The notes beneath the pieces were generated by a model. The model was not told the origin of the DNA. It ran no database searches and saw nothing but the letters and a program-made list of their open reading frames with translations. Below are positions 1 to 64,000 of a stretch of 64,000 nt of DNA, piece by piece. The position numbers and the translations under genes are program-made. The stretch covers positions 62,001-126,000 of the IMG/VR virus record IMGVR_UViG_3300022752_000015; one strand, 5' to 3'. How positions within the stretch are numbered: position 1 is the first letter of the stretch; the number at the start of each line of letters is the position of its first letter.

Positions 1-969
1 GTTCCAATGCTTCACATACGTGTCTAAAGCAATTTCATCCGTAAATCTGGGAGAAGATTGATGAGGTAACATTCCTGACAAGGGAACAGAAATAAATTCC
101 GCTATACCTTCATTGAGATCATCATCTTTAACCAACTTCGTAATTTTCATAGAAAAAACATCATGAGCTTTTGTGATGTATTCATTAGGTAATGAAGCTG
201 TTTCTAACAAGCTTTCTACCTGATCATTCTGCTCATCTGATTCTTGAACGTCATATTTAAACGATTCATTAAGCTCTAATTTGTCTCTGCGTTCTTCTTC
301 GTTGTCAGCCATTATCTCTACAACTTTTTTCATGAGCTTATAAGAGTCTATGTTGTAGCGATTGACGGATCTAGCGGCTGAACAATATTGATTTACCGCT
401 GCAGAAACCCACCCCGTGTCCAGGGTTCTACCATAGTCTTGTATCAATTTACGGGCTTTTGAATCATACCATGCGTCGCTAAGGAAAGATTCTCCTTCAG
501 GACTTGACGCAGCAGACTTAAGAGCAGGCTTACTCTCAGTAAGACGCTTTCGTTTTAAGATATCACGTAGGGTGTCATCTGTCGGATATTTTTTGATCGT
601 CTCTTCAATTAACTTGACGGGAGAGTTTTGCGCGGCGGCGGCTCGAACAAAAGGAACCTTATCATTAATAAATTTGCATGCTAGATGTTCTGGCAACAAT
701 CTAACAGCCAATCTCCTGATTTCTGGATTCTTGTGATGAGCTACTTTGAGAGCTGCGTTTGCAGAGAACTTTATGTAGTTTCTTCTACCAGTTCTTTCTA
801 GCACATCCAAACGATCGTTGGCTTGTTCAGACAAAGCCACCACGTCATTTGCAACAATCACAGTCGGTCCAAAGACTCTTTTTATCTCTGAACAAAATTC
901 TGCCACTGCTTTTTTCTCTTGTACCGTTTCTTCTACGATACGTTGTAAGTCAGTTATCTTCAAACGCAT
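1..969 (-). CDS. Hypothetical protein (runs off the window edge) with HEAT-like repeats and an N-terminal LxRIVEE motif
   Basis: Manual translation from ATG 969 (MRLKITDLQRIVEETVQE...) is open for 323 codons to position 1. It contains HKNPEIRRLAVRLLP and DKVPFVRAAAAQ. Absent from the track because no stop lies inside the window. Confidence 0.8.
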   Translation of the reverse strand, partial: MRLKITDLQRIVEETVQEKKAVAEFCSEIKRVFGPTVIVANDVVALSEQANDRLDVLERTGRRNYIKFSANAALKVAHHKNPEIRRLAVRLLPEHLACKFINDKVPFVRAAAAQNSPVKLIEETIKKYPTDDTLRDILKRKRLTESKPALKSAASSPEGESFLSDAWYDSKARKLIQDYGRTLDTGWVSAAVNQYCSAARSVNRYNIDSYKLMKKVVEIMADNEEERRDKLELNESFKYDVQESDEQNDQVESLLETASLPNEYITKAHDVFSMKITKLVKDDDLNEGIAEFISVPLSGMLPHQSSPRFTDEIALDTYVKHWN

Positions 970-988
970 GAATGCAAAACTCCTGTCA

Positions 989-995
989 TAACTAT
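989..995 (-). promoter_or_regulatory. ATAGTTA candidate promoter motif
   Basis: Recurrent ATA[ACG]TTA motif about 20 nt upstream of ATG 969. Confidence 0.4.
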
Positions 996-1043
996 TATCC
1001 AACAGAAGATATTACATCATTGTTGAAAATAGAATATAAAGAT

Positions 1044-1574
1044 TTATGTGCCGACGAACAAAAACCAGTCATCATGCCATGAAGTAGACTTAGAAAGATC
1101 CCAATAATGAAGCGCGTTTGGTTCAACGGGAACTTTCAATAATTTCATGCCAGCTTCTTCAGGCGTCTTATTCCCTTTATTGTTGTTACAGTAACGACAT
1201 GCTGCAACGCAATTTTTCCACGTAGTAGCGCCACCTCGAGACGCAGGGTAGATGTGATCTACCGTTATGCCAGAATAGTTGAGCTCAATGCCGCAGTATT
1301 GACATTTCCAAGCATCACGATTGAATAAAACTTTCTTTTGAAATCTAGGTGGCTTAATATACTGCCTCTTATTCACGTAATACTTTAATCTTAAAACTGC
1401 AGGCAGTTGAATTCCTCGAGTCGGAGAGTTAACAATCTCATCCCAAAAGCAAGGCTCTCCTGTCATACCAGAAGCAACTTCAGCTCTACCTTTTAACATC
1501 AACTTAATAGCCCTAGAACCATCGATGAATTGTAAAGGTTCTCCATTAAAGTTTAAGAGAAGCGCTCTTTTCAT
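1044..1574 (-). CDS. HNH endonuclease (McrA-like)
   Basis: RDAWKCQYCG...TVDHIYPASRGG...NCVAACRYCNNNKG. Start set at MKRALL (1574) after a GGAG-like site, which avoids overlap with the upstream gene. Confidence 0.9.
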   Translation of the reverse strand: MKRALLLNFNGEPLQFIDGSRAIKLMLKGRAEVASGMTGEPCFWDEIVNSPTRGIQLPAVLRLKYYVNKRQYIKPPRFQKKVLFNRDAWKCQYCGIELNYSGITVDHIYPASRGGATTWKNCVAACRYCNNNKGNKTPEEAGMKLLKVPVEPNALHYWDLSKSTSWHDDWFLFVGT

Positions 1575-1593
1575 GGAGGAAACTCCTTTAACT

Positions 1594-2427
1594 TTAAATA
1601 TCGATGATCCCTGCAATTTGTGGTGAACCATATTGAGAATTTCCGACGCGAACGTTCAAGTTGTTGAGCAAATACTCATCATAATGACTGTGAGAGTGTC
1701 CCGATAAAATCGTGAACTTAACACGTGGATAAGCTCTTGCTGCAGATAGTAACGTATCACCTAAGGTTTTAGATGTATACCACGGCAAAATTGAAGCAGA
1801 ATTTGTTGGTCCGTACTTCGTACTATTGTAGGATTCTTTAAAAGGAGGAACGTGCGAGACAACGATGACGTGTTCATTTTTGTCACGAATGGCAGCCTTT
1901 ATTCCATTTGCTATATGGTTTACAGACGCGCTGCATATCGCTCTTGAAATTTTTATTATCACATCTTTGTTTATCGATTTACCTCCCAACGAAGGAAGGA
2001 TTGCAGGAGAAAAATCTGCAATCCGTATCCAGTCATTCATGATAACATCACTGTCTCTGAAGTTACCATTCATCGCGTCATACCATCCATCATGACCGAC
2101 TAAAGCGACGTGAGGAGTCAATCTAACGTAAGGCGTCATGGCCAAGTATCTGGCGAATGACATTGATCGACATGCATCAGCCACACTCTTTCTAACCGAA
2201 AGAATATCTGAAAAATAGTAATCGTGATTACCAAGCACGAAATAAAAAGGTTTTTGTATGATGCTTTCTATGACTCTAAGGTGTTGTAACAAGTGAGGTG
2301 CTATAGTGATATCACCAGACAATATGAAAGACTCACATTCAGCACCTCGAACAGCAAGATCTTGCACCTTTGAAACAACATCATCAACGCAATCTAAATG
2401 TATATCAGTCGCCCATGCCAATCTCAT
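1594..2427 (-). CDS. Calcineurin-like metallophosphoesterase
   Basis: Motifs DIH, GD, GNHD, H, GHSH in the canonical order. Confidence 0.9.
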   Translation of the reverse strand: MRLAWATDIHLDCVDDVVSKVQDLAVRGAECESFILSGDITIAPHLLQHLRVIESIIQKPFYFVLGNHDYYFSDILSVRKSVADACRSMSFARYLAMTPYVRLTPHVALVGHDGWYDAMNGNFRDSDVIMNDWIRIADFSPAILPSLGGKSINKDVIIKISRAICSASVNHIANGIKAAIRDKNEHVIVVSHVPPFKESYNSTKYGPTNSASILPWYTSKTLGDTLLSAARAYPRVKFTILSGHSHSHYDEYLLNNLNVRVGNSQYGSPQIAGIIDI

Positions 2428-2453
2428 AATTTAATTCTTTTATTAAGACGATG

Positions 2454-2702
2454 TTATTCTGATTGATTCAATCTCAATTGTAGTTGATTAATGATGTCAA
2501 AAGATTCATTAAGTTCTTTGTTTGCTGTCGTGAGCCTATTAAGAAACTTTTTCTTTTTATCATCAGACCAATTTTTAGAAGATTTTCTAGACATCACAGA
2601 CTCATATCTAGCAATCTTGTCCTGGGTGTTCAAATAGATCTTAGAATATTCTTTAAGTAAAGATTCCCAATATTCTTTTTGCGAGTTAAACTGTTTTTTC
2701 AT
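2454..2702 (-). CDS. Hypothetical coiled-coil protein
   Basis: 82-aa ORF; 4-nt overlap with the methyltransferase stop. Confidence 0.65.
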   Translation of the reverse strand: MKKQFNSQKEYWESLLKEYSKIYLNTQDKIARYESVMSRKSSKNWSDDKKKKFLNRLTTANKELNESFDIINQLQLRLNQSE

Positions 2703-3466
2703 TGTAACCTCTCTATCATCTTACCGAAGATCTCTTCATCTTTTTCGATAACAATAAATTTTCTACCAAGTTTGCGAGCGGCAAATGCAGTAGCACCACT
2801 ACCCGCGAATGGGTCAATGACGACATCTCCTGGATCTGTATGGACCTCTATAGGAATCTCTACCACACGAGCAGCTTTTTGAGTTGGGTGAAGTTTTCCC
2901 TTAAAAATCTCGTTAATGTCCATCCAAACGTTGGTTCGACGAAAGAACTCACTCTTGGCTGGATACTTTTCATTATATCCAGCGTATCCGCGCTTCGTTT
3001 CGAGGAGGGGAATATTAAACTTCAGGGGTTTCTTTGGATTTCCCTTGATGAAGTAGGCGAGTTCTTCACGCGTAAAGAGATAGTTGTTTTGGACTCCATA
3101 TGCCCGCTTCTTTGACCAGGTAATGAGATTGGCCATCTTAAAGTTATCGTCTTCAACTCGCGTGAGATACTTGATGAAAGGACGGAAATCAGGAAGTCCA
3201 ATACCTCCCCAGACATAGAATGCTCCTCCTTGAAGTAAGACCTCCGACCACAATCGTGTCCATTGGATCATGTGGTCGGCGTATTGGTCGTCAGTCATTT
3301 TTACTCGATCCCATTCCTGCATGACTATGTTGCCATACGGAGGATCTGTTGCGATCAGAGGTACGCCTCCTGTTTCACCTAGCCACGTTTTGACTTCTTC
3401 AATTGTATCTCTTGAAGAAGAATCGCCATTAATAGCAAGTCCATCTTTAAACTCAACTTTCTTCAT
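2699..3466 (-). CDS. Orphan DNA N6-adenine/N4-cytosine methyltransferase (beta class)
   Basis: Catalytic DPPY precedes HPTQK and the SAM-binding DPFAGSG. Confidence 0.92.
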   Translation of the reverse strand: MKKVEFKDGLAINGDSSSRDTIEEVKTWLGETGGVPLIATDPPYGNIVMQEWDRVKMTDDQYADHMIQWTRLWSEVLLQGGAFYVWGGIGLPDFRPFIKYLTRVEDDNFKMANLITWSKKRAYGVQNNYLFTREELAYFIKGNPKKPLKFNIPLLETKRGYAGYNEKYPAKSEFFRRTNVWMDINEIFKGKLHPTQKAARVVEIPIEVHTDPGDVVIDPFAGSGATAFAARKLGRKFIVIEKDEEIFGKMIERLQ

Positions 3467-3888
3467 GTTGTTCTCCGTGCTCTCTTCTCAAAGCATGGAT
3501 CGCAGGCAGTGTGTATCCAACCTCTGTCATCTTGCTGTTTACCTGGATTTCCACAAGTTTCACAAATTTTATATGACATCGTCTCGGCAAATGAAATGAA
3601 AGCTTCTGTGATGTCATCACCTCCGGTGACATAAAAACGAAGACCACCAAATTTTTCTTTGACCTGTTGAGCGACAACCTGCAACGTTTCAAGAACAGTT
3701 ACATCTTGAATATTCTTAGAACGCCAATCAATATGAGATTGAATCCTGTTACAAAGCGTATCAATCAGTTCAAACCAGCCATCTTCACATTCAATTCCCC
3801 ACATATCCAGGGGTTCATCGCTGTGTTCAGACGTTTTAAAAATCTTTGGATATCTTTGTCGAAGCAAACGATCTTTTTCAGGCGACAT
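3463..3888 (-). CDS. Conserved phage hypothetical protein (KEKFGGLRFY, CxxC family)
   Basis: GIECEDGWFELI...QVKEKFGGLRFY...CETCG, a motif set I recognise from phage proteins of unknown function. Confidence 0.75.
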   Translation of the reverse strand: MSPEKDRLLRQRYPKIFKTSEHSDEPLDMWGIECEDGWFELIDTLCNRIQSHIDWRSKNIQDVTVLETLQVVAQQVKEKFGGLRFYVTGGDDITEAFISFAETMSYKICETCGNPGKQQDDRGWIHTACDPCFEKRARRTT

Positions 3889-3895
3889 GCAATTG

Positions 3896-3925
3896 ATTAT
3901 ACATTACCGCCTTGAAAAATTTCAA
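3896..3925 (-). promoter_or_regulatory. Sigma70-type promoter, TTGAAA-N18-TATAAT
   Basis: Read directly. The -10 ends 7 nt before ATG 3888, implying a leaderless mRNA. Confidence 0.6.
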
Positions 3926-4003
3926 TCTTTCTTTTTTGCAGCGATGTTTCTTTACTTTTTCTAGATTGGGAAGTAATCTGTTTTCCAATCTACTTTTAAA
4001 TGA

Positions 4004-4040
4004 GTTCATGCCAAAAACTTATAGTATTTTTGGCATGAAC
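4004..4040. terminator. Perfect 14-bp inverted repeat (hairpin, possible terminator)
   Basis: GTTCATGCCAAAAA-N9-TTTTTGGCATGAAC just downstream of the 4053 gene. A second hairpin lies at 3962-3992. Confidence 0.5.
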
Positions 4041-4052
4041 AAGGAAAATAAT

Positions 4053-4586
4053 TCAGGTTCCTATGCCTAACAAAGCCGCTGCTAAAGCATTCATGACTAT
4101 TGCTTCTGCTTCTACTTTGGCTGAGGCTTCATCTTTTCCTGATTTGACTTCACTTTTGATCAGCTGCGCAACTTGCTGTTTAATCATAGGTCCTAAAGTT
4201 GCTTTCAATTCAGCTGCGGCATTTTCAGCAGCTGCACGAACACCTGCGTCTTTAATGTCTCCTATTGCTTTTGCAGCTTCTTTACCAGCCGTTGCTATTG
4301 GTGCAACAATTTTTTGAGCAGCAGCTGAAATTTCTTTCCCTGCAGCTGTGGCCTTTTGAACTACTGCATCTTTAGCAGCTCCAGCGGCAGCTCCAGCTTT
4401 TTTGCCAGTTTCAGATCCAGCTCCTTTTAATCCTGCCCAAAGGTTACCAAGAAATCCTTCAGCCATAACCTCTTCAGCCAAATACATGGCACGGGCTTCT
4501 GACATTACCTGACCAGGCTGGACTGGTGTTACTCTTTGGTACTCTTCTTTAATGATTCTTCTAAGCTGATTATGAGTTATCTTCAT
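4053..4586 (-). CDS. Ala-rich hypothetical protein with an N-terminal QLRRIIKEE motif (possible internal head protein)
   Basis: MKITHNQLRRIIKEE N-terminus; Ala/Lys-rich helical body. Confidence 0.7.
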   Translation of the reverse strand: MKITHNQLRRIIKEEYQRVTPVQPGQVMSEARAMYLAEEVMAEGFLGNLWAGLKGAGSETGKKAGAAAGAAKDAVVQKATAAGKEISAAAQKIVAPIATAGKEAAKAIGDIKDAGVRAAAENAAAELKATLGPMIKQQVAQLIKSEVKSGKDEASAKVEAEAIVMNALAAALLGIGT

Positions 4587-4636
4587 TTTCTACTGGCTCC
4601 ACTCTTCGTTATATATATCAAATTCTCGTAAAAATA

Positions 4637-4667
4637 AAAAAGGATCGAAACCAGCTCGATCCTTTTT
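4637..4667. terminator. Bidirectional intrinsic terminator
   Basis: AAAAAGGATCGA-N7-TCGATCCTTTTT, directly after the Hsp20 stop. Confidence 0.8.
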
Positions 4668-4686
4668 CGTTCTAAGTTTGCTGATT

Positions 4687-5040
4687 TTAGTGGACTTTAA
4701 TCTTTCTAGGCACAGATTCAGGCTTTTTTGGAAGATTTATTTCTAATAAGCCATCTTCTAATTTTGCTGTTATCGAAGATTCATCTACAGCAGAATTTAA
4801 AGAGTATGAATAAGAATATTCTTTGTTCGTTTTACTAGATTTAGCTTTTACTTTTAAACGTCTTCCTTCGACGGTGATGTCCAATTCAGATTGCTTCACA
4901 CCTGGCATTTCTAATTTAATGCTAGTTTCATCTACAGAATCTTGAACTTTTTTTTCTAATGGTCTCCCAAGATCTTCAAAAGTCTTAAAAACGTCTAGTA
5001 TGTCGTTTGAACGGTGTAAATCGTAATACCAAGTCAACAT
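4687..5040 (-). CDS. Small heat-shock protein (Hsp20/alpha-crystallin)
   Basis: LEMPGVKQSELDITVEG...ITAKLEDGLLEINLPK, the alpha-crystallin signature. Confidence 0.9.
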   Translation of the reverse strand: MLTWYYDLHRSNDILDVFKTFEDLGRPLEKKVQDSVDETSIKLEMPGVKQSELDITVEGRRLKVKAKSSKTNKEYSYSYSLNSAVDESSITAKLEDGLLEINLPKKPESVPRKIKVH

Positions 5041-5137
5041 ATCAATTCTCCTTGTTAAAACGGCTTATACGTTGGGCGCCGTCGTTAGGATATTGATAAA
5101 CATTAAAAAAAAACTGAAAAGGACCAAACTAAAAAAT

Positions 5138-5506
5138 TTAGTAACCTTTTTCTACTCTATTGAAGTTTATCTCTCCCTTTTTCATGTAAGCTTGATATAA
5201 CTCTTCAATAGAGACTCCGCTAAGTATGGCGATTTCAAAAAAGTAGTGAAGAGCATCACATAACTCTTCAACGTAACTATCACGATCAAAATCTCGTAGA
5301 TCTGTCGCACGATGATCCTTCGAATTTTTTAACAGAAGATTTGCTTCAAACAACTCATGCATACATTCATGAGTAATAGACTTCAATATCTTTTGTCCAC
5401 TTTTTGTCGAAGTGTCGACTGGAAAGCTTGGAAATTCTCTTTTTTCTCTGAGTAAATCCATGAATTGCTTTTGCTGTTTCCACATCTCATCAAGTTTATC
5501 TGACAT
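5138..5506 (-). CDS. All-alpha NTP pyrophosphatase (dimeric dUTPase / T4 gp56-like / MazG-like)
   Basis: E..HELFE...EELCDALHYF...Y..K...N..R...GY pattern. Confidence 0.75.
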   Translation of the reverse strand: MSDKLDEMWKQQKQFMDLLREKREFPSFPVDTSTKSGQKILKSITHECMHELFEANLLLKNSKDHRATDLRDFDRDSYVEELCDALHYFFEIAILSGVSIEELYQAYMKKGEINFNRVEKGY

Positions 5507-5586
5507 TATTCATCTCTTTCACCAGAAATATAAAACTTGAAACAAATCACGAACAAAGCTAAATTGATAGAAATCCAAAACATCAT
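5506..5586 (-). CDS. 26-aa hydrophobic small protein
   Basis: MMFWISINLALFVICFKFYISGERDE*. It fills the gap exactly: start 1 nt after the upstream TGA, and TAATG overlap with the next gene. Confidence 0.55.
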   Translation of the reverse strand: MMFWISINLALFVICFKFYISGERDE

Positions 5587-5587
5587 A

Positions 5588-5839
5588 TCATTCAAAGACT
5601 AACACACCTTGAGAATCTTTCTTGTCTTTAAGGCTTTCTGCTTCTGCCAAATACTTCTTATGCATTTCAGAGACTTGCAACTCATACTTTGGATCTAGAG
5701 TGACAGTGTCAGGATTCGACTCATCTACAACAAGACGGACTTGCCTCATCAGGTCAGCACCATCAACTCCCAGCAAAAGAGCCTCTTGAAAGATTTGAAT
5801 CATTCTCATTGCAACTGCATCAGAAATTTTATAGCTCAT
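5588..5839 (-). CDS. Hypothetical protein
   Basis: 83-aa ORF within the operon. Confidence 0.7.
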   Translation of the reverse strand: MSYKISDAVAMRMIQIFQEALLLGVDGADLMRQVRLVVDESNPDTVTLDPKYELQVSEMHKKYLAEAESLKDKKDSQGVLVFE

Positions 5840-5894
5840 GTTTTTTGTCCTTCATGGAAATTTAAATCATCTATCTTCGATAGTACAATCACTA

Positions 5895-6476
5895 TTAAAA
5901 ATTTAATTCGCTCAATTTGGTTCTAATCTCTTCTGCAATGACTTCACGAGGTTGAGTGCAGTCAATCACCTTACAAGAAGCCGGGTGCTCTTTTGACCAT
6001 TCTAGATAAATTCTTCTCACGTTCTCTTGCAACTCAGCATCAGATTCATACACATCTTCAGCAGAGTGTTTGTGGGCAGGACCCAACAATAAAAAGGTGA
6101 ACTCAGGTCTTCTTAACCTAGCATGTAATTTTTCAGTGAACTCAGATGGAACTCCTGTTGCTTTACCATAAACGACCGTAGATAGACTCCATCTATCCAT
6201 TATGATATAATCGTAATTTTTCTCCAGCTTTCTCAAGCTGAACCATTGAAAAATCTGTCTATTAAAATACTGTAACCACTGAAAACATTTTGGAAACTTT
6301 TTTGCTAGCCCATTCCTTAGCATCCAATAGATGATGTGATAAACAAAATTAGAACGAATAGGAACCTCAATCGTTAAGACCTTGTAACCTCTCCATGATA
6401 AAAAATTAGAAAGAAAATTTGTTTGAGTTGCTTTACCAACTCTATCAGGACCTTCGATTACTATTAGCTTGGACAT
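5895..6476 (-). CDS. tmk: Thymidylate kinase
   Basis: EGPDRVGKATQ P-loop and MDRW motif; start set at MSKLIVIEG. Confidence 0.88.
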   Translation of the reverse strand: MSKLIVIEGPDRVGKATQTNFLSNFLSWRGYKVLTIEVPIRSNFVYHIIYWMLRNGLAKKFPKCFQWLQYFNRQIFQWFSLRKLEKNYDYIIMDRWSLSTVVYGKATGVPSEFTEKLHARLRRPEFTFLLLGPAHKHSAEDVYESDAELQENVRRIYLEWSKEHPASCKVIDCTQPREVIAEEIRTKLSELNF

Positions 6477-6489
6477 AAGATTTAATCTT

Positions 6490-7149
6490 TCAAGAAAAAG
6501 GTTCTCTGATCTCACCGTTAACGACTAACCCAAAAGCTTCAAGAGTAGCAGGAAATGCTTTGGATGCTACGACAAGTTCCAACATCTGTTGTGCGATATT
6601 CCTTATCTCTAATTGAGCATGCTCAGAATACCGAAGCTTCAAAAAATGATAAAAGCTTCTAAAATTGAACATAACATCAGCAGTGATCTGATTACCATAA
6701 GGCAAATACAATCTTGCAGATTCTTTAGCACGCTTGCGTGACATACCTTTTCGCACAAGTCTATCAAGAGTTTCATGATATTTTTGTAAAGAATGATCCA
6801 TATGCATCACATATGCAATCGCTTCTTCATTATCCCAATCAACAGGAACATAGTACTTATCATCTTTCAATTCCTTGTACCTAGCTGATTCAGCATTGAT
6901 TGATACGCCAATTCTATGCTTGATTAAGTGTATGTGTGAAGCAACATCGCTGGTAACTAGAAAATGAATTGAAGATTTTTCAAAAACAGAATGGTGTTCA
7001 TTCTCAGCTAACATCTTCAACAAGGAAGGTATTCTATTCTTTTTTTCTTCAGTCAGATCTCTTGATGTTGATGTCCACGCGGAAAGCGCGTGGGTTTCAT
7101 CAGATCCGTAATACCCGATCAGCTCTACTTTATTATTTTGTGCAGGCAT
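6490..7149 (-). CDS. thyX: Flavin-dependent thymidylate synthase
   Basis: HHSVFE, KHRIGVSINAESARY (ThyX motif), ESARLYLP, NFRSFYHF, HAQLEIR. Confidence 0.95.
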   Translation of the reverse strand: MPAQNNKVELIGYYGSDETHALSAWTSTSRDLTEEKKNRIPSLLKMLAENEHHSVFEKSSIHFLVTSDVASHIHLIKHRIGVSINAESARYKELKDDKYYVPVDWDNEEAIAYVMHMDHSLQKYHETLDRLVRKGMSRKRAKESARLYLPYGNQITADVMFNFRSFYHFLKLRYSEHAQLEIRNIAQQMLELVVASKAFPATLEAFGLVVNGEIREPFS

Positions 7150-7156
7150 ATTTTTC

Positions 7157-7420
7157 TCAATGAGAAGATCTATTCAAAAACTCCGATAGTTTTTCGTCGA
7201 GTAACTTTTTTACTTCTTCTTCCAAGTCTTCAGATACTTTGTTAGCTAAAGCAATCATATAAGTACGATCAGCTGGTGATTTTACTTTAATGTGATTTAT
7301 CATCAATCGTTTAAGATCCTCAGAGCACTTTTCCGCCATTTGACGTAACATAAAGTCAGGAATTGTGCTAGAAAATTCTTCTTTTATTATCCTACGAAGA
7401 TCTTTGGCTTTTAATTTCAT
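7157..7420 (-). CDS. Hypothetical protein with an N-terminal DLRRIIKEE motif
   Basis: MKLKAKDLRRIIKEEF N-terminus from ATG 7420. Confidence 0.7.
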   Translation of the reverse strand: MKLKAKDLRRIIKEEFSSTIPDFMLRQMAEKCSEDLKRLMINHIKVKSPADRTYMIALANKVSEDLEEEVKKLLDEKLSEFLNRSSH

Positions 7421-7428
7421 ATTACTAC

Positions 7429-10014
7429 TCAACACTTGCTCCAAGAGCAGCTGTTACATGTGACGCATCCTTCTTTGTAAACTAGAGAGTTAGATCCACA
7501 CTCAGGACACGTTTTGTCAGACGTTGATTTTGCGCCGTCAGGAATGTATCCTTTTAGAACGCGGGCCAAGACTCTAGAGAAAGATTGCATATCGCTGTAT
7601 TTGTCTTTTTGTAGCTGTTCAACAACGTATTGAACAGGAACCCCATGGCGTAGAGCAAGCGAGAGGGATCTTGTAAAAGCTCCGTGATTTGGATTGGAGA
7701 ACAACTCCACAATGTCCTTGAAAACAAGGTTATCGTCATCCCCAACAGGAATCTGAAGATTGTATGTTGCAACTCCATCCTTCTTACCATTCTTGATAAG
7801 ATTTCCTACCTTCGCCTTCTTCGGCACTTCAACGTGATGTGATAGGCCGCAGAAGATCTCGTATGGCTTTCCTTCAAGCCTGCCGACCAGGACAAGATAT
7901 GATTCCTGACCTTCAGAACCCTTTACGTTAATTCGATGAATATCGCATGGTAATTCCTTCGGTCGCTTTGGAGCATGATTTTCTATCATGGTTTCTGGCT
8001 GGCTATCAGAGTCAACCTTATTGGTTTCCTTGGGAGTATCCTGGACAAGAACTCCTGTACGGCATCCATCTCTATAGACAGTGAAACCCTTGCATCCGGC
8101 CTCCCAGGCAGCCATATAAACGTCAGCAACAACTTCTCTTGTCACATCATTAGGAAGGTTACAGGTCTTAGAGATTGCATGGCAGACCCACTTTTGAGCA
8201 GCAGCCTGAAGCTTGACGGACATAGGCCAGTCAACATCATTGCTTGTTGCCTTCCAGTAGGGTGACTCTGCAATTTGCTCATCTACCTTTCCTGTGGCAT
8301 CCATCCACTTCTTGAAACCGTGGTGGTAGACCTTGTACTCCTGCCACTTATCACCAAGCTGATCGATAAAATCAACTCGTGATGCGGTGTCATTAGGGTT
8401 AATCTTCTTACGGCGTGTGTAGGAAAGAAGGTAAGCTGGTTCAATACCGCTTGTCGTTTGCGTGAGGCATGAAACAGACCCTGCCGGAGCAGTCGTTGTC
8501 AACGCAATGTTGCGACGACCGTATTTCACCCAATCTGCAAATAAGGCCTTATCAGCTTCCATAACTCTCTTTAAAAATGGACTTTCGTTTTCTAAAGACC
8601 AATCATAGACGGGGAATGACCCTCTGTCCTTTGCCATGTCGACTGAAGATCGATAAGCGGAAAGAGCCAACGTTTTATAAATCTCTTCTGTCTTATGAAC
8701 TGACTCTTCAGAACCATAGGTTACGCCAATCGAAGCCAGAGCATCTCCGATGCCAGTGATTCCAAGTCCTGTGCGGCGTGCGCCTGAGGCAGCTTTTTTG
8801 ATTTTTTGCCAGAGGTTGACCTCATGTTGTTTGACCTCTTCACTCTCAGGGTCGGATCCAATCTTTTTCAAGATAGCATCGACGGCCTCAATCTCAAGAT
8901 CGACAAGATCATCCATCAACTTTTGCGCTTTTGCAGAAACTTTCTTGAACTTATCAAAATCGAATGAAGCTGTAGGAAGGTATGCGTCCTTCACAAACTT
9001 TGCGAGGTTGATGAGAAGAAGGCGGCAAGAATCGTAAGGGCTGAGAATCAGCTCAGCGCAAGGATTCGTAGAAACGTTGGCGTATCCTTTTGAAGCATAT
9101 GCCTCAGTTGGTGTCATCTTCTTGACTGTATCCCAGAATAGAAGACCTGGTTCTGCAGAAGTCCATGCGGCATCGATGACCTGATTCCAAAGCTCGCGAG
9201 CCTTGACGATCTTGGTAACTTTAGCTTCTTCAACAGGTACCTCGACTGGCCAACGAAGAGTAAATTCCTTATCATCTTTCACTGCATTCATAAATTCGTC
9301 AGTGAGACGAACAGAGATGTTTGCTCCTGTGACTTTCTTTAGATCTCGTTTGATGTTGATGAAAGTCTCAACCTCAGGATGCATCACCGAAATTGTGAGC
9401 ATTAGTGCTCCACGACGACCACCTTGAGCAACCTCACGGCATGTGTTGGAGAACCTCTCCATAAAGACGCCAATACCATCGGTCGTTCCAGCTGCATTGG
9501 CTGTGGCAAGACCTTTGGGACGAATCGTAGAGACGTCGAAACCAACGCCACCACGACGTTTCATGATTTGCGCCTGTTCCTGATCCGTGAATAGAATTCC
9601 GCCATAAGAATCTTGCGGAGAAGCTATAACGAAGCAGTTAGACAACGATTGCAGCTTGTAAGGATTACCCATGGCAGACATAGGAGAGCCTTGCGGAATA
9701 ACTGACCCCATCCCGCGAGACTCTGCAACCAGTTGTTCCAACGTCATTGTAGACTTTTCTGTAACGTCTAAATGATCTACATCAGCTAAGAGACAGAAAA
9801 TCTCTTTTTCAGATAGAGGATTCGGATACTTGGCTTCAATGCGAGCAAATTCACGAGTGAGACGCAGGTGCATGTCGGTGGGAGTTTTTTCTAAAATGCC
9901 ACCACCAGAATCTCTCAATGCGTATTTTGAAACAAAGACAGATGCCGCAAGTTCATCTCCTTTAAAGTAGTCTAACGATGCCTCATATGCTTCATTATAC
10001 GTGTATGTTTTCAT
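7429..10014 (-). CDS. nrdJ: Adenosylcobalamin-dependent (class II) ribonucleotide reductase
   Basis: SNCFV, TNPCAE, SCRL, APAGSVS, TSGIEP; C-terminal TSCPD-like region and CPEC...CxxC ribbon; no C-terminal Tyr-Tyr and no beta subunit in the window. Start MKTYTY. Confidence 0.9.
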   Translation of the reverse strand: MKTYTYNEAYEASLDYFKGDELAASVFVSKYALRDSGGGILEKTPTDMHLRLTREFARIEAKYPNPLSEKEIFCLLADVDHLDVTEKSTMTLEQLVAESRGMGSVIPQGSPMSAMGNPYKLQSLSNCFVIASPQDSYGGILFTDQEQAQIMKRRGGVGFDVSTIRPKGLATANAAGTTDGIGVFMERFSNTCREVAQGGRRGALMLTISVMHPEVETFINIKRDLKKVTGANISVRLTDEFMNAVKDDKEFTLRWPVEVPVEEAKVTKIVKARELWNQVIDAAWTSAEPGLLFWDTVKKMTPTEAYASKGYANVSTNPCAELILSPYDSCRLLLINLAKFVKDAYLPTASFDFDKFKKVSAKAQKLMDDLVDLEIEAVDAILKKIGSDPESEEVKQHEVNLWQKIKKAASGARRTGLGITGIGDALASIGVTYGSEESVHKTEEIYKTLALSAYRSSVDMAKDRGSFPVYDWSLENESPFLKRVMEADKALFADWVKYGRRNIALTTTAPAGSVSCLTQTTSGIEPAYLLSYTRRKKINPNDTASRVDFIDQLGDKWQEYKVYHHGFKKWMDATGKVDEQIAESPYWKATSNDVDWPMSVKLQAAAQKWVCHAISKTCNLPNDVTREVVADVYMAAWEAGCKGFTVYRDGCRTGVLVQDTPKETNKVDSDSQPETMIENHAPKRPKELPCDIHRINVKGSEGQESYLVLVGRLEGKPYEIFCGLSHHVEVPKKAKVGNLIKNGKKDGVATYNLQIPVGDDDNLVFKDIVELFSNPNHGAFTRSLSLALRHGVPVQYVVEQLQKDKYSDMQSFSRVLARVLKGYIPDGAKSTSDKTCPECGSNSLVYKEGCVTCNSCSWSKC

Positions 10015-10054
10015 ATTGCGTTCTGTCTCCAATTCATCGAATTCTTGGGATGCA

Positions 10055-10061
10055 TAACTAT
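10055..10061 (-). promoter_or_regulatory. ATAGTTA candidate promoter motif
   Basis: Recurrent motif about 40 nt upstream of nrdJ. Confidence 0.4.
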
Positions 10062-10064
10062 ATC

Positions 10065-11501
10065 TCAACTTCCAACCGTTGTTACTGATTCTGCGTTCGA
10101 AAAGTTTCTTGAACTAGAAAATTCATTTTTCAGTTCTTTCCACTTGGCTCTTAAGGCTTTTTTCTGTTCAGCTTCGTCAGAGGCTGAAGTTTCTTCTGGC
10201 GAATCGGCTGCGCCTGTGATCTCAAATTTGCTCTGAGCAGTGTTGATCTTTGCTGGGAAAACTAGACCGTCTCGGCCAGCTCTGTTCTTGGCGACGAATA
10301 ATCTACCCCACCCAGACGCTTTCTCATGTGCTCGTCTGGAGACTGAAATGATAAAGTCGCAGATCATAGCCTTACCGTAAGCCTCAGACATATTCGTCAT
10401 GTCAATAACCTCTGCATTAGCGCCTTCTTTGTTTGACTGTGAAGCAGTCCAGATTGGAATGCCAAGCTCCATAGCAAGACCTCGAAGCTCCTCATAAACT
10501 AGCTTGAGCTCATGACGAAGAGAATCAAACTGACGCGATGATCTCATGATATCTGCATAATCAATAATAACGATATCAGGCTTAAACCCTCTTAGATCTA
10601 GTCTTTCAATGTGTGAACGAACCGTGAAAACCGATGCCGTATTTGTCGGATACTCTTTGATAAAGAGACGACCTAAGTTCATAGACTCATATTTGGACTT
10701 GACCTTATCTTTATTGTCCATCACTTCATTTGAATCTATGTCACAAAGATTTGAATCGTAACGAGTACCGACGGCTGTCTCAGATAGCTCGAAAGTGTAA
10801 TGAAGAACATTTTTACCTTCACGTAGAGCATTTGACCCAATCATGGTTAACCAATGAGACTTACCAGACCCAGATGCTCCAACAACGCAAAGCAATTCAC
10901 CTTTACCTGAACCTCCATTGAGGATTTCTTTCTTATCAAGTTCAGGAATTCCTGTTGGGATAGTATCTCGTTTTAACCGTGTGAACCGCGCTTCTAACTC
11001 ATTGAAAAAATCATGACCGACAGATGGAGCTGTTCCAACCTGGACAGCTCGCTTGATTGTTTCAACAATAGATTCATACTTATTGGCTTGCATTTGATCG
11101 ACAGCATTCTCAAGAGCTGCTTTCAATGCCTGCTTACGACAAAAATCAAGAGATTTCTCTCTTACAAATTGAAGATCTCCAGGATCAGGATTCGCCTTCA
11201 TGCGCTGGAGGTATTCTATAATTTGATCTCTTAGAATCGTGTCCGTTCCAACCTTCAAATCTTCTCGAATGATTGTGACAAGTAATTGTAATGTAGGAAA
11301 AACCTTGTACTTCTTCGAATAAGAGAAGTAGCGATCAGCTAGAAATTGCAGATACTTCAGCTCAAAATAAGAAGTGTCAAAAACTTCCATCATTTGTTCT
11401 GCAAATTTCGAGTCAGTCAAGAGAGCCTGCATGATCTTCTCTTGAAAAGACTTACCGTAAGATCCAAAGGTTAACTTGTTTTTATTTTCGTTTTCTAACA
11501 T
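10065..11501 (-). CDS. Replicative helicase (DnaB / T4 gp41-like)
   Basis: Walker A GASGSGKS, Walker B IIDYAD, TASQSN, SEAYGK, KNRAG. Confidence 0.93.
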   Translation of the reverse strand: MLENENKNKLTFGSYGKSFQEKIMQALLTDSKFAEQMMEVFDTSYFELKYLQFLADRYFSYSKKYKVFPTLQLLVTIIREDLKVGTDTILRDQIIEYLQRMKANPDPGDLQFVREKSLDFCRKQALKAALENAVDQMQANKYESIVETIKRAVQVGTAPSVGHDFFNELEARFTRLKRDTIPTGIPELDKKEILNGGSGKGELLCVVGASGSGKSHWLTMIGSNALREGKNVLHYTFELSETAVGTRYDSNLCDIDSNEVMDNKDKVKSKYESMNLGRLFIKEYPTNTASVFTVRSHIERLDLRGFKPDIVIIDYADIMRSSRQFDSLRHELKLVYEELRGLAMELGIPIWTASQSNKEGANAEVIDMTNMSEAYGKAMICDFIISVSRRAHEKASGWGRLFVAKNRAGRDGLVFPAKINTAQSKFEITGAADSPEETSASDEAEQKKALRAKWKELKNEFSSSRNFSNAESVTTVGS

Positions 11502-11502
11502 T

Positions 11503-12474
11503 TTAGTTACCAGTCACGTATTTCGCGCTGTCAATACAGTTCATTGAATAAAAAAATGCCTCAACATCAAAATCGTTGATTCCTTCTTTGAGGAGGGCTT
11601 TGATCAATCCGATCTTATTAACGTGCGGAACGAATGTATCTAACGTATGTTGCACTTTAGAAATTTGAGATGCTGACAACATACTACCATCTAGGTATAC
11701 CAATCTCCAATTTCTGTTGATCAAATCTTGATTGTCTACGACCTTCTTATAAACAGTAGATTCTCCAATCCTGGATTGACAAAACGAAATGATGTCCTCT
11801 ATCAAGAGATCATCATCTGTTCCCAATATAGGAAGTTTTTTAGAAACCGTCTTAAACCCCAACCCTTTTACTCCAGGAATGTTATCTCCAGGATCTCCAC
11901 ATAACGCCTTGGCGGCTGCGAAGTTGTTGGGTTTTATTCGGAATTCTTCAAAGACGTCATCAACTGTCAAGACTTTTTTCTTATGAAGAGAATAGATCGA
12001 AGTATTTGCATCCAACAGTTGATACATGTCTTTGTCGGAAGAAACTATGATCTTTTTATTTTGCTTAAATGGCCCCGAACAAAGAAACGCAACTATGTCA
12101 TCACCCTCGCAATCAGAGGCGTAAACTTGGCAAACAGGAGAATTTTTTAGCATGTTCAATAGAGAAATAAGCTGATGTTTCCTGTTCTCTTCTGACTCAG
12201 GTATATCATCTCCGTAAAAACGGTTGAGCTTCTCAGGACGTCTACCAAGCTTATATTCAGGATAAATTGATCTACGTCTTAGAGAACCCCCGCCTTCCCA
12301 TGCCACGCAAATCATTGAAGGTTGTAACTCAGTTGTGATTCTTTTCAACGTCTTAAGAAAACCGATGCAACCTCCCATTTGATAGCCATGGGTCGACATT
12401 TGTGGGTATGCCGCCCATGACCTAATAAAAAGATTTGCTCCATCAATAACCAAGATGGGACGATCTGAACTCAT
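11503..12474 (-). CDS. 5'-3' exonuclease / flap endonuclease (T4 RNase H-like)
   Basis: IDGANL, EGDD, SSDKD, GDPGDNIPGVKGLG (H3TH). Confidence 0.92.
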   Translation of the reverse strand: MSSDRPILVIDGANLFIRSWAAYPQMSTHGYQMGGCIGFLKTLKRITTELQPSMICVAWEGGGSLRRRSIYPEYKLGRRPEKLNRFYGDDIPESEENRKHQLISLLNMLKNSPVCQVYASDCEGDDIVAFLCSGPFKQNKKIIVSSDKDMYQLLDANTSIYSLHKKKVLTVDDVFEEFRIKPNNFAAAKALCGDPGDNIPGVKGLGFKTVSKKLPILGTDDDLLIEDIISFCQSRIGESTVYKKVVDNQDLINRNWRLVYLDGSMLSASQISKVQHTLDTFVPHVNKIGLIKALLKEGINDFDVEAFFYSMNCIDSAKYVTGN

Positions 12475-12767
12475 GTTTTGCCTGTAGAACCGAATCCACC
12501 ACTGCCGCGGGTCGTTGAAGACAAACTGTTGGTTGGTTGGAATATCCCACGAAAAACTCGAGAAAATACCAACTGTGCAATCCTATCGCCTTTATTGACA
12601 ATAAATTCTTCGTCACCTGTGTTCAACAAAATGACCTTAATTTCCCCTCGATAGTCACAATTGTGAACAAGAACATCATTACAAAAAAAATTGTGATTAT
12701 TTTCTACTGTAAGATCATAACATCGTTCATTATGCGTTGTTTTATTTTTAATTTTTACAAACTTCAT
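12471..12767 (-). CDS. dut: Split-intein C-half (36 aa) fused to dUTPase C-extein (62 aa)
   Basis: MKFVKIK...CYDLTVENNHNFFCNDVLVHN|CDYRGE...GDRIAQ...RGSGGFGSTG. ATG 12767 follows GGAG-A6; Asn/Cys junction at 12660/12659. Confidence 0.93.
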   Translation of the reverse strand: MKFVKIKNKTTHNERCYDLTVENNHNFFCNDVLVHNCDYRGEIKVILLNTGDEEFIVNKGDRIAQLVFSRVFRGIFQPTNSLSSTTRGSGGFGSTGKT

Positions 12768-13674
12768 TTTTTTCTCCAAAAAAATTAATGATATATTTTT
12801 TCGATTCATCAAGGCTAAAAGACAAAAAATAGCGTGCATTAATGCTAAAGGCGAACAATTCAGCAGATGAACTTTTTCTTTCTATTTTATTATCGTTGAA
12901 GCTAAATCCTTTTAGCTCTAAAATGCATTTTTTGTCATCGTTGTAGATGTAAAAATCAGGAATGTAACGTCTTGTTTTATTGTTTTCATCGATATAAGAA
13001 ATTTTATACCCATGAGCTTTTGTCCATGAAAGCGATGTTGTGTCAAGAAATGTCATTAATTCAAGTTCCCAAGAAGAATCGTAAAATTCTTTTGATCCTA
13101 TCTTAGTAAGATACCACCCTTTTTTGTATCTATTTGATGATCCACAACGACCTTCTAAAATAGCTTCAGAAACACCTTCACTAATCTTTTGTCTCCATTG
13201 CTCTTTTCTTTCATCCGTCCATGACAGACGAAATTTAAATTCATCAGAGACGTGTTCTTTCATAAAATCACTATGATTTTTTAGATAATCATGAGTTTCT
13301 TTTGTGCGACCTGTCAAAAGCGCAGAATTTCTTTTTCCAACCGCAGCAACACGTTCATCATCATGCTTTGTAAGTCCATCATTCCAGTTTTTATGACCGT
13401 TTGCATATGTGTTTGATATTATTTCAGATTGTTTTTTTCGAAATGCATCCGTTCTATGAGTAACTTGACGAGATTCGCACATCTTCTTGTGATAGTCGGG
13501 ATTGGACCAAACATTACGATTGTTTTTTGAGACCAACTCTTTTGCTTCAAGAGATTTTACTTCTGCATCTTTGAACCGCAGTCGATATTCTTTTGTTGAT
13601 ATTTTGTGAGTATTACGAAGATGCTCAACTATAGAAAACTTCTTTTCTAGATTACAAATTAGACATTTCACCAT
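12748..13674 (-). CDS. Putative homing endonuclease: C2H2-like Zn finger, NUMOD-like repeats, PD-(D/E)XK (TnsA-like) domain
   Basis: CLIC...HLRNTH; WNDGLTK; DSSWE...YIPDF...ILELKG; visibly AT-rich; lies between the intein halves. Confidence 0.82.
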   Translation of the reverse strand: MVKCLICNLEKKFSIVEHLRNTHKISTKEYRLRFKDAEVKSLEAKELVSKNNRNVWSNPDYHKKMCESRQVTHRTDAFRKKQSEIISNTYANGHKNWNDGLTKHDDERVAAVGKRNSALLTGRTKETHDYLKNHSDFMKEHVSDEFKFRLSWTDERKEQWRQKISEGVSEAILEGRCGSSNRYKKGWYLTKIGSKEFYDSSWELELMTFLDTTSLSWTKAHGYKISYIDENNKTRRYIPDFYIYNDDKKCILELKGFSFNDNKIERKSSSAELFAFSINARYFLSFSLDESKKYIINFFGEKNEVCKN

Positions 13675-13679
13675 GATAA

Positions 13680-14219
13680 TTAAGTATCATGGTCAATTAC
13701 AATTTCATCATCATATGATAGCTCATCAGCTCTTTTAAGCCCATCTCGAGTATAAATCATCGTTCCTGGAGTTACGCACAGTTCTGTGTCATCATCAAAA
13801 ACAAATTTGATTACATCTTTTTCACCTACATCAACAATTGCGCTTATCACATCGCTTTCGACACAAAGAGTCTGTTCATTCATAGAAAACACGACATCAT
13901 TTATCTTCAAATCAAATACTTGCTTTTTTCCAGCAGGAGTTGAAATCAAACAATTTGAAGTAAAACAATCTACTGTTCCTGGAGAATTAAGAACAGTGAT
14001 ACCATATTTGGCAGCTAACCCAGATCTAGGTCTGACTTGGGCTTCAAATCCAGGAGGCAGTTCAATCTTTAACCCAGTCGCTACAGTAGCCCTTTGACCA
14101 GGTTTGATCATTAGGTACTCGTTAGCGTATACGTCGCACCCTGCTGATCCTTGAGTCTGATACTTAGGCACCAGATCATCGTCATCCACTTCACATCGAA
14201 TCCAGAATATATCACTCAT
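13680..14219 (-). CDS. dut: dUTPase N-extein (84 aa) fused to split-intein N-half (95 aa)
   Basis: AGCDV, RPRSG, GTVD then intein block [14 protein letters not shown] and block B-like [11 protein letters not shown]; stop at 13680; Cys1 at 13967. Confidence 0.93.
13681..13687 (-). promoter_or_regulatory. ATACTTA candidate promoter motif overlapping the IntN stop codon
   Basis: GAT ACT TAA (D-T-stop) contains the motif; the endonuclease ATG follows 6 nt later. Confidence 0.45.
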
Positions 14220-15387
14220 CGGATACCCCTCCTTCACCGTCTCCGTCGCCAGAAGGTTCTCCGCCGATCGTTACAAGAGCAGAATCGATAGCCGTCAAAA
14301 GATGACTGCGATATTTTTCATCTTTCAGCATGTCGCCAAATTCTGATTTATAGAATTTTTTCTCTACGACAACTTCTCCTGTTTTTGAATTGATGACCGA
14401 AAGTTCTTTCCAAGCTCCTTCGCCTGAAACATTAATCTCAAGACCATCTCTTTTCACAGGACCATTGGCTTTACAGTGTGAACGAATCTCATCAAAAAGG
14501 TATTCATCTTCGACAATTCCTTTACCGAAGATAATATCGAACTCGCATTTTCTAAATGGAGCTGCTACCTTATTCTTCTTGATGGTTGCAATAACGTGAA
14601 TACCCACTACGTTACCATTTTTGTCTTTTACTTGAGTACCTGAACTAAGCTTAATCCGCACTGAGGCATGGTAAGGTATGCTTTTACCGCCGGGCGTGAC
14701 ATCAGGATCTCCGTGCATTACTCCAATGGCAGTCCTCAATTGATTTAAACACAAAAGAGTTACATTGTTCTGTCCAATGACGCCCGTGATTTTTCGCATA
14801 CCCTTGGAAATAACTCGGGCTTGAAGACCTATTGTGTTGTCTTCATACTCTCCATCTAATTCTTGTTTCGGCGAGGTTGCTGCAACAGAATCCCAAATAA
14901 CTAAAATTGGAATATTCTTATCTACTACTTGTTTTGCTTTTAAGATCGTAGATTCGATGATAGAAAAAACCTCTTCAGTACAATGAGAATCGCAATAGAC
15001 AAACCTTTTGCGAACATCGATTCCCATGTTCGCTAGCTTTTGAACAGGGACAGAATTTTCTGTATCTACGTAAACCACAAGACCGCCCATGCTCTGAACT
15101 ATTGATGCTGCATGGTATGCTAGATGAGATTTTCCAACCGAAGGAGTTCCAGAGATTTCTATGATCCTACCTTCGGGGTACCCGCCTCCTAGAAAATTTC
15201 TAATCGCGTAATTTAGTTGAATAGATCCCGTGTCTATCCAACGCTTCACGATTGTAGGAGCGTCCATTTCTGCTAGATTGTAAGCAATTCTAGTCCCAAA
15301 CTCTTTATTGATATCTCTAATAAGCTCAGCAGCAAAATCTACCTCTAATTTTTTTGATGATTGTGCGTCTTCTTTTGCTTTAGCCAT
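14212..15387 (-). CDS. recA: RecA/UvsX recombinase
   Basis: [52 protein letters not shown]. Confidence 0.95.
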
Positions 15388-15421
15388 GTTTTCTTTATTA
15401 TCCAATTAACAATAAAATAGT

Positions 15422-15459
15422 TCAAGCGCCGGGGATTTTTTAATTTCCCCGGCGCTTGA
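15422..15459 (-). terminator. Intrinsic terminator-like hairpin after SSB
   Basis: Perfect 14-bp GC-rich arms TCAAGCGCCGGGGA / TCCCCGGCGCTTGA. Confidence 0.7.
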
Positions 15460-15469
15460 TATCGCTACA

Positions 15470-16309
15470 TCACTCGTCGCCCATCAGGTCGGCGAATGCA
15501 TCATCTAAAGATTGCTTCTTAGGAGCATCGTCGTCTACTTTCTTAGGTTTCTTCGGCTTCTCTGGAGATGAAGCTTTTACCTCTGCTACTAGATCCTCAA
15601 GAGCATCCGCAGTCACTGGGCCGCGGGTCGTCTCTGTTGGAGTATCATCTGTAGCTCCGCCGTTGAGCCAATTATTGAGAACGGCCTCGATCTCCTGAGT
15701 GGACTTTAGACGATACATGTCGTCGATGTTTGGAATGTTCTCCAACCAGGTCGCCATGGTCTTCTGATCCTCATGAAGCTTTGAAGGACGACGGGCAGGA
15801 TCCACCATCGTGTCATTGAACTGTTTACCTGGGGCTTTTGAGATCGTTACCTTCAGATCAAACCCCTGATTAGGATCCAAGATGTCGCCAACCTCCTCAT
15901 CAAGGAAGAAACCAAGCATACGTTGGTAGACGATCTTACCGAATGCCCAAACCTGTACACCCTTGTCCTCCTCACCACGAACGATGACAGGAGCATAGCA
16001 ACGCATCTTGGGGGCGAGCTTCTTTGCAAGGACTCGATCATCAGGCTTGCCGCTGCTGTACAGCTTTCGAATCAGATCGTTGATCGGATCCGGCTTTCCA
16101 AACTGATTTGGTGCCAGAAGACCTGCATTCTCTCCAATGTAATAGAACCACCTCTCGGCGAAGGGTTGGCCCTCAGGAGCATTCTTCCATGGAAGACAAC
16201 GAATCTTGTATTCTCCGATTTGTGGCTTCCACATCTGGACTGATGACGTCTTCTTCACACCACTGAGTTCTGCCACGCGACGCTTGATTGCTTCTAGATC
16301 GATTGCCAT
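15470..16309 (-). CDS. Single-stranded DNA-binding protein (T4 gp32-like)
   Basis: WKP..GEYKIRCLP...YAPVIVRGEEDKGVQVWAFGK...GFDLKV; acidic tail DDAFADLMGDE; adjacent to recA. Confidence 0.85.
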   Translation of the reverse strand: MAIDLEAIKRRVAELSGVKKTSSVQMWKPQIGEYKIRCLPWKNAPEGQPFAERWFYYIGENAGLLAPNQFGKPDPINDLIRKLYSSGKPDDRVLAKKLAPKMRCYAPVIVRGEEDKGVQVWAFGKIVYQRMLGFFLDEEVGDILDPNQGFDLKVTISKAPGKQFNDTMVDPARRPSKLHEDQKTMATWLENIPNIDDMYRLKSTQEIEAVLNNWLNGGATDDTPTETTRGPVTADALEDLVAEVKASSPEKPKKPKKVDDDAPKKQSLDDAFADLMGDE

Positions 16310-16560
16310 GTTATTTTCCTTTTCCGTTTCCGCTGTGAATGAAACACCCTTGACGAATCCGCAACATGCGAACCAAGTCTTGGTTGGACATTCAAGTCAT
16401 TCTTAAACTAAGCCAGGGTAAACGAGATGTATCGTTTTATTATTCCTGACGTCAACTTTGCACGATGCCGATTCGACAGAGCAAGTTTTATTTTTAATTC
16501 CCATGTCCAGTCCGTTTCCGCATCGAACAAGTCGATGGTATAAATATTGCAGAATCGCAA
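16310..16560 (-). ncRNA. Candidate structured leader RNA upstream of SSB
   Basis: About 250 nt with no convincing ORF, at least 4 perfect hairpins, and an 11-nt direct repeat at both ends. Confidence 0.4.
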
Positions 16561-16562
16561 TT

Positions 16563-16871
16563 TTAGGCTGCCATCATTGCGACGCCGATCAACGACACCA
16601 AAAATCCTGCTATCTGCAACGGGGTGAGTCTGTCACCTAAGATCATGAAGCCGATGACGAAAGCAGCCGTGTAAAGAACGTCAACAAGAACGGACATGAG
16701 GCTCAGGTTTTCCGACCTCTTCGCGATCCACCCCCATAAGAATCCACTTGCGATAGAAGGGAATATGGGGACCCAAATGGGTAACTCAGATGCCTGTACT
16801 TTTTTCGTGATGAATGCTCCTACAATGCCTATCACGAATAGAACGGCATATGGTAGAAATAAGCTTTTCAT
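16563..16871 (-). CDS. Small multi-pass membrane protein (SMR/EamA-like, DMT superfamily)
   Basis: Four hydrophobic segments; C-terminal ILGDRLTPLQIAGFLVSLIGV resembles DMT signatures. Confidence 0.65.
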   Translation of the reverse strand: MKSLFLPYAVLFVIGIVGAFITKKVQASELPIWVPIFPSIASGFLWGWIAKRSENLSLMSVLVDVLYTAAFVIGFMILGDRLTPLQIAGFLVSLIGVAMMAA

Positions 16872-16872
16872 G

Positions 16873-17103
16873 TCACTTCCAGGCCGGTTGTTTTCTCTTC
16901 TTTCTTTCTTTAACTTTAGGAGACTCCATGTCTTTACTCGTCCATCCTAAAGGAGCGGTAAAACCCGCTATTGCGCCTACGCCGCTAAATTCGTTGATGT
17001 CATCAGAATCTGACTTTGGTTCTTTTTCGTCTTCATCTTCATCAATCTTCAAGCTTGATTCTTTTATGATCTCTAGAACATAACGGCGTAGTAAGTCGTT
17101 CAT
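16873..17103 (-). CDS. Hypothetical protein (LLRRYVLEIIKES N-terminus)
   Basis: 76-aa ORF with an acidic middle and EFSGVGAIAGFTAPLG. Confidence 0.7.
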   Translation of the reverse strand: MNDLLRRYVLEIIKESSLKIDEDEDEKEPKSDSDDINEFSGVGAIAGFTAPLGWTSKDMESPKVKERKKRKQPAWK

Positions 17104-17108
17104 GCTGC

Positions 17109-17115
17109 TAACTAT
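17109..17115 (-). promoter_or_regulatory. ATAGTTA candidate promoter motif
   Basis: 5 nt upstream of ATG 17103. Confidence 0.4.
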
Positions 17116-17708
17116 TCGTCAATCATCTCTTTTTCTTGCTTCGTCGCAAGATAATCAGCCGTTTGTACGACGTGAACGAGGTTCGATTCCTTTAGACAGT
17201 AGGCTTTGTTTTCCTGAAGAACCCATCCATCGTTCAACATGATGGAAAGCCACTCATCTTGAGTGAGGCGCAGACCGAATTGCTGACACAACCAAACGCC
17301 TCGATGAGGAACAGTCATGTACTTGATATTTTTGTTGTGTTTGTAGGTCTCACCCAACTTATCTCTATGCCAATCTGAGTCTTGGGGCAGGTAATAATCT
17401 TGTTCCAGATCTCCCAGCTTTCCTGCATCGTGAAAGAGACACCCGATGATCAGAGAATCCTTTGGCAAATCATATTCAAATGCCTTACACAACTTCATTG
17501 CATTGCTGAGAACACGAAGAGAATGATCCACCAAACCTCCGGGTTCTGCCAAATGAAATTCTTTTCTGCCTGAAGCAGGACATAAAGCCAATCTCTCGCC
17601 GAAATGATCGACTAGAGACAGGGCGGCAGCGGATCGATCTCCTAACCTCTCACACAGAGATCGAAATTTGTCAAAGTTTGAAGCAATTTTCTCAGGACTT
17701 AATGTCAT
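17112..17708 (-). CDS. HD-domain hydrolase (YhaM-like)
   Basis: FHLAEPGGLVDHS...LFHDAGK...ADYLA. Confidence 0.85.
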   Translation of the reverse strand: MTLSPEKIASNFDKFRSLCERLGDRSAAALSLVDHFGERLALCPASGRKEFHLAEPGGLVDHSLRVLSNAMKLCKAFEYDLPKDSLIIGCLFHDAGKLGDLEQDYYLPQDSDWHRDKLGETYKHNKNIKYMTVPHRGVWLCQQFGLRLTQDEWLSIMLNDGWVLQENKAYCLKESNLVHVVQTADYLATKQEKEMIDE

Positions 17709-17759
17709 AAAATCACATTACTCTTTCAAGACGTTGTTGTTCACAATGACAAGGAAGAG

Positions 17760-18986
17760 TCAGATTTTTTCTAACTTCAACGGAAATTCAAAATCATAAC
17801 CTGGAACTTTAACTGACCCGACGGATTCCACATCTTTTATCCTGTCCTCTCTTACGTCTAGTATGAGAGCATCGTGAAGAACAAAAAGAGGTCTGATCCC
17901 GTCGTTGCCCAGCAACGTCAAAATCTTGTTGAATCCTACGAGAGCCACATCGACGCCCGTGCTCTGAGCGTAATAATTGATGAAGATGTTGTCCTGCGGG
18001 CGAGAGACCTCGATCCTTCGACCGTACTTGTTCGTGATGAAACCCTCACGAGAAAATTGCCTCTTTAGGTTAGAAAGCAAGGCTCGAGTGTCTATGATCT
18101 CTCCAACTTTGCTTATGAAGCGTGATAGGTCATCGTTTGACATGCCGAGAGTCAAAGCCAGGGCATTTCTGGAAGATCCATACAGTTCAGCCAGAACAGC
18201 TGCCTTCACTACGTTCCTGGGTATGCCACCCAAACGTGCCGCTATATCCGCGTAGAGATCGGCCGCTTCGCAACCTCTGCCGGATTCATAGAGCAGAATC
18301 CTCGCTTCAAGAGATGAAAAGTCCAATGAAACCACGTATCCTCCGATCGTCGAAGGTTTCAACAACCTCCTGTTTTCTTTCTTCAGCAACAGAATATTTG
18401 GACCTGAGGACACCGTGAGACGACCCGTCACCGTCCCAAACCTATCGTACGTGATAGGATGAGCGTATCCTCCTGCGCGGGCCTTGAACGTGGAAACGAT
18501 TTGAGAATTGTGAACTGATTCGCACAAGGCTTCAACCAATGCACCGTCAACCTTTGCAGGTTTTAATGATGACAGAAGAGAGGAAGCATGCATCCAAATA
18601 TTCTTGTAATATTCGATTGTTGTTTCATCAACCTTCTTTTTTGAAAAAGCCACGAGTGAATCTAGATATGTCCTGTAGATCGTCGGAGGCAGCACCATCG
18701 ACCATGGAGGAATCCCTTCCTTCATCAAAGAACGAATCGACCTGACGTGTGCCTCAGGAGGTTGAGGGACCTCTGACTTGTCATGCAACATCTGCAGAGT
18801 ATTCCAACAGAAAGTCGCGTCCTCACGGCGGCCCAGGGAACATCGCCAGACTTCATCAGGAATCTTTTTGATTCTCGAGTAACCATCATCCGACACGAGA
18901 AGGTGTTGGTTCGTTCCCAACAAGGACGATTCTAGAGCAACATCCATGCAACATATATGGTAACACGTCGATGAGCGGATTTTCAA
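17760..18986 (-). CDS. Short family A DNA polymerase (polymerase domain only)
   Basis: TVTGRL, motif A DFSSLEAR, motif B RNVVKAAVLAELYG, NYYAQ, motif C LHDAL; no clear exonuclease domain. Confidence 0.8.
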   Translation of the reverse strand: MKIRSSTCYHICCMDVALESSLLGTNQHLLVSDDGYSRIKKIPDEVWRCSLGRREDATFCWNTLQMLHDKSEVPQPPEAHVRSIRSLMKEGIPPWSMVLPPTIYRTYLDSLVAFSKKKVDETTIEYYKNIWMHASSLLSSLKPAKVDGALVEALCESVHNSQIVSTFKARAGGYAHPITYDRFGTVTGRLTVSSGPNILLLKKENRRLLKPSTIGGYVVSLDFSSLEARILLYESGRGCEAADLYADIAARLGGIPRNVVKAAVLAELYGSSRNALALTLGMSNDDLSRFISKVGEIIDTRALLSNLKRQFSREGFITNKYGRRIEVSRPQDNIFINYYAQSTGVDVALVGFNKILTLLGNDGIRPLFVLHDALILDVREDRIKDVESVGSVKVPGYDFEFPLKLEKI

Positions 18987-18991
18987 CTACC

Positions 18992-21900
18992 TTACTTTTT
19001 CTGCGCGTTGCGGGCGGCCTGGGCATTGATCCCAGCAGTAACAGTGCTTAATTGCGTGGTCAACCCGTCGACCACCGATTGAGCTCCTTCGAACGTTCCA
19101 TATGCGTCAGCAAAGGCTAGCTTCAGCTCTGTCGTGAACTTTCCAGGAGACATGTTGTGATTCAGGCTGATGACGTTGTAGAGGTTGTCAACAGTCGTAC
19201 CAGTGTTTAGATCTATAAAGAATTGTTGCATGTATTCGAGTATTGGGCAACCCATCGTCGTCAACGACATGGTGCCCTGCACGACTCTCATCGGCAGATC
19301 TCCAGCCCCCGAACCGTTGGGTTCCGAAGGGTTCGCCGCGTCGGAAGTGTTCCTGAGCATCATGATGGTGGACAGCAACGCGTCTTGGTTCGTGGAATAG
19401 TTCACGTTAGAGATCATTGTGCCGTTTGATCCCACATTCAGGGTGGGAACCAGGCGCGAGATCTCTCTCTTTATGACCTCAAAGCTAGGAGCCGATTTGC
19501 CATCTTCACCACGAGGTTTTATAAATCTCGCCTTATACTTCACGTTGGCGCCCGGGAATCGCTTGTTGATGATTGATTCAGCCTCAGTGAGCGTCTGCTG
19601 GGCGGTCAATCCTGTTTTCTTTTCAATTTCCGCTTTCGCGGCGTCGAGCTGACCAGCATTCGCCTTCATTTGAGCCGAGTTTTCATCCGATACTACTCTG
19701 GTGCCCGTCTGCTGACCAATATCATTCTCGACAGCGACGTATCCTAGACCGCTCGCAGCTTTCATGTAAGTCTCGGCGGTTTGATGAGGGGTCGCCGCGC
19801 GGTCATAAATGTGGATTCTCATGATGCGCGTCTGACCTCGGGCCTTGAACCTCCCGTCAGATTCGTTGGCCGCAATCGTGTACTTTTCTAACAGATCAGT
19901 CGTGCTGTGTTGGGATCCCTTTGACAAGGTTTCAATGTAAAAATCCACCATTGGTAACAAGAATGGACCATCTGCACCCCAGTTGTCGATTGCCAATTTA
20001 GAGATGGTCGTGTTGGCTTTTTCATCCTTTGCGACTAAAGTTCCATTCGTCTTGTCGACCTTGTATTGATCGCTGAACCCATACGCGCGATTCTTCATGT
20101 CACCAAACTGAGATTCTCTAACGATCTCCATGAAAGAAGAAAACGACATTCGATCGCCCTTTTGTTGCTTGACCCTTTTTGCATAAGCAGATTTCAAAGT
20201 CGGCACGTCGATCGGGAACTCAGCTATGTTCAAACCACGAGCCTTGCCTGCCCGATGATTTAATTTATAGAAAATGACCTGAAACTCATCCACCACGTTG
20301 CCGGCCATGGCGCGGGCCAGGGCGGCGAAGTATACAGCAAAAACCTTCCCAAACGAGTTTGTACCGTAATCACCATACACCAAAGCCTCAGCGGTCTCAG
20401 AATAATCTCTTTGTCCTGGGCTGTTATTCATTATATCAAGCAGAGGATGTTTCGTGAGAGCTGGTTTATCTTCCGCAAACTTTTTTGCGTCTTTCACCAC
20501 GGCAAAGAAGTCTTTCGCTTTCGCAAGCTCAGAGAATCTCTCTGCAGAGGTTGCATTCGCCTGTTTGGCAAGCTCTGTCTCCGCGTTATTTGCAGGAGAA
20601 TAAAGCTTTTTTAGCAGTCCCAGAAATTCTTCTTTAGTTGCCGCGTCACCACTCTTGCTACTATTAAGAGCGTTTGTCAATCCGGCTATTTCAGCATTCA
20701 GAGTCTTCGTGTCCGCAGTCGACAAGTTTCCAGAATTAACAGACGACATCAACACTGAACCACGGATGTCAGGAGCTGCGGCGTAGATGGCAGGCAAACC
20801 TAGGCGAGCTGCTAGCTCTTGTATTCTACTTATGTCGGCGGCGAGCTTCTGCTGGAACACGTCAAAGCTGTTGGAGATAGCGTCTGGACTTGAGATTATC
20901 ACCTCATTGCCTCCTTGAGATGATAGAGAAAGAGTCACCGTCGCCACGCCGTTGCTATCTATCTGTATGCTAGAGTTGATGACTCCGTACGCTTCTCTCT
21001 TTAGCATTGTTTCATTGATGAAACGAAAGTAAGGATTGTCCTGCGACGGATCATCCGGAGGAAGCGCAGGTGCACGCCACCCATACGTCACCCAAATCGT
21101 CGTGGACTTGTACAGCTTAGGGCTGATGAAATCGGCTATCTCGACCAACCTAGATCTGTCAAATATCTTCAACGTCATCTTCGCCGTCTTGAAAGAGAAC
21201 GTTCCGACCGAAGATTGGACGTTGACAGAAAAATCCGTGATGGTTCCAAAAGGTAACATGGGATTGATGACAGGGTGATACCTAGGACTTGCTGTCTGAT
21301 CATAATCCATATTGATCAGTGTCTGAGGCATGGTGAACATCTCCATACCCGTCACTGTCGTGAAAGCTCCTGAGGGTTTTGGATCAGGAGTCGTGTTGCT
21401 TGTCTCCTTGAGTAATTGTGGTTCTTTTGGCGGAGTAATTTTTTTCTTTTCATCAGGAGATTTAAGATTGTACAATCTTAATTGAAATTCGTATTGCTGT
21501 CTCAGCTGTGCGTTTTGTCGCTTGACCCAGTTCACCTTCTCTACACCGGCTGAGTTAAAGAAGTTGTTCCTTGTCATCGCGTCGTAGATCATCGCGTTCG
21601 CGGTGAGAGGTTTGTTCTTATCAGGTATCGTCGACGTGTCAGCGCCCAACAAGAACTTAAGGGGGCTCATCGTCATCAAGGGACGATTCGTGGCCGTCGT
21701 GTTTTTATCGTTGTTCCGGTGCAACGTGAACTCAGCCGAAAGGTAAGGCACAAGCTGTGATGCGATGATGCCAGGCACGTAATTTAGAAACGTCTCGGCC
21801 TTGTCTGCGTTGCGAAGTTTCAAGTCAATATTGGGAGCGTCGACGAGGAGGTATGTCAACTCTGGATAAGGTATCTCAGTTGAATCACCGGCGAGCTTGG

Positions 21901-22297
21901 GGATCATCAAATCGAAGTTACCTTCTTTATAGGTACCGTCGTTGTCTAGGTAGGTGTATGCAGACGGTCTTCCATTCCTCGCATACCACTGTGCGATACT
22001 TTCCGCGCCACTATTGCCGTTCTTGTCTCCAACGTTCGTCGTGTACACTCTAAAGAGCTTTGCGAGCGTTCTGCTTTTTTCTTCATCTTTTCCCGCAAGC
22101 TCTTTGAGCTTGGCAAATATCTCAGCGCCGTTGAGAACTTTATCATTATTTTGAAGCAGAATGTTGCGTAAAGCTGTAAACATGTCTTCCGTGGCGCCTT
22201 TGACCCCGGACAAGGACGCTTGCTTTTGTGAGCCGAGAACGTCGACTGTCTCGAAACTGCGATAAAGATCTGCGATGTTATCGAATTTAAAAGCCAT
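18992..22297 (-). CDS. Large baseplate hub-like virion protein
   Basis: Follows tape measure, tube-initiator-like and LysM-like genes. The C-terminal TMGCP..QQFFID..TGTT.DN.Y...H...PGKFTT pattern resembles gp27/late-control-D hubs. Confidence 0.5.
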   Translation of the reverse strand: MAFKFDNIADLYRSFETVDVLGSQKQASLSGVKGATEDMFTALRNILLQNNDKVLNGAEIFAKLKELAGKDEEKSRTLAKLFRVYTTNVGDKNGNSGAESIAQWYARNGRPSAYTYLDNDGTYKEGNFDLMIPKLAGDSTEIPYPELTYLLVDAPNIDLKLRNADKAETFLNYVPGIIASQLVPYLSAEFTLHRNNDKNTTATNRPLMTMSPLKFLLGADTSTIPDKNKPLTANAMIYDAMTRNNFFNSAGVEKVNWVKRQNAQLRQQYEFQLRLYNLKSPDEKKKITPPKEPQLLKETSNTTPDPKPSGAFTTVTGMEMFTMPQTLINMDYDQTASPRYHPVINPMLPFGTITDFSVNVQSSVGTFSFKTAKMTLKIFDRSRLVEIADFISPKLYKSTTIWVTYGWRAPALPPDDPSQDNPYFRFINETMLKREAYGVINSSIQIDSNGVATVTLSLSSQGGNEVIISSPDAISNSFDVFQQKLAADISRIQELAARLGLPAIYAAAPDIRGSVLMSSVNSGNLSTADTKTLNAEIAGLTNALNSSKSGDAATKEEFLGLLKKLYSPANNAETELAKQANATSAERFSELAKAKDFFAVVKDAKKFAEDKPALTKHPLLDIMNNSPGQRDYSETAEALVYGDYGTNSFGKVFAVYFAALARAMAGNVVDEFQVIFYKLNHRAGKARGLNIAEFPIDVPTLKSAYAKRVKQQKGDRMSFSSFMEIVRESQFGDMKNRAYGFSDQYKVDKTNGTLVAKDEKANTTISKLAIDNWGADGPFLLPMVDFYIETLSKGSQHSTTDLLEKYTIAANESDGRFKARGQTRIMRIHIYDRAATPHQTAETYMKAASGLGYVAVENDIGQQTGTRVVSDENSAQMKANAGQLDAAKAEIEKKTGLTAQQTLTEAESIINKRFPGANVKYKARFIKPRGEDGKSAPSFEVIKREISRLVPTLNVGSNGTMISNVNYSTNQDALLSTIMMLRNTSDAANPSEPNGSGAGDLPMRVVQGTMSLTTMGCPILEYMQQFFIDLNTGTTVDNLYNVISLNHNMSPGKFTTELKLAFADAYGTFEGAQSVVDGLTTQLSTVTAGINAQAARNAQKK

Positions 22298-22300
22298 CTA

Positions 22301-22600
22301 TCACCCTATGAGAACTGACACTGCGTTTAGATCTGGCACTACGATCACCGTTCCTGGCGGTAGCTGCAATCCCCACCCTATTTCGCTGGCAGCTGCAAGA
22401 ACCCACCAGTATCTCGAATCCTTGTAATAAGTTGCAGCCAGGTGATCCAACCTTTGATTTCCTTGTAACGTCACCGTGTCGATGATCGGAAGCGCACCTT
22501 CGGCGAGAGCGGCTCGAATGGTGGCCACGGCGCGTGACGTTCCGAACTGTTCGTTGAAACCTAACCTAGGAGACCCTCTATACCTACTGAATATCGCCAT
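22301..22600 (-). CDS. LysM/gpX-like baseplate protein
   Basis: RLDHLAATYYKDSRYWWVLAAAS...LPPGTVIVVP. Confidence 0.7.
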   Translation of the reverse strand: MAIFSRYRGSPRLGFNEQFGTSRAVATIRAALAEGALPIIDTVTLQGNQRLDHLAATYYKDSRYWWVLAAASEIGWGLQLPPGTVIVVPDLNAVSVLIG

Positions 22601-22606
22601 AGCTTT

Positions 22607-25600
22607 TTACTCCGTCTTCTCTTTTGAATTGACCATCGCTGCACCAACTGGGTAGACAGGAGCACGATTGTACCCCATGTGATCAATACCAGGAGTGATG
22701 TCGTGAATCGGGCTAAAGCTGATCGTGACCTTACACATCTTGGGAGCAGTTCTTCCAAGATCGACCGACCAGGTCGTTTGATTCAACCAGTCGAATTGCA
22801 TTGATTCGATAAATCCAGCAAGACCTTTGCCACCGGCGGACTCGAAAGACTTGGTGATGGCGTTGTTGTCAGGATTCATGAAGTTGGCGACAGCATCAAA
22901 TCCTTTTTGCAGCGAAGTCACGCTAGATCCAAAAACTTCTTGCGCTGTCTCTTTTAACTTTGCATCTGTCTTTTTCAAATGTTTAGCTGAAATTGTTTTT
23001 TCTGAGCCCTCTATTATTGAATCACGAGCATAAGCTTGAACATTGTAAAAATCAGTGAATAAAAGTCTAGATTCAACTTTGTATGTTATAGGAGGTGTAG
23101 TAAATAATCTATTTATTTCATTGCCACTTTCATCTTGCTTTATTTCCACGTTAGGAATAATCAAACTCTTGGCAACTTCGTAAATTTCATTTTCAATATT
23201 TTCATCTAAGATTTCTACTTCTTCACCGCCCGTAAATATTTTGGCTTTTTCTTGATATTCTTTTTCTTTTTCTTGAGTAAAAACTTGATTTTCTAAATTA
23301 ATCTTTGTAGGATTTCCGTCTGCATCTGGGAATTCCGCATTCCCATCGGCCATTCCGAACAACCTAGCTAGAGAAAACCTAGAATAGTTGGATCTAAAAA
23401 GATCTCCTAGCCTTATTCTTACTAAGGGTGATGCTCCGATAAGCTGGCTGAACGGTGCCACGAATCTGTAATTTTCTCCTAAGAGATCTCTACCTCTCGT
23501 GTACTGAGGATAAATCATCGTCAAAAGTTTATTGATCTTCACCCACATTCTATCAAAGTCGTTATCGCTTGTGGACGCCACAACGAACGACATCCCTATC
23601 CTACGTGTGGTTCCTTTGTAGATCTTCACGGGTTCAATTCTTCCAAAGCCGTCGACGGAATCATACTGAGCATTGTAATCATCTGTCAAAGAATTTAAAA
23701 ATGCGTGGAAAGACACGATTTCATTCGTTCTGACATCATGGAATGAAAAAGGCACATACTCAGCGTCTAGGGCATCTTCCAGCTTTTTTCTGATATCATT
23801 AGGGATTCTCGCACCATTTCCGCTAGCATGATATTCGCGAGATACGGTTGATGTAGGATCTGCAGAGTTATAATATACAGGTAGAGCTCGACCTCCCTTA
23901 AAAGATTCAAGCTTATTACCGTTAATAGTATCGGCTCTCTGTAATGAATAAACGTTGCTAGACACCAAGTATAGCGACGGAGCACGTTGAGCGCTCCAAG
24001 CCAACGTGGGATTATACGCATAAGCTCCAGCCGAAGATAGTCTATTTTTTAGAACAGTCGAGTTTAAAAGTTTATTCGGTTCTGCTGCGTCGATTACTGC
24101 TATCGTCAATGGATTGCCATCAGGACCTGTCAACCCTTCTATCGCCGATTGTTTTGATCTCTCAATTAGCGTATCACCTAACGATGTGAACACGTTAAAA
24201 GATGCGATGAATTTTGAAGATCTGATGATCCTAAGAATCCCGACGGCTGACTTTATTCCCGCAACAATGTTGGGCGATCTGATGACTCTGTCAAGAGCCT
24301 GCGCAAGGACCAATCCAAACCTAATGATCGTCCTGCAGACTCCTAGGTTGTAACCGACGGCCTGTCCTTCACCTATGAGAGAATCCAATCCGATGCCCAA
24401 AGCCCCGAACGCAAGTTCCCCGAGGCCCACATCAGCGTTACCAGACCCTAGAAAGAAAGCATTAAAACCCGCGCGGAGACAATCAATGAATCTATTGATG
24501 GTGCGTTTGAATCCAAAAATCTCGTAGACATCAAAGGGAAACAAGCTGAACAGACCACTGGGTTCAGTATACATGTAGGATCCTAGGACCCTTTGACCCG
24601 TCGGAGATTGTTTCTTCGTCACGCTGCCTGTGAAATTTGTAGGTAGAGCGAACAATTCTAAAAGGAGTCGTATGGCGATCATCATCAAGATCATCGTGAT
24701 CATGAGGCCGATGTTCGTGGGATCGTCAAAGGGTTCGGACACGTTGTTCATGACGCCCCACGATTGATCACCGAATGGAGCTATCTCAGTCAAAGAACGA
24801 GTCGGAAAAGATCCTTCCAGGGAATTCAACATGTCTTTCGCTTCCAAGATGACGTTGTCAACCTTGAGGATGCCGGTTTGAACGACCGATGGCAACTGGG
24901 CTGCTATCTCTGCGATGTTACCGTTAGGATCGAATTTCCCTTGTAAGTATCCTGGTATCTCTGCCGAGGCTCTTTGCGACAAGCCTGCACCGATCTGTGC
25001 CATCTCCATCGTCGTGATAGATTTTCCGTCTGAGAGCTTCAATGTGGGATTGAATCCTGGGATCTTTGCATCTAAGCCAACATGAGGAGCGAAACGATTG
25101 TTACCTAACGATAATGTTGAACCTCTATCACCCTTGTAAGTCTTGATTGGATGATCAGCTGGCGTTTTATCAGGAGAAGGGTTTCCTTTAGAGGTTGCTA
25201 AGTCGACCGTTCCTTTTCCGACGATGGGAACTATTTGTTTCGCGTACTTGTCACTATCTTTACCCGTGCTGAGATTGCCGTCAATTTTTCTTAATAGGTT
25301 GTGACCATCGTACTTGCTGTCGGCGGGGCCTTTTCCTTTTTTAAAGTTGGTTACGCTAGCATCTGAAGAAGGAGGGTTTATGTTCACCCTGTCATTCACA
25401 AACCTGTCGTCGTTTTGTGAATTAGCAAGAGGAGTAGGGATTCCTTGAGTGGTGGTTGAATCTAGAGCATATGTGTTCTTATCGATCGGAAAGCTATTTC
25501 TTTGCGTCGCTGCAACAGGCAACCCGCGTAACTCATTCAATGTCAATTGGTCATGAGGTGCACCTGTATGAGAACCAGGGGTCGAAACGTCAGCCAAGTA

Positions 25601-27208
25601 GGGATGATAGTTAGCAGGAGGTGCCGTCGGATCAATCTCGGATGAAACTAGCTTTTTTGACGGTGTTTGATCATTTTTTGCAAGAACTTGCGTCGTGTAG
25701 GTTTTTAACTGAGGATCTAGATTGGTCTGTCCTTGAGAATTAGTCGTGACACCTTTCGTCAACAACTCATTTCCATCTTTTCCTGTCTCTTTTGACTTAC
25801 CTTTTTTGATACCCCCAGCTATGAATGGATAAGCATCTGACATTGAATCATCGATGTCAGTAGCATGGACGGAAGCGTTAACATTTACAGGCGGCGTAAG
25901 AGGAGCAGGGTATTTTCCATCAGCCGAAGAGATTGACGACAAATCCGTGACAACAGGTTGAGACACGGGATAAATGTTCTTTGCATTTTTTGTGGCTTCA
26001 ACTGGTACTTTCGATAGAGCCTCAAGGTCATTCTCGTACTTAGCAGATGAGATCACTTCAACGTTAGGCATGCCTGGGACGGCCTCTGATTGCAACGAAA
26101 CATTAAAAGTTTTTGACGGAGATAAGATGTCTTCACCATTTGAAAAAGAGTCAACCCCAGGAACTCTAGTGTTCGGACGAATGGCTGCATTTGTATAGTC
26201 AACAAGCGGTTTAGATTCTTGCAGAGAATTACCTACCACTTTGGCCTTGGACAATAGATCATGTCCGCTTGGGCCAACTGACGAAGTTTTTCCCTTTTGA
26301 AGACCTCCATTTTGGCCTTCTTTGAGTTCGACATAGTCTTCAACGTTATAAGCGCTGCCAACAGACGTCGCAAAAGGAGACTCACTCGCAGCAATTGGAG
26401 GGCTAAGAGGTGTTGGAACTCCTTGTGTGGTGGTCGACACAAGAACAGGATTCTCTTGATTAACAACTACAACAAAGTCGTTCTGTTCAGTCTTTGCTGC
26501 CATGAGGTCGAACGAATCTTTCAACGTCAAATCATACTGAGCAGCTGGAAAGCTCGTCGCTTCTGCTGAAGGTAGCACCATCGTTTGAACGGATTGTAAC
26601 GGGACTTCGAATCCTGCAGCAGGATTTGACGGATCTTCCCCACCTGTGAACTCATTCTGTGGGTCCCAACGATTGTCGGCGATCACGGCGGCTGTGTACT
26701 TGTCAACAGGTTCATTCGGAACGAGCTGCGTCGAGGTGTTGCCGGCCGTGGCATTACGCAAGATCTCATTGCCGTCTGGAAGATCCGCTGCCGATCGGCC
26801 TTTCTTGATCACCCCAGCAATGTTTGCATAATCAGGAGAAAAAGAGTTTGGCAACTCCTTATTAAATTGTGAAGAATTATCTGAGATACCCAGGGGGGTA
26901 GGATATCCCTGCGTCGTGATTGCCGAAGGTAACGAGGCATCAGAAGAGGCGTCGATCGTGTACTTGTTAGGTTTTGTCGACGGTCCCACCTCACCCTTGG
27001 TACTCTTACTGAGATACGTTCCCAACGTGATGCGAGTCTTCTTGCTGATGTCCTTGACGGTGTTGTCAACTGTCATGTTACCTGGATCAAGATCAGGAGG
27101 ATTCTTGTTCGCTCCGTCTTGTCCAGGAGCGACAGAATCCATCGTGTACACCTTGTTTTGATCAGCGGGATTGACGAACCCCTTATTGCCTGTCTTGATT
27201 CCGGCCAT
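22607..27208 (-). CDS. Large virion protein: N-terminal degenerate repeats plus C-terminal tube-initiator-like (gp48/gp54-like) domain
   Basis: FHAFLNSLTDDY...GFGRIEPVKIYKGTTRRIGMSF, and GFIESMQFDW...APKMCKVTISFSPIHDI; located just after the tape measure gene. Confidence 0.55.
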   Translation of the reverse strand: MAGIKTGNKGFVNPADQNKVYTMDSVAPGQDGANKNPPDLDPGNMTVDNTVKDISKKTRITLGTYLSKSTKGEVGPSTKPNKYTIDASSDASLPSAITTQGYPTPLGISDNSSQFNKELPNSFSPDYANIAGVIKKGRSAADLPDGNEILRNATAGNTSTQLVPNEPVDKYTAAVIADNRWDPQNEFTGGEDPSNPAAGFEVPLQSVQTMVLPSAEATSFPAAQYDLTLKDSFDLMAAKTEQNDFVVVVNQENPVLVSTTTQGVPTPLSPPIAASESPFATSVGSAYNVEDYVELKEGQNGGLQKGKTSSVGPSGHDLLSKAKVVGNSLQESKPLVDYTNAAIRPNTRVPGVDSFSNGEDILSPSKTFNVSLQSEAVPGMPNVEVISSAKYENDLEALSKVPVEATKNAKNIYPVSQPVVTDLSSISSADGKYPAPLTPPVNVNASVHATDIDDSMSDAYPFIAGGIKKGKSKETGKDGNELLTKGVTTNSQGQTNLDPQLKTYTTQVLAKNDQTPSKKLVSSEIDPTAPPANYHPYLADVSTPGSHTGAPHDQLTLNELRGLPVAATQRNSFPIDKNTYALDSTTTQGIPTPLANSQNDDRFVNDRVNINPPSSDASVTNFKKGKGPADSKYDGHNLLRKIDGNLSTGKDSDKYAKQIVPIVGKGTVDLATSKGNPSPDKTPADHPIKTYKGDRGSTLSLGNNRFAPHVGLDAKIPGFNPTLKLSDGKSITTMEMAQIGAGLSQRASAEIPGYLQGKFDPNGNIAEIAAQLPSVVQTGILKVDNVILEAKDMLNSLEGSFPTRSLTEIAPFGDQSWGVMNNVSEPFDDPTNIGLMITMILMMIAIRLLLELFALPTNFTGSVTKKQSPTGQRVLGSYMYTEPSGLFSLFPFDVYEIFGFKRTINRFIDCLRAGFNAFFLGSGNADVGLGELAFGALGIGLDSLIGEGQAVGYNLGVCRTIIRFGLVLAQALDRVIRSPNIVAGIKSAVGILRIIRSSKFIASFNVFTSLGDTLIERSKQSAIEGLTGPDGNPLTIAVIDAAEPNKLLNSTVLKNRLSSAGAYAYNPTLAWSAQRAPSLYLVSSNVYSLQRADTINGNKLESFKGGRALPVYYNSADPTSTVSREYHASGNGARIPNDIRKKLEDALDAEYVPFSFHDVRTNEIVSFHAFLNSLTDDYNAQYDSVDGFGRIEPVKIYKGTTRRIGMSFVVASTSDNDFDRMWVKINKLLTMIYPQYTRGRDLLGENYRFVAPFSQLIGASPLVRIRLGDLFRSNYSRFSLARLFGMADGNAEFPDADGNPTKINLENQVFTQEKEKEYQEKAKIFTGGEEVEILDENIENEIYEVAKSLIIPNVEIKQDESGNEINRLFTTPPITYKVESRLLFTDFYNVQAYARDSIIEGSEKTISAKHLKKTDAKLKETAQEVFGSSVTSLQKGFDAVANFMNPDNNAITKSFESAGGKGLAGFIESMQFDWLNQTTWSVDLGRTAPKMCKVTISFSPIHDITPGIDHMGYNRAPVYPVGAAMVNSKEKTE
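25260..27030 (-). repeat. Four degenerate ~160-aa protein repeats
   Basis: TTQGxPTPL near aa 98, 260, 586 (GKYPAPL near 431); KKG...DG[NH]xLL near aa 135, 305, 468, 623. Confidence 0.7.
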
Positions 27209-27216
27209 GGAATGAC

Positions 27217-27498
27217 CTACCCTTTCGATCCAGAATTGATGGGTGAACCATCGCTTTCTTTAATTATGCCCTCACCACTTTTCAGAGCCTCTGAAATCTT
27301 GGACGCGGCAGCTGGATCTTGTTTCATCTGGGCCATCGCCGGAATGATAGCCTCGTAGAGCGTGCCTAGCATGTATTCCACCGTCCTTAATGCCTTCGCA
27401 GCATCGAGGGCGTTCGGTGCCTTCTTGAGAACGGCCGCCACCTCAGGATCCTCGCGAAAACGCTTCAACAACTCGTCCTTTGAACCAATGTCTTTCAT
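27217..27498 (-). CDS. Hypothetical protein
   Basis: 93-aa ORF between tape measure and the 1533-aa gene. Confidence 0.65.
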   Translation of the reverse strand: MKDIGSKDELLKRFREDPEVAAVLKKAPNALDAAKALRTVEYMLGTLYEAIIPAMAQMKQDPAAASKISEALKSGEGIIKESDGSPINSGSKG

Positions 27499-27532
27499 GA
27501 TGCCACATTATAACGCGGTCGGACAGACGAGA

Positions 27533-30500
27533 TCACTTCTGCGGAGTCGATATCGTCTGCGAAATATCGTATCCTTGTGGTTCACCTGCGCGGACCGCGA
27601 GCTCTTGAATTCTAGATCTAATGATCGTGGAAGCAGAGGCTATACCATTCGCCACATCTCCTGCGCTCATGACCACGTTCAGCTGCAGGTTAAGAGCAAT
27701 GGGTTTTGCATCGATCTTGTATGTGGCTCCCCTTATGCCGAGTGATCCCAACGTCGCCTTCAGCTTCGCTTGAATCTGGTGAGGTCGTGTCGACGCGAGC
27801 TTGTTGATCTCTGTTTCAAAATTCGTTAGAGATTCGTTTAATCCGCTTACGCTGCTTGTCAAAAGTTCAGACTTGAAGGTATCTGACATCTTCGTGATCG
27901 AATCAGGAATTACCTTAAACCCTTCGACGTAAGTACCTAGGTTCGTCTGTATATCTTTCAACATGGTCACGCTGGTTATATTGATAGCAGACGCTGCATT
28001 CTTTATTGGTTCATCAAGCGTCTTAAACCCTTGTTCTCCGCCGATGGAATCAAGCATCGACTTCATCGCTGCAATCTTCATCGCGATCGAACCTCTGGCA
28101 ACGGTCCTGCCGAACGCCGCAAGAACCCCTTGAAAGCCACCTCCACCACCACCGGTCGGGACTTCTGCACCTCCTGCTCCTTCAAAACTCTTCATCACGT
28201 CTGCTATTGACTTCAACGTTGTCATTGATTCTGCAAAAGCCTTTAACTTTTGAATTGAATCCGCCTTAGGCCCGGGAGGTAACGCGTCGATCGCTGCAGA
28301 GAGGGCTGCCATGGGAGACTTATCTTGCCCGGCTTTGATCATCATTTCTGTGGGAGGTTTTACCATGTTTTGTAACAAATGAACCATCGCCCAAACTTTC
28401 GTCATTAAGTTTTTAGCAATTGTATCTTCAGGAATCTTAGCTCCAGCAGCATCTTTAATGTCAGGGAGTATTTCACCAATAGACTTTAAAATCGTTGAAA
28501 CAGTCTCAAAAGCCTCCTTCATGGATTTAACTTTTTTGCCAAAATCAGGCGACGGTTTAAACGCGTCAAAAGCAGCTCCTATCGATGATACCAAAGCTGG
28601 CATCGCACCTGCTAAGCTGCTTATCATGTCTGCTGCTGATGGTATCTTCACTACGATCTGGTTTGTGGCAAAAGATAGAGCTCCACCGACACCACCAAAG
28701 TCAATTTTGCTTAAAGATGAGTACATCGCAGTCGCCATGCCCATGACAGAAGTGATGATTTCGCCTATAAGTTTTATTCCTTCAAACTGTTTGGGATCGA
28801 TGCCAGCTATTGATTCTTTGATGCTCGAAAAAGTGCCAGACATGAATTCTTTGACGTGGTCGAGAAGAGGCTTTATCTTGTCCGTAAAAGCGCCCATGAA
28901 TTTTTCGAACCCAACAGAATCAAACTCTTCAATTTTCTTAGTCGAGTTAGAAATGCCAGTTTGCGTGGACGACACGCCTGCTTTTGTCTCTTCTTCATCT
29001 AACGTTTTTCTGAAGTTTCCTAGAGCTCCAGATAAGGATCCCATCAACGTTCCAACAGCCCCTAACACTGTTCCCAATCCGCCAGCAACCGCTGCAACAC
29101 TTTGAGCCTCTTCAGGCTTTATTCCGGTGACGTTTTCTTTAATGGTTTTTATGAGAGATTTTGCAGAAGGCAATAAAGTTCTAATAAAAGTTTTAATGCT
29201 GACTGCATTGTCCGCAAAGGTGTTAGGCAAATCCTTTTCTTCTTTTGCCAATCCCCAAAATGCTTCACTTTTTATGGTTCGGCTAAAGCTTTTGATAACT
29301 CCTGTTATAGATGAGATCAGAGTGGCGACTGAAGCTATTACAGTACCGAATGCAGCGACCGTGGCCGTAGGTACAGCTTGCAATTTTTCTATCGAATCTT
29401 TAATTACTTTTAACACTCCTATGATTCCGGTGCCATCAGATTCATTGCCTATCAAATTTTCTATTAAATCAGCTGCACCGTCAAAGGGACTCTTACCCGT
29501 GAAGCTTGAAATGATCCCGCTAATCGCACCTCCGCCCGCGGATTGTAAGACTCCCCCGATCGCGTTTATCATCTCAACGATGGATTTCATGATTGAGATA
29601 AAAGGTTCGACCTTGGTCTTTAAAATGCTCGCGTCACCCACGTCTATTTTATTGATACGTTTGATGACGTCAATTGAAGTATCTACAATTTTATCGACAA
29701 TTTTAGTCAAAACTTCAAATCCGGCGACAGAGAGTGGGCCAAGGGCTGCTACTCCAATCGCACCTATGATTGCTCCCATGATTGGAATCGTCTTAATGAA
29801 TAAATTCCCGACTGCTTCCACAACACCAACAGCTGCGTTAAGCTTTGTTGGTTCAAAGTTTTGAGTCGCGAGGCGGGTTATAATCTCGCCTGCGGTTACG
29901 ATCATCGCTGTTATGATGAGACCTAACGCAAGCAGACCAGCGGCCATGGCGATCGCTAGAGTCCCTCCAGAAGCTGTCACGGCACCGCCAACAGCCATAA
30001 GAGCTCCTGCTATGATAGCGGCCTCGGCGATCAACAAAGCAGTGACACCTAGAACTGGTAAGATATTCAAAATGCTGGACATGGTCACATGTTTCTCTTG
30101 AGCTTCTTTAGCGAGATCTACTATGCTGCTTGCGACATATAACATTCCTGCTACGATAGGAAGCATCACAAAGGCACCTGCTATAGCGCTTAAAAGAGCG
30201 GGAGCCGCTGCTCCAACAGCCGCCATGCTTGAAGCTGCCATTCCTGCAGTGACCATTAAAATTCCGGCTGCTGTGACGGCGATGCCTGCTTTCATTACTT
30301 CTTCTGTCGTTACATCGAATTTACGCATCGCAGCAATTGACAATCCCACTGCGGCGAGAGCTGCTACTATGAAGAACGCCATCATGGCGAATGATCCCGC
30401 GCTGAGTGAGAATGGTGCGGCGGCGCCGCCCGCACCGGCTTCAGCGGCGGCCTGGGCGGCACGATTCAAGGCTGCTGCTCCTAAAATCTGCGCTGCAAGC

Positions 30501-32722
30501 TTCTTTAAGAAAGGAACAATCACCACCTGCATGATCGCGGTCCCAGTGGCCTGGGCGAATGCTGTAGCAAATGCGCCGATGAATGCGAAGGACAGGTAGG
30601 CGCCAAGGATCTTAGTCCAATTTTCTTCTAGGTATTTCCCGATCGTGTTTCCGATGAAACCAAGGGCCTGCTCTCCGAGCTTGGCAAGCGGTTCCTTCAA
30701 CTTTTCGAACATTCGACCGAAGGCATCCGTGATTGGGCTCACTTCTCCCATGATTGCGTTGCCGACAGCAGAAGCCTGATCGTTGAATTTGCCTGACAAC
30801 ATATCAGTGAGAGAATTGAGTCCTGAAGACAGCATGTCTCCAATGTAGTCTATGGCGCTCGCGATGATCTTCTTCGCGGCCGTCCACATCTCGCCTAATC
30901 CGCTCAAGAAGCTCTGGCCTCCTGGACCTGACGCCGTCAAATAGTCTAAGAAGTTCTTCTTTAAGTTCTGGACCAGATCTCTGATCGTGACGGATCCACC
31001 TGTCTTAAGGATCTGAAAGAACTCCACAAAGCTCTTGGAAAAAGCCCTAAACAATCCACCGATCTTGTCTGGAGAGACCATGTCAGACAGACCTCCTAAC
31101 AGTTGCTTCAATCCTGGAATCACTTCCATCAGCTGCATTCCGAGGTCTCGCCCGGCCTGACGCACGACGTGGATGGACTTCATCAGGTTCATCATCAGAT
31201 TTCTGAAGGTGGCCGTTCTCTCCATTCCCTCCATCACGCCTTCGAAGAACACCTCGAAGAAGTTTTCTCCCTTTGGAGGTTCACCCGCCTTCACCACACG
31301 TTCGATGTCCTTCGACAACGCCTGCATCGCCTGTGCGGTGGACATCGTCTGCCCTTCAAGCCCGGCCGACGCCGCTGCGGCTCTATCCATGGAGATGCCA
31401 GCATTCTTGGTCGACAATGCCTGCCGAACAGCCGCCTCATCCATGTTGACTGACTGTGCGATGAGCTGCAACTCACGGCGGCTCATCTGATCTGCAGACT
31501 TGCCTGCGGCTGCGAAAGCCTGCTTGATCTGATCAAGAGCCTGATCAGGAGTCTCTGCCTCGAGCAACTTCATCGTGTCAAGGTTGATGCCGAAAGCCTG
31601 CGACAGCTTGGAGACGCTCTCTGCGGCTGACTCGAACGTGTTGAACGCATCAAGAACACCTGTGATGTCCTTCAACTCCAACCCCAACCCGTGAGCATAG
31701 GTCGTCGCCTTCGCAAGTTCCTTGACTGAAACGTTGGCAAAATGCTTCACATCCTTCATGGCGCGGCCCATGTCACGCGATATCATCTTGGAATCTAGGT
31801 TGAATTCCTTCGCCATTCCCTTCGCATACTTCGTGATCTCAGTCTCAATCTCGACGACGTCGCGGCCGCTCGACACGGCTGCATTCATCAGGCCTGCAAA
31901 TTCTTCCTTTGAGATGCCCAACCCCTTGGCCATCGCCAGAGCTTCCTTCGCGCTGTCCTTGAACTGAGCGGACAACTTCTGGAAGGCTGCAGGCGCCAAT
32001 GACGCCATCTCATTTGCGTATGACATGGCCTCTGCCAGGTTACCGAAGACGCGCATGGCGCTCAATCCAGGCACAATCATCCCTTGAGTGAGAGACTTGC
32101 CCATTCCGACGACGACGCCACCTAACCCAGATCCAATGTCGCCAAAGTTCTCTCTTATCTTCTCGAGCGCGGTCGCAAGCTCTGTCGACCCAGCCATCGC
32201 CGACTTTGCCTTGGAGAACAAGGCGTTGAACATCTTAATCGGACCCGTGAGAATCGCGACGCCGAGATCAAAGATGGTTCCTATTATGGTTGACAGTATA
32301 CCACCGAGGCCGCTCAACACGTTGTTCATCAACGAGATGCCAGCCTTGAAACCTTTTGCAGCCCCAGTGACCGCAGCGAGACTGACGGCAAACTTCGTGC
32401 TATTTTTGGCTGCCTTTTCCCATTCTTTGTTCAAGAGAGCAGTGAAATCGCTGAGAGATCTAATACCTTTTATCTCTTCGTTCAGCCGTTTTAGTCTTTC
32501 TTCCGCTTTCTTCTCTTCCTTGTCTCGTTGATCAGAGATTTCATCCAACAGGTCAGACAGATCGCTGCTGATCTCTGTCTGATCCTTGAGGCCCTTATTC
32601 GTCTTTAAGAGCTGTTGGGCAAGGGCAGCCATCGCGGCTGCCAACTGCTTCGTGGCTTCTACCTGTGCTGACAGATCAGGAGGGTTCGGCGGACCACCGG
32701 GTGGCGAAGGAGGAGGAGCCAT
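27533..32722 (-). CDS. Tail tape measure protein
   Basis: 1729 aa, Ala/Gly-rich helical with a central hydrophobic block; downstream of the tube and chaperone genes. Confidence 0.85.
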   Translation of the reverse strand: MAPPPSPPGGPPNPPDLSAQVEATKQLAAAMAALAQQLLKTNKGLKDQTEISSDLSDLLDEISDQRDKEEKKAEERLKRLNEEIKGIRSLSDFTALLNKEWEKAAKNSTKFAVSLAAVTGAAKGFKAGISLMNNVLSGLGGILSTIIGTIFDLGVAILTGPIKMFNALFSKAKSAMAGSTELATALEKIRENFGDIGSGLGGVVVGMGKSLTQGMIVPGLSAMRVFGNLAEAMSYANEMASLAPAAFQKLSAQFKDSAKEALAMAKGLGISKEEFAGLMNAAVSSGRDVVEIETEITKYAKGMAKEFNLDSKMISRDMGRAMKDVKHFANVSVKELAKATTYAHGLGLELKDITGVLDAFNTFESAAESVSKLSQAFGINLDTMKLLEAETPDQALDQIKQAFAAAGKSADQMSRRELQLIAQSVNMDEAAVRQALSTKNAGISMDRAAAASAGLEGQTMSTAQAMQALSKDIERVVKAGEPPKGENFFEVFFEGVMEGMERTATFRNLMMNLMKSIHVVRQAGRDLGMQLMEVIPGLKQLLGGLSDMVSPDKIGGLFRAFSKSFVEFFQILKTGGSVTIRDLVQNLKKNFLDYLTASGPGGQSFLSGLGEMWTAAKKIIASAIDYIGDMLSSGLNSLTDMLSGKFNDQASAVGNAIMGEVSPITDAFGRMFEKLKEPLAKLGEQALGFIGNTIGKYLEENWTKILGAYLSFAFIGAFATAFAQATGTAIMQVVIVPFLKKLAAQILGAAALNRAAQAAAEAGAGGAAAPFSLSAGSFAMMAFFIVAALAAVGLSIAAMRKFDVTTEEVMKAGIAVTAAGILMVTAGMAASSMAAVGAAAPALLSAIAGAFVMLPIVAGMLYVASSIVDLAKEAQEKHVTMSSILNILPVLGVTALLIAEAAIIAGALMAVGGAVTASGGTLAIAMAAGLLALGLIITAMIVTAGEIITRLATQNFEPTKLNAAVGVVEAVGNLFIKTIPIMGAIIGAIGVAALGPLSVAGFEVLTKIVDKIVDTSIDVIKRINKIDVGDASILKTKVEPFISIMKSIVEMINAIGGVLQSAGGGAISGIISSFTGKSPFDGAADLIENLIGNESDGTGIIGVLKVIKDSIEKLQAVPTATVAAFGTVIASVATLISSITGVIKSFSRTIKSEAFWGLAKEEKDLPNTFADNAVSIKTFIRTLLPSAKSLIKTIKENVTGIKPEEAQSVAAVAGGLGTVLGAVGTLMGSLSGALGNFRKTLDEEETKAGVSSTQTGISNSTKKIEEFDSVGFEKFMGAFTDKIKPLLDHVKEFMSGTFSSIKESIAGIDPKQFEGIKLIGEIITSVMGMATAMYSSLSKIDFGGVGGALSFATNQIVVKIPSAADMISSLAGAMPALVSSIGAAFDAFKPSPDFGKKVKSMKEAFETVSTILKSIGEILPDIKDAAGAKIPEDTIAKNLMTKVWAMVHLLQNMVKPPTEMMIKAGQDKSPMAALSAAIDALPPGPKADSIQKLKAFAESMTTLKSIADVMKSFEGAGGAEVPTGGGGGGFQGVLAAFGRTVARGSIAMKIAAMKSMLDSIGGEQGFKTLDEPIKNAASAINITSVTMLKDIQTNLGTYVEGFKVIPDSITKMSDTFKSELLTSSVSGLNESLTNFETEINKLASTRPHQIQAKLKATLGSLGIRGATYKIDAKPIALNLQLNVVMSAGDVANGIASASTIIRSRIQELAVRAGEPQGYDISQTISTPQK

Positions 32723-32741
32723 CTGCTAAATCCCCTAGAGA

Positions 32742-33044
32742 TCAAAGAAGCCAGCGGACGCCGAATCTGGATTCAAATCGTTCAGCTGCTGCGTGCTTCT
32801 CTTCCAACTTCTCAGTGATGGTCTGCAGACCAACTGTCGGTCTGTTTAACTCTTCGTGAAATCTCTTTGAGGCGACCATCACCTGCCGAACCGCCTCTAG
32901 CTGCTGCTGCGAACCTTTCAGGTTGACCTCACCCGCAGGATCCCCAGACAACCACATGCTGACGGAAGAAAAGAAGGCGCGGCGGGTGAGATCGTTCTTC
33001 ATCTCATTCAAGTCTATAGAGGAATTAGCATCTTGGCATGTCAT
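32742..33044 (-). CDS. Hypothetical tail-region protein
   Basis: ORF between the chaperone and tape measure genes; start probably MTCQ (33044) or later. Confidence 0.6.
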   Translation of the reverse strand: MTCQDANSSIDLNEMKNDLTRRAFFSSVSMWLSGDPAGEVNLKGSQQQLEAVRQVMVASKRFHEELNRPTVGLQTITEKLEEKHAAAERFESRFGVRWLL

Positions 33045-33110
33045 GCATATATCTAATATTTTGCTGTATAAAACATCCAAAAATATTGACAGAATTATCA
33101 CATGACAACG

Positions 33111-33384
33111 TCATGTGAATCGCCTCAGTCTAGATGGCACTTGGGACCTGGCTGCTCCCATCATGGACCTGGCGTCTGGTGTGTTGTGATGCAAAGCCTT
33201 GGACGTGCTCTTCTGCTCATCCTGACCCTTCGCAAGCTCCTTGCTGATTCTATCGATGAACCAACGTTTATACGCAACCGGGAGAGCGTAAGCCTCCCGG
33301 TACGTAAACCCGCAATAATACATCAACAGAAATGCTGGTTCTAGAACCAATGCTTCTCTATCTTGCGGCTGAAGGCCAAAGAAA
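33111..33384 (-). CDS. Frameshift-accessed extension of the tail assembly chaperone (gpGT-like)
   Basis: The +1-frame ORF FFGLQPQDRE...LMYYCGFTYREAYALPVAYKRWFI overlaps the chaperone 3' end and has only a weak TTG start. Confidence 0.65.
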
Positions 33385-34236
33385 CGAGACTCCAAGGGGC
33401 ATATTCACCTCCTCTTCGTGACCGCACGATGGACACGACGTCTCTTGCTTCATGGTGACACCAGGCTCGTTATTTCTTATGTAGTTTCTGAGAGCCAAGG
33501 AGTCAGCCGCAGGCATCAGCTTGATAAAGTTCTGTATCTTGAAACGATCTTCCACACCATCGACGGAAATGATGGCTTGTTGCAACGATGTCGTCACTGT
33601 CGAATCGGACTGAAGACCCAACTTCTTCTGCTTCTCTGCGAGATGCAAGATCTCTTCCTCGTCACGACCCGTCGGGAATTTGAAGACCACCTTCTTCTTC
33701 GTCTTAGGCAACAAGAACTCAAACGCGTTCGTCCCCTTGAGAACAGGATCGATCTCAAGCCGCTTGATGGGAAGCTCCGTCAGATTGAAAGAATGCTGAC
33801 CCTTCGCCTCACACTCATTGCACTCCATCTCGGTCATGTACTCAGGACCATATCCCGTGATGCGGACAGCGACCATGAGAGCATTTCGATCACCAACGAG
33901 AAGATCTTGAGGATTGACGGAACGATCGATCAAACACGCCTTGATGAGCTCAGATATGACAGTGCCCTTCTTGATGAGAGCACGAGAGGTGAGAATGTCC
34001 TCCTCACGAGCCGTCATAGGCCTGATCTCAACGACGTCCTGATCGTGCAGCGATGTTCCAACAGGATAGATCTTTCCAGCGCTGGGCAGAGGAACCAGCT
34101 CGGTCGGGATGTCCAAACCAAACTCTGCCTTCAGCTTTTCTGCGGCCGTCTGCGACGGCATGCGGGGATCCACACCAGCTGGGACCGAAGCCCCTGAAAA
34201 AACTGCGTTTCGTTGCTCACGTTCTTCTGTGCTCAT
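33358..34236 (-). CDS. Tail/baseplate assembly chaperone (T4 gp26/gp51-like)
   Basis: VPLPSAG..Y, IRPMTAREEDIL, two CxxC motifs, ends SFLWPSAAR; lies between tube and tape measure. Confidence 0.75.
   Translation of the reverse strand: MSTEEREQRNAVFSGASVPAGVDPRMPSQTAAEKLKAEFGLDIPTELVPLPSAGKIYPVGTSLHDQDVVEIRPMTAREEDILTSRALIKKGTVISELIKACLIDRSVNPQDLLVGDRNALMVAVRITGYGPEYMTEMECNECEAKGQHSFNLTELPIKRLEIDPVLKGTNAFEFLLPKTKKKVVFKFPTGRDEEEILHLAEKQKKLGLQSDSTVTTSLQQAIISVDGVEDRFKIQNFIKLMPAADSLALRNYIRNNEPGVTMKQETSCPSCGHEEEVNMPLGVSFLWPSAAR
33376..33384 (-). other. Candidate +1 ribosomal frameshift site TTT_CTT_TGG
   Basis: Frame 0 reads F-L-W-P; the +1 frame reads F-F-G-L. A tRNA-Phe on UUU can re-pair on UUC. 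Confidence 0.55.
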
Positions 34237-34361
34237 CTATTATTCCTTTTATAAAAAGAAGCTTATTATATACTAAACACAACTTCTTACGCGTAAATAA
34301 CAACGTGAGAAAAATTTGGCCACGCTACGTAGTTGAAAATCAAAGTATTTTGAACGTCATG

Positions 34362-35285
34362 TTAGCTTGACAAAAATCTATGAGATTTTTCTGTCCATAT
34401 TTCAAATATGAAACCATTTTCGGTTGCAAATTTTTGAGCAGATTGAAATTTGGCGACATTTTTGTCATGAGTAACATGGCAATTTGGTTTAAATTCTACA
34501 ATACGTTTTGTTCCGTCTTTATACTCTATTAAACAATCAATGATGTAATGTCTAATTTTTCCTTCAAATGAATATTCGATGTTGTAAGGTTCAAACGTAT
34601 AAGAAATAACATCTTCGTTTGATTCTAAATGTAGAATCGCATTTAATTCGAATAATGACCTGTAATAAACATTAGGCTTAGATGATTTCTTAGAGTTATT
34701 GAAATATCCATGAACGCGAGTGCATTTAGTCAGCAATCCATTTTTTACTCTCTCAGCTTGCTCCAAGCTTTGACGTTCTCGATTGGTTTCTTTGCCCCAA
34801 TAAGATTTCATATGCTCTGAGATTTTTTGTTTATGAGATTCTGATTTTGATTTTCCTGTTAAAGATCTGGATATTTTTTCAGATCTTTCAGGAGTATTCA
34901 TCTTTTCAATGATTGATGCTATTCTTGGATCGTCCTTCGTTAATCCCTTGCACCATCCTTGAATTTCACCATTTTCCCACATTTTTCTTCTGGTTGTGAG
35001 ACTTTTCTTGAAGGCTTCTTTGTTGTGACCCCAATTATTGTTCACTTTCGAAGCATGACCCCATACAAACTTAGAGTATCCATTCACCAATCCGTTAAAT
35101 TTTGTATCGGAACCACACCCACATTCGCACGTTGGTTTAATTCCTTTTAGCACAACTTGAATGTATAAATCTTCGCTTGAAATATCATGTTTTTTTGAAG
35201 CATGAATTCTAAGGGAATTGATGCTTTCAATTTGAAAGTCGCATTGGGGACATTTAAGCATAAAACCTCTGCAGCTTGACGCCAC
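34362..35285 (-). CDS. Free-standing putative homing endonuclease (Zn finger, NUMOD-like repeats, TnsA-like PD-(D/E)XK)
   Basis: CPQC...HASKKH, CECGC, WCKGLTKDD, YRSLFE...EPY.I.Y...YIID...IVEFKP; AT-rich. Alternative start at ATG 35261. Confidence 0.8.
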   Translation of the reverse strand: MASSCRGFMLKCPQCDFQIESINSLRIHASKKHDISSEDLYIQVVLKGIKPTCECGCGSDTKFNGLVNGYSKFVWGHASKVNNNWGHNKEAFKKSLTTRRKMWENGEIQGWCKGLTKDDPRIASIIEKMNTPERSEKISRSLTGKSKSESHKQKISEHMKSYWGKETNRERQSLEQAERVKNGLLTKCTRVHGYFNNSKKSSKPNVYYRSLFELNAILHLESNEDVISYTFEPYNIEYSFEGKIRHYIIDCLIEYKDGTKRIVEFKPNCHVTHDKNVAKFQSAQKFATENGFIFEIWTEKSHRFLSS

Positions 35286-35329
35286 AGAGGTAATTATACA
35301 TCACTTTATGATTTGGTATAAGACTTTTT

Positions 35330-35818
35330 CTAGAACTGCAAAACGCAATTGTCGAAACGGAGAGTTAGTGATATTTCCGTTGGGTTTCCGTCCTCGTATG
35401 TGACCTCGTTGAAGTTAGCATCCGTGATGAATGCGCCTTTGATGTCCCAGAGTTCGATGACGGTGCCGACGGGGTCGAGCATCTTGAGTTGGATGTCACG
35501 CTTGTAGAAATCGGCGTAGCCGCTGCGACCTGAAACAGATTCGAAGTGGAGGCGGATCCATTCCATGACCTGTTGTGCGCCTGATGGCGCGATTGGGTCG
35601 TGGAGGGTGACGCCCATGGTGCTGAACGTCGTTTTGCCTGCGAGGTAGCGGGTTGAGTTGATGAACGGGACTGGGACTTCTTCTGTCGTGATTTGTGGAC
35701 GAGCCGCTGTCTTGATGATGTAGGCGTCGATGCCTTCAATCATGAGGACCCAGCGGTTCTTACGCTTTGGTTCAAACTTGTTTGGAATCATTGACGTGAC
35801 GTCAAGAGTTTCGGCCAT
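35330..35818 (-). CDS. Tail tube protein (T4 gp19-like)
   Basis: FEPKRKNRW, LHDPIAPSGAQQVMEW, YKRDIQLKMLDPVG, LRFDNC. Confidence 0.9.
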   Translation of the reverse strand: MAETLDVTSMIPNKFEPKRKNRWVLMIEGIDAYIIKTAARPQITTEEVPVPFINSTRYLAGKTTFSTMGVTLHDPIAPSGAQQVMEWIRLHFESVSGRSGYADFYKRDIQLKMLDPVGTVIELWDIKGAFITDANFNEVTYEDGNPTEISLTLRFDNCVLQF

Positions 35819-35848
35819 TGTAGAATTCTCCTGCTATTGGAACTAACA

Positions 35849-35855
35849 TAATTAT
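35849..35855 (-). promoter_or_regulatory. ATAATTA candidate late promoter motif
   Basis: About 30 nt upstream of the tube ATG. Confidence 0.45.
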
Positions 35856-35884
35856 TCACAAAAGATGATATAACAAAAAATATT

Positions 35885-38800
35885 TCAAATCTCGGACTGT
35901 AGACCGTTCGAGATGATGAAATCCAGTGAGACGAATTCAAGGGTCTTTGGGGGTTGGAGGTAGATTTTGCCCTTGAGCAAGTTATTTTCGACGTTTTGTC
36001 TAGATTTTAGGGGTGATTCTATGTTCACCTTGAAGGATTGGAGGCCGTTGCGGGCGCGGACGGACGACAGGTATTCTGTGATCTGTGAGGCGAAGACGGT
36101 TGACACTCTCTCTACGTTTGGTTCAAAGAGGAATTGTAGAGCAATTTGTCTGACGGCCTTGCGTACATCGATGAGCAGCCTGCGGACGGCTATTCTGTTT
36201 AGAGAAGATTCTGTCGATAGCAGCAGCGTCTTTTGACCCCAGATGACGACGCCTGACGTTTGGGCTGGGGATAGTTGTTTTATGTTTGTCGTCGCGTAGA
36301 GTGGATTTATGTTGTTGATGTACAGATTATCGATCGTGGGTTCGTCGAAGTTGATCACGGGCTGTAGGGCTGTGGTGAGACGACCTCGGGTCATGCCGGC
36401 GGGAGCGAACCATGGGGCTCCGACAGAGTCATTGAGCGAGATGGCGCCGAGGACGGCCACGGAGGGTGGAACGATTATCTCCTGATTGGGCAATTGATCA
36501 GGTGCAATTATCACGTCGGGGTAGTATGCGGCTGCATAGGATGAGTTCACACCGCGTTCTTTAAGAGCGGCAATGGTCAATGACGTTGAAGGTGCGTTGG
36601 CCTTGCCTAGAGCCGACATGGACATGGGATTTGAGCCTGAATCGTACTGTTCTATGTCCATGATATAAAGAGTGTCCATTCTTTCTTCCGCCGCCTGCAC
36701 GGCGACGTCGGTGATCACACGTTCTCTTATCCCGGGGATGGCCATGATGCCGATGTCTGCATTGACTGTGTTCTTGATGATGTCTATCGCTTTTCTGTAC
36801 GAGACCACAGCCGGACCATTCAACCCGCCTCGTGCAATGTCCTCCATGTCTCCTCTGACGGCGACGTCATTGATGGCAGCTTCATCAGAGTCGAAGATGT
36901 TGACCCCGTCGAATCCTCCTTGGAACATCACATTAAAGCTTAGATAGTCTCTGTTTTTCTTCAATAGAAGATCAGAGACGTTGATCCCTCGTGTCTTTGC
37001 GTCATCATCGACCGCAACGAAGCCACGACGAACATATTCTGCAGAGCCCCACTCGATGATTCCGCTGCTACCGGTCAACACCTTGACATTTTCTAAAGTG
37101 AATAGATTGTTACAGAACCTATCAGCATCCAGTATTCCATTTGTGGTAGAGTCGGGCGTTCCTTCATTGTCTCTCACGGAAAAGTTCAGAGTTGTCGTCG
37201 AGTGGTCAGGATAGTGAAGCGCAAAAGCGTTGAAAGATTTATTGAGATTTGAGTTTGGTAAATCGTTCGAGTCGAATGGACTTGAGTGAACGAATATAGG
37301 TCCCCAAGGCTTCTTCGTCGGGGGATCAGTGTTGTTGCCTGTTGCCTTGTTGTTTAGCCTCATTGGTAGAGGAGGAATCACGGAATTTCGCAGGTAGTAT
37401 TGATCGACCAGAGGTAGAATATCTGAGCCGCCCAACGGAGCTAGAGGAGCCGAGCCGGAAGTAACTATGTGAGAAATTCCTCTGGATCCCATTGGGATGG
37501 CCGCAGGATTCAGAGTAGCGTTATGAACCTCTTCGGATACTTCAACTCTAACGTATCTAGACTTTAAGGGATAGTTGCCTTCGATCACCATCCTTTGGTC
37601 GTCAGGGGGTCTGTCAAAATCGTAGTAGACATTTACATCTCCTATCACTTTGCAGATATAAGTGGCAGATGATGGATCCAACGTCAAGTCATTGAACGTT
37701 TCAAGCGGTTTAGAGTCTTCGTTATCTGGATCATCTATCAGTCTCACCGATAGGCTAAAAGATCCGTACTTGTATGGACTTCCTTCCGATTTTGGAAACA
37801 CATCATGAATCGTCACCTTGTAGCTGTTGGACACGTTCGCTCCTGCATCGAGCGCATGGAGCCTGAAAAGATTTTCGTGCTTTCCTAAAAGTTTTTGAGA
37901 AATTATCCAAGGTGTGGATGCATGAGTGAATCGATCTCTGAAAGATTCATAGTTTGGAACCGTCGTCGATCCAACGTTTCTAGGCAACGAAGACGTGATC
38001 AAGAAGACTGATCTCTCAGTGTCTAGTATTCTATTTGAATCTGAAACCACGTCGGCGCCAGCAGATACGACTCCCGTACCAGTCACGACAGCGTGAGAGG
38101 GGTAGATGTCCCAATGAGCTGCAAGGTAGTGACCTTTTTCTTGTATCAATGAAGCCGTGAGATTGAATACGTTCGATATGTAGTTGGTGGAGAACATATC
38201 GAAGGAAGCCGTGATGAAATTAGGAGCTGAGGTCGTGCCTTTGTGACCATTCATCAGCAGAACGAACTCCTGCGACGGCGTTTGATCTTTTCTAAGCGCG
38301 ATGGAACCCAAAGTCGTACCATGCGCCGTCGATTCATCAGCTACAAAGTTAGATAAAGGAGCTGATGAGTCATATCCTCCTCCTGATGAAGATAACCGTA
38401 AGATCACCCCCGAAGGTGCCATCAAAACGCCTCTGATGATGGGGACGGCTCCCGCCGTTATCCCATTAACGCTGCCTGTTCCTTGCAACCCAGCCGAACT
38501 GAACACGACTGAACCTGCAGACTCTGACATGAAGCATCCCAAAAAGTAAGTCCTGCCCAGAGGACCATTGAGATTTGCGTATGGATTGGACCCTAACGAG
38601 CTAGAGTTGACAGGTTGTTCTTCTCCGACGGTGAAACCTGCGTTGGTGACCTCGCCAGACGTCAGACGTTTATTTCCGTCGCCTGCTCCGAGGATGCGAA
38701 TGTAGGTGATAGAGTTTGCATTTCTCATCCACTCTGCGACCGCAAGGGGACCAAACTTTTTGCCGTCGATGGTCCCAAACTTGTCGATAAAATCAGTGAG

Positions 38801-38950
38801 AGATCCTAACGTAAAAGGAACGAAAGCGGGACCGTTATTTGAAGTTCCAATGACGCCAGCCGAAAGACCACTCGGTTGGGTCTTGACAGGACCAATCGTC
38901 CCGATCTCTTGTGCTGATATTCCTGCGCTTGAAAATTCGAATTTAGCCAT
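35885..38950 (-). CDS. Tail sheath protein, paralog 3
   Basis: GVIGTS..GPAFVP, FQGGFDG, PWFAPAG, IWGQKTL, VRRLL, FEPN, FVSLDF. Confidence 0.9.
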   Translation of the reverse strand: MAKFEFSSAGISAQEIGTIGPVKTQPSGLSAGVIGTSNNGPAFVPFTLGSLTDFIDKFGTIDGKKFGPLAVAEWMRNANSITYIRILGAGDGNKRLTSGEVTNAGFTVGEEQPVNSSSLGSNPYANLNGPLGRTYFLGCFMSESAGSVVFSSAGLQGTGSVNGITAGAVPIIRGVLMAPSGVILRLSSSGGGYDSSAPLSNFVADESTAHGTTLGSIALRKDQTPSQEFVLLMNGHKGTTSAPNFITASFDMFSTNYISNVFNLTASLIQEKGHYLAAHWDIYPSHAVVTGTGVVSAGADVVSDSNRILDTERSVFLITSSLPRNVGSTTVPNYESFRDRFTHASTPWIISQKLLGKHENLFRLHALDAGANVSNSYKVTIHDVFPKSEGSPYKYGSFSLSVRLIDDPDNEDSKPLETFNDLTLDPSSATYICKVIGDVNVYYDFDRPPDDQRMVIEGNYPLKSRYVRVEVSEEVHNATLNPAAIPMGSRGISHIVTSGSAPLAPLGGSDILPLVDQYYLRNSVIPPLPMRLNNKATGNNTDPPTKKPWGPIFVHSSPFDSNDLPNSNLNKSFNAFALHYPDHSTTTLNFSVRDNEGTPDSTTNGILDADRFCNNLFTLENVKVLTGSSGIIEWGSAEYVRRGFVAVDDDAKTRGINVSDLLLKKNRDYLSFNVMFQGGFDGVNIFDSDEAAINDVAVRGDMEDIARGGLNGPAVVSYRKAIDIIKNTVNADIGIMAIPGIRERVITDVAVQAAEERMDTLYIMDIEQYDSGSNPMSMSALGKANAPSTSLTIAALKERGVNSSYAAAYYPDVIIAPDQLPNQEIIVPPSVAVLGAISLNDSVGAPWFAPAGMTRGRLTTALQPVINFDEPTIDNLYINNINPLYATTNIKQLSPAQTSGVVIWGQKTLLLSTESSLNRIAVRRLLIDVRKAVRQIALQFLFEPNVERVSTVFASQITEYLSSVRARNGLQSFKVNIESPLKSRQNVENNLLKGKIYLQPPKTLEFVSLDFIISNGLQSEI

Positions 38951-38970
38951 CTATATCGCTCTACGTTCCA

Positions 38971-38977
38971 TAACTAT
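38971..38977 (-). promoter_or_regulatory. ATAGTTA candidate late promoter motif
   Basis: 20 nt upstream of sheath 3. Confidence 0.45.
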
Positions 38978-38986
38978 AATCCTGCT

Positions 38987-39079
38987 TCAGACATCTGACA
39001 TGTAAGAATCATCATCAGATGTCATGGGAATATTTTGCAATATGTCCTTGATTGTTTTACCACGTGCAATTGTTGACAT
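38987..39079 (-). CDS. Possible 30-aa small protein
   Basis: MSTIARGKTIKDILQNIPMTSDDDSYMSDV*, preceded by GAGG; lies between the terminator and sheath 3. Confidence 0.35.
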   Translation of the reverse strand: MSTIARGKTIKDILQNIPMTSDDDSYMSDV

Positions 39080-39096
39080 TAATTAATGCCCTCGAC

Positions 39097-39130
39097 AAAA
39101 AAGAAACCGCCCCGTTAAAAGAGGCGGTTC
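39097..39130 (-). terminator. Intrinsic terminator after sheath 2
   Basis: AACCGCC/GGCGGTT stem followed by a T-run on the minus strand. Confidence 0.75.
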
Positions 39131-39152
39131 CTGTCTGTTTTGACAGAGGTTA

Positions 39153-42100
39153 TCAGGTCACTGACTGCAGGTTATTTGCAACGACGAAGTCGAGTGAGAC
39201 GAATTCGATTGTCTTTGTTGGCTGCAGGAATATCTTACCTCTGACCGTGTTGTTCTCGACGTCGGCCTGTGTGGTCGTAGAAGAATCGATGATGACTCTG
39301 AAACGATCGAGACCGGCGAGGGCTTGGATTCTCTGAAGTCTTGGCGTGACAGCCGCAGAGAATCTTGCGAGGGTTGCTTCGCGGTTGGGTTCGAAGATGA
39401 TCGTCTGAGCAATCTCGCGAACCTGACGACGAACGTCGATGAGGAGACGGCGGACGTTGATTCTGTCAAGGGCAGAAGCAGCTTGCAGCATCGTCTTTTG
39501 ACCCCAAACAACCACTCCTCCGCGAGGGTTCAATCCGCCTTGTGCATTTACAATTTGAGCGTACAAGGGGTTGATGTCCTCATCATAAAGCGCATCCAAG
39601 TCCTGATCCTTGAGCTGTATGCTTGTCTCAAGTGTCGTGGGTAGAGCGCCGCGGGTCTGACCTGCTGGGGCGAACCAAGGATATCCTAATGAGTCATTCA
39701 AGGCTAGAGCTCCGAGGACCACAACCGAAGGTGGAACGACCACTGTGTTCGATTGTTTTGAAGGATCTCTCATTAGAACGTCAGGGAAGTAAGCTGCCGC
39801 GAAGGACGTGTTGAGGTTACGCGCCTTATGCTGTAGGATCGTTTCCGTGACTGAAGGTTTGACTACTCCTGTGATATCGATCAGGTTTCCGTCCTTGTCT
39901 ACCTGCTCCATGTCCATGATGTATAGAGCGTCAAAACGTTCTTCAGTCGCCGCGATGGCAGCATCAGTGACGACAGGCGTTCTGATGCCTGGTATCGCAA
40001 GGAGTTGAATGTCTACATTGGTAGTGTTCTTCATGACCTCAAGGGCCTTGAGATAAGCTGATACGTTGGGGCCCTTTTCGCGACCGCGATCAGCATCATT
40101 CATGTCTGCTGTGACAGCAGCATTGTTGATCTGGTGCTCATCTTCATCAAAGATATTGACACCATCAAATCCACCCTGCATGATCAAAGAGAACTTGAGG
40201 AATCTTCTGTTCAATGAGAATGATAGATCATCTACCTTCACAGCCCTTGTTTTGTTGCCACTGTCAGGTTGGATGTCACCATTTCTGACATAGGTTGCAT
40301 ACTTCCAATCATCTGCCTGTTCCACGGTGCCGTTCGAGCCTGTCTTGATCTGCACATGCTCTAGAGAGAACAAGTTGTTGCAGAACTTGTCAGAATCGAC
40401 GATTCCATTCTCGGCAGTTGCTGCTGCTCCTGCGTTGTCTCCAACGACAAAGTTCATGAATGCCGTTGAGAAGCCGGGGAAGTACTGAGTAAAGCTGTTG
40501 AAAGATTTATCTGGCGTTACATTGCTATTTTGATCATTCACGTCTACGACGTGTTCAAACTTTGCTCCCCAGTAATATCTAGCGTTTTCTTGTGCCTGCG
40601 CTCCGACGCCATCAAAGATGTTTTTTCTGAATGGAAGAGGTGGTTCAACCACATTGCGAATCAAAGTACCTGTGATAAGAGCTGCGTCGTCGACAGTGAA
40701 GGTTGCTGAACCTGATGTCATGAGATGAGCGATGCCTCTGAAACCCATCGGCAAGGCTGTCGCGTCAACAGCCAGATCGATCACTTCATCTGACACTTCA
40801 ACTCTGACATATCTTGATCGCAACGTATAGTTGCCTTCAATCACTAGCTTTTGGCTTGCATCATCTCTATCAAAGTCATAATATGCGTTTATGTCTCCCA
40901 TCACCTTCCCGATGTAACGATCGGAAGATGGATCAAGGTTGACTCCGTTGAAGCTCTCTAACACCTTCGGTTCAATGTCTGTGTCATCCATGCGACGTAG
41001 AACTACGTTGAATGAACCGTACTTGTAATTGGCTGCATTTGAAGGAGTGATGTTGGCAATTCCAATCTTGACCTTGTTAGAGATGTTGGCTCCAGAGTCT
41101 AGAGCATGGAATCTGAACAAGTTAACTGGCTTTCCACCAAATTTTTGAGAGATAATCCAAGGAGTCTTAGCGTTAGAGAATCTATCACGGAAAGATTCAT
41201 AATTGGGTACAGTCTGCGATCCTGAATTTCTTGTCAAGGATGAAGTTAACAAGAAGACAGAATTCTCCGTACCAAGAACGTGCGATTGATTTGTACCTGC
41301 AGTCGGAGACAGATAACCAGAAGCTATTGGTAAGAATCCAGTTCCTGTAATGACAGCCAACGAAGGGTGTATATCCCAACTTGCGGCAAGATAATGGCCA
41401 GCTTGCTGTATCTTGTAAGGATCTGTGTTGAAAACCTTAGATATGTGATTCGCTGAATTGACGTCAAAAGACGCTGTCAAAACGTTAGGATAAGCAACGT
41501 CTGTTCCTTTATGTCCGTAAAGCAACATCGTGAACTCTTGCTTGGAAGGTGAAAGAACGATGGTTCCTACTGAAGCTCCAAACAGGTTTGCGGGTTTTGC
41601 AGGTGTTGTAGAACCAGGAGCAAGGGATGTAACATAACTTGCCGACAAACGCAGGACGACTCCTGAAGGAGCCATCAACACGCCTCTGACGATTGGAACT
41701 GAAGCTGTCAAGCTAGAAGGAGAGTTGACTCTTTTTGCTCCTTGCAACCCAGCATCACTTAAGAAAGTTGATCCTGCCGACTCCGACATGAAACATCCTA
41801 AGAAGTATGTTCTGCCTAGTTCCCCGTGTGAAACTGCATATGGATTTGGTGATAAAGTTCCGTCTTCTGCAGGTTGTTCTTCGCCTACGACGAATCCTGC
41901 ATTATTAACTTCACCAGCCGTCATTCCTGTTTTAAGACGTTGCTTTCCATCGCCAACGCCTAAGACTCTAAGGTAAGTCACTGAGGTTGAACGGCTTAAC
42001 CATTCAGAAACAGCTATCGGTCCAAACTTCTTAGAATCGCTCTCACCGAACTTCGCAAAGAAGTCTTTAAGCGTTCCATAAGTAAGTGGTACGAATGCTG

Positions 42101-42221
42101 GTCCTTTTAACGATGTGCCGATGACCCCCGCGGGGACCCCCGTCGGTCCTGTTTCGACGGGGCCCGTTAGGTCTATTTCTCTTGTTGTTACTCCTGCGCT
42201 TCCAAATTTGAGCTGTGCCAT
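39153..42221 (-). CDS. Tail sheath protein, paralog 2
   Basis: REIDL, GPAFVP, MQGGFDG, PWFAPAG, WGQKT, RINVRRLL, IFEPN. Confidence 0.92.
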   Translation of the reverse strand: MAQLKFGSAGVTTREIDLTGPVETGPTGVPAGVIGTSLKGPAFVPLTYGTLKDFFAKFGESDSKKFGPIAVSEWLSRSTSVTYLRVLGVGDGKQRLKTGMTAGEVNNAGFVVGEEQPAEDGTLSPNPYAVSHGELGRTYFLGCFMSESAGSTFLSDAGLQGAKRVNSPSSLTASVPIVRGVLMAPSGVVLRLSASYVTSLAPGSTTPAKPANLFGASVGTIVLSPSKQEFTMLLYGHKGTDVAYPNVLTASFDVNSANHISKVFNTDPYKIQQAGHYLAASWDIHPSLAVITGTGFLPIASGYLSPTAGTNQSHVLGTENSVFLLTSSLTRNSGSQTVPNYESFRDRFSNAKTPWIISQKFGGKPVNLFRFHALDSGANISNKVKIGIANITPSNAANYKYGSFNVVLRRMDDTDIEPKVLESFNGVNLDPSSDRYIGKVMGDINAYYDFDRDDASQKLVIEGNYTLRSRYVRVEVSDEVIDLAVDATALPMGFRGIAHLMTSGSATFTVDDAALITGTLIRNVVEPPLPFRKNIFDGVGAQAQENARYYWGAKFEHVVDVNDQNSNVTPDKSFNSFTQYFPGFSTAFMNFVVGDNAGAAATAENGIVDSDKFCNNLFSLEHVQIKTGSNGTVEQADDWKYATYVRNGDIQPDSGNKTRAVKVDDLSFSLNRRFLKFSLIMQGGFDGVNIFDEDEHQINNAAVTADMNDADRGREKGPNVSAYLKALEVMKNTTNVDIQLLAIPGIRTPVVTDAAIAATEERFDALYIMDMEQVDKDGNLIDITGVVKPSVTETILQHKARNLNTSFAAAYFPDVLMRDPSKQSNTVVVPPSVVVLGALALNDSLGYPWFAPAGQTRGALPTTLETSIQLKDQDLDALYDEDINPLYAQIVNAQGGLNPRGGVVVWGQKTMLQAASALDRINVRRLLIDVRRQVREIAQTIIFEPNREATLARFSAAVTPRLQRIQALAGLDRFRVIIDSSTTTQADVENNTVRGKIFLQPTKTIEFVSLDFVVANNLQSVT

Positions 42222-42247
42222 TTATATCGCTCCTACGCTTTGCATGA

Positions 42248-42254
42248 TAAGTAT
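42248..42254 (-). promoter_or_regulatory. ATACTTA candidate late promoter motif
   Basis: 26 nt upstream of sheath 2. Confidence 0.45.
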
Positions 42255-42273
42255 AAGATTCCCGACGTTTGCA

Positions 42274-45200
42274 TCAGACAAATTCGACGCCGGCGTTTGT
42301 TACGATGAAATCGATTGCAATAAATTCAATTGCTCTCGTTGGGACGACGACGATTCGACCATTCAAACGATTGAGATCGATGTCCTCTTGTGTGTTATTA
42401 GTCTCATTCATGATGACCTGATAAGCCTCAATGCCTGCCTGGGTCTGAATAAGGCTGAGTTGAAGAATTGCATCAGCCACAAACTTATTTCTGACGGCTG
42501 GTGTGTTCTGTTCGAATATGATTCTGTTAGCTATGTTGATGATTAATCTCTTAACCTCTAAGAGCAAACGTCTCACATTGACTCTATCAAGAGCAGACTT
42601 TCTTATTTGTAATGTCTTTTGTCCATAGATAACGAATCCCAATCTTGGGAATGTCGCTATAGGATTGATTCTAGCATCATATAGACGATCTCTATCCGAG
42701 ACGTTCAATCTGACCTCTACGTTGTTCACGAAATCAAGCGCGGCTCGGTTGAATCCTGCAGGCGCAAACCAAGGATATGCAATAAAGTCGTTGAACCCTA
42801 ATGCACCGAGAGCTGCAACAGATGCAGGAACTTTCACGTATCTGCTGTTCGTCGTGTCGTTGACGTAGACGTTGGGGAAGTAGGTCGCGACGTAGTTGTT
42901 ATCGAACGTTCTTTCTTCGAAGATAGCTGCTGTATTTTCGATGTTGATTCTGTTCGTAGAATCATCATAGATTCTATCACTGTTGTCATCATAGTTTGGT
43001 ATGTCCATGACGTACATGGCCAGCCCATAATCTCTTACTTTCTTTGCTGTATAATTAGTGAGGTAATCCTCACGAATACCTGGCAGAGCAAGTAGATTTA
43101 CGTTAACCTGTAGAGGATCGGTCATTACATCGATTGCTGTGACGTAAGAACTAACTGCGTTGTTATCAACTCCAGTTCCAGCCACGTTAGAAGTGAGACC
43201 CGGTGATGTGTATGTGGTCGAAGCTGCTCCCTTAGGTGTCTCAAACGAAGTTGCTTTATCATTCATTCGGCGAGCTGCTGGATCTAGGATATTCAAACCG
43301 TCGAATCCGCCGTACATGAATGTTGAGAACTTAGCAAACGTTGAGAATCTATTGAATTGATAAGGTTCACCATTAGACAACAAGCTTGCAAGAGTAATTC
43401 TGTTTCCAAATCCTGAATCATTTATGACATAAGTTGATGGATCGACTTTGCCGTTTCTGATGTAAGCAGCTTCTCTCATATGAGATCTGATCGTACCTGT
43501 TAACTCAGAGATAGCTCCGTTAGCGAATGCTACCTTAGAGAGGCTGAACTTATTGTTGTTAAACGTGTCTGCACCAGAACCTGTCACTAAAACGTCGAGT
43601 TTTTTAATACCCATGAACTTTGTGAAGTTTTCAATGAGAACGTTCTTTTCTTCGTTCAAATTGTTATTAAGCGGGTCGGTGTTTCTTTCAAACTTTACAC
43701 CCCAGTAGTAGGCTGGATTTGCTGACTCAAGAGGACCTGGTTCACCACTCCAGTTAGCAGTTGTGCTAACTGCTCCTCTTGTTACTTTGTATCTGTAAGG
43801 TACAGGAGGAAGTATAGATCCTGATAACATTGATGCGCTATTATTATCGTTAAAAGCCCCTCCTATTCTTATTCTTGATGACGTTGGCGCTGCATCGTTG
43901 AGGCTATCATTCGTCTTTAGGACCTCAAATCCTCTGAATCCGAACGGAAGAGATTTTGCGGGAACCTTTTTTTCTTCAACGGCAGTTGACATCACTACTC
44001 TGACGTACTTGGAAACATTCTGATATTTTCCAGTAGTCACGATACGTCTCTCGACAAGTATGTCTTGATCGAAATCATAAGTTACTTTGCGGTCGCCAAC
44101 TAGTTTTGCAACGTAATTGTCTGCATCAGGATCCAAAGAACAATTTACAAATTCTTCTATTATTACTGGATTTACGTCCGTATCATTGAAATCACGAATT
44201 TGTAAATTGAACGTTCCGTATTCATAAGCATCATTTTCAGAAACCTTCAGATTACTTATTGAAACCTTGTAAAGGCTGTTTGCATATTCTCCATCGTCGA
44301 TAGACTCTATAGAGAACAAATCATATTCAGACGTTCCGAATGGTTGCGAGATGAAGTAAGGAGTGCGAGGAGCTGTAAATCTTGTGTCGAATGAACCATA
44401 TGCTCCGCTGAAGTAAAGAGTAGTGTCACCAGAAGTATTGCTCCTAAGGCTTGACCCCGACAAGATGGCAACAGCGTCATTATCTATGACGGAAGCGACT
44501 TCATCATCAACCGCAAAATCAGCATATAATAAATGCTGATATTGAGCAAATTTTTCAGGATCTTTGTTCAACACTTTTCCGAAATAATCAGCGCTTGTTG
44601 GATTAAGCGATGCCGTGTAGATTTTCAATCCTGCTTTTCCATCGTCATAAGAAAACGTTGATCCTAAAGTGGAGGAAATAACAAGCTTTACTTTCCCACT
44701 TTTCACGGCACCGACGTCGTCTATAGCAACCGGACTGTTGAACGTAGTTCCTACGTTTTCGTCTCCATCTAAAATAAGCATTCTAGCACCAGATGCCATG
44801 AGAACGACTCCGCGGACCAACGATACGTTACTAGACTGAGTTCTCGAATCGTTGTCCGTGAACATCGGCATACCTTTTGGTTCTTCGCTAGAATCTATCG
44901 TGTGATCTGCTACTATAAATTGCACGCCACCGACAGTTCTAGAATAGAGATCTACTGTAGAGTCGGTCTTTATACCGATCGTCTTAAATCCAGCATTCTT
45001 TACCTTGCCAGTTACAAGAGTCGTTTGAACGTCACTTAAAGAGCGATTGGAACCTCCTCCGAGGACACGCATGTACGTCAACGCTGTTCTATTTTTCAAA
45101 AACTCATTGACAGCATAAGGACCAAACTTTTTTGGATCTAGATCGCCAAAAATGCTTGCAAATTCATTAAAGTTAGAAACAGTAACTGGTACGAAAGCTG

Positions 45201-45321
45201 GTCCTTTTTTGGAAGTACCAATCACACCTGCAGGAACTCCGACGGGTCCTGACGGAGGTGGTGCCTTAAGCTCAATTTCTCTTTCAAAAAAATTAGGTGA
45301 TCTAAAAACTTGTTCAGCCAT
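42274..45321 (-). CDS. Tail sheath protein, paralog 1
   Basis: REIEL, GPAFVP, MYGGFDG, PWFAPAGFNR, YGQKTL, RVNVRRLL, IFEQN. Confidence 0.92.
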   Translation of the reverse strand: MAEQVFRSPNFFEREIELKAPPPSGPVGVPAGVIGTSKKGPAFVPVTVSNFNEFASIFGDLDPKKFGPYAVNEFLKNRTALTYMRVLGGGSNRSLSDVQTTLVTGKVKNAGFKTIGIKTDSTVDLYSRTVGGVQFIVADHTIDSSEEPKGMPMFTDNDSRTQSSNVSLVRGVVLMASGARMLILDGDENVGTTFNSPVAIDDVGAVKSGKVKLVISSTLGSTFSYDDGKAGLKIYTASLNPTSADYFGKVLNKDPEKFAQYQHLLYADFAVDDEVASVIDNDAVAILSGSSLRSNTSGDTTLYFSGAYGSFDTRFTAPRTPYFISQPFGTSEYDLFSIESIDDGEYANSLYKVSISNLKVSENDAYEYGTFNLQIRDFNDTDVNPVIIEEFVNCSLDPDADNYVAKLVGDRKVTYDFDQDILVERRIVTTGKYQNVSKYVRVVMSTAVEEKKVPAKSLPFGFRGFEVLKTNDSLNDAAPTSSRIRIGGAFNDNNSASMLSGSILPPVPYRYKVTRGAVSTTANWSGEPGPLESANPAYYWGVKFERNTDPLNNNLNEEKNVLIENFTKFMGIKKLDVLVTGSGADTFNNNKFSLSKVAFANGAISELTGTIRSHMREAAYIRNGKVDPSTYVINDSGFGNRITLASLLSNGEPYQFNRFSTFAKFSTFMYGGFDGLNILDPAARRMNDKATSFETPKGAASTTYTSPGLTSNVAGTGVDNNAVSSYVTAIDVMTDPLQVNVNLLALPGIREDYLTNYTAKKVRDYGLAMYVMDIPNYDDNSDRIYDDSTNRINIENTAAIFEERTFDNNYVATYFPNVYVNDTTNSRYVKVPASVAALGALGFNDFIAYPWFAPAGFNRAALDFVNNVEVRLNVSDRDRLYDARINPIATFPRLGFVIYGQKTLQIRKSALDRVNVRRLLLEVKRLIINIANRIIFEQNTPAVRNKFVADAILQLSLIQTQAGIEAYQVIMNETNNTQEDIDLNRLNGRIVVVPTRAIEFIAIDFIVTNAGVEFV

Positions 45322-45361
45322 TCTCCTGCTCCTTCATGAATACACTGGGAATTTCTTCGTA

Positions 45362-45368
45362 TAAGTAT
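45362..45368 (-). promoter_or_regulatory. ATACTTA candidate late promoter motif
   Basis: 40 nt upstream of sheath 1. Confidence 0.45.
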
Positions 45369-45396
45369 TCAAGAGAAATCTAAAAAACTGGAATGG

Positions 45397-46737
45397 TCAC
45401 TTAGTAGTTTCGTATGTTAAATCGCCTAGTAGCGTGTCAGCCGCTGCAGGATTAGATTTTGAAGAAAGATCGCTTGACGGTTTTATGACAGTTTCGCCGG
45501 ACGCATTAGATGTTCTAAAAACCCTAGCGTAAGTCGCTACATTTTTACCTGAAGAGTTTTGAGTAATTATTTTTTGGTACACTGGTCTATTTTGTTTAGA
45601 CGACCTGGTCTGTAATGCAGGATCATTTGAGACGGCCGAGTCCGTCGGCGAATACAGTCTAGTGCCGCTTCTGCGTTGATCTGCTCTATTGTTTTTGATG
45701 TCAGACAGCGGAAGCGTTGGATCATCAGATCCAAGAAAAGGATCTTCGACCAAATTGATAGGAGACGCGGGATCATCGTCTTTCGGAGCAACGGTTTCAA
45801 ATTTTATGATTGGAGATGAAACATAACGTTTTATTGGAACTCCGGTTCCGGGAGATTGTGTGGCAAATAAGTAAGCGAGAACCTTCACGTTAAATTTGTA
45901 TTTGATAATTCTCTCTTCTTGTGACATGTCATCGACGTTATTTTCAGGTTCGTATGAATTATCTTCAACCTTGGCTATGAACCAATATCCTTTGGTCGTG
46001 TTAAGCTTCCAAGAATTGCCTTGTGGTAAAAAAGAAGCAACAATATTTTCTAAAATCTGATTCATGTGTTGCGTGTATTGAGTCCACAGAGTAATCTCGT
46101 AACGAATGTTATAAAATTGAGGAGCAGGAATGACTATGGTCTCATAGATATTTTTTTTCTTGATATCTGCAAGCCAAGCTCCATCTATTATGGCTGATGA
46201 TTCTTCATCTTCTCCCACGGTTCTGTCGGTCAAGATCTGACCATCAACATGTTCCTTGTTAGGATTAGTCGCTACATTCAGCTGGTTTTTTAATAAAAAT
46301 CGATTAATAAGATTTTGATATTTTCTATCGGATTTATCAAGACGTCTTTTTATGATGATTTCGCCGGTTTGTTGATTTATACCTCTGCCGGCGATATCTT
46401 CGTCTGAATTTTGGGAAATTCCCGTCCTGACGATAGTGATCAAAGGAAGTATCAAAGAATTGTTTCTATCTCTTAAGGCTTTTCTCTTCTTCAAGATTGC
46501 CCATTTTTCTCCCGACGCAAAGATAACAGGGACATTTTTTGGTACTGAATTGTCACCATTAACTTGCAACGTCAACTCTTTGTCGAACAAATTAAAAATC
46601 GAAACATCAACGTCTTCCAATCCGACAGGAGGGATCGTAAATTCAGCCGTTCCTTGGTGCGTTTTATCGATTAAACCTGGTACACCGAACTGAGGATTGC
46701 TGTTGGAGTTAAATCTGGTAGGCATAGTTCTGCTCAT
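45397..46737 (-). CDS. Tail sheath stabiliser/terminator (T4 gp15-like)
   Basis: VPVIFASGEKW...LILPLITI...YEITLWTQYTQHMNQILE; lies between neck and sheath genes. Confidence 0.7.
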   Translation of the reverse strand: MSRTMPTRFNSNSNPQFGVPGLIDKTHQGTAEFTIPPVGLEDVDVSIFNLFDKELTLQVNGDNSVPKNVPVIFASGEKWAILKKRKALRDRNNSLILPLITIVRTGISQNSDEDIAGRGINQQTGEIIIKRRLDKSDRKYQNLINRFLLKNQLNVATNPNKEHVDGQILTDRTVGEDEESSAIIDGAWLADIKKKNIYETIVIPAPQFYNIRYEITLWTQYTQHMNQILENIVASFLPQGNSWKLNTTKGYWFIAKVEDNSYEPENNVDDMSQEERIIKYKFNVKVLAYLFATQSPGTGVPIKRYVSSPIIKFETVAPKDDDPASPINLVEDPFLGSDDPTLPLSDIKNNRADQRRSGTRLYSPTDSAVSNDPALQTRSSKQNRPVYQKIITQNSSGKNVATYARVFRTSNASGETVIKPSSDLSSKSNPAAADTLLGDLTYETTK

Positions 46738-47399
46738 TCATCATAAAAAGAATTACCAGCACCAGTAGAATCTCCTTTGCTGGAAACTTCTCTGGGACCT
46801 GAGATTGGTGGGTCAAGAACCCCTTGCTTCACCAAATCTCTAACGTCGGCTGTCGGACCTTCGGCGTTTTCTTCAACACCTCTTTGCTGTACGAATGTGG
46901 TTTGCGTAGCATCTTTATCGGTGTACTCAATGCCAGTCGGGCCTTTAACAAGAGCCTTGAATTGACTATCACGTACTCTGAGTCCCACCAACGCGACTCC
47001 GTCAATATTTTCAGCCTGTCCGTAAATGTTTCTCATGAATCTGTATTCAGTTATTTCATAAAAAACATCGCTAAAAGAATAATAATCCCCGATTGCAGGA
47101 TTAATGCCTTTTTCTATCATGTCTCTGTGTTGGATGTAAACCTCTGATTTAAAATTAGTGTCTACTCCAAACTTGTCTATTTTTGTGTCGATCTGAAATT
47201 CGTTGCTTACTAAAACATCGATAACGATTGGATTATCGAATATTTTTTGCATAGCTTCAGCATAAACTTCATGAGTCTTGGTCTTAGTTTCTGAGATAGG
47301 ATAGTAATAGATCTTTTGGCCGATCACGTCTTTTATCACTTCTTTCGTGATGTCAGAAATGAAATTAATTTCTCTTTGCGTGATAAAAAGACGAGCCAT
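46734..47399 (-). CDS. Neck protein (T4 gp14-like)
   Basis: KEVIKDVIGQKIYYY...FGVD...PAIGDY...FYEI; synteny. Confidence 0.7.
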   Translation of the reverse strand: MARLFITQREINFISDITKEVIKDVIGQKIYYYPISETKTKTHEVYAEAMQKIFDNPIVIDVLVSNEFQIDTKIDKFGVDTNFKSEVYIQHRDMIEKGINPAIGDYYSFSDVFYEITEYRFMRNIYGQAENIDGVALVGLRVRDSQFKALVKGPTGIEYTDKDATQTTFVQQRGVEENAEGPTADVRDLVKQGVLDPPISGPREVSSKGDSTGAGNSFYDE

Positions 47400-47414
47400 A
47401 AATTATTCTCCAGT

Positions 47415-48590
47415 TTATCCTATCGAAATAGCTTTGCCTAACGGCATAGGGATAAATCTAAGTTGCTTGTTCAAGTTTTCGGCTGCGGCAGCGTCAGTTT
47501 CTAACAATTTCGCATATGTCAAATTTGCTAAAAATTCTTTCATCTGCGTATTCAACCTCTCTTTATCTTCACGAGCTTGAGTGATTAAAGCCTCACCATT
47601 AAGTTGAAGATCGGCGTTAGGTATAGGAACTGTTTGAAATTTTGATCGAATCAATCCCAACAACTCTTTGCATAAAGCTAAAGTAAACTGTCTAATCCAT
47701 TGTCTTCCAGGTTGATTTATTGAAGCAAATGGAATATTACCTAAGGGAACATTGCTAGGACCAGATATACCGTAAATTGAATCATCATGATAAGCTGGCA
47801 TGAGAGGATTTTGCGGTTTTACGACTTTTATATACAATCTTCCTGTCTGCAGATCTGTGGTAGGTATGGGATAAATTCTTAACTTTCTACCCATGATTTC
47901 GTAGCTGTAATTTGATCTTCTGACCCTGAAAGCTGTCTCTAACATCCCCCTTCTTAGTACGTCTTCAAAAACAGGTAACACATAAAATACGGTAGAGTTA
48001 ACATAAGACTCGTAATTAAAATTGGTCGCCAAAAAGTTCGTAATATTAGATGCATTCAATAAAAAGTGCTGTGCCGCAAGAGGCTCAAAATGAAAAACTT
48101 CAGCAATTTTCAATTTACCCTTTGACCCTGATGCCATGGAATCATAGATGCCAATTCCTGTTTCATTGTCTTTTACTTCAGAATAAATGTCATAATCTTG
48201 TCGGCCAGCAGCAAGATCTAGATATCCTAACGTTGCATCGTAAGATCCTCCCACGAAAGCTTGAGAAGCGTATGGTTCTGCCATACGCAACAAATGTTCC
48301 AAAGTTTGTCTCGCATATTTGTTCGTCAAATCTGCACTTCCCGTAGGTAAACCCAACAAGTTTGTCAATTCTGATGTTATTTTTGTCTCATGTATTAAAC
48401 GACTATATTCGCAACAAGCTTCTTCAAAGCACGCCCATATCTCTTTTTTGGTCAACTCCACAGACAACACGTCATCACCAAGTTTGCGTTTAACAAACAA
48501 GACCATTGCGTCGGCTTCTGATTGAAAAGTTGCGTCCGAATCAAAAAATCCGAACGGCGTGGGACCAATCGTCGTTGAAAACGTAGACAT
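47415..48590 (-). CDS. Neck/head-tail adaptor (T4 gp13-like)
   Basis: KRKLGDDVLSVEL...WIRQFTLALCKELLGLIRSKF..VP......LNG; start MSTFSTT. Confidence 0.75.
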   Translation of the reverse strand: MSTFSTTIGPTPFGFFDSDATFQSEADAMVLFVKRKLGDDVLSVELTKKEIWACFEEACCEYSRLIHETKITSELTNLLGLPTGSADLTNKYARQTLEHLLRMAEPYASQAFVGGSYDATLGYLDLAAGRQDYDIYSEVKDNETGIGIYDSMASGSKGKLKIAEVFHFEPLAAQHFLLNASNITNFLATNFNYESYVNSTVFYVLPVFEDVLRRGMLETAFRVRRSNYSYEIMGRKLRIYPIPTTDLQTGRLYIKVVKPQNPLMPAYHDDSIYGISGPSNVPLGNIPFASINQPGRQWIRQFTLALCKELLGLIRSKFQTVPIPNADLQLNGEALITQAREDKERLNTQMKEFLANLTYAKLLETDAAAAENLNKQLRFIPMPLGKAISIG

Positions 48591-48652
48591 AATACTACGT
48601 ATCTTCGAACGTAATAAATTTTGTTTGCTGAGAACCAATAACTGAATTATTG

Positions 48653-49036
48653 TTACTGATCGTTCGGATCGTAGGCATAGGTTGCCGTGACCTCATCACC
48701 AGCATGAGGAGCAAAATTCAAAGTGATAACCTTGTCTGATATACTAAAATCTTTATTGCTTCCATTATTCAAATGTTGAAGTACTCCGTTAATGAATAAA
48801 AGAACTTCTGCATCAGCTATCGGTTTATATTGCAAGGTATAAACCGTATTTACGTCGTCTGTTGCACCAACCAACGTTTCGTTCCATACCATTGTCACGG
48901 TTGTTAACGAAGCTAGGTTGCTTATCGTTTGCAATAATTGCTGCGTCTCTTCAGGAGTTGCTACATATTGTAGACGTGGACGTGGCCTGTAATACGAATA
49001 CGCTTTTCTAGTTCTTGAGGCGTCTCTAAATGCCAT
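48653..49036 (-). CDS. Virion-associated beta-rich protein
   Basis: ETLVG...YTL...LFINGVLQ...DF.I....ITLNFAP..GD module typical of phage structural proteins. Confidence 0.6.
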   Translation of the reverse strand: MAFRDASRTRKAYSYYRPRPRLQYVATPEETQQLLQTISNLASLTTVTMVWNETLVGATDDVNTVYTLQYKPIADAEVLLFINGVLQHLNNGSNKDFSISDKVITLNFAPHAGDEVTATYAYDPNDQ

Positions 49037-49054
49037 ATGATGTTGATTAAATAA

Positions 49055-49843
49055 TCACTCGATTATTTTATAAGCCTCAAAGTGCATTCCATCGGGTCTA
49101 GATTTGAACCATCCGCCCCAATAAAACCCGTTTTGGTATGCAATATCGACCAGATCTCTGACTGATCCTTTTTCATCTCGAAGAGCAGGACGAACGCCCA
49201 GACCATTCCACTGATGGTTTATATCGAACGCTGTGCCCCAAGCATGATTTGATAAAGAAGTCCGTGAACCTCTCACGAATCGTGGCACCCATGACCCACC
49301 CCAGGTTAGAATTTTTTCATTTAAATTTGCCGATTGCCAATCATCAAACAATTTCAAGAATTGTCTTGATATCTTCCCGTGAACGTGGGCCGCACCATTT
49401 TGCAAAGACCCTGGTACTCCAACTAGTTGGGGGACTTGCACGACAACTATGTTGTCTTTTGACCAATCGTCAGTGATCTTTATTGCCTCTGGATTTGTCT
49501 GCGTCGGTGAAGAAACAAAAGAGAACTTTCCAAATAATTTCATTCTTTCAAGAACAGTCAACGGATTATTGTCGGGCCGTGGAGGCCAATTAGGCCCGAA
49601 ATCTCCAGCAGAATTATCCTTTACTACGTCAAATCCATCTAACAAAGCTGCAGATATGGTTTTAGGACCTACTATACCATCCGCATCAAGATCCTTAGAG
49701 GCTTGGAACGCTTTTGTCGCGTCGAGAGTGATCGAATCATAATCACCATTGACGATTACATTAGAGTCGTTAGATAAACCTCTAAGAAAAATTTGCCAAC
49801 GTTTTACATCGGCACCTTTCATTCCTGGATATAACGTTTTCAT
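49055..49843 (-). CDS. Endolysin: peptidoglycan-binding domain plus M15 peptidase
   Basis: DVKRWQIFL...FQ....L.ADGIVGPKT; SNHAWGTAFDIN; DGMHFE. Confidence 0.9.
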   Translation of the reverse strand: MKTLYPGMKGADVKRWQIFLRGLSNDSNVIVNGDYDSITLDATKAFQASKDLDADGIVGPKTISAALLDGFDVVKDNSAGDFGPNWPPRPDNNPLTVLERMKLFGKFSFVSSPTQTNPEAIKITDDWSKDNIVVVQVPQLVGVPGSLQNGAAHVHGKISRQFLKLFDDWQSANLNEKILTWGGSWVPRFVRGSRTSLSNHAWGTAFDINHQWNGLGVRPALRDEKGSVRDLVDIAYQNGFYWGGWFKSRPDGMHFEAYKIIE

Positions 49844-49847
49844 AAAT

Positions 49848-50066
49848 TCAAATGGAAGACAGCAACGCTTGAACTGCTGTCTTCACTCTTTCTCTAAGTT
49901 CATCAGGAAGAGCTGACAACAACACATAGTGTTCTGCACGCAAAGCATTCTCAACCGGTCCACCCATGACCTCTGCAGAACTTCTTTGTACTCCCACATT
50001 GAGAACTAGCGGGGGAGCACCAACACGAGAGCTGATCATGGGTTGATATAAGTCTACCTTTTGCAT
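49848..50066 (-). CDS. Hypothetical protein
   Basis: 72-aa ORF in the operon. Confidence 0.6.
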   Translation of the reverse strand: MQKVDLYQPMISSRVGAPPLVLNVGVQRSSAEVMGGPVENALRAEHYVLLSALPDELRERVKTAVQALLSSI

Positions 50067-50076
50067 GTTATTTCTA

Positions 50077-50256
50077 TTAACCTTTTAGAATGTTAGATTT
50101 GTTGCTTAGCGCTTCATTTTTTAGAATGAAAGAATTCTTCAACTCATTCAATTGTTCTTGAAGAGCAGATGCATCGTGACCTTTTTGCACTGTTTCTTGA
50201 ATTTGAAGCTCTAATTGCTTTATCTTCATTAATAATACGTCTGTTGTCGCTGGCAT
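50077..50256 (-). CDS. 59-aa coiled-coil protein
   Basis: Manual translation MPATTDVLLMKIKQLELQIQE...NILKG*; below the track cutoff; fills the gap. Confidence 0.6.
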   Translation of the reverse strand: MPATTDVLLMKIKQLELQIQETVQKGHDASALQEQLNELKNSFILKNEALSNKSNILKG

Positions 50257-50301
50257 ATGACTTATATGTATTTCTATTTTTATTAAAGTAAAAAAGTTGA
50301 A

Positions 50302-51261
50302 TCACGTGGGTTCAAGAACCAATACTACCATTATGTTTGATGGAGTCGTGCCTGTTCCCGAGGCTGGCACGGATGCTACCGCTATTTTATCTCCTAAAGA
50401 TATTGCGATAGAGTCCGTAGTATTCGCATCCGTACCGCTTGTAGTCGTCGAGACTCCCATGCCTGATGCAGATCCATTTACATAAAGTTTATAATCAATA
50501 GATCTGGTTCCCGACCCAGCTAACTGAGCAAGATACATTTTAGTAACATTGCCTCTTATTGGCATCGGAATTTCTATGATAGTAGATGATGCTGCCGAAG
50601 TGGCGCTCCCTGGGTATAAATATCTAGTTGCATCAATGCTTATGCTTGTGGCACCAAAGTAAAATAAGAAGCTTCCACCGGCTGTTCCTGTTGGGCCTGT
50701 AGCTCCTGTGGCACCTGTAGCTCCTGCTTCTCCTCGATCGCCTGTAGCTCCTGTGGCACCATTGTCGCCCCTATCGCCTTGAGGACCAGTGGAACCTGCA
50801 GGACCCGTTGGACCTGTTGGACCCGTAGCGCCTGTAGCGCCGTTGTCACCCCTATCGCCTTGAGGACCTGTAGAACCTGCGGGACCTGTTGGGCCTGTTT
50901 CTCCTCTATCTCCAGTCGCTCCTGTCTCACCTTTATCACCTTGAGGACCTGTAGAACCTGTGGGACCTGTTGGACCCGCGGTTCCTGTTTCTCCTCGATC
51001 ACCTGTAGCACCGGTTTCGCCTTTATCTCCTTGCGGCCCAGTTGATCCTGATGGACCAGTCGGCCCTGTTGGTCCAGCAGAACCAGCTGTACCTGTCGGT
51101 CCAGCGGAGCCAGTCGGTCCCGTTGGACCAGTAGGACCGGTAGAGCCAGTTGGTCCTGCTTCTCCTTGCGGGCCCGTAGGGCCAAGCGCTGGTCTTCCAA
51201 CTGGAAATCCAGAATTATAGATGTTGTTGGTTATTCCGATTCTTCTAAATTTGACAGGCAT
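50302..51261 (-). CDS. Collagen-like fibre protein with a C-terminal globular domain
   Basis: About 56 uninterrupted Gly-X-Y triplets, then a beta-rich domain. Confidence 0.9.
50683..51186 (-). repeat. Gly-X-Y collagen repeat (Thr-rich Y position)
   Basis: GPT/GAT/GST/GET triplets with duplicated blocks [21 protein letters not shown] and [18 protein letters not shown]. Confidence 0.95.
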
Positions 51262-51294
51262 ATAAAATTATGTTATCTCAATATAATACTTTTA

Positions 51295-51663
51295 CTATAG
51301 TGCGATGATTGAATCTATTACTTTGTTGATAAGAGGATTCCCGCTGGGGTTAGCTGAATTAGGATTCGTTGTAATCCAAAATTCGTACGTTGAACCTCCA
51401 ACATAATATCCTCTCATTCGATACTTGATGGCAGGAGTTCCTCCTGTCGTGGTGATTATTTGATATTTGAACACCTCAGGAGTCGTGCGGTCAAATTCAG
51501 TTGCGGTCTTTAAAACACCAGCATCTTGAAAGATCTCAGGAATTAAGTTAGTAAATTCAGCAGCAGAAGAGTGTTGACCATTGGATTGGAACACTTCTGG
51601 AAAGACCTGATTTTGTATTTCAGGTGGAAAGAAATCTGTAAAATCGTTTCCTGGCATGTTCAA
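51295..51663 (-). CDS. Hypothetical protein
   Basis: 122-aa ORF coupled to the upstream gene. Confidence 0.65.
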   Translation of the reverse strand: MNMPGNDFTDFFPPEIQNQVFPEVFQSNGQHSSAAEFTNLIPEIFQDAGVLKTATEFDRTTPEVFKYQIITTTGGTPAIKYRMRGYYVGGSTYEFWITTNPNSANPSGNPLINKVIDSIIAL

Positions 51664-52850
51664 CCTATGCTAAAGTTTCTACCAGTTCTATTGGGCGAAG
51701 ACGATTGAGGAGGGACTCCATCCCACGGCACTAAAACTTTTGCTTCCGTCGTGATTGGTCGTCCAAAAGCGGCCGACGAAGAAAGTTCAGAGACAGTGAG
51801 ACTGTTCATTCCGACTCCAAGAGTCAAGTGATTGAGTGTACCAAGAATTCCTCTTTCTGTACCTTCATTAACGATGACCCACACGGGAAATTTTTCGAAT
51901 GATCCGCTATTGACGAAGTTATTGTAGCCGTTCGAGGAATCATGAGCCAAAAAACCCCAACTAAATTTCAATGCACCCTTGGACAAATCTGGGTGTGCAA
52001 TGGCTCCTTGAGGCGCGTTGTTGACAAGCGTGAAGCTTCCAATCGTACCACCATACCCATGAATCCAAGGAACCACGTTGTCATTTCCAGTGTTCCACAT
52101 GACATACGGACTTTCAGGATTAGATCCAGACCTTGGAGTATAAGGACCAAAGTGCATCACTCTAGAATAACCGTCAGATGCATCATCAACAAAAATCGTG
52201 ACGCTGTCCTCAGACAAGATGAAATGACTCTTGCTTTGATTCATGTCTGTACCTGCAATTCCAGAAAGCGAAGATCTTGAACTAGAAACTTGTCCTAATA
52301 TCCCATTCGGTCTCGGAAAAAATGCTCCTTTACCAGCTGCGGTCGTTTTCCAGACAGGACCCACTGTCTCTACAAAAGCGTTTTCTCCATACCCTCCATT
52401 CCATGGACCTCCCGTGTATGGATAAACGTCAGGTACTGATCCACTCGGATGACATGCAAATGCTATTCCTACTTGAAAAAATCCATAGTTTTCACCTGTA
52501 GGTTGGGTCGAATCATCAATAAAAATAGAACCAGTGTGAGTGCGGCCGGGGGCGGCGGAACCAGTGTTTGCATAAATCAAACAATCAAACTTTCCATAAG
52601 AAGCCGAATGAAATCTAAAACATGCAAAAGATCCGGAGGCAGGAGGGTTCGGCTCATCCCAAAAATCCCACCCAGAACCTCCTTCGCCATAGTTCCACGC
52701 AAGCATTTCTATCCCTAAATCATTCATGCTAGAGGATATGTGTTGTATCAAATTAACGAAGAATTCGCCATTTGCTCTAGAGTGGACTCCGACTGAATCT
52801 CCCACTGCAGGTTCTAAATAACAATCTACTCTTGCTCTATACTTTGCCAT
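51660..52850 (-). CDS. Putative virion protein, tandem paralog B
   Basis: Same N-terminus and architecture as 52866-54065. Confidence 0.7.
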   Translation of the reverse strand: MAKYRARVDCYLEPAVGDSVGVHSRANGEFFVNLIQHISSSMNDLGIEMLAWNYGEGGSGWDFWDEPNPPASGSFACFRFHSASYGKFDCLIYANTGSAAPGRTHTGSIFIDDSTQPTGENYGFFQVGIAFACHPSGSVPDVYPYTGGPWNGGYGENAFVETVGPVWKTTAAGKGAFFPRPNGILGQVSSSRSSLSGIAGTDMNQSKSHFILSEDSVTIFVDDASDGYSRVMHFGPYTPRSGSNPESPYVMWNTGNDNVVPWIHGYGGTIGSFTLVNNAPQGAIAHPDLSKGALKFSWGFLAHDSSNGYNNFVNSGSFEKFPVWVIVNEGTERGILGTLNHLTLGVGMNSLTVSELSSSAAFGRPITTEAKVLVPWDGVPPQSSSPNRTGRNFSIG

Positions 52851-52865
52851 GTTAGATTCCTCTTG

Positions 52866-54065
52866 TCATCCTATGCTAAAATTTCTGCCTTTTCTCGTCC
52901 ATGATGTCGTTGTCGGAGGATCTCCGCTCCAAGGAACAAGAACTTTATTTTCATTCATCGTCATTCGGCCGAACGCGGCTGATGAAGAGACTGCCGAGAC
53001 GCTGAGATTAGGCATTCCTATTCCATACCAAAGATGATTCAAAATACCTAATGTTCCGCAATCAGGTCCCTCATTGATAGTGACCCATACAGGAAATTTT
53101 TCGTATGATCCATTCTCAACGAATTTATTCAAACCTAAAAACATGTCGCTGGTCGTTATGGTGTTCCAACTGAAGCGCACTGTTCCTGAAAGTAAATCTG
53201 GATGTGCGAGGGCTCCCTGATACGTGTTATCATCTACTCTAGAAGTAGTTCCTATTTGATTTCCATAGAAATGTACCCATGGAGAGAAGCTGTCAGGATT
53301 ATTACTAGACCACATGACGTATGGGCTCTCTGGTGTTGGAGTCGTACCGGATCTCGGTGTGTATGGACCAAAGTGCATGATTCTATGATTACCACCCAAT
53401 GCTGAGTCAGTAAGGATTGTCAAACTGTCCTCCGACACAATGAAGTGATTCCTAGATCCATGCATCTGGTATCCACCTAGACCTTGAAGGGCCGCTCTAG
53501 AACCAGAGCTTTCTCCTAGAATGCCATTTGGTCTTGGAAAAAACGCACCTTTGCTCTCTGGGGTTGTTTTCCAGATCTCTGATGACGTTTGTATATCTGC
53601 GCCTGAACCGTAACTTCCGTTCCACGGACCATCTGTATATGGATAGACATCAGGTACTGATCCACTAGGATGACATGCAAAGGCAATGCCTACTTGAAAG
53701 TAGCAGTGCTCTCCGCTAACGTAATTTCCATTTTGATTGTGGATGTAAACAGAACCCGTATGGTTAGTATAAGATCCTGTATTTTCATAGATCAAGCAAT
53801 CAAACTTGCCAAATGATGCTGAGTGGAATCTGAAGCAAGCAAAAGCACCTTTTCCGGCAGATCCTGGTTCGTTCCAAAAGGTCCAATCTGAACCTCCGTT
53901 ACCATAGTTCCATGCAAGCATCTCAATTCCTAGATCTGACATACTAGAAGAGATGTGTTGAATTAAGTTGACGAAAAATTCGCCATTTGCTCTAGAATGA
54001 ACGTCTACAGCATCTGCCAAGGAGGGTTCCAAATAACAATCTACTCTTGCTCTATACTTTGCCAT
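52866..54065 (-). CDS. Putative virion protein, tandem paralog A
   Basis: MAKYRARVDCYLEP...NFSIG, shared with 51660-52850. Confidence 0.7.
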   Translation of the reverse strand: MAKYRARVDCYLEPSLADAVDVHSRANGEFFVNLIQHISSSMSDLGIEMLAWNYGNGGSDWTFWNEPGSAGKGAFACFRFHSASFGKFDCLIYENTGSYTNHTGSVYIHNQNGNYVSGEHCYFQVGIAFACHPSGSVPDVYPYTDGPWNGSYGSGADIQTSSEIWKTTPESKGAFFPRPNGILGESSGSRAALQGLGGYQMHGSRNHFIVSEDSLTILTDSALGGNHRIMHFGPYTPRSGTTPTPESPYVMWSSNNPDSFSPWVHFYGNQIGTTSRVDDNTYQGALAHPDLLSGTVRFSWNTITTSDMFLGLNKFVENGSYEKFPVWVTINEGPDCGTLGILNHLWYGIGMPNLSVSAVSSSAAFGRMTMNENKVLVPWSGDPPTTTSWTRKGRNFSIG

Positions 54066-54082
54066 GTTATCTCATTCTTTCA

Positions 54083-56020
54083 TTAACTTATTGTCAACCT
54101 GGCTGATTTACATATTGCATTCAAGTTTGAGCCTGTTGGGTCGCACCATATTCGCGCTTCGATGATACCGTTGCCAGAAGGTGATGTCATCGCCGTTGTT
54201 ACATCCGCTGTTAAGTAAGTATAAGATTGACTCGATCCAGTCAACACAGATCCTGATATCGGTCCAGGAGTTCCACCGAATATTCCATTGTAGTCATAAA
54301 GATCCATGTAGGCTGTAGTTCCTGCTGTCGTCGCTAATATTGCGGAGAACGTGTAGGTCGGTGAACCAGGCAACGAGCTAGTATTTATATAATCCATTCC
54401 CATGGATTCCATTGAACTTGATGGAGCTGTTGACGTCATAGTACCTGCAAGGAACTGCAACGTGAGAGATGAACTTCCACCACCAGCAGAACTAATTCTG
54501 ACAGATCCATTTGATTGCGATACGATGGTGATGTTGCTGCCTGCAACGAGGTAAGAAGTGCCGTCAGTGAGTTTTGTTAATGAGCCGCTAAACCCTGAAG
54601 TCGCCAGGATAGTTCCTGTCATCTCTAGACGGTCTCCTTCCGCGAAGAGAGATCCGCTCACCACGACGTCTCCTCCGAACAGAGATTTTTGGTTGCTTAT
54701 GTTTCCGGTGGAACCGCTGACAAAAAAGAACACGTCAGTTCCGATGTCAGAAGGTGAATCGATCAGCTCCTGTCCTCTAAAAGCGAATGATCCTGTCGTA
54801 TAGACGGATCCTGCAGTCGTAGAATCAAAGAAGTTAATAGAAGAACCACCAGATGCGGTTGAAGAGATTATGACCTGCCCATTAGAAGAAGAAACGATCG
54901 TAACGTTTGAACCTGCAACAAGATATGAAGTACCATCAACTAAATTTGTCAATGATCCGCTCAATCCATGGGTAGCTGCAATAGAACCTGTTATTTCGAC
55001 GCGACCATTTCCTAATGAGCCTGAATTAACTCGCAGTACGTCGCTTCTGTTGACGTCTGCCATACCAGTTCCATTACCGACGACGAATAACGAGAAGTTG
55101 TTATTCCGCTGATTGTATTTTCCACTAACATGTTGATAGCTTCCAGAAGCTATTGTCCCCAAACCTTCTGTATGAGATGCTTCGCCTACGGCGGCGGTGC
55201 CTGAACCTTCTGCATGTGAATAATCGCCTTTTGTAACAGTACTTGTTCCTTCAGAGTGAGAAGCATAGCCATCTGTTGCAGTACCTTCTCCTTCTGCATG
55301 TGAATAATCGCCACGGGATTCAGTTGCAGAAGTTCCTTCTGCATGAGATCCTGCACCGATCGCGGCGACGCCAACTCCTTCTGCATGTGAATAACTGCCA
55401 TAAGCGATTGCGTTGTCTCCTTGCGAGAACGAACCAGTCAAATGAACTGTATTACCATTATAAGTGAAATTCGACGAGGCACCAAAAGATCCAGCGTTAT
55501 TAAACTGTATTTCGTCGTCTGAGCCTGCGGGAGATCCTGATCCACCAGCAGAAGAGATTGTGACTTGACCATTAGACGCTGTAGTGATAGTAATATTCGA
55601 CCCAGCTACGAGGTAGGAGGTACCATCTGCGAGACGGGTGAGAGAACCGCTGATGCCTTCAGTTACGACCAAAGTGCCAGTTATCTCAAGATAATCACTC
55701 TCTAGTAAAAATGTGCCGCTAACGACTAAGTCTCCTCCGAAGACTGAAACTTTATTTTCTGCTGGGTTAGTAGCGCCTATTGATCCGCTGACGAAAAAAA
55801 ACACGTCGGTTCCAACGTCAAAGGGAGAGTCTAATCCCGTTTCGTCTCCTCTAATTATAACGGATCCAGTAGTATAAATTGAATCGTTGGTGGTAGAATA
55901 CCAGAATTGATCTCCGCTACCTCCTCCGCCACCACCACCCCCGCCGCCTGAAGCAAAGATGGGTTGCTGTCTAAAAAAAGAATAAGTTTTTCTAAATCTA
56001 TTCTTGTCGTTTGTTGACAT
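54083..56020 (-). CDS. Fibre/adhesin-like virion protein with YadA-head-like repeats
   Basis: Repeated [YG]SHAEG units; three SGSLTxLxDGTSYLVAGSN modules; Gly10 linker. Confidence 0.75.
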   Translation of the reverse strand: MSTNDKNRFRKTYSFFRQQPIFASGGGGGGGGGGSGDQFWYSTTNDSIYTTGSVIIRGDETGLDSPFDVGTDVFFFVSGSIGATNPAENKVSVFGGDLVVSGTFLLESDYLEITGTLVVTEGISGSLTRLADGTSYLVAGSNITITTASNGQVTISSAGGSGSPAGSDDEIQFNNAGSFGASSNFTYNGNTVHLTGSFSQGDNAIAYGSYSHAEGVGVAAIGAGSHAEGTSATESRGDYSHAEGEGTATDGYASHSEGTSTVTKGDYSHAEGSGTAAVGEASHTEGLGTIASGSYQHVSGKYNQRNNNFSLFVVGNGTGMADVNRSDVLRVNSGSLGNGRVEITGSIAATHGLSGSLTNLVDGTSYLVAGSNVTIVSSSNGQVIISSTASGGSSINFFDSTTAGSVYTTGSFAFRGQELIDSPSDIGTDVFFFVSGSTGNISNQKSLFGGDVVVSGSLFAEGDRLEMTGTILATSGFSGSLTKLTDGTSYLVAGSNITIVSQSNGSVRISSAGGGSSSLTLQFLAGTMTSTAPSSSMESMGMDYINTSSLPGSPTYTFSAILATTAGTTAYMDLYDYNGIFGGTPGPISGSVLTGSSQSYTYLTADVTTAMTSPSGNGIIEARIWCDPTGSNLNAICKSARLTIS

Positions 56021-56192
56021 TTAAATTCTTAATGCTCCAGGCACGTATCATCAAATGTATGACATTCCGGAAAACGTTAAATACACAAAACCATACTTTC
56101 AGTATTTATCTGTCCACAGAAATACACGACCACACAAATTAATGAAATTCCATTTATGTATACTTTTGTATTACATTGTATAATTACAATCT

Positions 56193-56729
56193 ATGATTAA
56201 CGCGACGATTTTTATAAATTTGATAATCTCTTTTTCCATTCTAGCTTTTCCAACAAAAGAATGTAAAGTAGAGAGAAAACTTACGCCGATCGACAGCGAT
56301 GATCTTGTAAAAATCTTAAATGAATCTTATGCAAATGTCTACGGAAGCTTGCCACATGAAAATTTGTTAGCAGGCGCATGGTCACATATCGCATTGGAAA
56401 ACCAACATGGTCGTAAAATTTGGAATCATAATTTAGGTAATATAGGAAATTTGCCTGCTAGTACTCCTGGTCCGTATTATAGTCATTTTGGGAAAGCGAA
56501 ATATAGATCTCATAAAAACTTTGTAACAGGAGGAGAAGAATATTGGAGATTCATGTCAAGATGTTCGATCGCTTTGAAAAATTTTAGATCAGGCAATCCT
56601 AAAGAGGCATCTCTTTCGTTGAAAAGATGTAATTATTATAGATCGAATCAAGAAGATTACTCAATTGCATTATCAAATTTATATGCAAAAGGACTTAGAA
56701 AATCCAAAGAATTTAAGAGAAGAGAGTAA
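56193..56729 (+). CDS. GH73/glucosaminidase-like protein with an N-terminal hydrophobic segment
   Basis: HIALENQHG...NHNLGNI...YRSHKN...EEYWRF...NYY...YSIAL aligns by eye with the GH73 pattern. Confidence 0.5.
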   Translation: MINATIFINLIISFSILAFPTKECKVERKLTPIDSDDLVKILNESYANVYGSLPHENLLAGAWSHIALENQHGRKIWNHNLGNIGNLPASTPGPYYSHFGKAKYRSHKNFVTGGEEYWRFMSRCSIALKNFRSGNPKEASLSLKRCNYYRSNQEDYSIALSNLYAKGLRKSKEFKRRE

Positions 56730-57168
56730 TCCGATCGTAGGATTTTCTAAAAAAAATGGATTTGAGTTCCTTTCTAATTTTTATAATTCTTCGATAACTT
56801 TTGAAGGAAAGTTATATCCCTCTGTTGAGCATGCATATCAAGCTGCAAAAAGCTTGAACCAAGAAACGAGGGAACTAATAAGAAAAGCTGAAAATCCCAA
56901 TCTTGCTAAAAGGTTGGGACAATCTGTCATTGTTAGAGAAGATTGGAAAGAGGAAAAAATCTCTATCATGAAGGATTTGATAAGAAAAAAGTTTGAAAAT
57001 CCTTTTATTCGTTGGAGATTAAAAGGAACAGATAACAGACCGCTGATTAATGAAAATCGGTGGAATGATAGATTTTGGGGAACAGTAGGAGGTGTAGGAG
57101 AAAACTGGCTCGGTAAAATATTGGAGGAAGTAAGAAAAGAAATTCTTCAAGATGATCAAGAAGAATGA
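56683..57168 (+). CDS. NADAR (YbiA-like) ADP-ribosylhydrolase
   Basis: FLSNFY, YPSVEHAYQAAK, W...K..IM, ENRWNDRFWG, G.NWLGKILEEVR. Start uncertain (TTG 56665 or ATG 56683). Confidence 0.9.
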   Translation: MQKDLENPKNLREESNPIVGFSKKNGFEFLSNFYNSSITFEGKLYPSVEHAYQAAKSLNQETRELIRKAENPNLAKRLGQSVIVREDWKEEKISIMKDLIRKKFENPFIRWRLKGTDNRPLINENRWNDRFWGTVGGVGENWLGKILEEVRKEILQDDQEE

Positions 57169-57556
57169 CGTGGCTTGTTTACGAGGTGTTACAATGGAAG
57201 ATGTAAAACAATTCATAGTGGTACGCAACGATCTAAACATGAGAAGAGGAGAAATCGCTTCACAAGTTGCCGCAGCTTCCGTAAAGTTTTTAATAGAAAA
57301 TAATGAAGCCGCCAGACCAGATCAGGTTTTTGTCAATCTCTCGAATGACGAAGTTTCATGGCTAACTGGGTCTTTTTCGCAAATTATCTTAGGGGTAGAT
57401 TCCGAAGAACAGCTACATGATATTTTAAATCGAGCGGAGTTCATGGGAATAGAGGCTCACTCTAACACAAAGGGTAACGAATTAGTGTGTGTAGCATTAG
57501 GACCTGACAATACAAAATTAATTGAAAAGATTGTTAGTAAGTTAAAACCCATTTAA
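57152..57556 (+). CDS. Pth2-like protein with degenerate catalytic motifs
   Basis: KQFIVVRNDLNM..G...Q.A and CVALGP match Pth2, but GK.AAQ..HA reads GEIASQVAAA and DAGxT is absent. Confidence 0.7.
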   Translation: MIKKNDVACLRGVTMEDVKQFIVVRNDLNMRRGEIASQVAAASVKFLIENNEAARPDQVFVNLSNDEVSWLTGSFSQIILGVDSEEQLHDILNRAEFMGIEAHSNTKGNELVCVALGPDNTKLIEKIVSKLKPI

Positions 57557-57575
57557 ATTAGAATAAACTATTGCA

Positions 57576-58085
57576 TTGATTTGTGTTAGAATTTCAAAGA
57601 ATGAAATGAAAAAGCACAAAATTACGTTACCTGATAACGAAGCAAAGACGAAATATTTTTATTTGTTTCCAGAATCAACAGTCCTTCACAATTTAGTCAA
57701 AAAATCTTCAAAGAAAAACTTAAACAACTTATTGAAAACCCACCCAGAGGTTGAAGTCATCACCTTGAAAAGAGGACAGTGGTTGGAAGTCGAATGGAAC
57801 GGGTGCCACATCGATTACATTGACAACAAGCACGTTTCTACTACATTCTTAAGATTAATAAAAGCTGCATCTGCTGCAAAAAAAACCAATGATGGATCGC
57901 TAATCTCAATTCACTTTGGATGGATATTGAGCGATCATTTGAGACTAATCGACGGAGTCAGAGAAGGAATAAAAATACAAACTTTATCTGAAGAAGATGA
58001 ACAGTTTGAATTTGCTGATTTATTCCAAGATAATGAAACTATCGAAGATATCGTAAAGAAAAACTTGCAGTGTGAATTAAATTGA
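57576..58085 (+). CDS. Hypothetical protein
   Basis: 169-aa ORF in the plus-strand island; ATG 57606 may be the start. Confidence 0.65.
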   Translation: MICVRISKNEMKKHKITLPDNEAKTKYFYLFPESTVLHNLVKKSSKKNLNNLLKTHPEVEVITLKRGQWLEVEWNGCHIDYIDNKHVSTTFLRLIKAASAAKKTNDGSLISIHFGWILSDHLRLIDGVREGIKIQTLSEEDEQFEFADLFQDNETIEDIVKKNLQCELN

Positions 58086-58110
58086 TACTTATATAAAAAA
58101 GGGGAACTTT

Positions 58111-58311
58111 ATGATCTCAATAAACTTATATGAATCATCAGACGGTTTGTTTGTAGAGGAAACAATCACCCCAACAAAAAAAGAACATAAAGAAGCAGAA
58201 AATTTAATTACGATTGATGAACTTCAGTTGCAACTGATAACAGTAGAATCAATCAGAGATGACAGACCACCTGTCGGTATTCCAACACAGACACTTCTTA
58301 CCATAGTCTGA
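58111..58311 (+). CDS. Small hypothetical protein
   Basis: Preceded by ATACTTA (58085-58091) and GGGGA; its 3' end overlaps the convergent gene by 63 nt. Confidence 0.4.
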   Translation: MISINLYESSDGLFVEETITPTKKEHKEAENLITIDELQLQLITVESIRDDRPPVGIPTQTLLTIV

Positions 58312-58707
58312 AGTTATAGCAATCGAAGAAGCTCCATCAATTAAACTTTCAGACGCAGATATGACCATTGGTGCAGAAGAGCATATTCCTTCTCTATCCT
58401 TAATAAAAATTATTTGACCCTCACGAGGTCCAGAAGGCAAAAGCACCTTAGCAGAGTTTCTTATAGGTATAGATATAAGAGCAATGCTTGCGTCATTGCT
58501 TAAATTGATAGTATATCCATTCTCACTTGTCGCATAATAGACTTTAGATGATAACGAAAATCTGCCCATCAGAGTTAAATCAGACGGTGAATTACTCAAC
58601 CCAACTTGAAAGCTAGCTGGGCTTGCAACTAAATTAACTGCATCATTCAACGAACTTCTTATAATCAAGAAAAGATTTTTATCTACGTCTGATTTGATGT
58701 CAGCCAT
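58249..58707 (-). CDS. Putative virion fibre-associated protein
   Basis: VLLPSGPREGQIIFIKD...IDG...ITSDYG....W...W.VI module common in phage fibre proteins. Confidence 0.6.
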   Translation of the reverse strand: MADIKSDVDKNLFLIIRSSLNDAVNLVASPASFQVGLSNSPSDLTLMGRFSLSSKVYYATSENGYTINLSNDASIALISIPIRNSAKVLLPSGPREGQIIFIKDREGICSSAPMVISASESLIDGASSIAITSDYGKKCLCWNTDRWSVISD

Positions 58708-58710
58708 ATA

Positions 58711-60135
58711 TCACACTCGTGTATTTCCAAATCCATCTACTGAAAAGTTGATAAGTTTTAAATTTGTCGCTTTTATACTTGATTGAATTGGTCTATTTCG
58801 AGATAATAAGTCAAAATACGGCAAAGAAGAAGTAGCTTCAAAACTCAAATTTTGAGATTGCGTATTTTCTGGTATCGTTAATTTGCCCTCTGAATCAACA
58901 AACTTAACAGTGACGGGAGAACTCGGGATTGTTTGTATCCTATCTTGTGAATTTGGAGCGAATATTTTTGTAAATTTTCTCTGTTCTAGCATATCTCTGA
59001 ATTGTCCATATCTACCTTGGCGATAATATGCTGAAGTATAATCTTCCAACGCGCTATGTAATCCATATTTCCACCCTCTTATAATTGGAGAAATATTCCA
59101 AATACTACCTGTCACTCCTTCGTACGTGCCAGCAAGAGATACTGACACGTTCGTGTTATTTTTTAATCTAAATTCAGGCCAGTTATTAGATCCTCTCATC
59201 GCGTATCCAAAAACATTATTTGAATCTACATAAGAAGATGAATACATTATAGTATTGACATCTCCGTACCCAAACAACACTTTCATCGTATCATTGTCAG
59301 AACAAGACCCTGTTACAAATCTGGTAAAAAATTTTTTGTTTGTATCTCTATCGACGACCCAATGATGATACCAATTTTGACCAGATGGCAAAAATATCGT
59401 ATTTAAAGCTAAAGTATTGTGTTTGTTGCTGTAACTAGCATTTGGGCCAACCGTACCTATTATAAGAGACTTTATTTTTTTTCGTTTTGTTACTTTCGTA
59501 AAATTATTGCCTGTATTGTCTAAAAAATTGGCATGATAAGCAGCCTCAATGTTACCATTAAAAAATTTTTGTTGCAATTTTCTAGAAACGTCTGAATATC
59601 TGGGTTCGAAAGGAAAAGAACGAGTCCAATTTTTGTCTACACCTCTATTAAAATTGCTTCTACTTCCATTTGACGTCGGAATAAAATTATCAAACATAAT
59701 AAATCCAACGTTGTTAGTATTGTCTACTCCTGTGTTTGGAGGGTTAAAACCTGGTTTTTCATCCACAGACCCAGACATAAAAAACGGTTCAGCTCCGTTT
59801 CTCTTAAAACATGTTATAGCATCAGGAGTTAACGTGTCGTAGATTCTTTCGTTGTGACAAATGTGTTTAGCTGCTCTACAATTTCCCGATTTCTCTTTAT
59901 AGGGTTGAGATCTGTAAGAAACAGAGGTAGAAGAATCAAATACGCTGGTTCCGGGTTGTTGAGACTGGCTACTGTTAATTGAACCGTAGACTACGCCTCT
60001 ATTACCATAAACATATTTTCTTTTTCCTCCCGCTGTTGTTAGGGAAATTATATTTCCCATAACTACTTGATCGTAAGTTCCTGATATATAAGACTCTTTG
60101 TACTCTACTTCAAATTGATCTAAGACGGCTACCAT
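58711..60135 (-). CDS. Putative virion structural protein
   Basis: 474-aa ORF in the structural operon. Confidence 0.6.
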   Translation of the reverse strand: MVAVLDQFEVEYKESYISGTYDQVVMGNIISLTTAGGKRKYVYGNRGVVYGSINSSQSQQPGTSVFDSSTSVSYRSQPYKEKSGNCRAAKHICHNERIYDTLTPDAITCFKRNGAEPFFMSGSVDEKPGFNPPNTGVDNTNNVGFIMFDNFIPTSNGSRSNFNRGVDKNWTRSFPFEPRYSDVSRKLQQKFFNGNIEAAYHANFLDNTGNNFTKVTKRKKIKSLIIGTVGPNASYSNKHNTLALNTIFLPSGQNWYHHWVVDRDTNKKFFTRFVTGSCSDNDTMKVLFGYGDVNTIMYSSSYVDSNNVFGYAMRGSNNWPEFRLKNNTNVSVSLAGTYEGVTGSIWNISPIIRGWKYGLHSALEDYTSAYYRQGRYGQFRDMLEQRKFTKIFAPNSQDRIQTIPSSPVTVKFVDSEGKLTIPENTQSQNLSFEATSSLPYFDLLSRNRPIQSSIKATNLKLINFSVDGFGNTRV

Positions 60136-62987
60136 GTTTTTGTCTCTCCTATAACCACTTCATGAATTGCGTCTGAAGACAATTCTTGATTCAGTGGATC
60201 GTGAAATTCTCTACCGTTAGAGACTAAGCTTCCATACAATGTAATATTGATACTTCCAGTTGATAATTTAACATCATGTTGTATTGACCCAGAAGTATAT
60301 GGACTAGCGACTTCAGTGGAAAAGAAATAAGGTCTTGATTTGGAAATAGAAAAAACTATTCTATCATTGGGGAATAGAAGATAAGGAGAAGTTAAAGTCT
60401 TTTGTTGGTTAATTGTGGAAGTTGCATAAAATTCCGGTGTCGGAGAGGCTGTTGTTGCTATATCGATTAACTCAGATAATATATTTCCATCTTTGTATTT
60501 GTAGAAAACATTTGAATAGCTTCCTTGCGAAAGTCCTTGAGAAGTAACATACTCTTTACCAAACATTGATCTGCCTGATGGTTCGAATCCCGTACCACCT
60601 CGTCCTAAATTATTAGCTGCAACAATCGTTCTTGCTCTAAATCCATTGCCACCAAGATCTTGATTAAAATTCTCTATTGATCCTCTACCTATTAAGCTCC
60701 ATTCTGGGTTATTAAAAACCGTTTTTAATGAAGCAGTCAAATACCCTAAAGTCTGATTCATGTAGATTGTATCTCTGACCAAGACTCCGTTAGATATGGC
60801 TGATTCGCACTTTAAACGAACGCTGCCAGTGAAATAATATCCTGCAGATCCAGAGTTTCCTGTCACTACAGCTGATGGTGTACCATACGCATTAAATCCT
60901 CGAGGGATAATTTGCCAAACATCGCCACCTAAAGAAACCAAGTCTGGAGATCTGGAGTATACTATTTTTGTTTCATTGTCTAACGAGTGTGTGACTGTGC
61001 CAGACATGATTAAATCTCTACGAGTTCTTCCTCCTATGTTTATTTGGTTGAACAATGCGAAAGTTATTCCAGGACCTCCTATGTCAAAAGGTGTACTTAA
61101 CGCTGCTGGACTATATGAAGCATCAATAAGATTTCCTACTGGTAAGAAACATTGTGTTTTATCATTAAACCATCCTGGACCCATTTCAAAAGGAATTTCT
61201 ATAACTGCTTTTTCTAACAAAAAAGGTTGAGAAATTGGAACCACAATAGTTTCATCTTTAATTGCTGAATATCTTGGATCGTTTTGTATGCTTTTACTGT
61301 AGTATTTATTTAAAGCTAAGGTTTCATTGTCTCTAGTCCAACCTTTATTAAAAACATCGTCAGTCGGATAACTGAAATTGATGCGAAAATCGTCGCTATT
61401 TGATCCTGAAGAAATATTAAAACCGAATGCATTAAATCCTCTATCTACCTCAGTCAAACGATTATAGTAAGTGTCTTCATAGTGATTAGCTATATCGAAT
61501 CCCTCTGCAAAAGAAGAAGTTGGGTATTGCCATCGTTTTGTAGCTGAATTATAGTAATAAATGCTTGAAGAAGCGCCAAACATGGTGGTTTTATGATCCA
61601 CACGAAACGACATTCTTATTTGGGTTTTTGATTGGAGCGGATGAGAAAAACCAAGTCCTACGTCTACAGGAGATGTTCCAACAGAAAAAAAGCTATCTTC
61701 TCTAGATTCACTCTCATATCTTCTATGGTCTTCAAACGCAGGAACTCTAGAATCATCTTTTGAAATCAAGAAATCTTGAACCAAAGATTTTACAACACTT
61801 CCTGTTACTAAAAAATCTCCTGAAAACAAATCCTGACGATGCGTTGAATCTGAAGTAGAATTTCCGTAAAACCTAGGTAAAGTTGTAGGGTAATTAACAG
61901 GTTGTTGACCATCTATAACAATTCCAGACTTTGCGCTCTTTCTTTTTCCATACAAAATAGAATTATTATCGTTGAAAATGATATTCTTGTTCCCTAACCT
62001 ATTATCCCCTGTACGAGCAGTAGTGGGTAGAGAACTCTTACAATCTAGGTTTCGTAAACTTTGCCTAGGCAATATTCTTCGTTTATTTAACGGAGGTTGG
62101 AATACCAAAGTTGATCCAAAGTTTTTTTGACCTGGCCAATTAAGCAACGGGCGGAGACCTATAGAATAACTAGCTACGTTTAAAGCTGTATCTGTGTCAG
62201 AATAGGATGAATCATATTCTGCTCCACCATAAGTAGATAATTTTCTTACGGACTTAGAATAATCTAGTTCAGTAGCAAAATCTCTCATTTGATAATAACC
62301 GTCAAGGAAGACTCCTACGGTCGCATTATCGTTTGATCCGCCAGTGTATAATCTCCAACCAGAACGAGGCGAGTATCTAAATTCAACGCGTCCGTTCTCA
62401 TAAACTATACATTCAAAAATTAAAACGTTGTCTTCGGCTAAGGAAATTGAATGCCATCTAATGACAAGTCTTTTTCCTAAAGGAGAATTTTTGTCGATGC
62501 AATACATCACTCCATTTGCTGTAGGGTGGTAGGCATCAGTGAGGGGGAAAAGCCCTTTGTTCACGGAGTCTTGTTGGACTGTCGTGAAGAGAGAAGCTAG
62601 ATCGTATTTGTTTTTTAAATCATCAAACCATGGGGCAAGCAAGAGATGTTGCTTACCTCCAAAGCTTGAATTTATAGACCAATTTTCTCCAGAAGTTGAA
62701 GATAAAATATCACCCAAAGAAAATGCGAACGAAGGATCAACAAGAAGCATCCATCCGTTTGTCGAAACGACGAATTTATTGTATGTGATGCCGTTGATCT
62801 GAAATCCAAATCCGATGTCCAGCTCAGAAGAAACTGCATCATCAGCGCTTGGTTGTCCAACTGAACCTGGGATTGGCACGAATAACGATGCATCGACCCC
62901 CGAAAGACCTCTACCTATTTCTTTGGTTAAAATATAATCTTTGAATAACCTCTGCGGAGGCGTTCTAGAAGATCTTGCGGAAGGCAT
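60129..62987 (-). CDS. Large putative virion protein with an N-terminal NIDO-like domain
   Basis: IGFGFQINGITY..FVVSTNGW...LAPWFDDL...VIRW...FE...YENGRVEFRY. Confidence 0.55.
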   Translation of the reverse strand: MPSARSSRTPPQRLFKDYILTKEIGRGLSGVDASLFVPIPGSVGQPSADDAVSSELDIGFGFQINGITYNKFVVSTNGWMLLVDPSFAFSLGDILSSTSGENWSINSSFGGKQHLLLAPWFDDLKNKYDLASLFTTVQQDSVNKGLFPLTDAYHPTANGVMYCIDKNSPLGKRLVIRWHSISLAEDNVLIFECIVYENGRVEFRYSPRSGWRLYTGGSNDNATVGVFLDGYYQMRDFATELDYSKSVRKLSTYGGAEYDSSYSDTDTALNVASYSIGLRPLLNWPGQKNFGSTLVFQPPLNKRRILPRQSLRNLDCKSSLPTTARTGDNRLGNKNIIFNDNNSILYGKRKSAKSGIVIDGQQPVNYPTTLPRFYGNSTSDSTHRQDLFSGDFLVTGSVVKSLVQDFLISKDDSRVPAFEDHRRYESESREDSFFSVGTSPVDVGLGFSHPLQSKTQIRMSFRVDHKTTMFGASSSIYYYNSATKRWQYPTSSFAEGFDIANHYEDTYYNRLTEVDRGFNAFGFNISSGSNSDDFRINFSYPTDDVFNKGWTRDNETLALNKYYSKSIQNDPRYSAIKDETIVVPISQPFLLEKAVIEIPFEMGPGWFNDKTQCFLPVGNLIDASYSPAALSTPFDIGGPGITFALFNQINIGGRTRRDLIMSGTVTHSLDNETKIVYSRSPDLVSLGGDVWQIIPRGFNAYGTPSAVVTGNSGSAGYYFTGSVRLKCESAISNGVLVRDTIYMNQTLGYLTASLKTVFNNPEWSLIGRGSIENFNQDLGGNGFRARTIVAANNLGRGGTGFEPSGRSMFGKEYVTSQGLSQGSYSNVFYKYKDGNILSELIDIATTASPTPEFYATSTINQQKTLTSPYLLFPNDRIVFSISKSRPYFFSTEVASPYTSGSIQHDVKLSTGSINITLYGSLVSNGREFHDPLNQELSSDAIHEVVIGETKTW

Positions 62988-63883
62988 TAGTATCCAAACC
63001 CTCCAAATGCAATCGAATCAGTTCCATGAACCGTCACGTCATCGTACGTCCACCCTGCCGTTGCAGATATGTACCCGTCAGCAACGTAGTTATCGGTTGA
63101 CCCATTCAACAGTCTTGCGGCTAAAAGCATTGTACCTTCTAAGTTTGATGATAATTCTAACTTATACTTTTGATCGTTAAACGGAGCAATAAAAGTACGA
63201 TCGTCGTTAAAATATCCCATCGTTGGGATTTTCTTGACTTCTCCCACCATATCTATCATGTCCAACCAAGGAACAATCCTGTTCTCATTTCTTTCTCGAA
63301 CAGTCTTAATTCTATCATTAGATCGAATTATGGTGCTGTTGCCGTCCTCTAGATTGGCTTTCACGTCATGAGCTTCGAAAGGAACGTCAATGCTAAAAAA
63401 CGAAACTAGTGCTCTTATGGTTAAAGGCTCAATTACGCCGTTGAAGTTATAATTTTCAGTTTCATCATTATCGCCAGTAATAATAGGATATGAAAAAACT
63501 CGAGTTGACGTCAGGTAGTCAACAGGATCAAAATAATCAATATCGCTATAAAAATTATCTTTTCTAAAATTACGATCATATCCATAAGAATTTTTTCTGA
63601 CGACCCCTCCGGGTTCACCTGCGTGAATTTTTAAAGAAGTTCCCGCGTCAAAATGTCGAGACCTTGTGATCTCTACGCCTTGTCTAAAAGCGTCGATGGC
63701 AGATGTATCCATCGAACCAGTTAAAACGAATTCAGTTGACGAAGGCTTGAGTTTTAGATCGTTGCTTTCACCCTGACCATCATCAAAATATTCTTTGTTA
63801 ATTCTAGGTAAGAAACCATAGAAAAAATTAGTATTTTTTTTGGGTGTCAATAGCTGTAAAGCTTTGCTAACTTCATTTCCCAT
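62987..63883 (-). CDS. Putative virion structural protein
   Basis: 298-aa ORF coupled to both neighbours. Confidence 0.6.
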   Translation of the reverse strand: MGNEVSKALQLLTPKKNTNFFYGFLPRINKEYFDDGQGESNDLKLKPSSTEFVLTGSMDTSAIDAFRQGVEITRSRHFDAGTSLKIHAGEPGGVVRKNSYGYDRNFRKDNFYSDIDYFDPVDYLTSTRVFSYPIITGDNDETENYNFNGVIEPLTIRALVSFFSIDVPFEAHDVKANLEDGNSTIIRSNDRIKTVRERNENRIVPWLDMIDMVGEVKKIPTMGYFNDDRTFIAPFNDQKYKLELSSNLEGTMLLAARLLNGSTDNYVADGYISATAGWTYDDVTVHGTDSIAFGGFGY

Positions 63884-63999
63884 TAAAATCTCCTTATCGT
63901 TCCAGCGATTTGTTGAAGCAACAAATTGTCTCTAATTCTATTACGATCATTTTCGCCTAGATATATCTCGCTAGAATAATACTCTTGCTTATGCCTTTC
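63883..63999 (-). CDS. 3' end of a CDS entering from beyond the window (probably structural)
   Basis: ...ERHKQEYYSSEIYLGENDRNRIRDNLLLQQIAGTIRRF*, with a TAATG overlap to the next gene. Confidence 0.6.
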   Translation of the reverse strand, partial: ERHKQEYYSSEIYLGENDRNRIRDNLLLQQIAGTIRRF

Positions 64000-64000
64000 A

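Follow-up and report, generated by a model that had tools for sequence, protein, structure and literature searches.

Fractured phage genes and the broken dut locus

Fractured genes carrying split inteins were described by Dassa, London, Stoddard, Schueler-Furman and Pietrokovski (2009, NAR; PMC2677866), whose set comprises the gp41-1 to gp41-8, NrdA-2, NrdJ-1, IMPDH-1, DnaE, ligase and terminase loci. In these loci three ORFs lie on the same strand of a phage DNA-metabolism gene, the N-intein being about 90-100 aa and the C-intein about 36-40 aa long, and the nuclease is read in a frame of its own, its 5' end being marked by a hairpin. The dut locus reported here, found in a 64,000-nucleotide stretch of viral DNA (the window), has the same layout, with a hairpin at the 5' end of a nuclease in its own frame and intein halves of 95 and 36 aa. 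It fits that study's definition of a "fractured gene" (PMC2677866): both halves of a phage DNA-metabolism gene are fused in frame to intein halves on one strand, and the nuclease lies unfused between them. The earlier note on this DNA, made from the sequence alone, had likened the locus to known fractured phage loci, and the comparison with the published set bears this out. Neighbouring genes code for gp32, a RecA/UvsX-like protein, a 5'-3' exonuclease, a DnaB-like helicase, RNR, PolA, tail sheath and baseplate proteins, and the host of the locus is a large (about 210-280 kb) T4-like freshwater phage. The elements of the layout are as follows:

14219..13680, minus strand: dUTPase N-half plus N-intein, 179 aa (84 aa of dUTPase and the 95-aa N-intein)
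13674..12748, minus strand: nuclease, 308 aa, free-standing, in frame +2 relative to both halves, with its own ATG
12774..12777, minus strand: GGAG ribosome-binding site of the C-half, embedded in the nuclease ORF at its 3' end and separated from the ATG by 6 nt
12767..12471, minus strand: C-intein plus dUTPase C-half, 98 aa (36-aa C-intein and 62 aa of dUTPase)

All three ORFs agree, base for base, with the coordinates given in the earlier note. Mechanically called ORFs reach further upstream, to a GTG at 14237 (N-half) and an ATG at 12839 (C-half), but the start codons of the note were preferred because of homologue lengths. The separate GGAG proposed for the C-half was read directly at 12777-12774, and a similar element, TTTTTGGAGAAAAA, precedes the C-half in the lineage L014, whose nuclease belongs to a different family. 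The nuclease ORF starts 5 nt past the N-half stop, these being the sole non-coding bases, and its 3' end overlaps the start of the C-half by 20 nt; the claim that a 308-aa nuclease in another frame fills the gap is thereby upheld.

The insert measures 1308 nt (436 codons), and the N- and C-halves share one frame. In a window of metagenomic type this shared frame might suggest that a contiguous gene, with or without an intein, was broken up by an error of sequencing or assembly. However, the N-half frame meets 17 stop codons across the insert, so that a single sequencing error, the fault considered in the earlier note, cannot fuse the ORFs, and the nuclease lies in another frame. Furthermore, the identical arrangement is present in at least nine independently assembled contigs from several samples (JGI, NCBI, ENA and Logan assemblies) as well as in six IMG/VR genomes, and the same architecture recurs in many diverged lineages. 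An artefact is thus effectively refuted, and we give it a negligible probability.

Hardly any greater weight can be given to the idea that the insert is a self-splicing group I or group II intron with a nuclease ORF, the dUTPase mRNA being mended at the RNA level. Group I introns that hold endonuclease ORFs are indeed common in phage genes of nucleotide metabolism. Dassa et al. (PMC2677866) also noted recA introns with ORFs of the Vsr-like kind. Nevertheless, no Rfam intron model matched the region 12000-14700 at E <= 1, the only match being a spurious one to a snoRNA; on either side of the nuclease ORF the sequence codes throughout for the intein halves, in frame and with conserved protein motifs, and merely 5 nt are non-coding, which leaves no room for such an intron, just as the earlier note had argued.

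Exteins and intein halves

The break divides the dUTPase and the intein into the following segments:

13968..14219, minus strand: dUTPase N-extein, 84 aa, with motifs 1 and 2 and the first half of motif 3, ending in GTVD
13680..13967, minus strand: N-intein and TAA stop, 95 aa, with Cys1; block B reads TPGT, with Thr for His
12660..12767, minus strand: C-intein, 36 aa, with block F YDLTVENNHNFF and block G VHN, followed by Cys
12471..12659, minus strand: dUTPase C-extein and stop, 62 aa, with Cys+1, the remainder of motif 3 and motifs 4 and 5

In profile searches, the N-half matched positions 10-88 of 150 of PRK00601 and positions 5-70 of 129 of the Pfam dUTPase profile, while the C-extein matched positions 88-149 of 150 of PRK00601, an equivalog profile, which puts the breakpoint at profile positions 88|88. 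The N-extein is 100% and the C-extein 98% identical to the intein-free homologue P0005. When joined (84 + 62 residues), the exteins make up a dUTPase of 146 aa, as long as its nearest intein-free homologues, and the 146-aa intein-free alleles are 98.6% identical to it. All five dUTPase motifs are intact and in order (AGCD, RPRSG, GTVD|CDYRG, DRIAQ and RGSGGFGSTG), in agreement with the normal-length product foreseen in the earlier note. The same note took Cys+1 to stand in place of the usual Ser, and this has to be corrected, as the closest intein-free alleles read GTVDEDFRG, with Glu at that position. Among dUTPase homologues Ser, Glu, Cys and Ala are all found there, and GTVDCDYRG is present in contiguous natural dUTPases too.

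The codon of Cys1 (13967-13965) follows immediately after GTVD. The C-intein scored 25.5 bits against TIGR01443 (intein_Cterm; cutoff 15.6), was also matched by PF14890, and resembles the C-termini of the solved NrdJ-1, gp41-1, DnaX and DnaB inteins. The N-intein was matched by the Hint and intein_Nterm profiles only weakly, below their curated thresholds; it aligns to the Ssp DnaB mini-intein and the NrdJ-1 intein, with the block B histidine (His73) opposite Thr. The search with intein HMMs proposed in the earlier note therefore places one half above a curated cutoff and the other below it, and the alignment of both to solved inteins supports its reading of the two segments as intein halves. 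Within block B (TxxH), TPGT of the window aligns to TANH of Ssp DnaB, so that the Thr is present and the His replaced. This replacement is a property of the family: in 51 members the histidine column holds Thr in 32, Gln in 7, Lys in 6, Ser in 5 and His in 1, the histidine thus being absent from 50 of the 51. Cys1, on the other hand, is present in 51/51 members and [IVL]HN-C in 59/59.

The loss of the histidine bears on whether the halves splice at all. They might only hold the dUTPase fragments together non-covalently, with no peptide bond formed. A precedent exists in a fragmented RNR, since the NrdA of phage Aeh1, broken up by mobE, is reportedly assembled by interaction domains without splicing. 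The residue that the dut family lacks promotes the first splicing step and is essential in many inteins, although a few natural inteins without it still splice (PMC6333167). With the block B histidine missing, splicing of the dut intein could be slow or need compensation. Mere docking is nonetheless unlikely, as docking domains would not need the Cys1, His-Asn and Cys+1 that are invariant across lineages of only 30-50% identity. In addition, the break lies in catalytic motif 3, and an unexcised HINT domain of ~131 aa would presumably sit in the active site. We consider non-covalent assembly improbable and infer from the conserved residues of the two halves that the dUTPase is restored by trans-splicing.

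Nuclease, junction hairpins and mobility of the cassette

Two further features concern the ORF between the halves and its start:

12748..13674, minus strand: putative endonuclease with a C2H2 (Ros/MucR-like) zinc finger, a helical middle part and a C-terminal PD-(D/E)XK (TnsA-like) domain
13667..13696, minus strand: RNA hairpin whose loop contains the N-half stop codon and whose 3' arm contains the nuclease ATG

Residues C4, C7, H18, H23, E203, P239-D240 and E253-x-K255 are invariant in 13 nuclease homologues. Against PF08722 (TnsA-like N-terminal domain) the nuclease reached 20.6 bits, below the cutoff of 26.5; a paralogue in the window (34362-35285), which aligns to the 308-aa nuclease at E = 8e-6, scored 47 bits. 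The AF2 model has a pLDDT of 74 overall and 83-94 in the nuclease domain, and the top folds returned by Foldseek were those of TnsA, Bax1 and Hjc, with probabilities of up to 0.99 and weak E-values (2e-3 at best). No Vsr or DUF559 profile match was found in the window nuclease, which carries a canonical E...PD...ExK motif instead. All nuclease homologues with examined context, including the most distant ones, lie inside fractured dUTPase genes. The intervening genes of L014 and L015 show weak Vsr, DUF559 and MTES_1575 matches and no BLASTP match to the window nuclease.

The hairpin has a predicted stability of -12.3 kcal/mol (z = -4.0), which none of 200 shuffled sequences equalled. Its stem is also present in L012 and, in a weaker version, in L003; in other dut lineages hairpins cover the nuclease RBS. 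A terminator-like hairpin at 13997-13972, made by synonymous changes, is absent from other lineages and was treated as incidental for that reason. Promoter and terminator scans gave counts no higher than in shuffled sequences.

The search for intein-free dut alleles proposed in the earlier note yielded a nearly isogenic contig, L017, with an exact empty site: it lacks precisely 1308 nt, and its flanks are ∼99.7% identical to the window (1680/1686 identical positions upstream and 970/978 downstream). Ten of the 14 mismatches fall within 23 nt, from -13 to +10 of the insertion point (binomial P = 2e-18), and two more lie outside this patch on each side, in the 1686 upstream and the 978 downstream nucleotides. 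The two parts of the patch are:

13968..13980, minus strand: upstream half, with four synonymous changes relative to L017 (13980, 13977, 13974 and 13968)
12650..12659, minus strand: downstream half, with GAA->TGT (Glu to Cys+1), TTT->TAT (Phe to Tyr) and two synonymous changes

Another genome, L018, shows zero differences from the window over the cassette and C-extein; the identical tract extends over 12323-14109 of the window, and upstream of 14110 the two genomes are strongly diverged. A near-identical phage with an empty site shows that the element moved recently. The 23-bp patch would be explained equally well if the cassette had been lost, by recombination with a phage free of the intein, and not gained. 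Taken together, the patch at the empty site and the identity of the cassette amid upstream divergence suggest that the window nuclease may act in homing.

The best explanation of the locus is, with high probability, a mobile split-intein cassette in dut whose halves splice in trans and whose nuclease confers homing. The 1308-bp cassette (N-intein, free-standing putative homing endonuclease and C-intein) lies inside motif 3, between GTVD and (E/C)D(F/Y)RG. A single transcript of the operon would give two polypeptides, Dut(1-84)-IntN and IntC-Dut(85-146), the 95-aa and 36-aa intein halves of which would associate into a HINT fold. Splicing through Cys1, the terminal Asn and Cys+1 would then release a trimeric dUTPase of 146 aa whose motif 3 reads GTVDCDYRG, the absent block B histidine presumably being made up for by other means. 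The zinc-finger/PD-(D/E)XK nuclease would cut the intein-free dut of co-infecting phages at or near the insertion site, and the ensuing repair would copy the entire cassette together with a short flank. The hairpin, which holds the nuclease ATG 5 nt past the N-half stop, probably restrains or couples nuclease translation.

Family, significance and comparison with known systems

The fractured dut locus is not rare. At least 33 clusters (50% identity) consist of Dut-N fused to IntN, with the intein at the protein C-terminus, and all of them are split; the family is large in metagenomes, where some members are automatically annotated as "intein/homing endonuclease". Contiguous dUTPase inteins, the other kind of allele that the earlier note had suggested looking for, were found neither among length-compatible matches nor among the best 150 of the 153 matches of an exhaustive search. 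Ten candidates, which were non-terminal or ambiguous matches, turned out to be other Hint proteins or helicase N-halves.

The fate of the nuclease in this family bears on yet another reading, according to which dut is dead, having been inactivated by a mobile nuclease cassette, the intein halves are relics and the host dUTPase is used. dUTPase is indeed dispensable for some phages, and intein-free and intein-containing phages coexist. Against this, neither half contains a frameshift or stop in any of the more than 20 loci examined, while the nuclease between them decays: L003-5 carry it whole, in L032 it has fallen into three fragments, and in L029-31 and L036-38 a deletion has left only 31 aa of it, the intein halves being intact throughout. 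The dN/dS values of inteins and exteins are well below 1 (IntN 0.15 and IntC 0.01 for L003 versus L029, the only informative pair, since dS is saturated in several segments of the window versus L012 or L003). As all five dUTPase motifs are also preserved and the family has persisted through deep divergence, a dead gene seems very improbable.

In deposited phages, blastn returned only an 85-bp match at chance level, no record covered the intein part in a tblastn search with the C-half, and the nuclease gave only weak partial tblastn matches. No description of a dUTPase intein was met with in the published literature searched. dUTPase thus seems to be an undescribed intein host, which, as far as tested, fits the suggestion of the earlier note that the insertion site may be new.

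Protein ligation relies mainly on naturally split inteins and, to our knowledge, every fast or orthogonal pair in use derives from a handful of natural loci. Candidates are readily supplied by a ninth or later host enzyme that has dozens of divergent pairs (Cys1/Cys+1, with a C-half of 36 aa). The family-wide lack of the block B histidine raises the question of how the N-S acyl shift is activated, and the 23-bp footprint offers a testable guess at the nuclease target. One family also holds the life cycle of a fractured gene, from the empty site through a fresh invasion with its 23-bp footprint and nuclease decay to nuclease loss with the split intein kept, and this supports the model of Dassa and Pietrokovski in which free-standing nucleases create split inteins. 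We propose more tentatively, as something that may well be true but that we do not yet favour, that the dut intein is the founder of a large, ancient, split-only intein clade without the block B histidine. If so, splicing in this clade would rely on an undescribed compensatory mechanism, and its spread would be due to a homing-endonuclease family, so far unrecognised, that joins a Ros-type zinc finger to a TnsA-like PD-(D/E)XK domain and serves motif 3 of dUTPase alone; the clade would provide new orthogonal split-intein pairs, and L017 and the window would capture a homing event in nature, one before and the other after it.

The NrdJ-1 (8ubs), gp41-1 (6qaz) and Ssp DnaB (1mi8) inteins are the best solved-structure matches of both dut halves and share with them Cys1 of block A and blocks F and G (YDLxVexNHNFF...HN), yet they are only distantly similar (E about 1e-3 to 0.15) and come from other host proteins, and the block B His of Ssp DnaB is Thr in the dut intein. 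The cyanobacterial DnaE intein, like that of dut, is known only in split form, and its host function depends on trans-splicing, as that of dut probably does. In contrast to the dut halves, those of DnaE come from distant loci without an intervening nuclease gene; the DnaE intein is found in cells and not in phages, and its block B is canonical. Orthologues of the Tko CDC21-1 intein are cited in PMC6333167 as lacking the block B His and splicing via a compensatory mechanism; these are archaeal contiguous inteins of another host protein, likened to the dut intein by this feature alone.

As for the nuclease, TnsA, Bax1 and Hjc share with it the E...PD...ExK motif and, judging from the model, the restriction-endonuclease-like fold. 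The window nuclease differs in having no transposition or repair context, and its nuclease domain is preceded by a zinc finger like that of Ros/MucR and by a helical region that looks DNA-binding. I-Ssp6803I is a PD-(D/E)XK homing endonuclease, likened to it by nuclease class alone.

Among the fractured genes of Dassa et al., the variant gp41-7, which has no homing endonuclease, finds its counterpart in the L029-type dut loci, and the Vsr-like nuclease type is shared by the dut lineages L014 and L015. In contrast, the host enzyme types named there do not include dUTPase, the gap before the nuclease is 27-51 nt as against 5 nt in the window, the nucleases are GIY-YIG or Vsr-like whereas that of the window combines a C2H2 finger with a canonical PD-(D/E)XK (TnsA-like) domain, and the dut intein is set apart by its absent block B His. 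The fractured layout itself is already known; dUTPase seems to be new as a host, and the C2H2/TnsA-like nuclease and a block B without histidine set the locus apart from the fractured genes described.

Organization of the dut locus

Three tightly packed ORFs occupy the minus strand, bounded on one side by a RecA/UvsX-like gene (15405-14212) and on the other by a 5'-3' exonuclease gene (12474-11503):

14219-13680, minus strand, N-half, 179 aa
13674-12748, minus strand, nuclease, 308 aa, in a frame different from those of both halves
12767-12471, minus strand, C-half, 98 aa

The N-half matches positions 10-88 of 150 of the dUTPase equivalog profile PRK00601 and, after GTVD, continues into a 95-aa segment whose first residue is Cys and which gives weak matches to Hint and intein_Nterm. 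Residues 1-36 of the C-half pass the curated cutoff of the intein C-terminal region model TIGR01443; this C-intein ends in VHN and is followed by Cys and then by PRK00601 positions 88-149. The exteins (84 + 62 aa) add up to 146 aa, and the nearest intact homologues are equally long. The nuclease ORF starts 5 nt past the N-half stop and overlaps the C-half start by 20 nt, and a GGAG lies 6 nt 5' of the C-half ATG. All coordinates, lengths and motifs reported in an earlier note on this DNA, made from the sequence alone, agreed with these ORFs, profile matches and homologue lengths. The note had also described Cys+1 as a replacement for the usual Ser; in the closest intein-free alleles, however, it is Glu that Cys replaces, and Ser, Glu, Cys and Ala are each found at this position among homologues.

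The possibility that a sequencing error had separated fused ORFs was ruled against by the 17 stop codons across the insert in the N-half frame and by the exact N-half protein on at least nine contigs (from independent assemblies of JGI, NCBI, ENA and Logan, up to 278-282 kb long), every one of which retains the three-ORF arrangement unchanged. The cassette is also identical in six IMG/VR viral genomes. The fractured dut locus is therefore real and not an artefact. A self-splicing intron had been dismissed in the note, and indeed no Rfam intron model matched the region.

A hairpin at 13696-13667 (-12.3 kcal/mol, z = -4.0) places the N-half stop in the loop and the nuclease ATG in the 3' arm. 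The same stem is present in L012, another contig with a dut locus, and a weaker version in L003, while strong hairpins cover the nuclease RBS or 5' leader in L006 and L009. Hairpins upstream of fractured-gene nuclease genes were reported by Dassa et al. (PMC2677866). We infer that nuclease translation is restrained or coupled to termination. Promoter and terminator pattern scans performed no better than on shuffles.

The empty site and mobility of the cassette

In the intein-free contig L017 (Logan SRR28411072), RecA and the exonuclease gene accompany an uninterrupted 146-aa dUTPase. On either side of the insertion point the contig closely matches the window, with 1680 of 1686 nt upstream and 970 of 978 nt downstream the same; what it lacks is precisely window 13967-12660, a stretch of 1308 nt (436 codons). 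Of the 14 mismatches, ten fall no more than 13 nt upstream or 10 nt downstream of the junction (chance of such clustering ∼2e-18): four third-base synonymous changes in Pro-Gly-Thr-Asp upstream and, downstream, GAA to TGT, which turns Glu into Cys+1, TTT to TAT, which turns Phe into Tyr, and synonymous changes in Asp and Arg. This patch looks like short co-conversion of donor flanks in homing, and equally like a target site rendered uncuttable. The cassette may instead have been lost by recombination with an intein-free phage; however, since all 18 closest intein-free alleles carry Glu at the Cys+1 position, gain is the simpler direction. Synonymous changes beside the intein (13972-13997, minus strand) also make a 9-bp stem and T-rich run flagged as terminator-like by the scan; a weaker stem forms in the empty-site allele, and other lineages do not conserve it.

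The comparison with L018, a 278-kb contig, points the same way as the empty site: there are zero differences over the cassette and C-extein, the identical tract spanning window 12323-14109, whereas the two are strongly diverged upstream of 14110 (N-extein dS = 0.26). The sharp mosaic boundary at ∼14110 lies within the dut N-extein, with nearly identical cassette, exonuclease and DnaB genes downstream and strongly diverged remaining N-extein, RecA and gp32 upstream, a pattern suggestive of a recombination event some 140 nt away from the intein site. The dut family also offers an exceptionally clear natural record of mobility.

The family of split dUTPase inteins and its nucleases

The N-half search returned other Dut-N + N-intein proteins at 38-72% identity, in which the junction is always G-T/I-V/I-D|C and the 90-96-aa intein part forms the end of the protein, and the C-half search returned dozens of clusters of 96-104-aa C-intein + Dut-C proteins. 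A HMMER search with the N-intein alone against 1.84 billion cluster representatives gave 153 matches, at least 33 of which are dUTPase N-halves with the intein C-terminal; none of the tested internal or ambiguous matches is a dUTPase, so that a dUTPase intein in contiguous form was not seen in this set. Among the best 80 IMG/VR loci by C-half search, 25 are fractured: 14 with the window nuclease family, 3 with a Vsr-like gene, 6 without a nuclease and 2 cut by a contig end. An intervening gene separates the dut halves in all nine further lineages examined (L003-5, L006-8, L009-11, L012, L014, L015, L034, L048/49 and L076/L101), the phage backbones of which differ considerably. Fractured dut is a widespread family of freshwater and marine phages and is not unique to the window.

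Phages with more distant fractured dut are intein-rich (L009 780-2954 and 5863-8025; L006 843-3299), with an IMPDH bearing a Hom_end_hint insert directly downstream of dut, and with large proteins matching LAGLIDADG_3. In addition, P0268, P0286 and about 20 other proteins (314-336 aa) are ResIII/DEAD helicase N-terminal fragments that end in a dut-related N-intein and resemble the N-halves of a further family of fractured genes. In the window itself, a DNA polymerase A ORF (17760-18986, minus strand) of just 408 aa covers 76-352 of the 381-position Pfam domain and may be one of separate pieces encoding this enzyme.

In 13 homologues of the window nuclease (36-78% identity) Cys4, Cys7, His18 and His23 are invariant, as are Glu203, Pro239-Asp240 and Glu253-x-Lys255, which indicates a C2H2 finger followed by a canonical PD-(D/E)XK core. 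Ros/MucR matches to the finger are weak. The AlphaFold model (pLDDT 74 overall, 83-94 within the nuclease domain) has TnsA, Bax1, Hjc and related nucleases as its first structural matches, with modest E-values, and the Pfam TnsA-like N profile scores 20.6 against a threshold of 26.5. A paralogue elsewhere in the window shares this architecture and aligns to the nuclease at E = 8e-6:

34362-35285, minus strand, paralogous endonuclease, 307 aa, with C2H2 finger, repeats and TnsA-like PD-(D/E)XK (PF08722, 47 bits)

With a T4 baseplate-like gene (33358-34236) on one side and a gp19-like tail tube gene (35330-35818) on the other, it looks like an intergenic free-standing homing endonuclease. All nuclease homologues examined in context, the two most distant included, are located in fractured dut genes; in L006-8 that position is filled by a short form of 177 aa, made up of finger and nuclease. 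The start of the L012 nuclease (4058-4130) was miscalled at an internal ATG, and moving it to an in-frame ATG 72 nt upstream brings the zinc finger back, as confirmed by a Ros/MucR match; automated gene calls therefore understate conservation of the finger.

The intervening gene of L009, L014 and L015 encodes a Cys-rich protein unrelated to the window nuclease. Its C-terminal ...PD...EFYG.YWHC core (missing in the L009 copy) and weak Vsr, DUF559 and MTES_1575 matches suggest that it belongs to the Vsr-like family of Dassa et al. The same split intein has thus been colonised by two nuclease families or more. Between the exonuclease and DnaB genes, L004 (5297-6109) and L005 (5276-6109) have an additional ORF of 270-277 aa with a faint NUMOD3 match. 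L003, which is otherwise similar, and the window lack it, so it probably represents another polymorphic free-standing homing endonuclease.

Conservation of the halves and comparison with known systems

Within the L003 lineage the nuclease is intact in L003-5, split into three ORF fragments in L032 and, by deletion, shrunk to the final 31 codons in L029-31 and L036-38, yet neither the intein halves nor the exteins are damaged in any of them. Between L003 and L029 the N-intein has a dN/dS of 0.15 and the C-intein one of 0.01. Cys1 is present in 51/51 family members and [I/V/L]-His-Asn-Cys in 59/59. The motif predicted for the spliced product, GTVDCDYRG, is found in contiguous natural dUTPases, hence its Cys is compatible with dUTPase function. 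Judged from these sequences, selection acts on the intein halves and not on the nuclease, which argues that the halves are needed, and for chemistry rather than docking alone; together these observations point to trans-splicing. Nuclease decay is also seen in a second lineage, where the Cys-rich gene of L010 (4703-5074) is frameshifted or truncated (123 aa) and that of L009 (4703-5308, 201 aa) already lacks the C-terminal Vsr-like core.

The main ground for caution over splicing efficiency is the missing block B histidine, which is essential in many inteins (PMC6333167). In the HMMER alignment of a 12-residue stretch of the window N-intein with ATANHRFLTIDG of the Ssp DnaB mini-intein, Thr stands opposite this His, and the column holds Thr in 32, Gln in 7, Lys in 6, Ser in 5 and His in 1 of the 51 family members. 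As natural inteins without it are "a very small subset", e.g. Tko CDC21-1 orthologues (PMC6333167), a diverse split-intein family of this kind is noteworthy. A fractured gene with trans-splicing is very probably the explanation of the dut locus, and the note's proposal of a split-intein dUTPase with a free-standing nuclease is supported by the profiles, the L017 empty site and the split family.

No paper linking a split intein with dUTPase was found in the full-text literature search, InBase and subscription-only papers being outside its scope. Some papers contain both an intein and one of the names of the enzyme; in those read the words have nothing to do with each other, and the titles and abstracts of the others give no hint of a dUTPase intein. 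Two papers that survey or engineer inteins do not mention dUTPase, and no genome of a 50,697-record phage collection holds the C-intein/Dut-C half; one N-half had already been labelled "intein/homing endonuclease" by the JGI pipeline. The novelty of the host and site, suspected in the note, thus stands within the literature and collection searched.

The layout of the locus is that of fractured genes, the hosts of which named in PMC2677866 are gp41 helicase, IMPDH, DnaE, NrdA, NrdJ, DNA ligase and terminase; the words dUTP, dut and deoxyuridine are absent from its text. The nucleases described there are GIY-YIG and Vsr-like, whereas the window's nuclease family is neither. dUTPase is a new host and insertion site of this known layout, with a new nuclease type and the lack of the block B histidine as its variant features.

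What the first reader, a model, noticed from the sequence alone, without database searches (positions are those of the whole stretch)
13683..13967. The N-intein lacks the near-invariant block-B histidine
Seen: block B reads [12 protein letters not shown] (ACT CCA GGA ACG), so TxxH has become TPGT. Cys1, the block-F Asp and His (YDL, NHNF) and the HN|C end are canonical. Known: the block-B His drives the N-S acyl shift in class 1 inteins; rare exceptions such as Tko CDC21-1 have Thr there and use a compensating residue. Inference: this is either a split intein with a compensatory mechanism or a slow, conditional or decaying one, in which case dUTPase supply could be regulated by splicing.
Basis: partly seen in the sequence, partly recalled or inferred. 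Interest (0 to 1): 0.6.

Follow-up and report, generated by a model that had tools for sequence, protein, structure and literature searches.

The report
Histidine-less split intein in phage dUTPase
A lake phage's dUTPase gene is split by a mobile split intein that, like about 50 related dUTPase inteins, lacks the histidine regarded as the most conserved intein residue yet looks fully functional, so this family probably starts protein splicing in a different way.

Summary
Window 13683-13967 (minus strand) encodes a 95-residue N-intein fused to the N-half of a dUTPase. Its block B reads T-P-G-T, so B10 is Thr (codon ACG, 13761-13763), not His. Alignments to Ssp DnaB and NrdJ-1 inteins place this Thr on their B10 His. 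No other His in the N-intein can substitute.

This is not a decaying allele. It is the normal state of a whole family. Of 52 dUTPase-hosted split N-intein clusters, 51 lack His (T32, S7, Q7, K5). All 36 full-length split relatives in other host proteins have His.

The locus is a "fractured gene": dUTPase-N plus IntN, a free-standing zinc-finger/PD-(D/E)xK endonuclease gene, then IntC plus dUTPase-C. All other catalytic residues are kept. In a sister group, IntN, IntC and the endonuclease gene are under purifying selection (dN/dS about 0.04-0.3). The 1311-bp element is base-for-base identical in diverged phage backgrounds and occurs in at least 20 lake metagenomes. Modelling supports IntN-IntC binding (0.78 against 0.01 for the best control).

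Best reading: an active class-1-type trans-splicing intein lineage that no longer needs B10 His. How it compensates is inferred, not shown. I found no evidence for regulation of dUTPase supply.

The parts
13968..14219 (-). dUTPase N-extein (84 residues, M-S-D-I-F-W ... G-T-V-D). It ends with the motif III Asp, which is the -1 residue of the intein.
   Evidence: Pfam dUTPase E 1.7e-12 over residues 17-85. It is 100% identical to the N-half of the intein-less dUTPase P0008.
13683..13967 (-). N-intein (IntN), 95 residues. Cys1 is at 13965-13967, B7 Thr at 13770-13772 and B10 Thr (in place of His) at 13761-13763. The stop codon is at 13680-13682.
   Evidence: Translation. Hint_2 and Hint Pfam hits fall below the cut-off. 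PDB phmmer hits to Ssp DnaB and NrdJ-1 inteins give the block B alignment.
12748..13674 (-). Free-standing putative homing endonuclease gene (308 aa plus stop). It has an N-terminal C2H2-type zinc finger (C-x2-C-x12-H-x4-H) and a C-terminal PD-(D/E)xK nuclease domain (E-L-E ... P-D-F ... E-L-K).
   Evidence: Weak Pfam hits to TnsA-like_N and ROS/MucR. PHROG endonuclease 5.9e-10. The motifs are conserved in homologues at the same position in 7 other loci. AF2 model: nuclease domain pLDDT 82-95. Foldseek best hits are TnsA (9bw1_M 2.6e-4, 1t0f_B), Bax1 and Hjc.
12774..12777 (-). Shine-Dalgarno-like GGAG 6 nt upstream of the IntC start codon, inside the 3' end of the endonuclease ORF.
   Evidence: Read directly from the sequence. 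The IntC ORF overlaps the endonuclease ORF by 20 nt.
12660..12767 (-). C-intein (IntC), 36 residues. F4 Asp is at 12714-12716. F13 His lies in N-H-N-F-F. The end is penultimate His then Asn (V-H-N).
   Evidence: Translation. Pfam Intein_splicing 7.2e-7, below the cut-off. PDB phmmer alignments to NrdJ-1, gp41-1, Ssp DnaB and others. Predicted complex with IntN scores 0.78 against 0.01 for the best control.
12474..12659 (-). dUTPase C-extein (62 residues). It begins with Cys+1 (12657-12659) followed by D-Y-R-G-E of motif III. The stop codon is at 12471-12473.
   Evidence: Pfam dUTPase E 5.9e-17. It is 98% identical to the C-half of intein-less P0008, differing at C-D-Y versus E-D-F.
12657..13967 (-). 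The whole inserted element (1311 bp: IntN, endonuclease gene, IntC and the Cys+1 codon). A single Glu codon stands in its place in intein-less alleles.
   Evidence: blastn of the window against the intein-less loci L003-L007. There are zero differences to L002 across the element, while the flanks diverge by 20-30%. There are zero differences in contigs from 4 lake metagenomes.

Best explanation
This is a 'fractured' dUTPase gene of a large freshwater phage. A mobile element has split it. The element comprises a naturally split class-1-type intein and a free-standing zinc-finger/PD-(D/E)xK homing endonuclease gene. After translation, IntN (on the dUTPase N-half) and IntC (on the C-half, with its own ribosome-binding site) associate. 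They then trans-splice the halves into a dUTPase that carries Cys where intein-less alleles carry Glu in motif III. The missing block-B His is not a defect of this allele. It is the ancestral, fixed state of nearly the whole dUTPase-hosted split-intein family, where B10 is always a polar hydrogen-bonding residue (Thr, Ser, Gln or Lys). The N-S acyl shift at Asp(-1)|Cys1 must therefore be activated without His. My inference for the window's Thr type has three parts. First, the retained B7 Thr and F4 Asp contribute. Second, the B10 hydroxyl contributes a hydrogen bond. Third, the invariant non-glycine Asp(-1) side chain of dUTPase motif III adds strain or hydrogen bonding. The third part is analogous to the rescue of Ssp DnaB H73A by larger -1 residues. 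Shown here: the anatomy, the family-wide loss of His, purifying selection, recent mobility and the predicted IntN-IntC association. Inferred only: that splicing actually occurs, and which groups replace the His. The confidence given is for the main claim (a functional intein lineage in which B10 His is dispensable). The specific compensating groups are much less certain, about 0.35.
For: Anatomy. B10 alignment to solved inteins. Family-wide state: 52 dUTPase-hosted split IntN clusters read T32, S7, Q7, K5, H1, while 36 of 36 split relatives in other hosts read His. The dUTPase-hosted inteins form one clade (SH-like support 0.84). Catalytic residues are kept: Cys1 in 45 of 45, and B7 Thr in 41 of 45. 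HN|Cys+1 and F13 His are kept in almost every IntC seen, with F4 Asp, or His in the Lys type. Purifying selection in the sister Thr/Ser group: for pairs where dS could be estimated, dN/dS is 0.08-0.28 for IntN, 0.00-0.27 for IntC and 0.10-0.31 for the endonuclease gene. Recent mobility: there are 0 differences to L002 in the 1311-bp element and only 2 in 11400-14110, against 20-30% divergence outside. Contigs from 4 independent lake metagenomes show the same pattern. The stretch occurs in at least 20 lake or freshwater runs from 18 studies, 2017-2025. The fractured gene is the only dUTPase in the 212.8-kb record. IntN-IntC complex model: ipSAE 0.78, best of 3 controls 0.01. That mark was reached by 51 of 78 solved complexes and 2 of 108 mismatched pairs. 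Runs agree in at least 94% of contacts and partner pLDDT is at least 76. Precedents: Friedel 2019 (PMC6333167) showed that -1 side chains larger than Ala rescue H73A of Ssp DnaB M86. Tko CDC21-1 splices without B10 His (PMC4031507).
Against: There is no biochemical evidence of splicing for any family member. dN/dS was measured in a sister subgroup (L008-L019), not in the window's own subclade, where the available pair is identical. No clade-specific basic or other obvious compensating residue was found in IntN. Residue-level 3D proximity could not be examined because the tools return no coordinates. An acidic -1 residue is not sufficient to make His dispensable: many His-bearing relatives sit after Glu(-1) in helicase D-E motifs. 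The complex model may score high from memory of solved split inteins. Support for monophyly of the Thr/Ser group is weak (0.17). The genome record is only about 59% complete, so a second dUTPase cannot be excluded.
Confidence: 0.72

Rival explanations
1. The intein is decaying or catalytically dead. The two halves serve at most as a non-covalent docking module, or the dUTPase is simply lost. Loss of B10 His would be the first lesion.
For: B10 His is essential in many inteins, and one of the two His-less inteins known in 2014 is a pseudogene (PMC4031507). Phage genes split by endonuclease genes can be reassembled non-covalently (title and abstract of PMC3045599, listed). An intein-less allele shows that the intein itself is dispensable.
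Against: His is absent in 51 of 52 diverged clusters, while Cys1, HN and Cys+1 stay invariant and B7 Thr, F4 and F13 stay largely conserved. dN/dS is 0.04-0.3 on both intein halves. All three ORFs are intact in every locus inspected. The element is still spreading. The insertion sits directly after the catalytic Asp of motif III, where an unspliced 131-residue appendage is unlikely to be tolerated (inference).
Confidence: 0.1
2. The intein splices, but slowly or only under certain conditions such as redox state. Splicing would then regulate dUTPase supply during infection.
For: Loss of His lowers rates in some inteins (PMC6333167). This allele is Cys-rich: Cys1, IntN Cys6, Cys35 and Cys64, IntC Cys16 and Cys29, and Cys+1. 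Disulfide switches are known in other inteins (cited in PMC4031507).
Against: None of the extra cysteines except IntC Cys29 is conserved across the Thr/Ser type. By hairpin register Cys29 lies near the tip of the F/G hairpin, away from the active site (inference). An intein-less allele whose 84-residue N-extein is identical exists in nature, so no regulatory role is required. The selfish homing signature explains the element's persistence. No RNA or protein data are available.
Confidence: 0.12
3. The intein uses a different nucleophile pathway, class-3-like, through the Cys two residues upstream of F4 (IntC Cys16). That would make B10 His unnecessary.
For: IntC of the window and its subclade reads R-C-Y-D. 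F2 and F4 point to the same face of the strand (inference).
Against: The class 3 W-C-T signature is absent: B12 is Ile, F4 is Asp and G5 is Val. Cys1 is invariant. F2 is Thr, Val or Ile in most of the family. Even the atypical class 3 AceL NrdHF intein needs its B10 His (PMC7891396).
Confidence: 0.03

Closest known systems
Fractured genes with naturally split inteins and a free-standing homing endonuclease gene (Dassa et al. 2009, PMC2677866; e.g. gp41-1, NrdJ-1, IMPDH-1)
   Same: The layout is the same: host N-half plus IntN, a free-standing endonuclease ORF, then IntC plus host C-half. The origin is phage or metagenomic. The split is at the canonical endonuclease-insertion site. IntC is about 36 residues. 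NrdJ-1 is among the best PDB sequence matches for both halves.
   Different: The host protein is dUTPase, which is not among the host types that paper names (no mention of dUTPase). B10 His is absent here, whereas NrdJ-1 has T-P-D-H. The endonuclease here is a C2H2 zinc finger plus a classical PD-(D/E)xK, TnsA-like domain, not GIY-YIG. It shows no Vsr-like motif.
Ssp DnaB mini-intein M86 H73A rescued by bulky -1 residues (Friedel et al. 2019, PMC6333167; PDB 6FRE, 6FRG, 6FRH)
   Same: It is the closest solved sequence relative of IntN (E 6.5e-4). It shows that a class 1 intein of this lineage can perform the N-S acyl shift, and even splice, without B10 His when the -1 residue is larger than Ala. 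Here the -1 residue is an invariant Asp.
   Different: That case is an engineered mutant of a cis or artificially split intein whose native -1 residue is Gly. Asp was not among the -1 residues named in the passages I read. Here the His-less state is natural, ancient and family-wide.
Tko CDC21-1 intein and orthologues (Tori et al. 2012, as summarised in PMC4031507 and PMC6333167)
   Same: It is a natural class 1 intein lacking B10 His that still splices by a compensatory mechanism. Its -1 residue is also non-glycine (Leu).
   Different: It is an archaeal cis-splicing intein in CDC21/MCM, and its compensation was assigned to Lys58 outside the conserved blocks. No equivalent conserved Lys is seen in the Thr-type dUTPase inteins. 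The host, domain of life, split state and mobility apparatus all differ. Homology beyond the HINT fold was not tested.

Membership tests
Class 1 intein (HINT splicing domain) | N-terminal nucleophile (Cys, Ser or Thr at position 1) | tested here: met
   Cys1 follows G-T-V-D. It is invariant in 45 of 45 family members.
Class 1 intein (HINT splicing domain) | Block B T-x-x-H: Thr at B7 | tested here: met
   Thr150 of P0001 aligns to B7 of Ssp DnaB and NrdJ-1.
Class 1 intein (HINT splicing domain) | Block B T-x-x-H: His at B10 (the most conserved intein residue) | tested here: not met
   Thr153 occupies B10. No alternative His is present in IntN. 51 of 52 dUTPase-hosted relatives also lack it.
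Class 1 intein (HINT splicing domain) | Block F: Asp at F4 and His at F13 | tested here: met
   IntC reads Y-D-L-T-V-E-N-N-H-N-F-F and aligns to block F of gp41-1, NrdJ-1 and Ssp DnaB.
Class 1 intein (HINT splicing domain) | Block G: penultimate His, terminal Asn, and a +1 Cys, Ser or Thr | tested here: met
   V-H-N followed by Cys, then D-Y-R-G-E.
Class 1 intein (HINT splicing domain) | Significant match to curated intein/Hint profiles | tested here: inconclusive
   Hint_2 scores 22.9 bits against a cut-off of 28.4. Intein_splicing scores 29.6 against 35.8. The halves are short, and PDB phmmer hits to inteins reach E 1e-4 to 1e-3.
Class 1 intein (HINT splicing domain) | Protein splicing activity | not testable with these tools
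   Only indirect evidence is available: selection, conservation and the predicted complex.
Naturally split intein in a fractured gene (Dassa 2009 arrangement) | IntN and IntC lie on separate ORFs fused to the two halves of one host protein, with a free-standing endonuclease ORF between them | tested here: met
   ORFs at 13680-14219, 12748-13674 and 12471-12767. The same layout is seen in L002, L008-L019, L083 and L085, and in L087 with an HNH endonuclease; L014 and L021 also carry separate IntN and IntC ORFs, but their spacer ORF was not examined.
Naturally split intein in a fractured gene (Dassa 2009 arrangement) | The two intein halves associate | tested here: met
   This is a model, not a measurement. 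ipSAE is 0.78 against 0.01 for the best of 3 controls. That mark was reached by 51 of 78 solved complexes and 2 of 108 mismatched pairs. Contact agreement is at least 94% and partner pLDDT at least 76.
Class 3 intein (W-C-T) | Trp at B12, Cys at F4 and Thr at G5 | tested here: not met
   B12 is Ile, F4 is Asp and G5 is Val.
Class 2 intein | No N-terminal nucleophile (Ala1) | tested here: not met
   Cys1 is present and invariant.
Tko CDC21-1-type His-less inteins | A compensating Lys (Lys58) outside the conserved blocks that activates the N-junction | not testable with these tools
   No structure coordinates or CDC21-1 alignment were available. No clade-specific conserved Lys stands out in IntN.

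The most novel reading that the evidence does not exclude
The dUTPase-hosted split inteins are a mechanistically distinct subclass of class 1 inteins in which the N-S acyl shift does not depend on the block-B His. In the Thr/Ser type (this window), the extein's own catalytic Asp(-1), together with the B10 hydroxyl, would take over hydrogen bonding or proton transfer at the scissile amide. That would be substrate-assisted splicing. In the Lys type, the whole T-x-x-H motif is replaced by P-K-x-K and a His appears at F4 of IntC, so the catalytic His would have migrated from block B to block F. The family would then record several independent solutions to the same catalytic problem. It would also supply new orthogonal split inteins.
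Probability: 0.35. Interest if true: 0.75.

Novelty: new variant of a known kind. Interest (0 to 1): 0.62.

Why it matters
[quoted passage not shown] A 2014 review counted only two inteins without it, one of them a pseudogene (PMC4031507). [quoted passage not shown]

Here a large, diverse, actively mobile family of natural split inteins lacks it. The family spans about 50 clusters at 50% identity or less. It uses four different replacement residues, and one subfamily has also lost B7 Thr and gained His at F4.

If these inteins splice, three things follow:
- They give a natural system for asking what the His really does in the N-S acyl shift.
- They test the idea from engineered Ssp DnaB mutants that the -1 extein residue can take over its role.
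- They add dUTPase to the hosts of fractured genes, and add small (95 + 36 residue) split inteins that may be orthogonal to existing tools.

For phage biology, the locus is also a clean example of ongoing homing. The element is identical in backgrounds that differ by 20-30% a few hundred bases away.

Tried and rejected
- **Another His at B10.** Rejected. The only IntN His is in the non-conserved C-terminal tail at the split site.
- **A compensating residue specific to the His-less clade.** I compared IntN columns between 45 dUTPase-hosted and 36 other split inteins. The clear differences are at B10, at B11 (Lys/Arg in the others; Glu, Leu, Pro or Met here) and at Asp39 of IntN (44 of 45 here against 18 of 36). 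In the complex model the strand that carries Asp39 pairs with IntC residues 20-21. By that strand register (my inference) Asp39 would lie opposite about Glu22, several residues from F4. It is therefore not an obvious catalytic substitute.
- **Cys in N-F-F-C-N of IntC.** It co-occurs perfectly with Thr/Ser-type IntN in 10 of 10 paired loci. By hairpin register it lies next to the turn, far from His25 and Asn36, so it is probably structural.
- **Covariation of B5 Cys with F2 Cys (a possible disulfide).** Rejected. P0006 has Thr at B5 while its probable partner P0139 keeps Cys at F2.
- **Class 3 mechanism.** Rejected (see the membership test).
- **Searching IMG/VR with an intein-only alignment.** It failed because no stretch was conserved enough. 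A whole-protein alignment worked.
- **The IntC partner of the single His-bearing dUTPase intein (P0357).** It could not be recovered because the contig ends inside the endonuclease gene. Two Lys-type contigs were also too short.
- **Literature.** No paper holds both 'split intein' and 'dUTPase'. Papers holding 'intein' with 'dUTPase' or 'deoxyuridine' are, by title or on reading, unrelated. Tori et al. 2012 is not held.
- **Isolated phages.** No record in the GenBank phage collection carries a dUTPase-hosted IntN.
- **Sequencing runs.** No RNA run holds the stretch, so expression could not be examined. No intein-less joint appeared in the four runs laid.

Full report
**1. What is at the coordinates**

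On the minus strand, three consecutive ORFs occupy window 12471-14219.
- The first (13680-14219, P0001) encodes 84 residues of dUTPase ending G-T-V-D, then a 95-residue N-intein that starts at Cys1. Pfam dUTPase scores E 1.7e-12 on the dUTPase part.
- The second (12748-13674, P0003) is a 308-residue free-standing protein.
- The third (12471-12767, P0002) encodes a 36-residue C-intein ending V-H-N, then Cys+1 and the dUTPase C-half (Pfam E 5.9e-17).

The finding's coordinates, 13683-13967, are exactly the IntN coding sequence. IntC has its own GGAG 6 nt before its ATG, inside the 3' end of the middle ORF.

The window lies in a 212.8-kb IMG/VR virus record that CheckV rates at 59% complete. The neighbours form a phage replication module: gp32-like SSB, UvsX-like recombinase, 5'-3' exonuclease, DnaB-like helicase and RNR large subunit. 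The fractured gene is the only dUTPase in the record.

**2. The observation**

Block B reads [13 protein letters not shown]7 Thr is ACT at 13770-13772 and B10 Thr is ACG at 13761-13763.

phmmer against PDB sequences aligns this stretch without gaps to the Ssp DnaB mini-intein (1mi8, A-T-a-N-H-r-f-L-T) and to NrdJ-1 (8ubs, C-T-P-D-H-p-v-Y-T). The downstream D-G-x-K-R-x-D-E-L anchor fixes the register. B10 is therefore Thr.

The single His of IntN lies in the last four residues, at the split site. It is conserved only in the nearest relatives. F4 Asp, F13 His, penultimate His, terminal Asn and Cys+1 are all present.

**3. This is a family trait, not an allele defect**

A full HMMER scan of 1.84 billion representatives with IntN found 153 relatives. 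A word-indexed search with the whole protein added more.

I aligned all hits locally. Fifty-two clusters are dUTPase-hosted. Each is inserted at the same site, after the motif III Asp. Nearly all end within 0-6 residues of the end of IntN (two end 9 and 15 residues after it), so they are split.
- B10 in these 52 clusters: Thr 32, Ser 7, Gln 7, Lys 5, His 1 (P0357).
- B10 in the 36 full-length split relatives in other hosts (mostly D-E-x-x helicases and radical-SAM-like proteins): His in all 36.

In a FastTree of IntN, the dUTPase-hosted inteins form one clade (support 0.84). The Lys type has support 0.95 and the Gln+His type 0.82. The large Thr/Ser group is monophyletic but weakly supported (0.17). 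The lone His-bearing member nests among the Gln types, and His and Gln codons are one base apart.

B10 is never hydrophobic, Ala or Gly in this family. That suggests the position still does hydrogen-bonding work (inference).

**4. N/C pairing and other remodelling**

I recovered paired loci from IMG/VR and other assemblies.
- **Thr/Ser type:** IntN pairs with IntC of the form x-Y-D-[IL]-T-V..N-H-N-F-F-C-N..L-I-H-N|C, with F4 Asp, in 10 of 10 loci.
- **Lys type:** B7 Thr is lost too (block B reads P-K-x-K). It pairs with IntC carrying His at F4 (Y-H-[LM]-T-V) in 2 of 2 loci (L021, L087). Seven or more further IntC clusters show F4 His.
- **Gln type:** it keeps F4 Asp, and one member lacks F13 His (L014).

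According to a 2014 review, F4 is most commonly Asp, then Cys, then Trp (PMC4031507). F4 His is therefore unusual in its own right.

**5. Evidence that the intein is functional**

- **(a) Conservation.** Cys1 is present in 45 of 45 members. Thr10, Gly13 and Ser28 are nearly invariant or invariant. B7 Thr is present in 41 of 45. HN|Cys+1 is present in every IntC seen.
- **(b) Selection.** Among seven loci of the sister Thr/Ser group, and for pairs where dS could be estimated, Nei-Gojobori dN/dS is 0.08-0.28 for IntN, 0.00-0.27 for IntC and 0.10-0.31 for the endonuclease gene. This includes pairs with unsaturated dS of 0.3-1.0.
- **(c) Association.** The complex test supports binding but does not show it. 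The score is 0.78 and the best of 3 controls is 0.01. That mark was reached by 51 of 78 solved complexes and 2 of 108 mismatched pairs. Runs agree in at least 94% of contacts and partner pLDDT is at least 76. Similarity to solved split inteins may contribute to the score. The interface includes residues 153-158 (block B) and 83-88 (the N-junction).
- **(d) Persistence.** The stretch is held by at least 20 lake or freshwater metagenome runs from 18 studies, 2017-2025.

**6. Evidence that the element is a mobile homing element**

Intein-less alleles (L003-L007) carry one Glu codon where the window carries 1311 bp, at 12657-13967. P0008 is 100% identical in the N-extein. In the C-extein it differs at E-D-F against the window's C-D-Y.

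Against L002, which comes from another sample, the element has 0 differences. The tract 11400-14110 has 2 differences, while the surrounding genes differ by 20-30%.

In contigs from four further lake metagenomes, no difference is listed between 12595 and 14109. Differences cluster from 14110 outwards, and the contigs become unlike the window beyond 12311 and 14303. This is the pattern expected from recent endonuclease-driven homing with short co-conversion tracts.

The middle ORF has a C2H2-type zinc finger and conserved E...P-D...E-x-K motifs. Its nuclease domain is modelled with confidence (pLDDT 82-95). The model resembles TnsA, Bax1 and Hjc (Foldseek 9bw1_M E 2.6e-4; Pfam TnsA-like_N, weak). 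Other subfamilies carry other endonucleases: HNH in L087 and a Y-W-H-containing type in L085. Endonuclease genes have therefore been exchanged or acquired repeatedly.

**7. Mechanism**

*Shown:* the anatomy, the family-wide loss of His, purifying selection, mobility and the predicted association.

*Inferred:* the halves trans-splice by the class 1 route (Cys1 thioester, Cys+1 trans-thioesterification, Asn cyclisation), and the first step is activated without His. For the window's type, the groups left near the N-junction are B7 Thr, the B10 Thr hydroxyl and F4 Asp.

The one feature common to every member is the invariant Asp(-1), imposed by dUTPase motif III. IntN's closest solved relative is Ssp DnaB. 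In its M86 variant, -1 side chains larger than Ala restore the N-S acyl shift, and even splicing, to the H73A mutant by distorting the scissile bond. The authors note that the natural His-less Tko CDC21-1 group has Leu(-1) (PMC6333167).

I therefore favour a model that combines strain from the -1 side chain with polar contacts from B7 and B10. Asp(-1) may also act directly on the Cys1 amide.

Two points count against a simple 'acidic -1' explanation. His-bearing relatives sit after Glu(-1). And I found no clade-specific compensating residue in IntN. The tools return no coordinates, so proximity could not be checked.

**8. Comparison with what is known**

- The arrangement is the 'fractured gene' of Dassa et al. 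2009. That paper does not list dUTPase as a host, and its inteins have B10 His.
- Reviews call B10 His the most conserved intein residue. One counted only Tko CDC21-1 and a pseudogene without it (PMC4031507; PMC10663303).
- Even the atypical split class 3 AceL NrdHF intein needs it (PMC7891396).
- Class 2 and class 3 membership fail on defining residues.
- I found no paper on dUTPase split inteins. No isolated-phage record carries one. The library does not cover subscription journals, so prior description cannot be excluded.

**9. Verdict**

The second alternative (decay, or conditional splicing that regulates dUTPase) is not.

I classify this as a new variant of a known kind: a class-1-type, naturally split, phage-borne intein family that has dispensed with B10 His.

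Operator notes were followed. Read laying received 2101 letters. No alternative genetic code was used.

Noticed in passing
L021:3225-3507 and 4635-4746; L087:3001-3666 and 4533-4844: A Lys-type subfamily of dUTPase split inteins has lost the whole T-x-x-H motif (block B reads P-K-x-K). Its IntC carries His instead of Asp at F4 (Y-H-L/M-T-V) in both paired loci. This may be a case of the catalytic His moving to another block.
   Followed up: partly
L014:4383-4488: The IntC of a Gln-type dUTPase intein lacks the F13 His (it reads N-N-S-N-Y) while keeping F4 Asp and H-N|C. This is a second departure from the canonical set in the same family.
   Followed up: no
window 10700-17200 compared with L002: The similarity is mosaic. 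There is near-identity over 11400-14110 (exonuclease gene, fractured dUTPase) and again over about 16200-17200. The helicase, UvsX-like and gp32-like genes in between differ by 20-30%. This fits recombination tracts centred on the homing element.
   Followed up: partly
L005, L006, L007 (about 840 bp between the matches to window 12532 and 12447): Intein-less relatives carry an extra insertion of about 840 bp at or just after the 3' end of the dUTPase gene that the window lacks. It may be another mobile gene.
   Followed up: no
L087:1-1954 and 4863-6666: The phage contig with the Lys-type dUTPase intein is intein-rich. A neighbouring 724-residue product hits LAGLIDADG_3, and the adjacent IMPDH gene has a Hom_end_hint hit. 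The endonuclease between its dUTPase halves is an HNH type, unlike the window's.
   Followed up: no
window 12748-13674: The free-standing endonuclease pairs a C2H2 zinc finger with a TnsA-like PD-(D/E)xK domain. The two are joined by a long helical, low-confidence linker (residues 89-183, pLDDT below 50). It has no sequence match in the PDB, and its best PHROG family has no assigned function.
   Followed up: partly
PDB 6y75 and 6tmm, matched by window 12660-12767 (IntC): A solved HINT-like chain, annotated as NAD(P)(+)--arginine ADP-ribosyltransferase, has His at the position aligned to F4 (I-Y-H-I-Q-V-E-N-N-H-N-F-F-A-N). It also appears to keep a block-B His. It could serve as a structural reference for the F4-His subfamily.
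   Followed up: no
window 18992-32722: Very large minus-strand ORFs (1101, 1533 and 1729 aa) lie downstream of the replication module. I did not examine them.
   Followed up: no

What the first reader, a model, noticed from the sequence alone, without database searches (positions are those of the whole stretch)
35885..45321. Three full-length tandem tail sheath paralogs with a single tube gene
Seen: 1015, 1022 and 1021 aa, all keeping GPAFVP, GGFDG, WFAPAG, GQKT and VRRLL. Paralogs 2 and 3 are closer: both have LGRTYFLGCFMSESAGS and near-identical 5' flanks (CGTAGGAGCGATATAAATG vs CGTAGAGCGATATAGATG). Each has its own ATA[CG]TTA motif, and a terminator separates 2 from 3. Known: T4 has one 659-aa gp18. 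Inference: a heteropolymeric or position-specific sheath (baseplate-proximal, shaft, neck-proximal), or alternative tail types with set stoichiometry.
Basis: partly seen in the sequence, partly recalled or inferred. Interest (0 to 1): 0.65.

Follow-up and report, generated by a model that had tools for sequence, protein, structure and literature searches.

The report
Three-gene tail sheath in a huge phage
An uncultured large phage, and at least 26 related metagenomic contigs, carry three intact tail-sheath genes in a row: two are old, strongly constrained and look strongly expressed, and the third is a younger, fast-evolving copy that looks weakly translated, which points to a multi-part contractile sheath so far documented only as a two-protein sheath in phage PaBG and a three-protein sheath in bacterial injection systems.

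Summary
Three minus-strand ORFs (S1 42274-45321, S2 39153-42221, S3 35885-38950; 1015, 1022 and 1021 aa) are gp18-type sheath proteins. They sit between a gp15-like tail terminator and the only tube gene found in the 212.8-kb record. The array is not an artefact: 26 related IMG/VR loci hold all three classes in the same order, and every locus lacking one ends at a contig edge.

A sister clade has only two sheath genes, an S1-like and an S2/S3-like copy. So the S1 versus S2/S3 split is old, and S3 is a later duplicate of S2 inserted before the tube gene.

All three are under purifying selection (dN/dS 0.03-0.08 for S1 and S2, 0.05-0.20 for S3). S3 differs from the other two in four ways:
- The N-terminal and C-terminal parts I treat as the lattice-forming core evolve about 5-60 times faster.
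- It lies behind a terminator that is conserved in nearly all relatives.
- Its promoter-like motif is ATAGTTAT instead of ATACTTAT.
- None of its 15 distinct leaders has a GGAG ribosome-binding site, whereas all S1 and S2 leaders do.

Best reading: S1 and S2 are the major subunits and S3 is a low-copy specialised one, possibly a terminal ring. The arrangement in the virion is untested. This is a new variant of a known kind.

The parts
45397..46737 (-). gp15-like tail terminator / sheath stabiliser (446 aa), directly upstream of S1
   Evidence: Pfam T4-gp15_tss 49 bits against a cut-off of 25; phrog_227. It holds the same position in the two-sheath sister clade.
45361..45368 (-). ATACTTAT promoter-like motif before S1, about 40 nt upstream of the ATG
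   Evidence: AATACTTATA is kept in all but one of the 19 distinct S1 leaders of relatives (L027 has AATAATTATA), although the surrounding spacer has diverged. ATACTTAT occurs only 4 times in the 212.8-kb record.
42274..45321 (-). S1, sheath paralog 1 (1015 aa, P0001); the old lineage
   Evidence: phrog_23 E 5.6e-52. AF2 model pLDDT 74.5, top Foldseek match T4 gp18 at E 6.9e-18. dN/dS 0.03-0.07. GGAG ribosome-binding site in 13 of 13 leaders.
42247..42254 (-). ATACTTAT promoter-like motif before S2, about 26 nt upstream of the ATG
   Evidence: ATACTTA is conserved in 17 of 18 distinct S2 leaders (L024 has ATATTTA). The S1-S2 spacer is 52-61 nt where measured, and the window's has no terminator-like site.
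39153..42221 (-). S2, sheath paralog 2 (1022 aa, P0002)
   Evidence: phrog_23 E 3e-51. AF2 model pLDDT 77, pTM 0.83, top Foldseek match T4 gp18 at E 3.9e-19. dN/dS 0.035-0.08. GGAG in 15 of 15 leaders.
39102..39132 (-). Intrinsic terminator between S2 and S3
   Evidence: 12-bp stem with 7 G-C pairs, followed by a T run. A strong hairpin (-13 to -25 kcal/mol), in most cases followed directly by a T-rich tail, occurs in the S2-S3 spacer of all 15 relatives examined, with different stem sequences.
38970..38977 (-). ATAGTTAT promoter-like motif before S3 (G variant), about 20 nt upstream of the ATG
   Evidence: ATAGTTAT is present in all 20 distinct S3 leaders of relatives.
35885..38950 (-). S3, sheath paralog 3 (1021 aa, P0003); a younger duplicate of S2 that evolves fast
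   Evidence: phrog_23 E 3.6e-40. Sister to S2 with 100 SH-aLRT support. dN/dS 0.05-0.20, with core dN about 5-60 times that of S1 and S2. No GGAG in 0 of 15 leaders; median anti-SD pairing -1.8 kcal/mol.
35848..35855 (-). ATAATTAT promoter-like motif before the tube gene
   Evidence: AATA[ACT]TTA(T) is conserved about 30-40 nt upstream of the tube ATG in relatives, followed by AGGAG or TAGGAG.
35330..35818 (-). Tail tube protein (162 aa), the only tube homologue found in the record
   Evidence: phrog_4542 E 1.5e-30. Single match in the 212.8-kb record. 88-100% identical across the three-sheath clade.

Best explanation
The three genes encode three functional, non-equivalent subunits of one contractile tail sheath. 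S1 and S2 are an old pair, inherited from an ancestor that already had a two-gene sheath. They probably co-assemble as the major subunits of the sheath trunk, in the way the two sheath proteins of PaBG are both virion components. S3 is a later tandem duplicate of S2, inserted between S2 and the tube gene. It keeps the sheath fold, both exchange arms and the hallmark motifs. It is transcribed separately, translated weakly and far less constrained. I infer that it is a low-copy, position-specific subunit, for example one or a few rings at one end of the sheath, comparable in logic to the Pvc4 initiator ring of PVC. Shown here: homology, fold, synteny, order of duplication, selection, and conserved expression signals. 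Inferred: presence in the virion, co-assembly, relative abundance and position.
For: All three match the tail-sheath PHROG (E 1e-40 to 1e-52). The S1 and S2 models match T4 gp18 best. The gene order is gp15-like, S1, S2, S3, tube. 26 related loci hold all three classes and there is no counter-example. The tree splits S1 plus the sister clade's first copy from the sister clade's second copy plus (S2, S3), with 98-100 SH-aLRT support under two models. The sister clade's order is gp15-like, S1-like, S2/3-like, tube. For the same genome pairs, dN/dS is 0.03-0.08 for S1 and S2 with nearly equal dN, and 0.05-0.20 for S3. The N- and C-terminal parts I treat as the core are the best-conserved parts of S1 and S2 (0.86-0.99 pairwise identity in most 40-residue blocks) but the least conserved parts of S3 (0.43-0.58). 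Core dN in S3 is about 5-60 times higher, yet the tube is 88-100% conserved. S3 still keeps the family's invariant residues, the net charge of its C-terminal helices and the pattern of its arms. Expression signals differ consistently: GGAG in 13/13 S1 and 15/15 S2 leaders but 0/15 S3 leaders, a hairpin terminator in the S2-S3 spacer of nearly all relatives, and the motif ATAGTTAT instead of ATACTTAT. Precedents: both PaBG sheath proteins are virion bands (PMC7412058); PVC has a Pvc4 initiator ring followed by alternating Pvc2 and Pvc3 layers (PMC12546770).
Against: A weak Shine-Dalgarno sequence and a terminator are only indirect measures of abundance. Fast evolution of S3 could instead mean it has left the lattice, or that divergent alleles are exchanged by recombination: dS for S3 is also higher than for S1 and S2 in most pairs. 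Comparison with partner proteins did not show which end S3 might occupy. gp25-like is 58-73% identical and gp15-like 64-94%, both intermediate rates.
Confidence: 0.55

Rival explanations
1. S3 has left the sheath lattice. It is a sheath-derived protein with a new role, for example an accessory tail or neck structure, an assembly factor, or a decoy for a host defence that senses tail proteins. The real sheath is then S1 plus S2.
For: The N- and C-terminal regions taken here as the lattice and tube-contact parts are the fastest-evolving parts of S3, while the tube and the S1 and S2 cores are nearly frozen. dN/dS of the S3 N-terminal arm reaches 0.4-0.6. S3 has a separate transcription unit and a weak ribosome-binding site.
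Against: S3 keeps all 53 family-invariant residues, both arms, the positive charge of the helices and the full domain set at about 1000 aa. It always sits between S2 and the tube gene. No other fold or domain was gained.
Confidence: 0.15
2. All three are equivalent trunk subunits laid down in a fixed repeating pattern, as mixed rings or as strictly alternating S1, S2 and S3 layers, at similar molar amounts.
For: All three are full-length, conserved as a set, and each has its own promoter-like motif. PVC shows alternating layers of two paralogs.
Against: Subunits in equivalent lattice positions should be under similar constraint and expressed at similar levels. S3's core dN is about 5-60 times higher, and it lacks the GGAG that every S1 and S2 leader has.
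Confidence: 0.12
3. The paralogs are alternatives: different virions, or different infection conditions, use different sheath proteins.
For: S3 has a separate promoter-like variant and a terminator, so it could be regulated separately. S3 alleles are deeply diverged between co-occurring relatives.
Against: No invertible or switch element was seen. There is only one tube gene, one gp15-like gene and one gp25-like gene in the record. S1 and S2 are tightly linked, with a 52-61 nt spacer and no terminator seen in the window's.
Confidence: 0.08
4. Only one paralog is functional, and the others are decaying duplicates or assembly artefacts.
For: None beyond the faster rate of S3.
Against: ORFs are intact in every relative with enough sequence even though dS is saturated. 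dN/dS is 0.03-0.20. Upstream motifs are conserved. The array recurs in contigs from many separate samples.
Confidence: 0.03

Closest known systems
Two-component tail sheath of jumbo Pseudomonas phage PaBG (gp76 and gp213; Lu11 group)
   Same: It is a phage with more than one sheath paralog that arose by gene duplication, and both proteins are detected as virion bands (PMC7412058). tblastn also finds two sheath places in the PaBG and Lu11 records.
   Different: PaBG has two paralogs of about 58 kDa that are not adjacent in the genome (gp76 and gp213). Here there are three tandem paralogs of about 1000 aa. PaBG matches only the C-terminal 28% of S2, at 30% identity, so a shared duplication seems unlikely, though I did not test this. 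No fast-evolving third copy is described for PaBG.
Extracellular contractile injection systems: PVC (Pvc2, Pvc3, Pvc4) and AFP
   Same: PVC has three sheath paralogs in one gene cluster with fixed positions: a Pvc4 initiator ring, then alternating Pvc2 and Pvc3 layers, all linked by strand-exchange 'handshakes' (PMC12546770). PVC and AFP sheath chains are among the structural matches to the core domain.
   Different: These are bacterial tailocin-like particles with subunits of 350-420 aa and several tube paralogs. Here the element is a virus with subunits of about 1000 aa and a single tube homologue. Identity is only 17-24% over roughly 300 aligned columns. The positions of S1, S2 and S3 are unknown.
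T4 gp18 single-protein sheath
   Same: T4 gp18 is the best structural match for both models (E 3.9e-19 and 6.9e-18). The synteny is T4-like: gp15-like, sheath, gp19-like tube.
   Different: T4 has one sheath gene of 659 aa. Here there are three, each about 350 aa longer, and sequence identity to gp18 is about 12%.
Two-sheath relatives: the IMG/VR sister clade (L052-L058) and huge phage LR756508.1
   Same: Both have tandem sheath pairs next to the tube gene. The sister clade's two copies are orthologous to S1 and to the S2/S3 ancestor.
   Different: They lack the third copy. How the two LR756508.1 copies relate to the S1 versus S2/S3 split is unresolved because of long branches.

Membership tests
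Contractile tail sheath protein (T4 gp18 type; Pfam PF04984/PF17482, phrog_23) | Sequence match to the family profiles | tested here: met
   phrog_23 at E 5.6e-52, 3e-51 and 3.6e-40. Pfam Phage_sheath_1 and Phage_sheath_1C hit all three, but below the gathering scores (17.7-26.7 bits against cut-offs of 26.9 and 31.4).
Contractile tail sheath protein (T4 gp18 type; Pfam PF04984/PF17482, phrog_23) | gp18-like fold with a conserved N- plus C-terminal core and inserted outer domains | tested here: met
   AF2 models of S2 (pTM 0.83) and S1 (pTM 0.80) have T4 gp18 chains of 9mkb as the top Foldseek match. S3 was not modelled, but it is 52% identical to S2 over its full length.
Contractile tail sheath protein (T4 gp18 type; Pfam PF04984/PF17482, phrog_23) | Gene neighbourhood: next to the tube gene and the tail terminator | tested here: met
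   gp15-like 45397-46737 and tube 35330-35818.
Contractile tail sheath protein (T4 gp18 type; Pfam PF04984/PF17482, phrog_23) | Polymerises around the tube and contracts | not testable with these tools
   This needs purified tails or recombinant polysheath assembly.
Multi-component sheath with position-specific paralogs (PVC/AFP type) | Three or more sheath paralogs encoded in one tail cluster | tested here: met
   Three tandem paralogs, conserved in 26 related loci.
Multi-component sheath with position-specific paralogs (PVC/AFP type) | One paralog restricted to an initiator ring, and the others arranged in ordered layers | not testable with these tools
   There are only indirect hints for S3: a weak ribosome-binding site, its own transcription unit and relaxed constraint on the core.
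Multi-component sheath with position-specific paralogs (PVC/AFP type) | All paralogs keep the N- and C-terminal strand-exchange arms | tested here: met
   The arm patterns are retained in all three groups, though they are highly variable in S3.
PaBG-type two-component phage sheath | Both paralogs are present in the virion | not testable with these tools
PaBG-type two-component phage sheath | Descent from the same duplication as PaBG gp76 and gp213 | not tested
   PaBG aligns only over the C-terminal 28% of S2 at 30% identity. No joint tree was built.

The most novel reading that the evidence does not exclude
This clade of large uncultured phages builds the first three-protein contractile sheath seen in a virus. 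S1 and S2 would be ordered in the trunk, and a single hypervariable S3 ring would sit at one end. That ring would couple the frozen tube and sheath engine to fast-evolving baseplate or neck parts, acting as an evolvable adaptor ring that arose independently of the Pvc4/Afp4 initiator rings of injection systems.
Probability: 0.3. Interest if true: 0.7.

Novelty: new variant of a known kind. Interest (0 to 1): 0.55.

Why it matters
Sheath proteins are treated as single-copy phage markers and as homopolymers in models of contraction. Here a whole clade of large phages has kept two, and then three, distinct sheath genes under selection over deep divergence. Multi-protein sheaths may therefore be a recurring solution in big myoviruses, not an oddity of PaBG. 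The contrast within one array is a natural experiment on which parts of a contractile lattice can vary: two subunits with nearly frozen cores, and one whose core changes many times faster around an almost invariant tube. The finding also warns that sheath-based phylogenies and copy counts in metagenomes can mix paralogs.

Tried and rejected
- **Phage isolates.** A nucleotide search of the phage collection found nothing. The closest isolate hits are only 31-34% identical over part of the protein, so no cultured relative or annotation could be used.
- **Literature.** Searches for three or multiple tail-sheath paralogs in phages returned only PaBG (two proteins) and eCIS papers. The phrases 'three sheath' in the phiKp24 paper and 'both tail sheath proteins' in the Atu_ph07 paper do not refer to sheath paralog arrays.
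- **The 7-mer motif.** ATA[CG]TTA is not enriched in the window, and ATANTTAT is too rare across the record to define a regulon. The case for a promoter rests only on conservation of its position in relatives.
- **Locating S3 by partner rates.** Comparing its rate with candidate partners (gp25-like, gp15-like, hub) gave intermediate rates for all of them and no decision.
- **Careful mixture-model tree.** It did not finish in time. The quick mixture tree agrees with the LG tree on the main splits but leaves the LR756508 copies unresolved.
- **Large protein searches.** Not used, because no claim here depends on the absence of relatives.
Full report
**Source and observation.** The window is bases 62001-126000 of a 212,804-bp IMG/VR virus record, which CheckV estimates to be 59% complete. 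The record comes from JGI sample 3300022752.

| Name | Coordinates | Length |
|---|---|---|
| S1 | 42274-45321 | 1015 aa |
| S2 | 39153-42221 | 1022 aa |
| S3 | 35885-38950 | 1021 aa |

All the quoted peptide motifs are present, and the 17-residue LGRTYF...SAGS block is shared only by S2 and S3. Full-length BLASTP identities are S1/S2 33%, S2/S3 52% and S1/S3 29%. The 5' flanks, the ATA[CG]TTA motifs and the terminator at 39132-39102 are all real.

**What the proteins are.** All three hit the tail-sheath PHROG phrog_23 at E 1e-40 to 1e-52. Their Pfam sheath hits fall below the gathering scores. AlphaFold2 models built on a 55-sequence alignment gave pTM 0.83 for S2 and 0.80 for S1. For both models the best Foldseek matches are T4 gp18 chains (E 3.9e-19 and 6.9e-18). 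Other phage sheaths follow, and the core domain matches PVC, AFP, pyocin and Streptomyces CIS sheaths.

I read the models as a disordered N-terminal arm (about residues 1-30) and a core made of the N-terminal ~90 plus the C-terminal ~350 residues. Roughly 570 residues of outer domains are inserted between those two parts. This division is my reading of the models and of the gp18-type architecture; it is not a solved structure.

The gene order is T4-like. An Ad2-like neck gene is followed by a gp15-like terminator (Pfam T4-gp15_tss, 49 bits), then S1, S2, S3 and the tube. After the tube come a TnsA-like endonuclease, a T4_baseplate-family protein and a 1729-aa tape-measure-like protein. Only one tube homologue is found in the record.

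**The array is real and conserved.** A scan of IMG/VR returned 56 related loci. In loci L004-L050 (S2 identity 67-95%), 26 carry all three classes in the order S1-S2-S3, and 15 of those have all three at full length. Every locus that lacks a class ends within 524 nt of the last sheath ORF, so there is no counter-example. This rules out an assembly artefact.

**History of the duplications.** A more distant clade (L052-L058, 37-41% identical to S2) has two tandem sheath genes between its gp15-like gene and its tube gene. The trees are an LG+G4 tree of 88 rows and a C20 mixture tree of 27 rows. Both group the first copy of that clade with S1 (100 SH-aLRT). Both group its second copy with S2+S3 (98-99), and S2 with S3 (100).

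The S1 versus S2/S3 duplication therefore predates the split of the two clades. S3 is either a later duplicate of S2 inserted before the tube gene, or a copy that the sister clade has lost. In the window's lineage S3 still carries a decayed copy of the S2 leader. Huge phage LR756508.1 also has two tandem sheath genes, but their relation to this split is unresolved. Microcystis phage Mel-JY01 has one sheath gene.

**Selection.** I computed Nei-Gojobori estimates on the same genome pairs for all three genes:
- S1: dN/dS 0.03-0.07.
- S2: dN/dS 0.035-0.08, with dN nearly equal to that of S1 in each pair.
- S3: dN/dS 0.05-0.20, with dN 3-10 times higher than S1 or S2 in most pairs. The closest pair (window against L005, L041 or L037) is the exception: there S3 is the most conserved of the three (98% identity).

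**The pattern along the protein is the main new finding.**
- In S1 and S2 the N- and C-terminal core is the most conserved part. Within-group pairwise identity is 0.86-0.99 in most 40-residue blocks (lowest 0.81), against 0.60-0.85 in the outer domains.
- In S3 this is inverted: the core blocks are at 0.43-0.58, while several outer blocks reach 0.74-0.79.
- By region, core dN in S3 is about 5-60 times that of S1 and S2 across the divergent genome pairs. For L015 against L022, C-terminal core dN is 0.248 in S3, 0.004 in S1 and 0.009 in S2. dN/dS of the S3 N-terminal part reaches 0.4-0.6.
- Meanwhile the tube is 88-100% identical across the three-sheath clade.
- S3 still keeps all 53 family-invariant residues, both terminal arm patterns and the +5 net charge of the two long C-terminal helices. 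It therefore still looks like a subunit able to polymerise, but one that tolerates many more substitutions.

**Expression signals, read by conservation across relatives.** An ATANTTAT motif sits 20-40 nt upstream of the ATG of S1, S2, S3 and the tube gene in the window and in nearly every relative, while the surrounding spacers have diverged. It is ATACTTAT before S1 and S2 (with two exceptions), always ATAGTTAT before S3, and AATA[ACT]TTAT in most tube leaders. I infer a phage late-promoter element. The motif is not enriched in the window overall and is rare across the record.

The other signals separate S3 from S1 and S2:

| Feature | S1 | S2 | S3 |
|---|---|---|---|
| Distinct leaders with GGAG | 13 of 13 | 15 of 15 | 0 of 15 |
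| Median anti-SD pairing energy (kcal/mol) | -8.0 | -6.5 | -1.8 |
| Upstream spacer | - | 52-61 nt after S1; the window's has no terminator-like site | 138-203 nt after S2, with a strong hairpin (-13 to -25 kcal/mol), mostly T-tailed, in all 15 relatives examined |

The hairpin stems differ in sequence between relatives. S3 is thus a separate unit with weak translation signals, whereas S1 and S2 are linked and have strong signals. Low expression would also fit its fast rate, given the general rule that highly expressed proteins evolve slowly.

**Interpretation.** S1 and S2 behave as an old, equally constrained pair with matching strong expression signals. The natural reading is that both are major subunits of the trunk, as in PaBG, where the two duplicated sheath proteins are both virion bands (PMC7412058). 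S3 behaves as a minor, specialised sheath subunit.

The nearest mechanistic model is PVC. There, Pvc4 forms only the initiator ring on the baseplate and contacts a different tube paralog, and Pvc2 and Pvc3 then alternate in layers (PMC12546770).

I could not decide which end S3 would occupy. The gp25-like sheath-adaptor candidate (outside the window, G000 132850-133122) is 58-73% identical in the pairs tested, and the gp15-like protein is 64-94%. Both rates are intermediate.

The main rival is that S3 has left the lattice for a new role. Equal-stoichiometry layering, alternative tails and decay are each less likely, for the reasons given under rival explanations.

**Limits.**
- There are no expression or proteome data.
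- dS is near saturation for many pairs and differs among the three genes, which points to recombination. Rate contrasts therefore partly reflect the age of the alleles.
- The record is incomplete, so 'a single tube gene' holds only for the 212.8 kb in hand.

**Novelty.** Multi-protein sheaths are known: two proteins in PaBG and three in PVC and AFP. Full-text searches found no phage described with three sheath paralogs, and no isolate in the phage collection is closer than about 34% identity. I rate this a new variant of a known kind, of moderate to good interest.

Noticed in passing
window 34362-35285 (- strand): A 307-aa ORF with a TnsA-like endonuclease domain and low GC (0.34, against 0.52 in its neighbours) sits between the tube gene and the baseplate gene. 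It is present in the close relative L041 but has no counterpart at this place in L015. It looks like a mobile endonuclease insertion.
   Followed up: partly
L015 16332-18011 (- strand); the same gap occurs in L020, L022 and L025: In another branch of the clade, a 560-aa ORF on the opposite strand fills a 1.8-kb gap between S3 and the tube gene. Its function was not examined; it may be another mobile insertion at the same hotspot.
   Followed up: no
window 27533-32722 (- strand): A 1729-aa protein has only a weak tape-measure hit (phrog_305, E 8e-7). If it is the tape measure, at about 1.5 Å per residue (a rule of thumb from my own knowledge) the tail would be roughly 260 nm long. It evolves fast: 69% identity to L041, where its neighbours are 97-100%.
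   Followed up: partly
window 35330-45321, compared with L005 and L041: The module is a recombination mosaic. Between the window and L005, dS is 2.57 in the S1 outer domains but 0.26-0.28 in the S1 core, and 0.02-0.25 in S3. GC3 rises stepwise along the module: S1 0.38, S2 0.46, S3 0.52, tube 0.67.
   Followed up: partly
window 38990-39023 (- strand); S3 leaders of L011-L046: A 9-bp inverted repeat (GACATCTGA ... TCAGATGTC) lies just upstream of the S3 motif in the window. Many relatives instead carry a second ATAGAT-like element 13-15 nt upstream of ATAGTTAT. This may be a regulator site or a tandem promoter.
   Followed up: no
window 49055-49843 and 50302-51261 (- strand): An endolysin-like ORF and a 319-aa protein with collagen-like tail-fibre matches lie inside the neck and tail module, upstream of the sheath genes.
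   Followed up: no
window 17760-18986 (- strand): A 408-aa ORF matches only the C-terminal part of a DNA polymerase profile (phrog_17 positions 921-1204 of 1445). It lies directly after the large structural genes and may be a split or partial polymerase gene.
   Followed up: no
L060 (LR756508.1) 7807-10296 and 11305-13785: A 484-kb uncultured huge phage also has two sheath paralogs (830 and 827 aa), about 1 kb apart. Its tube gene lies some 7 kb further downstream.
   Followed up: partly
JGI sample 3300022752 (window record, L015, L026): The same metagenome yields the window's 212.8-kb record and a second, 187-kb relative. That relative is 77% identical in S1, 73% in S2 and about 51% in S3, so divergent members of the clade co-occur.
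   Followed up: no
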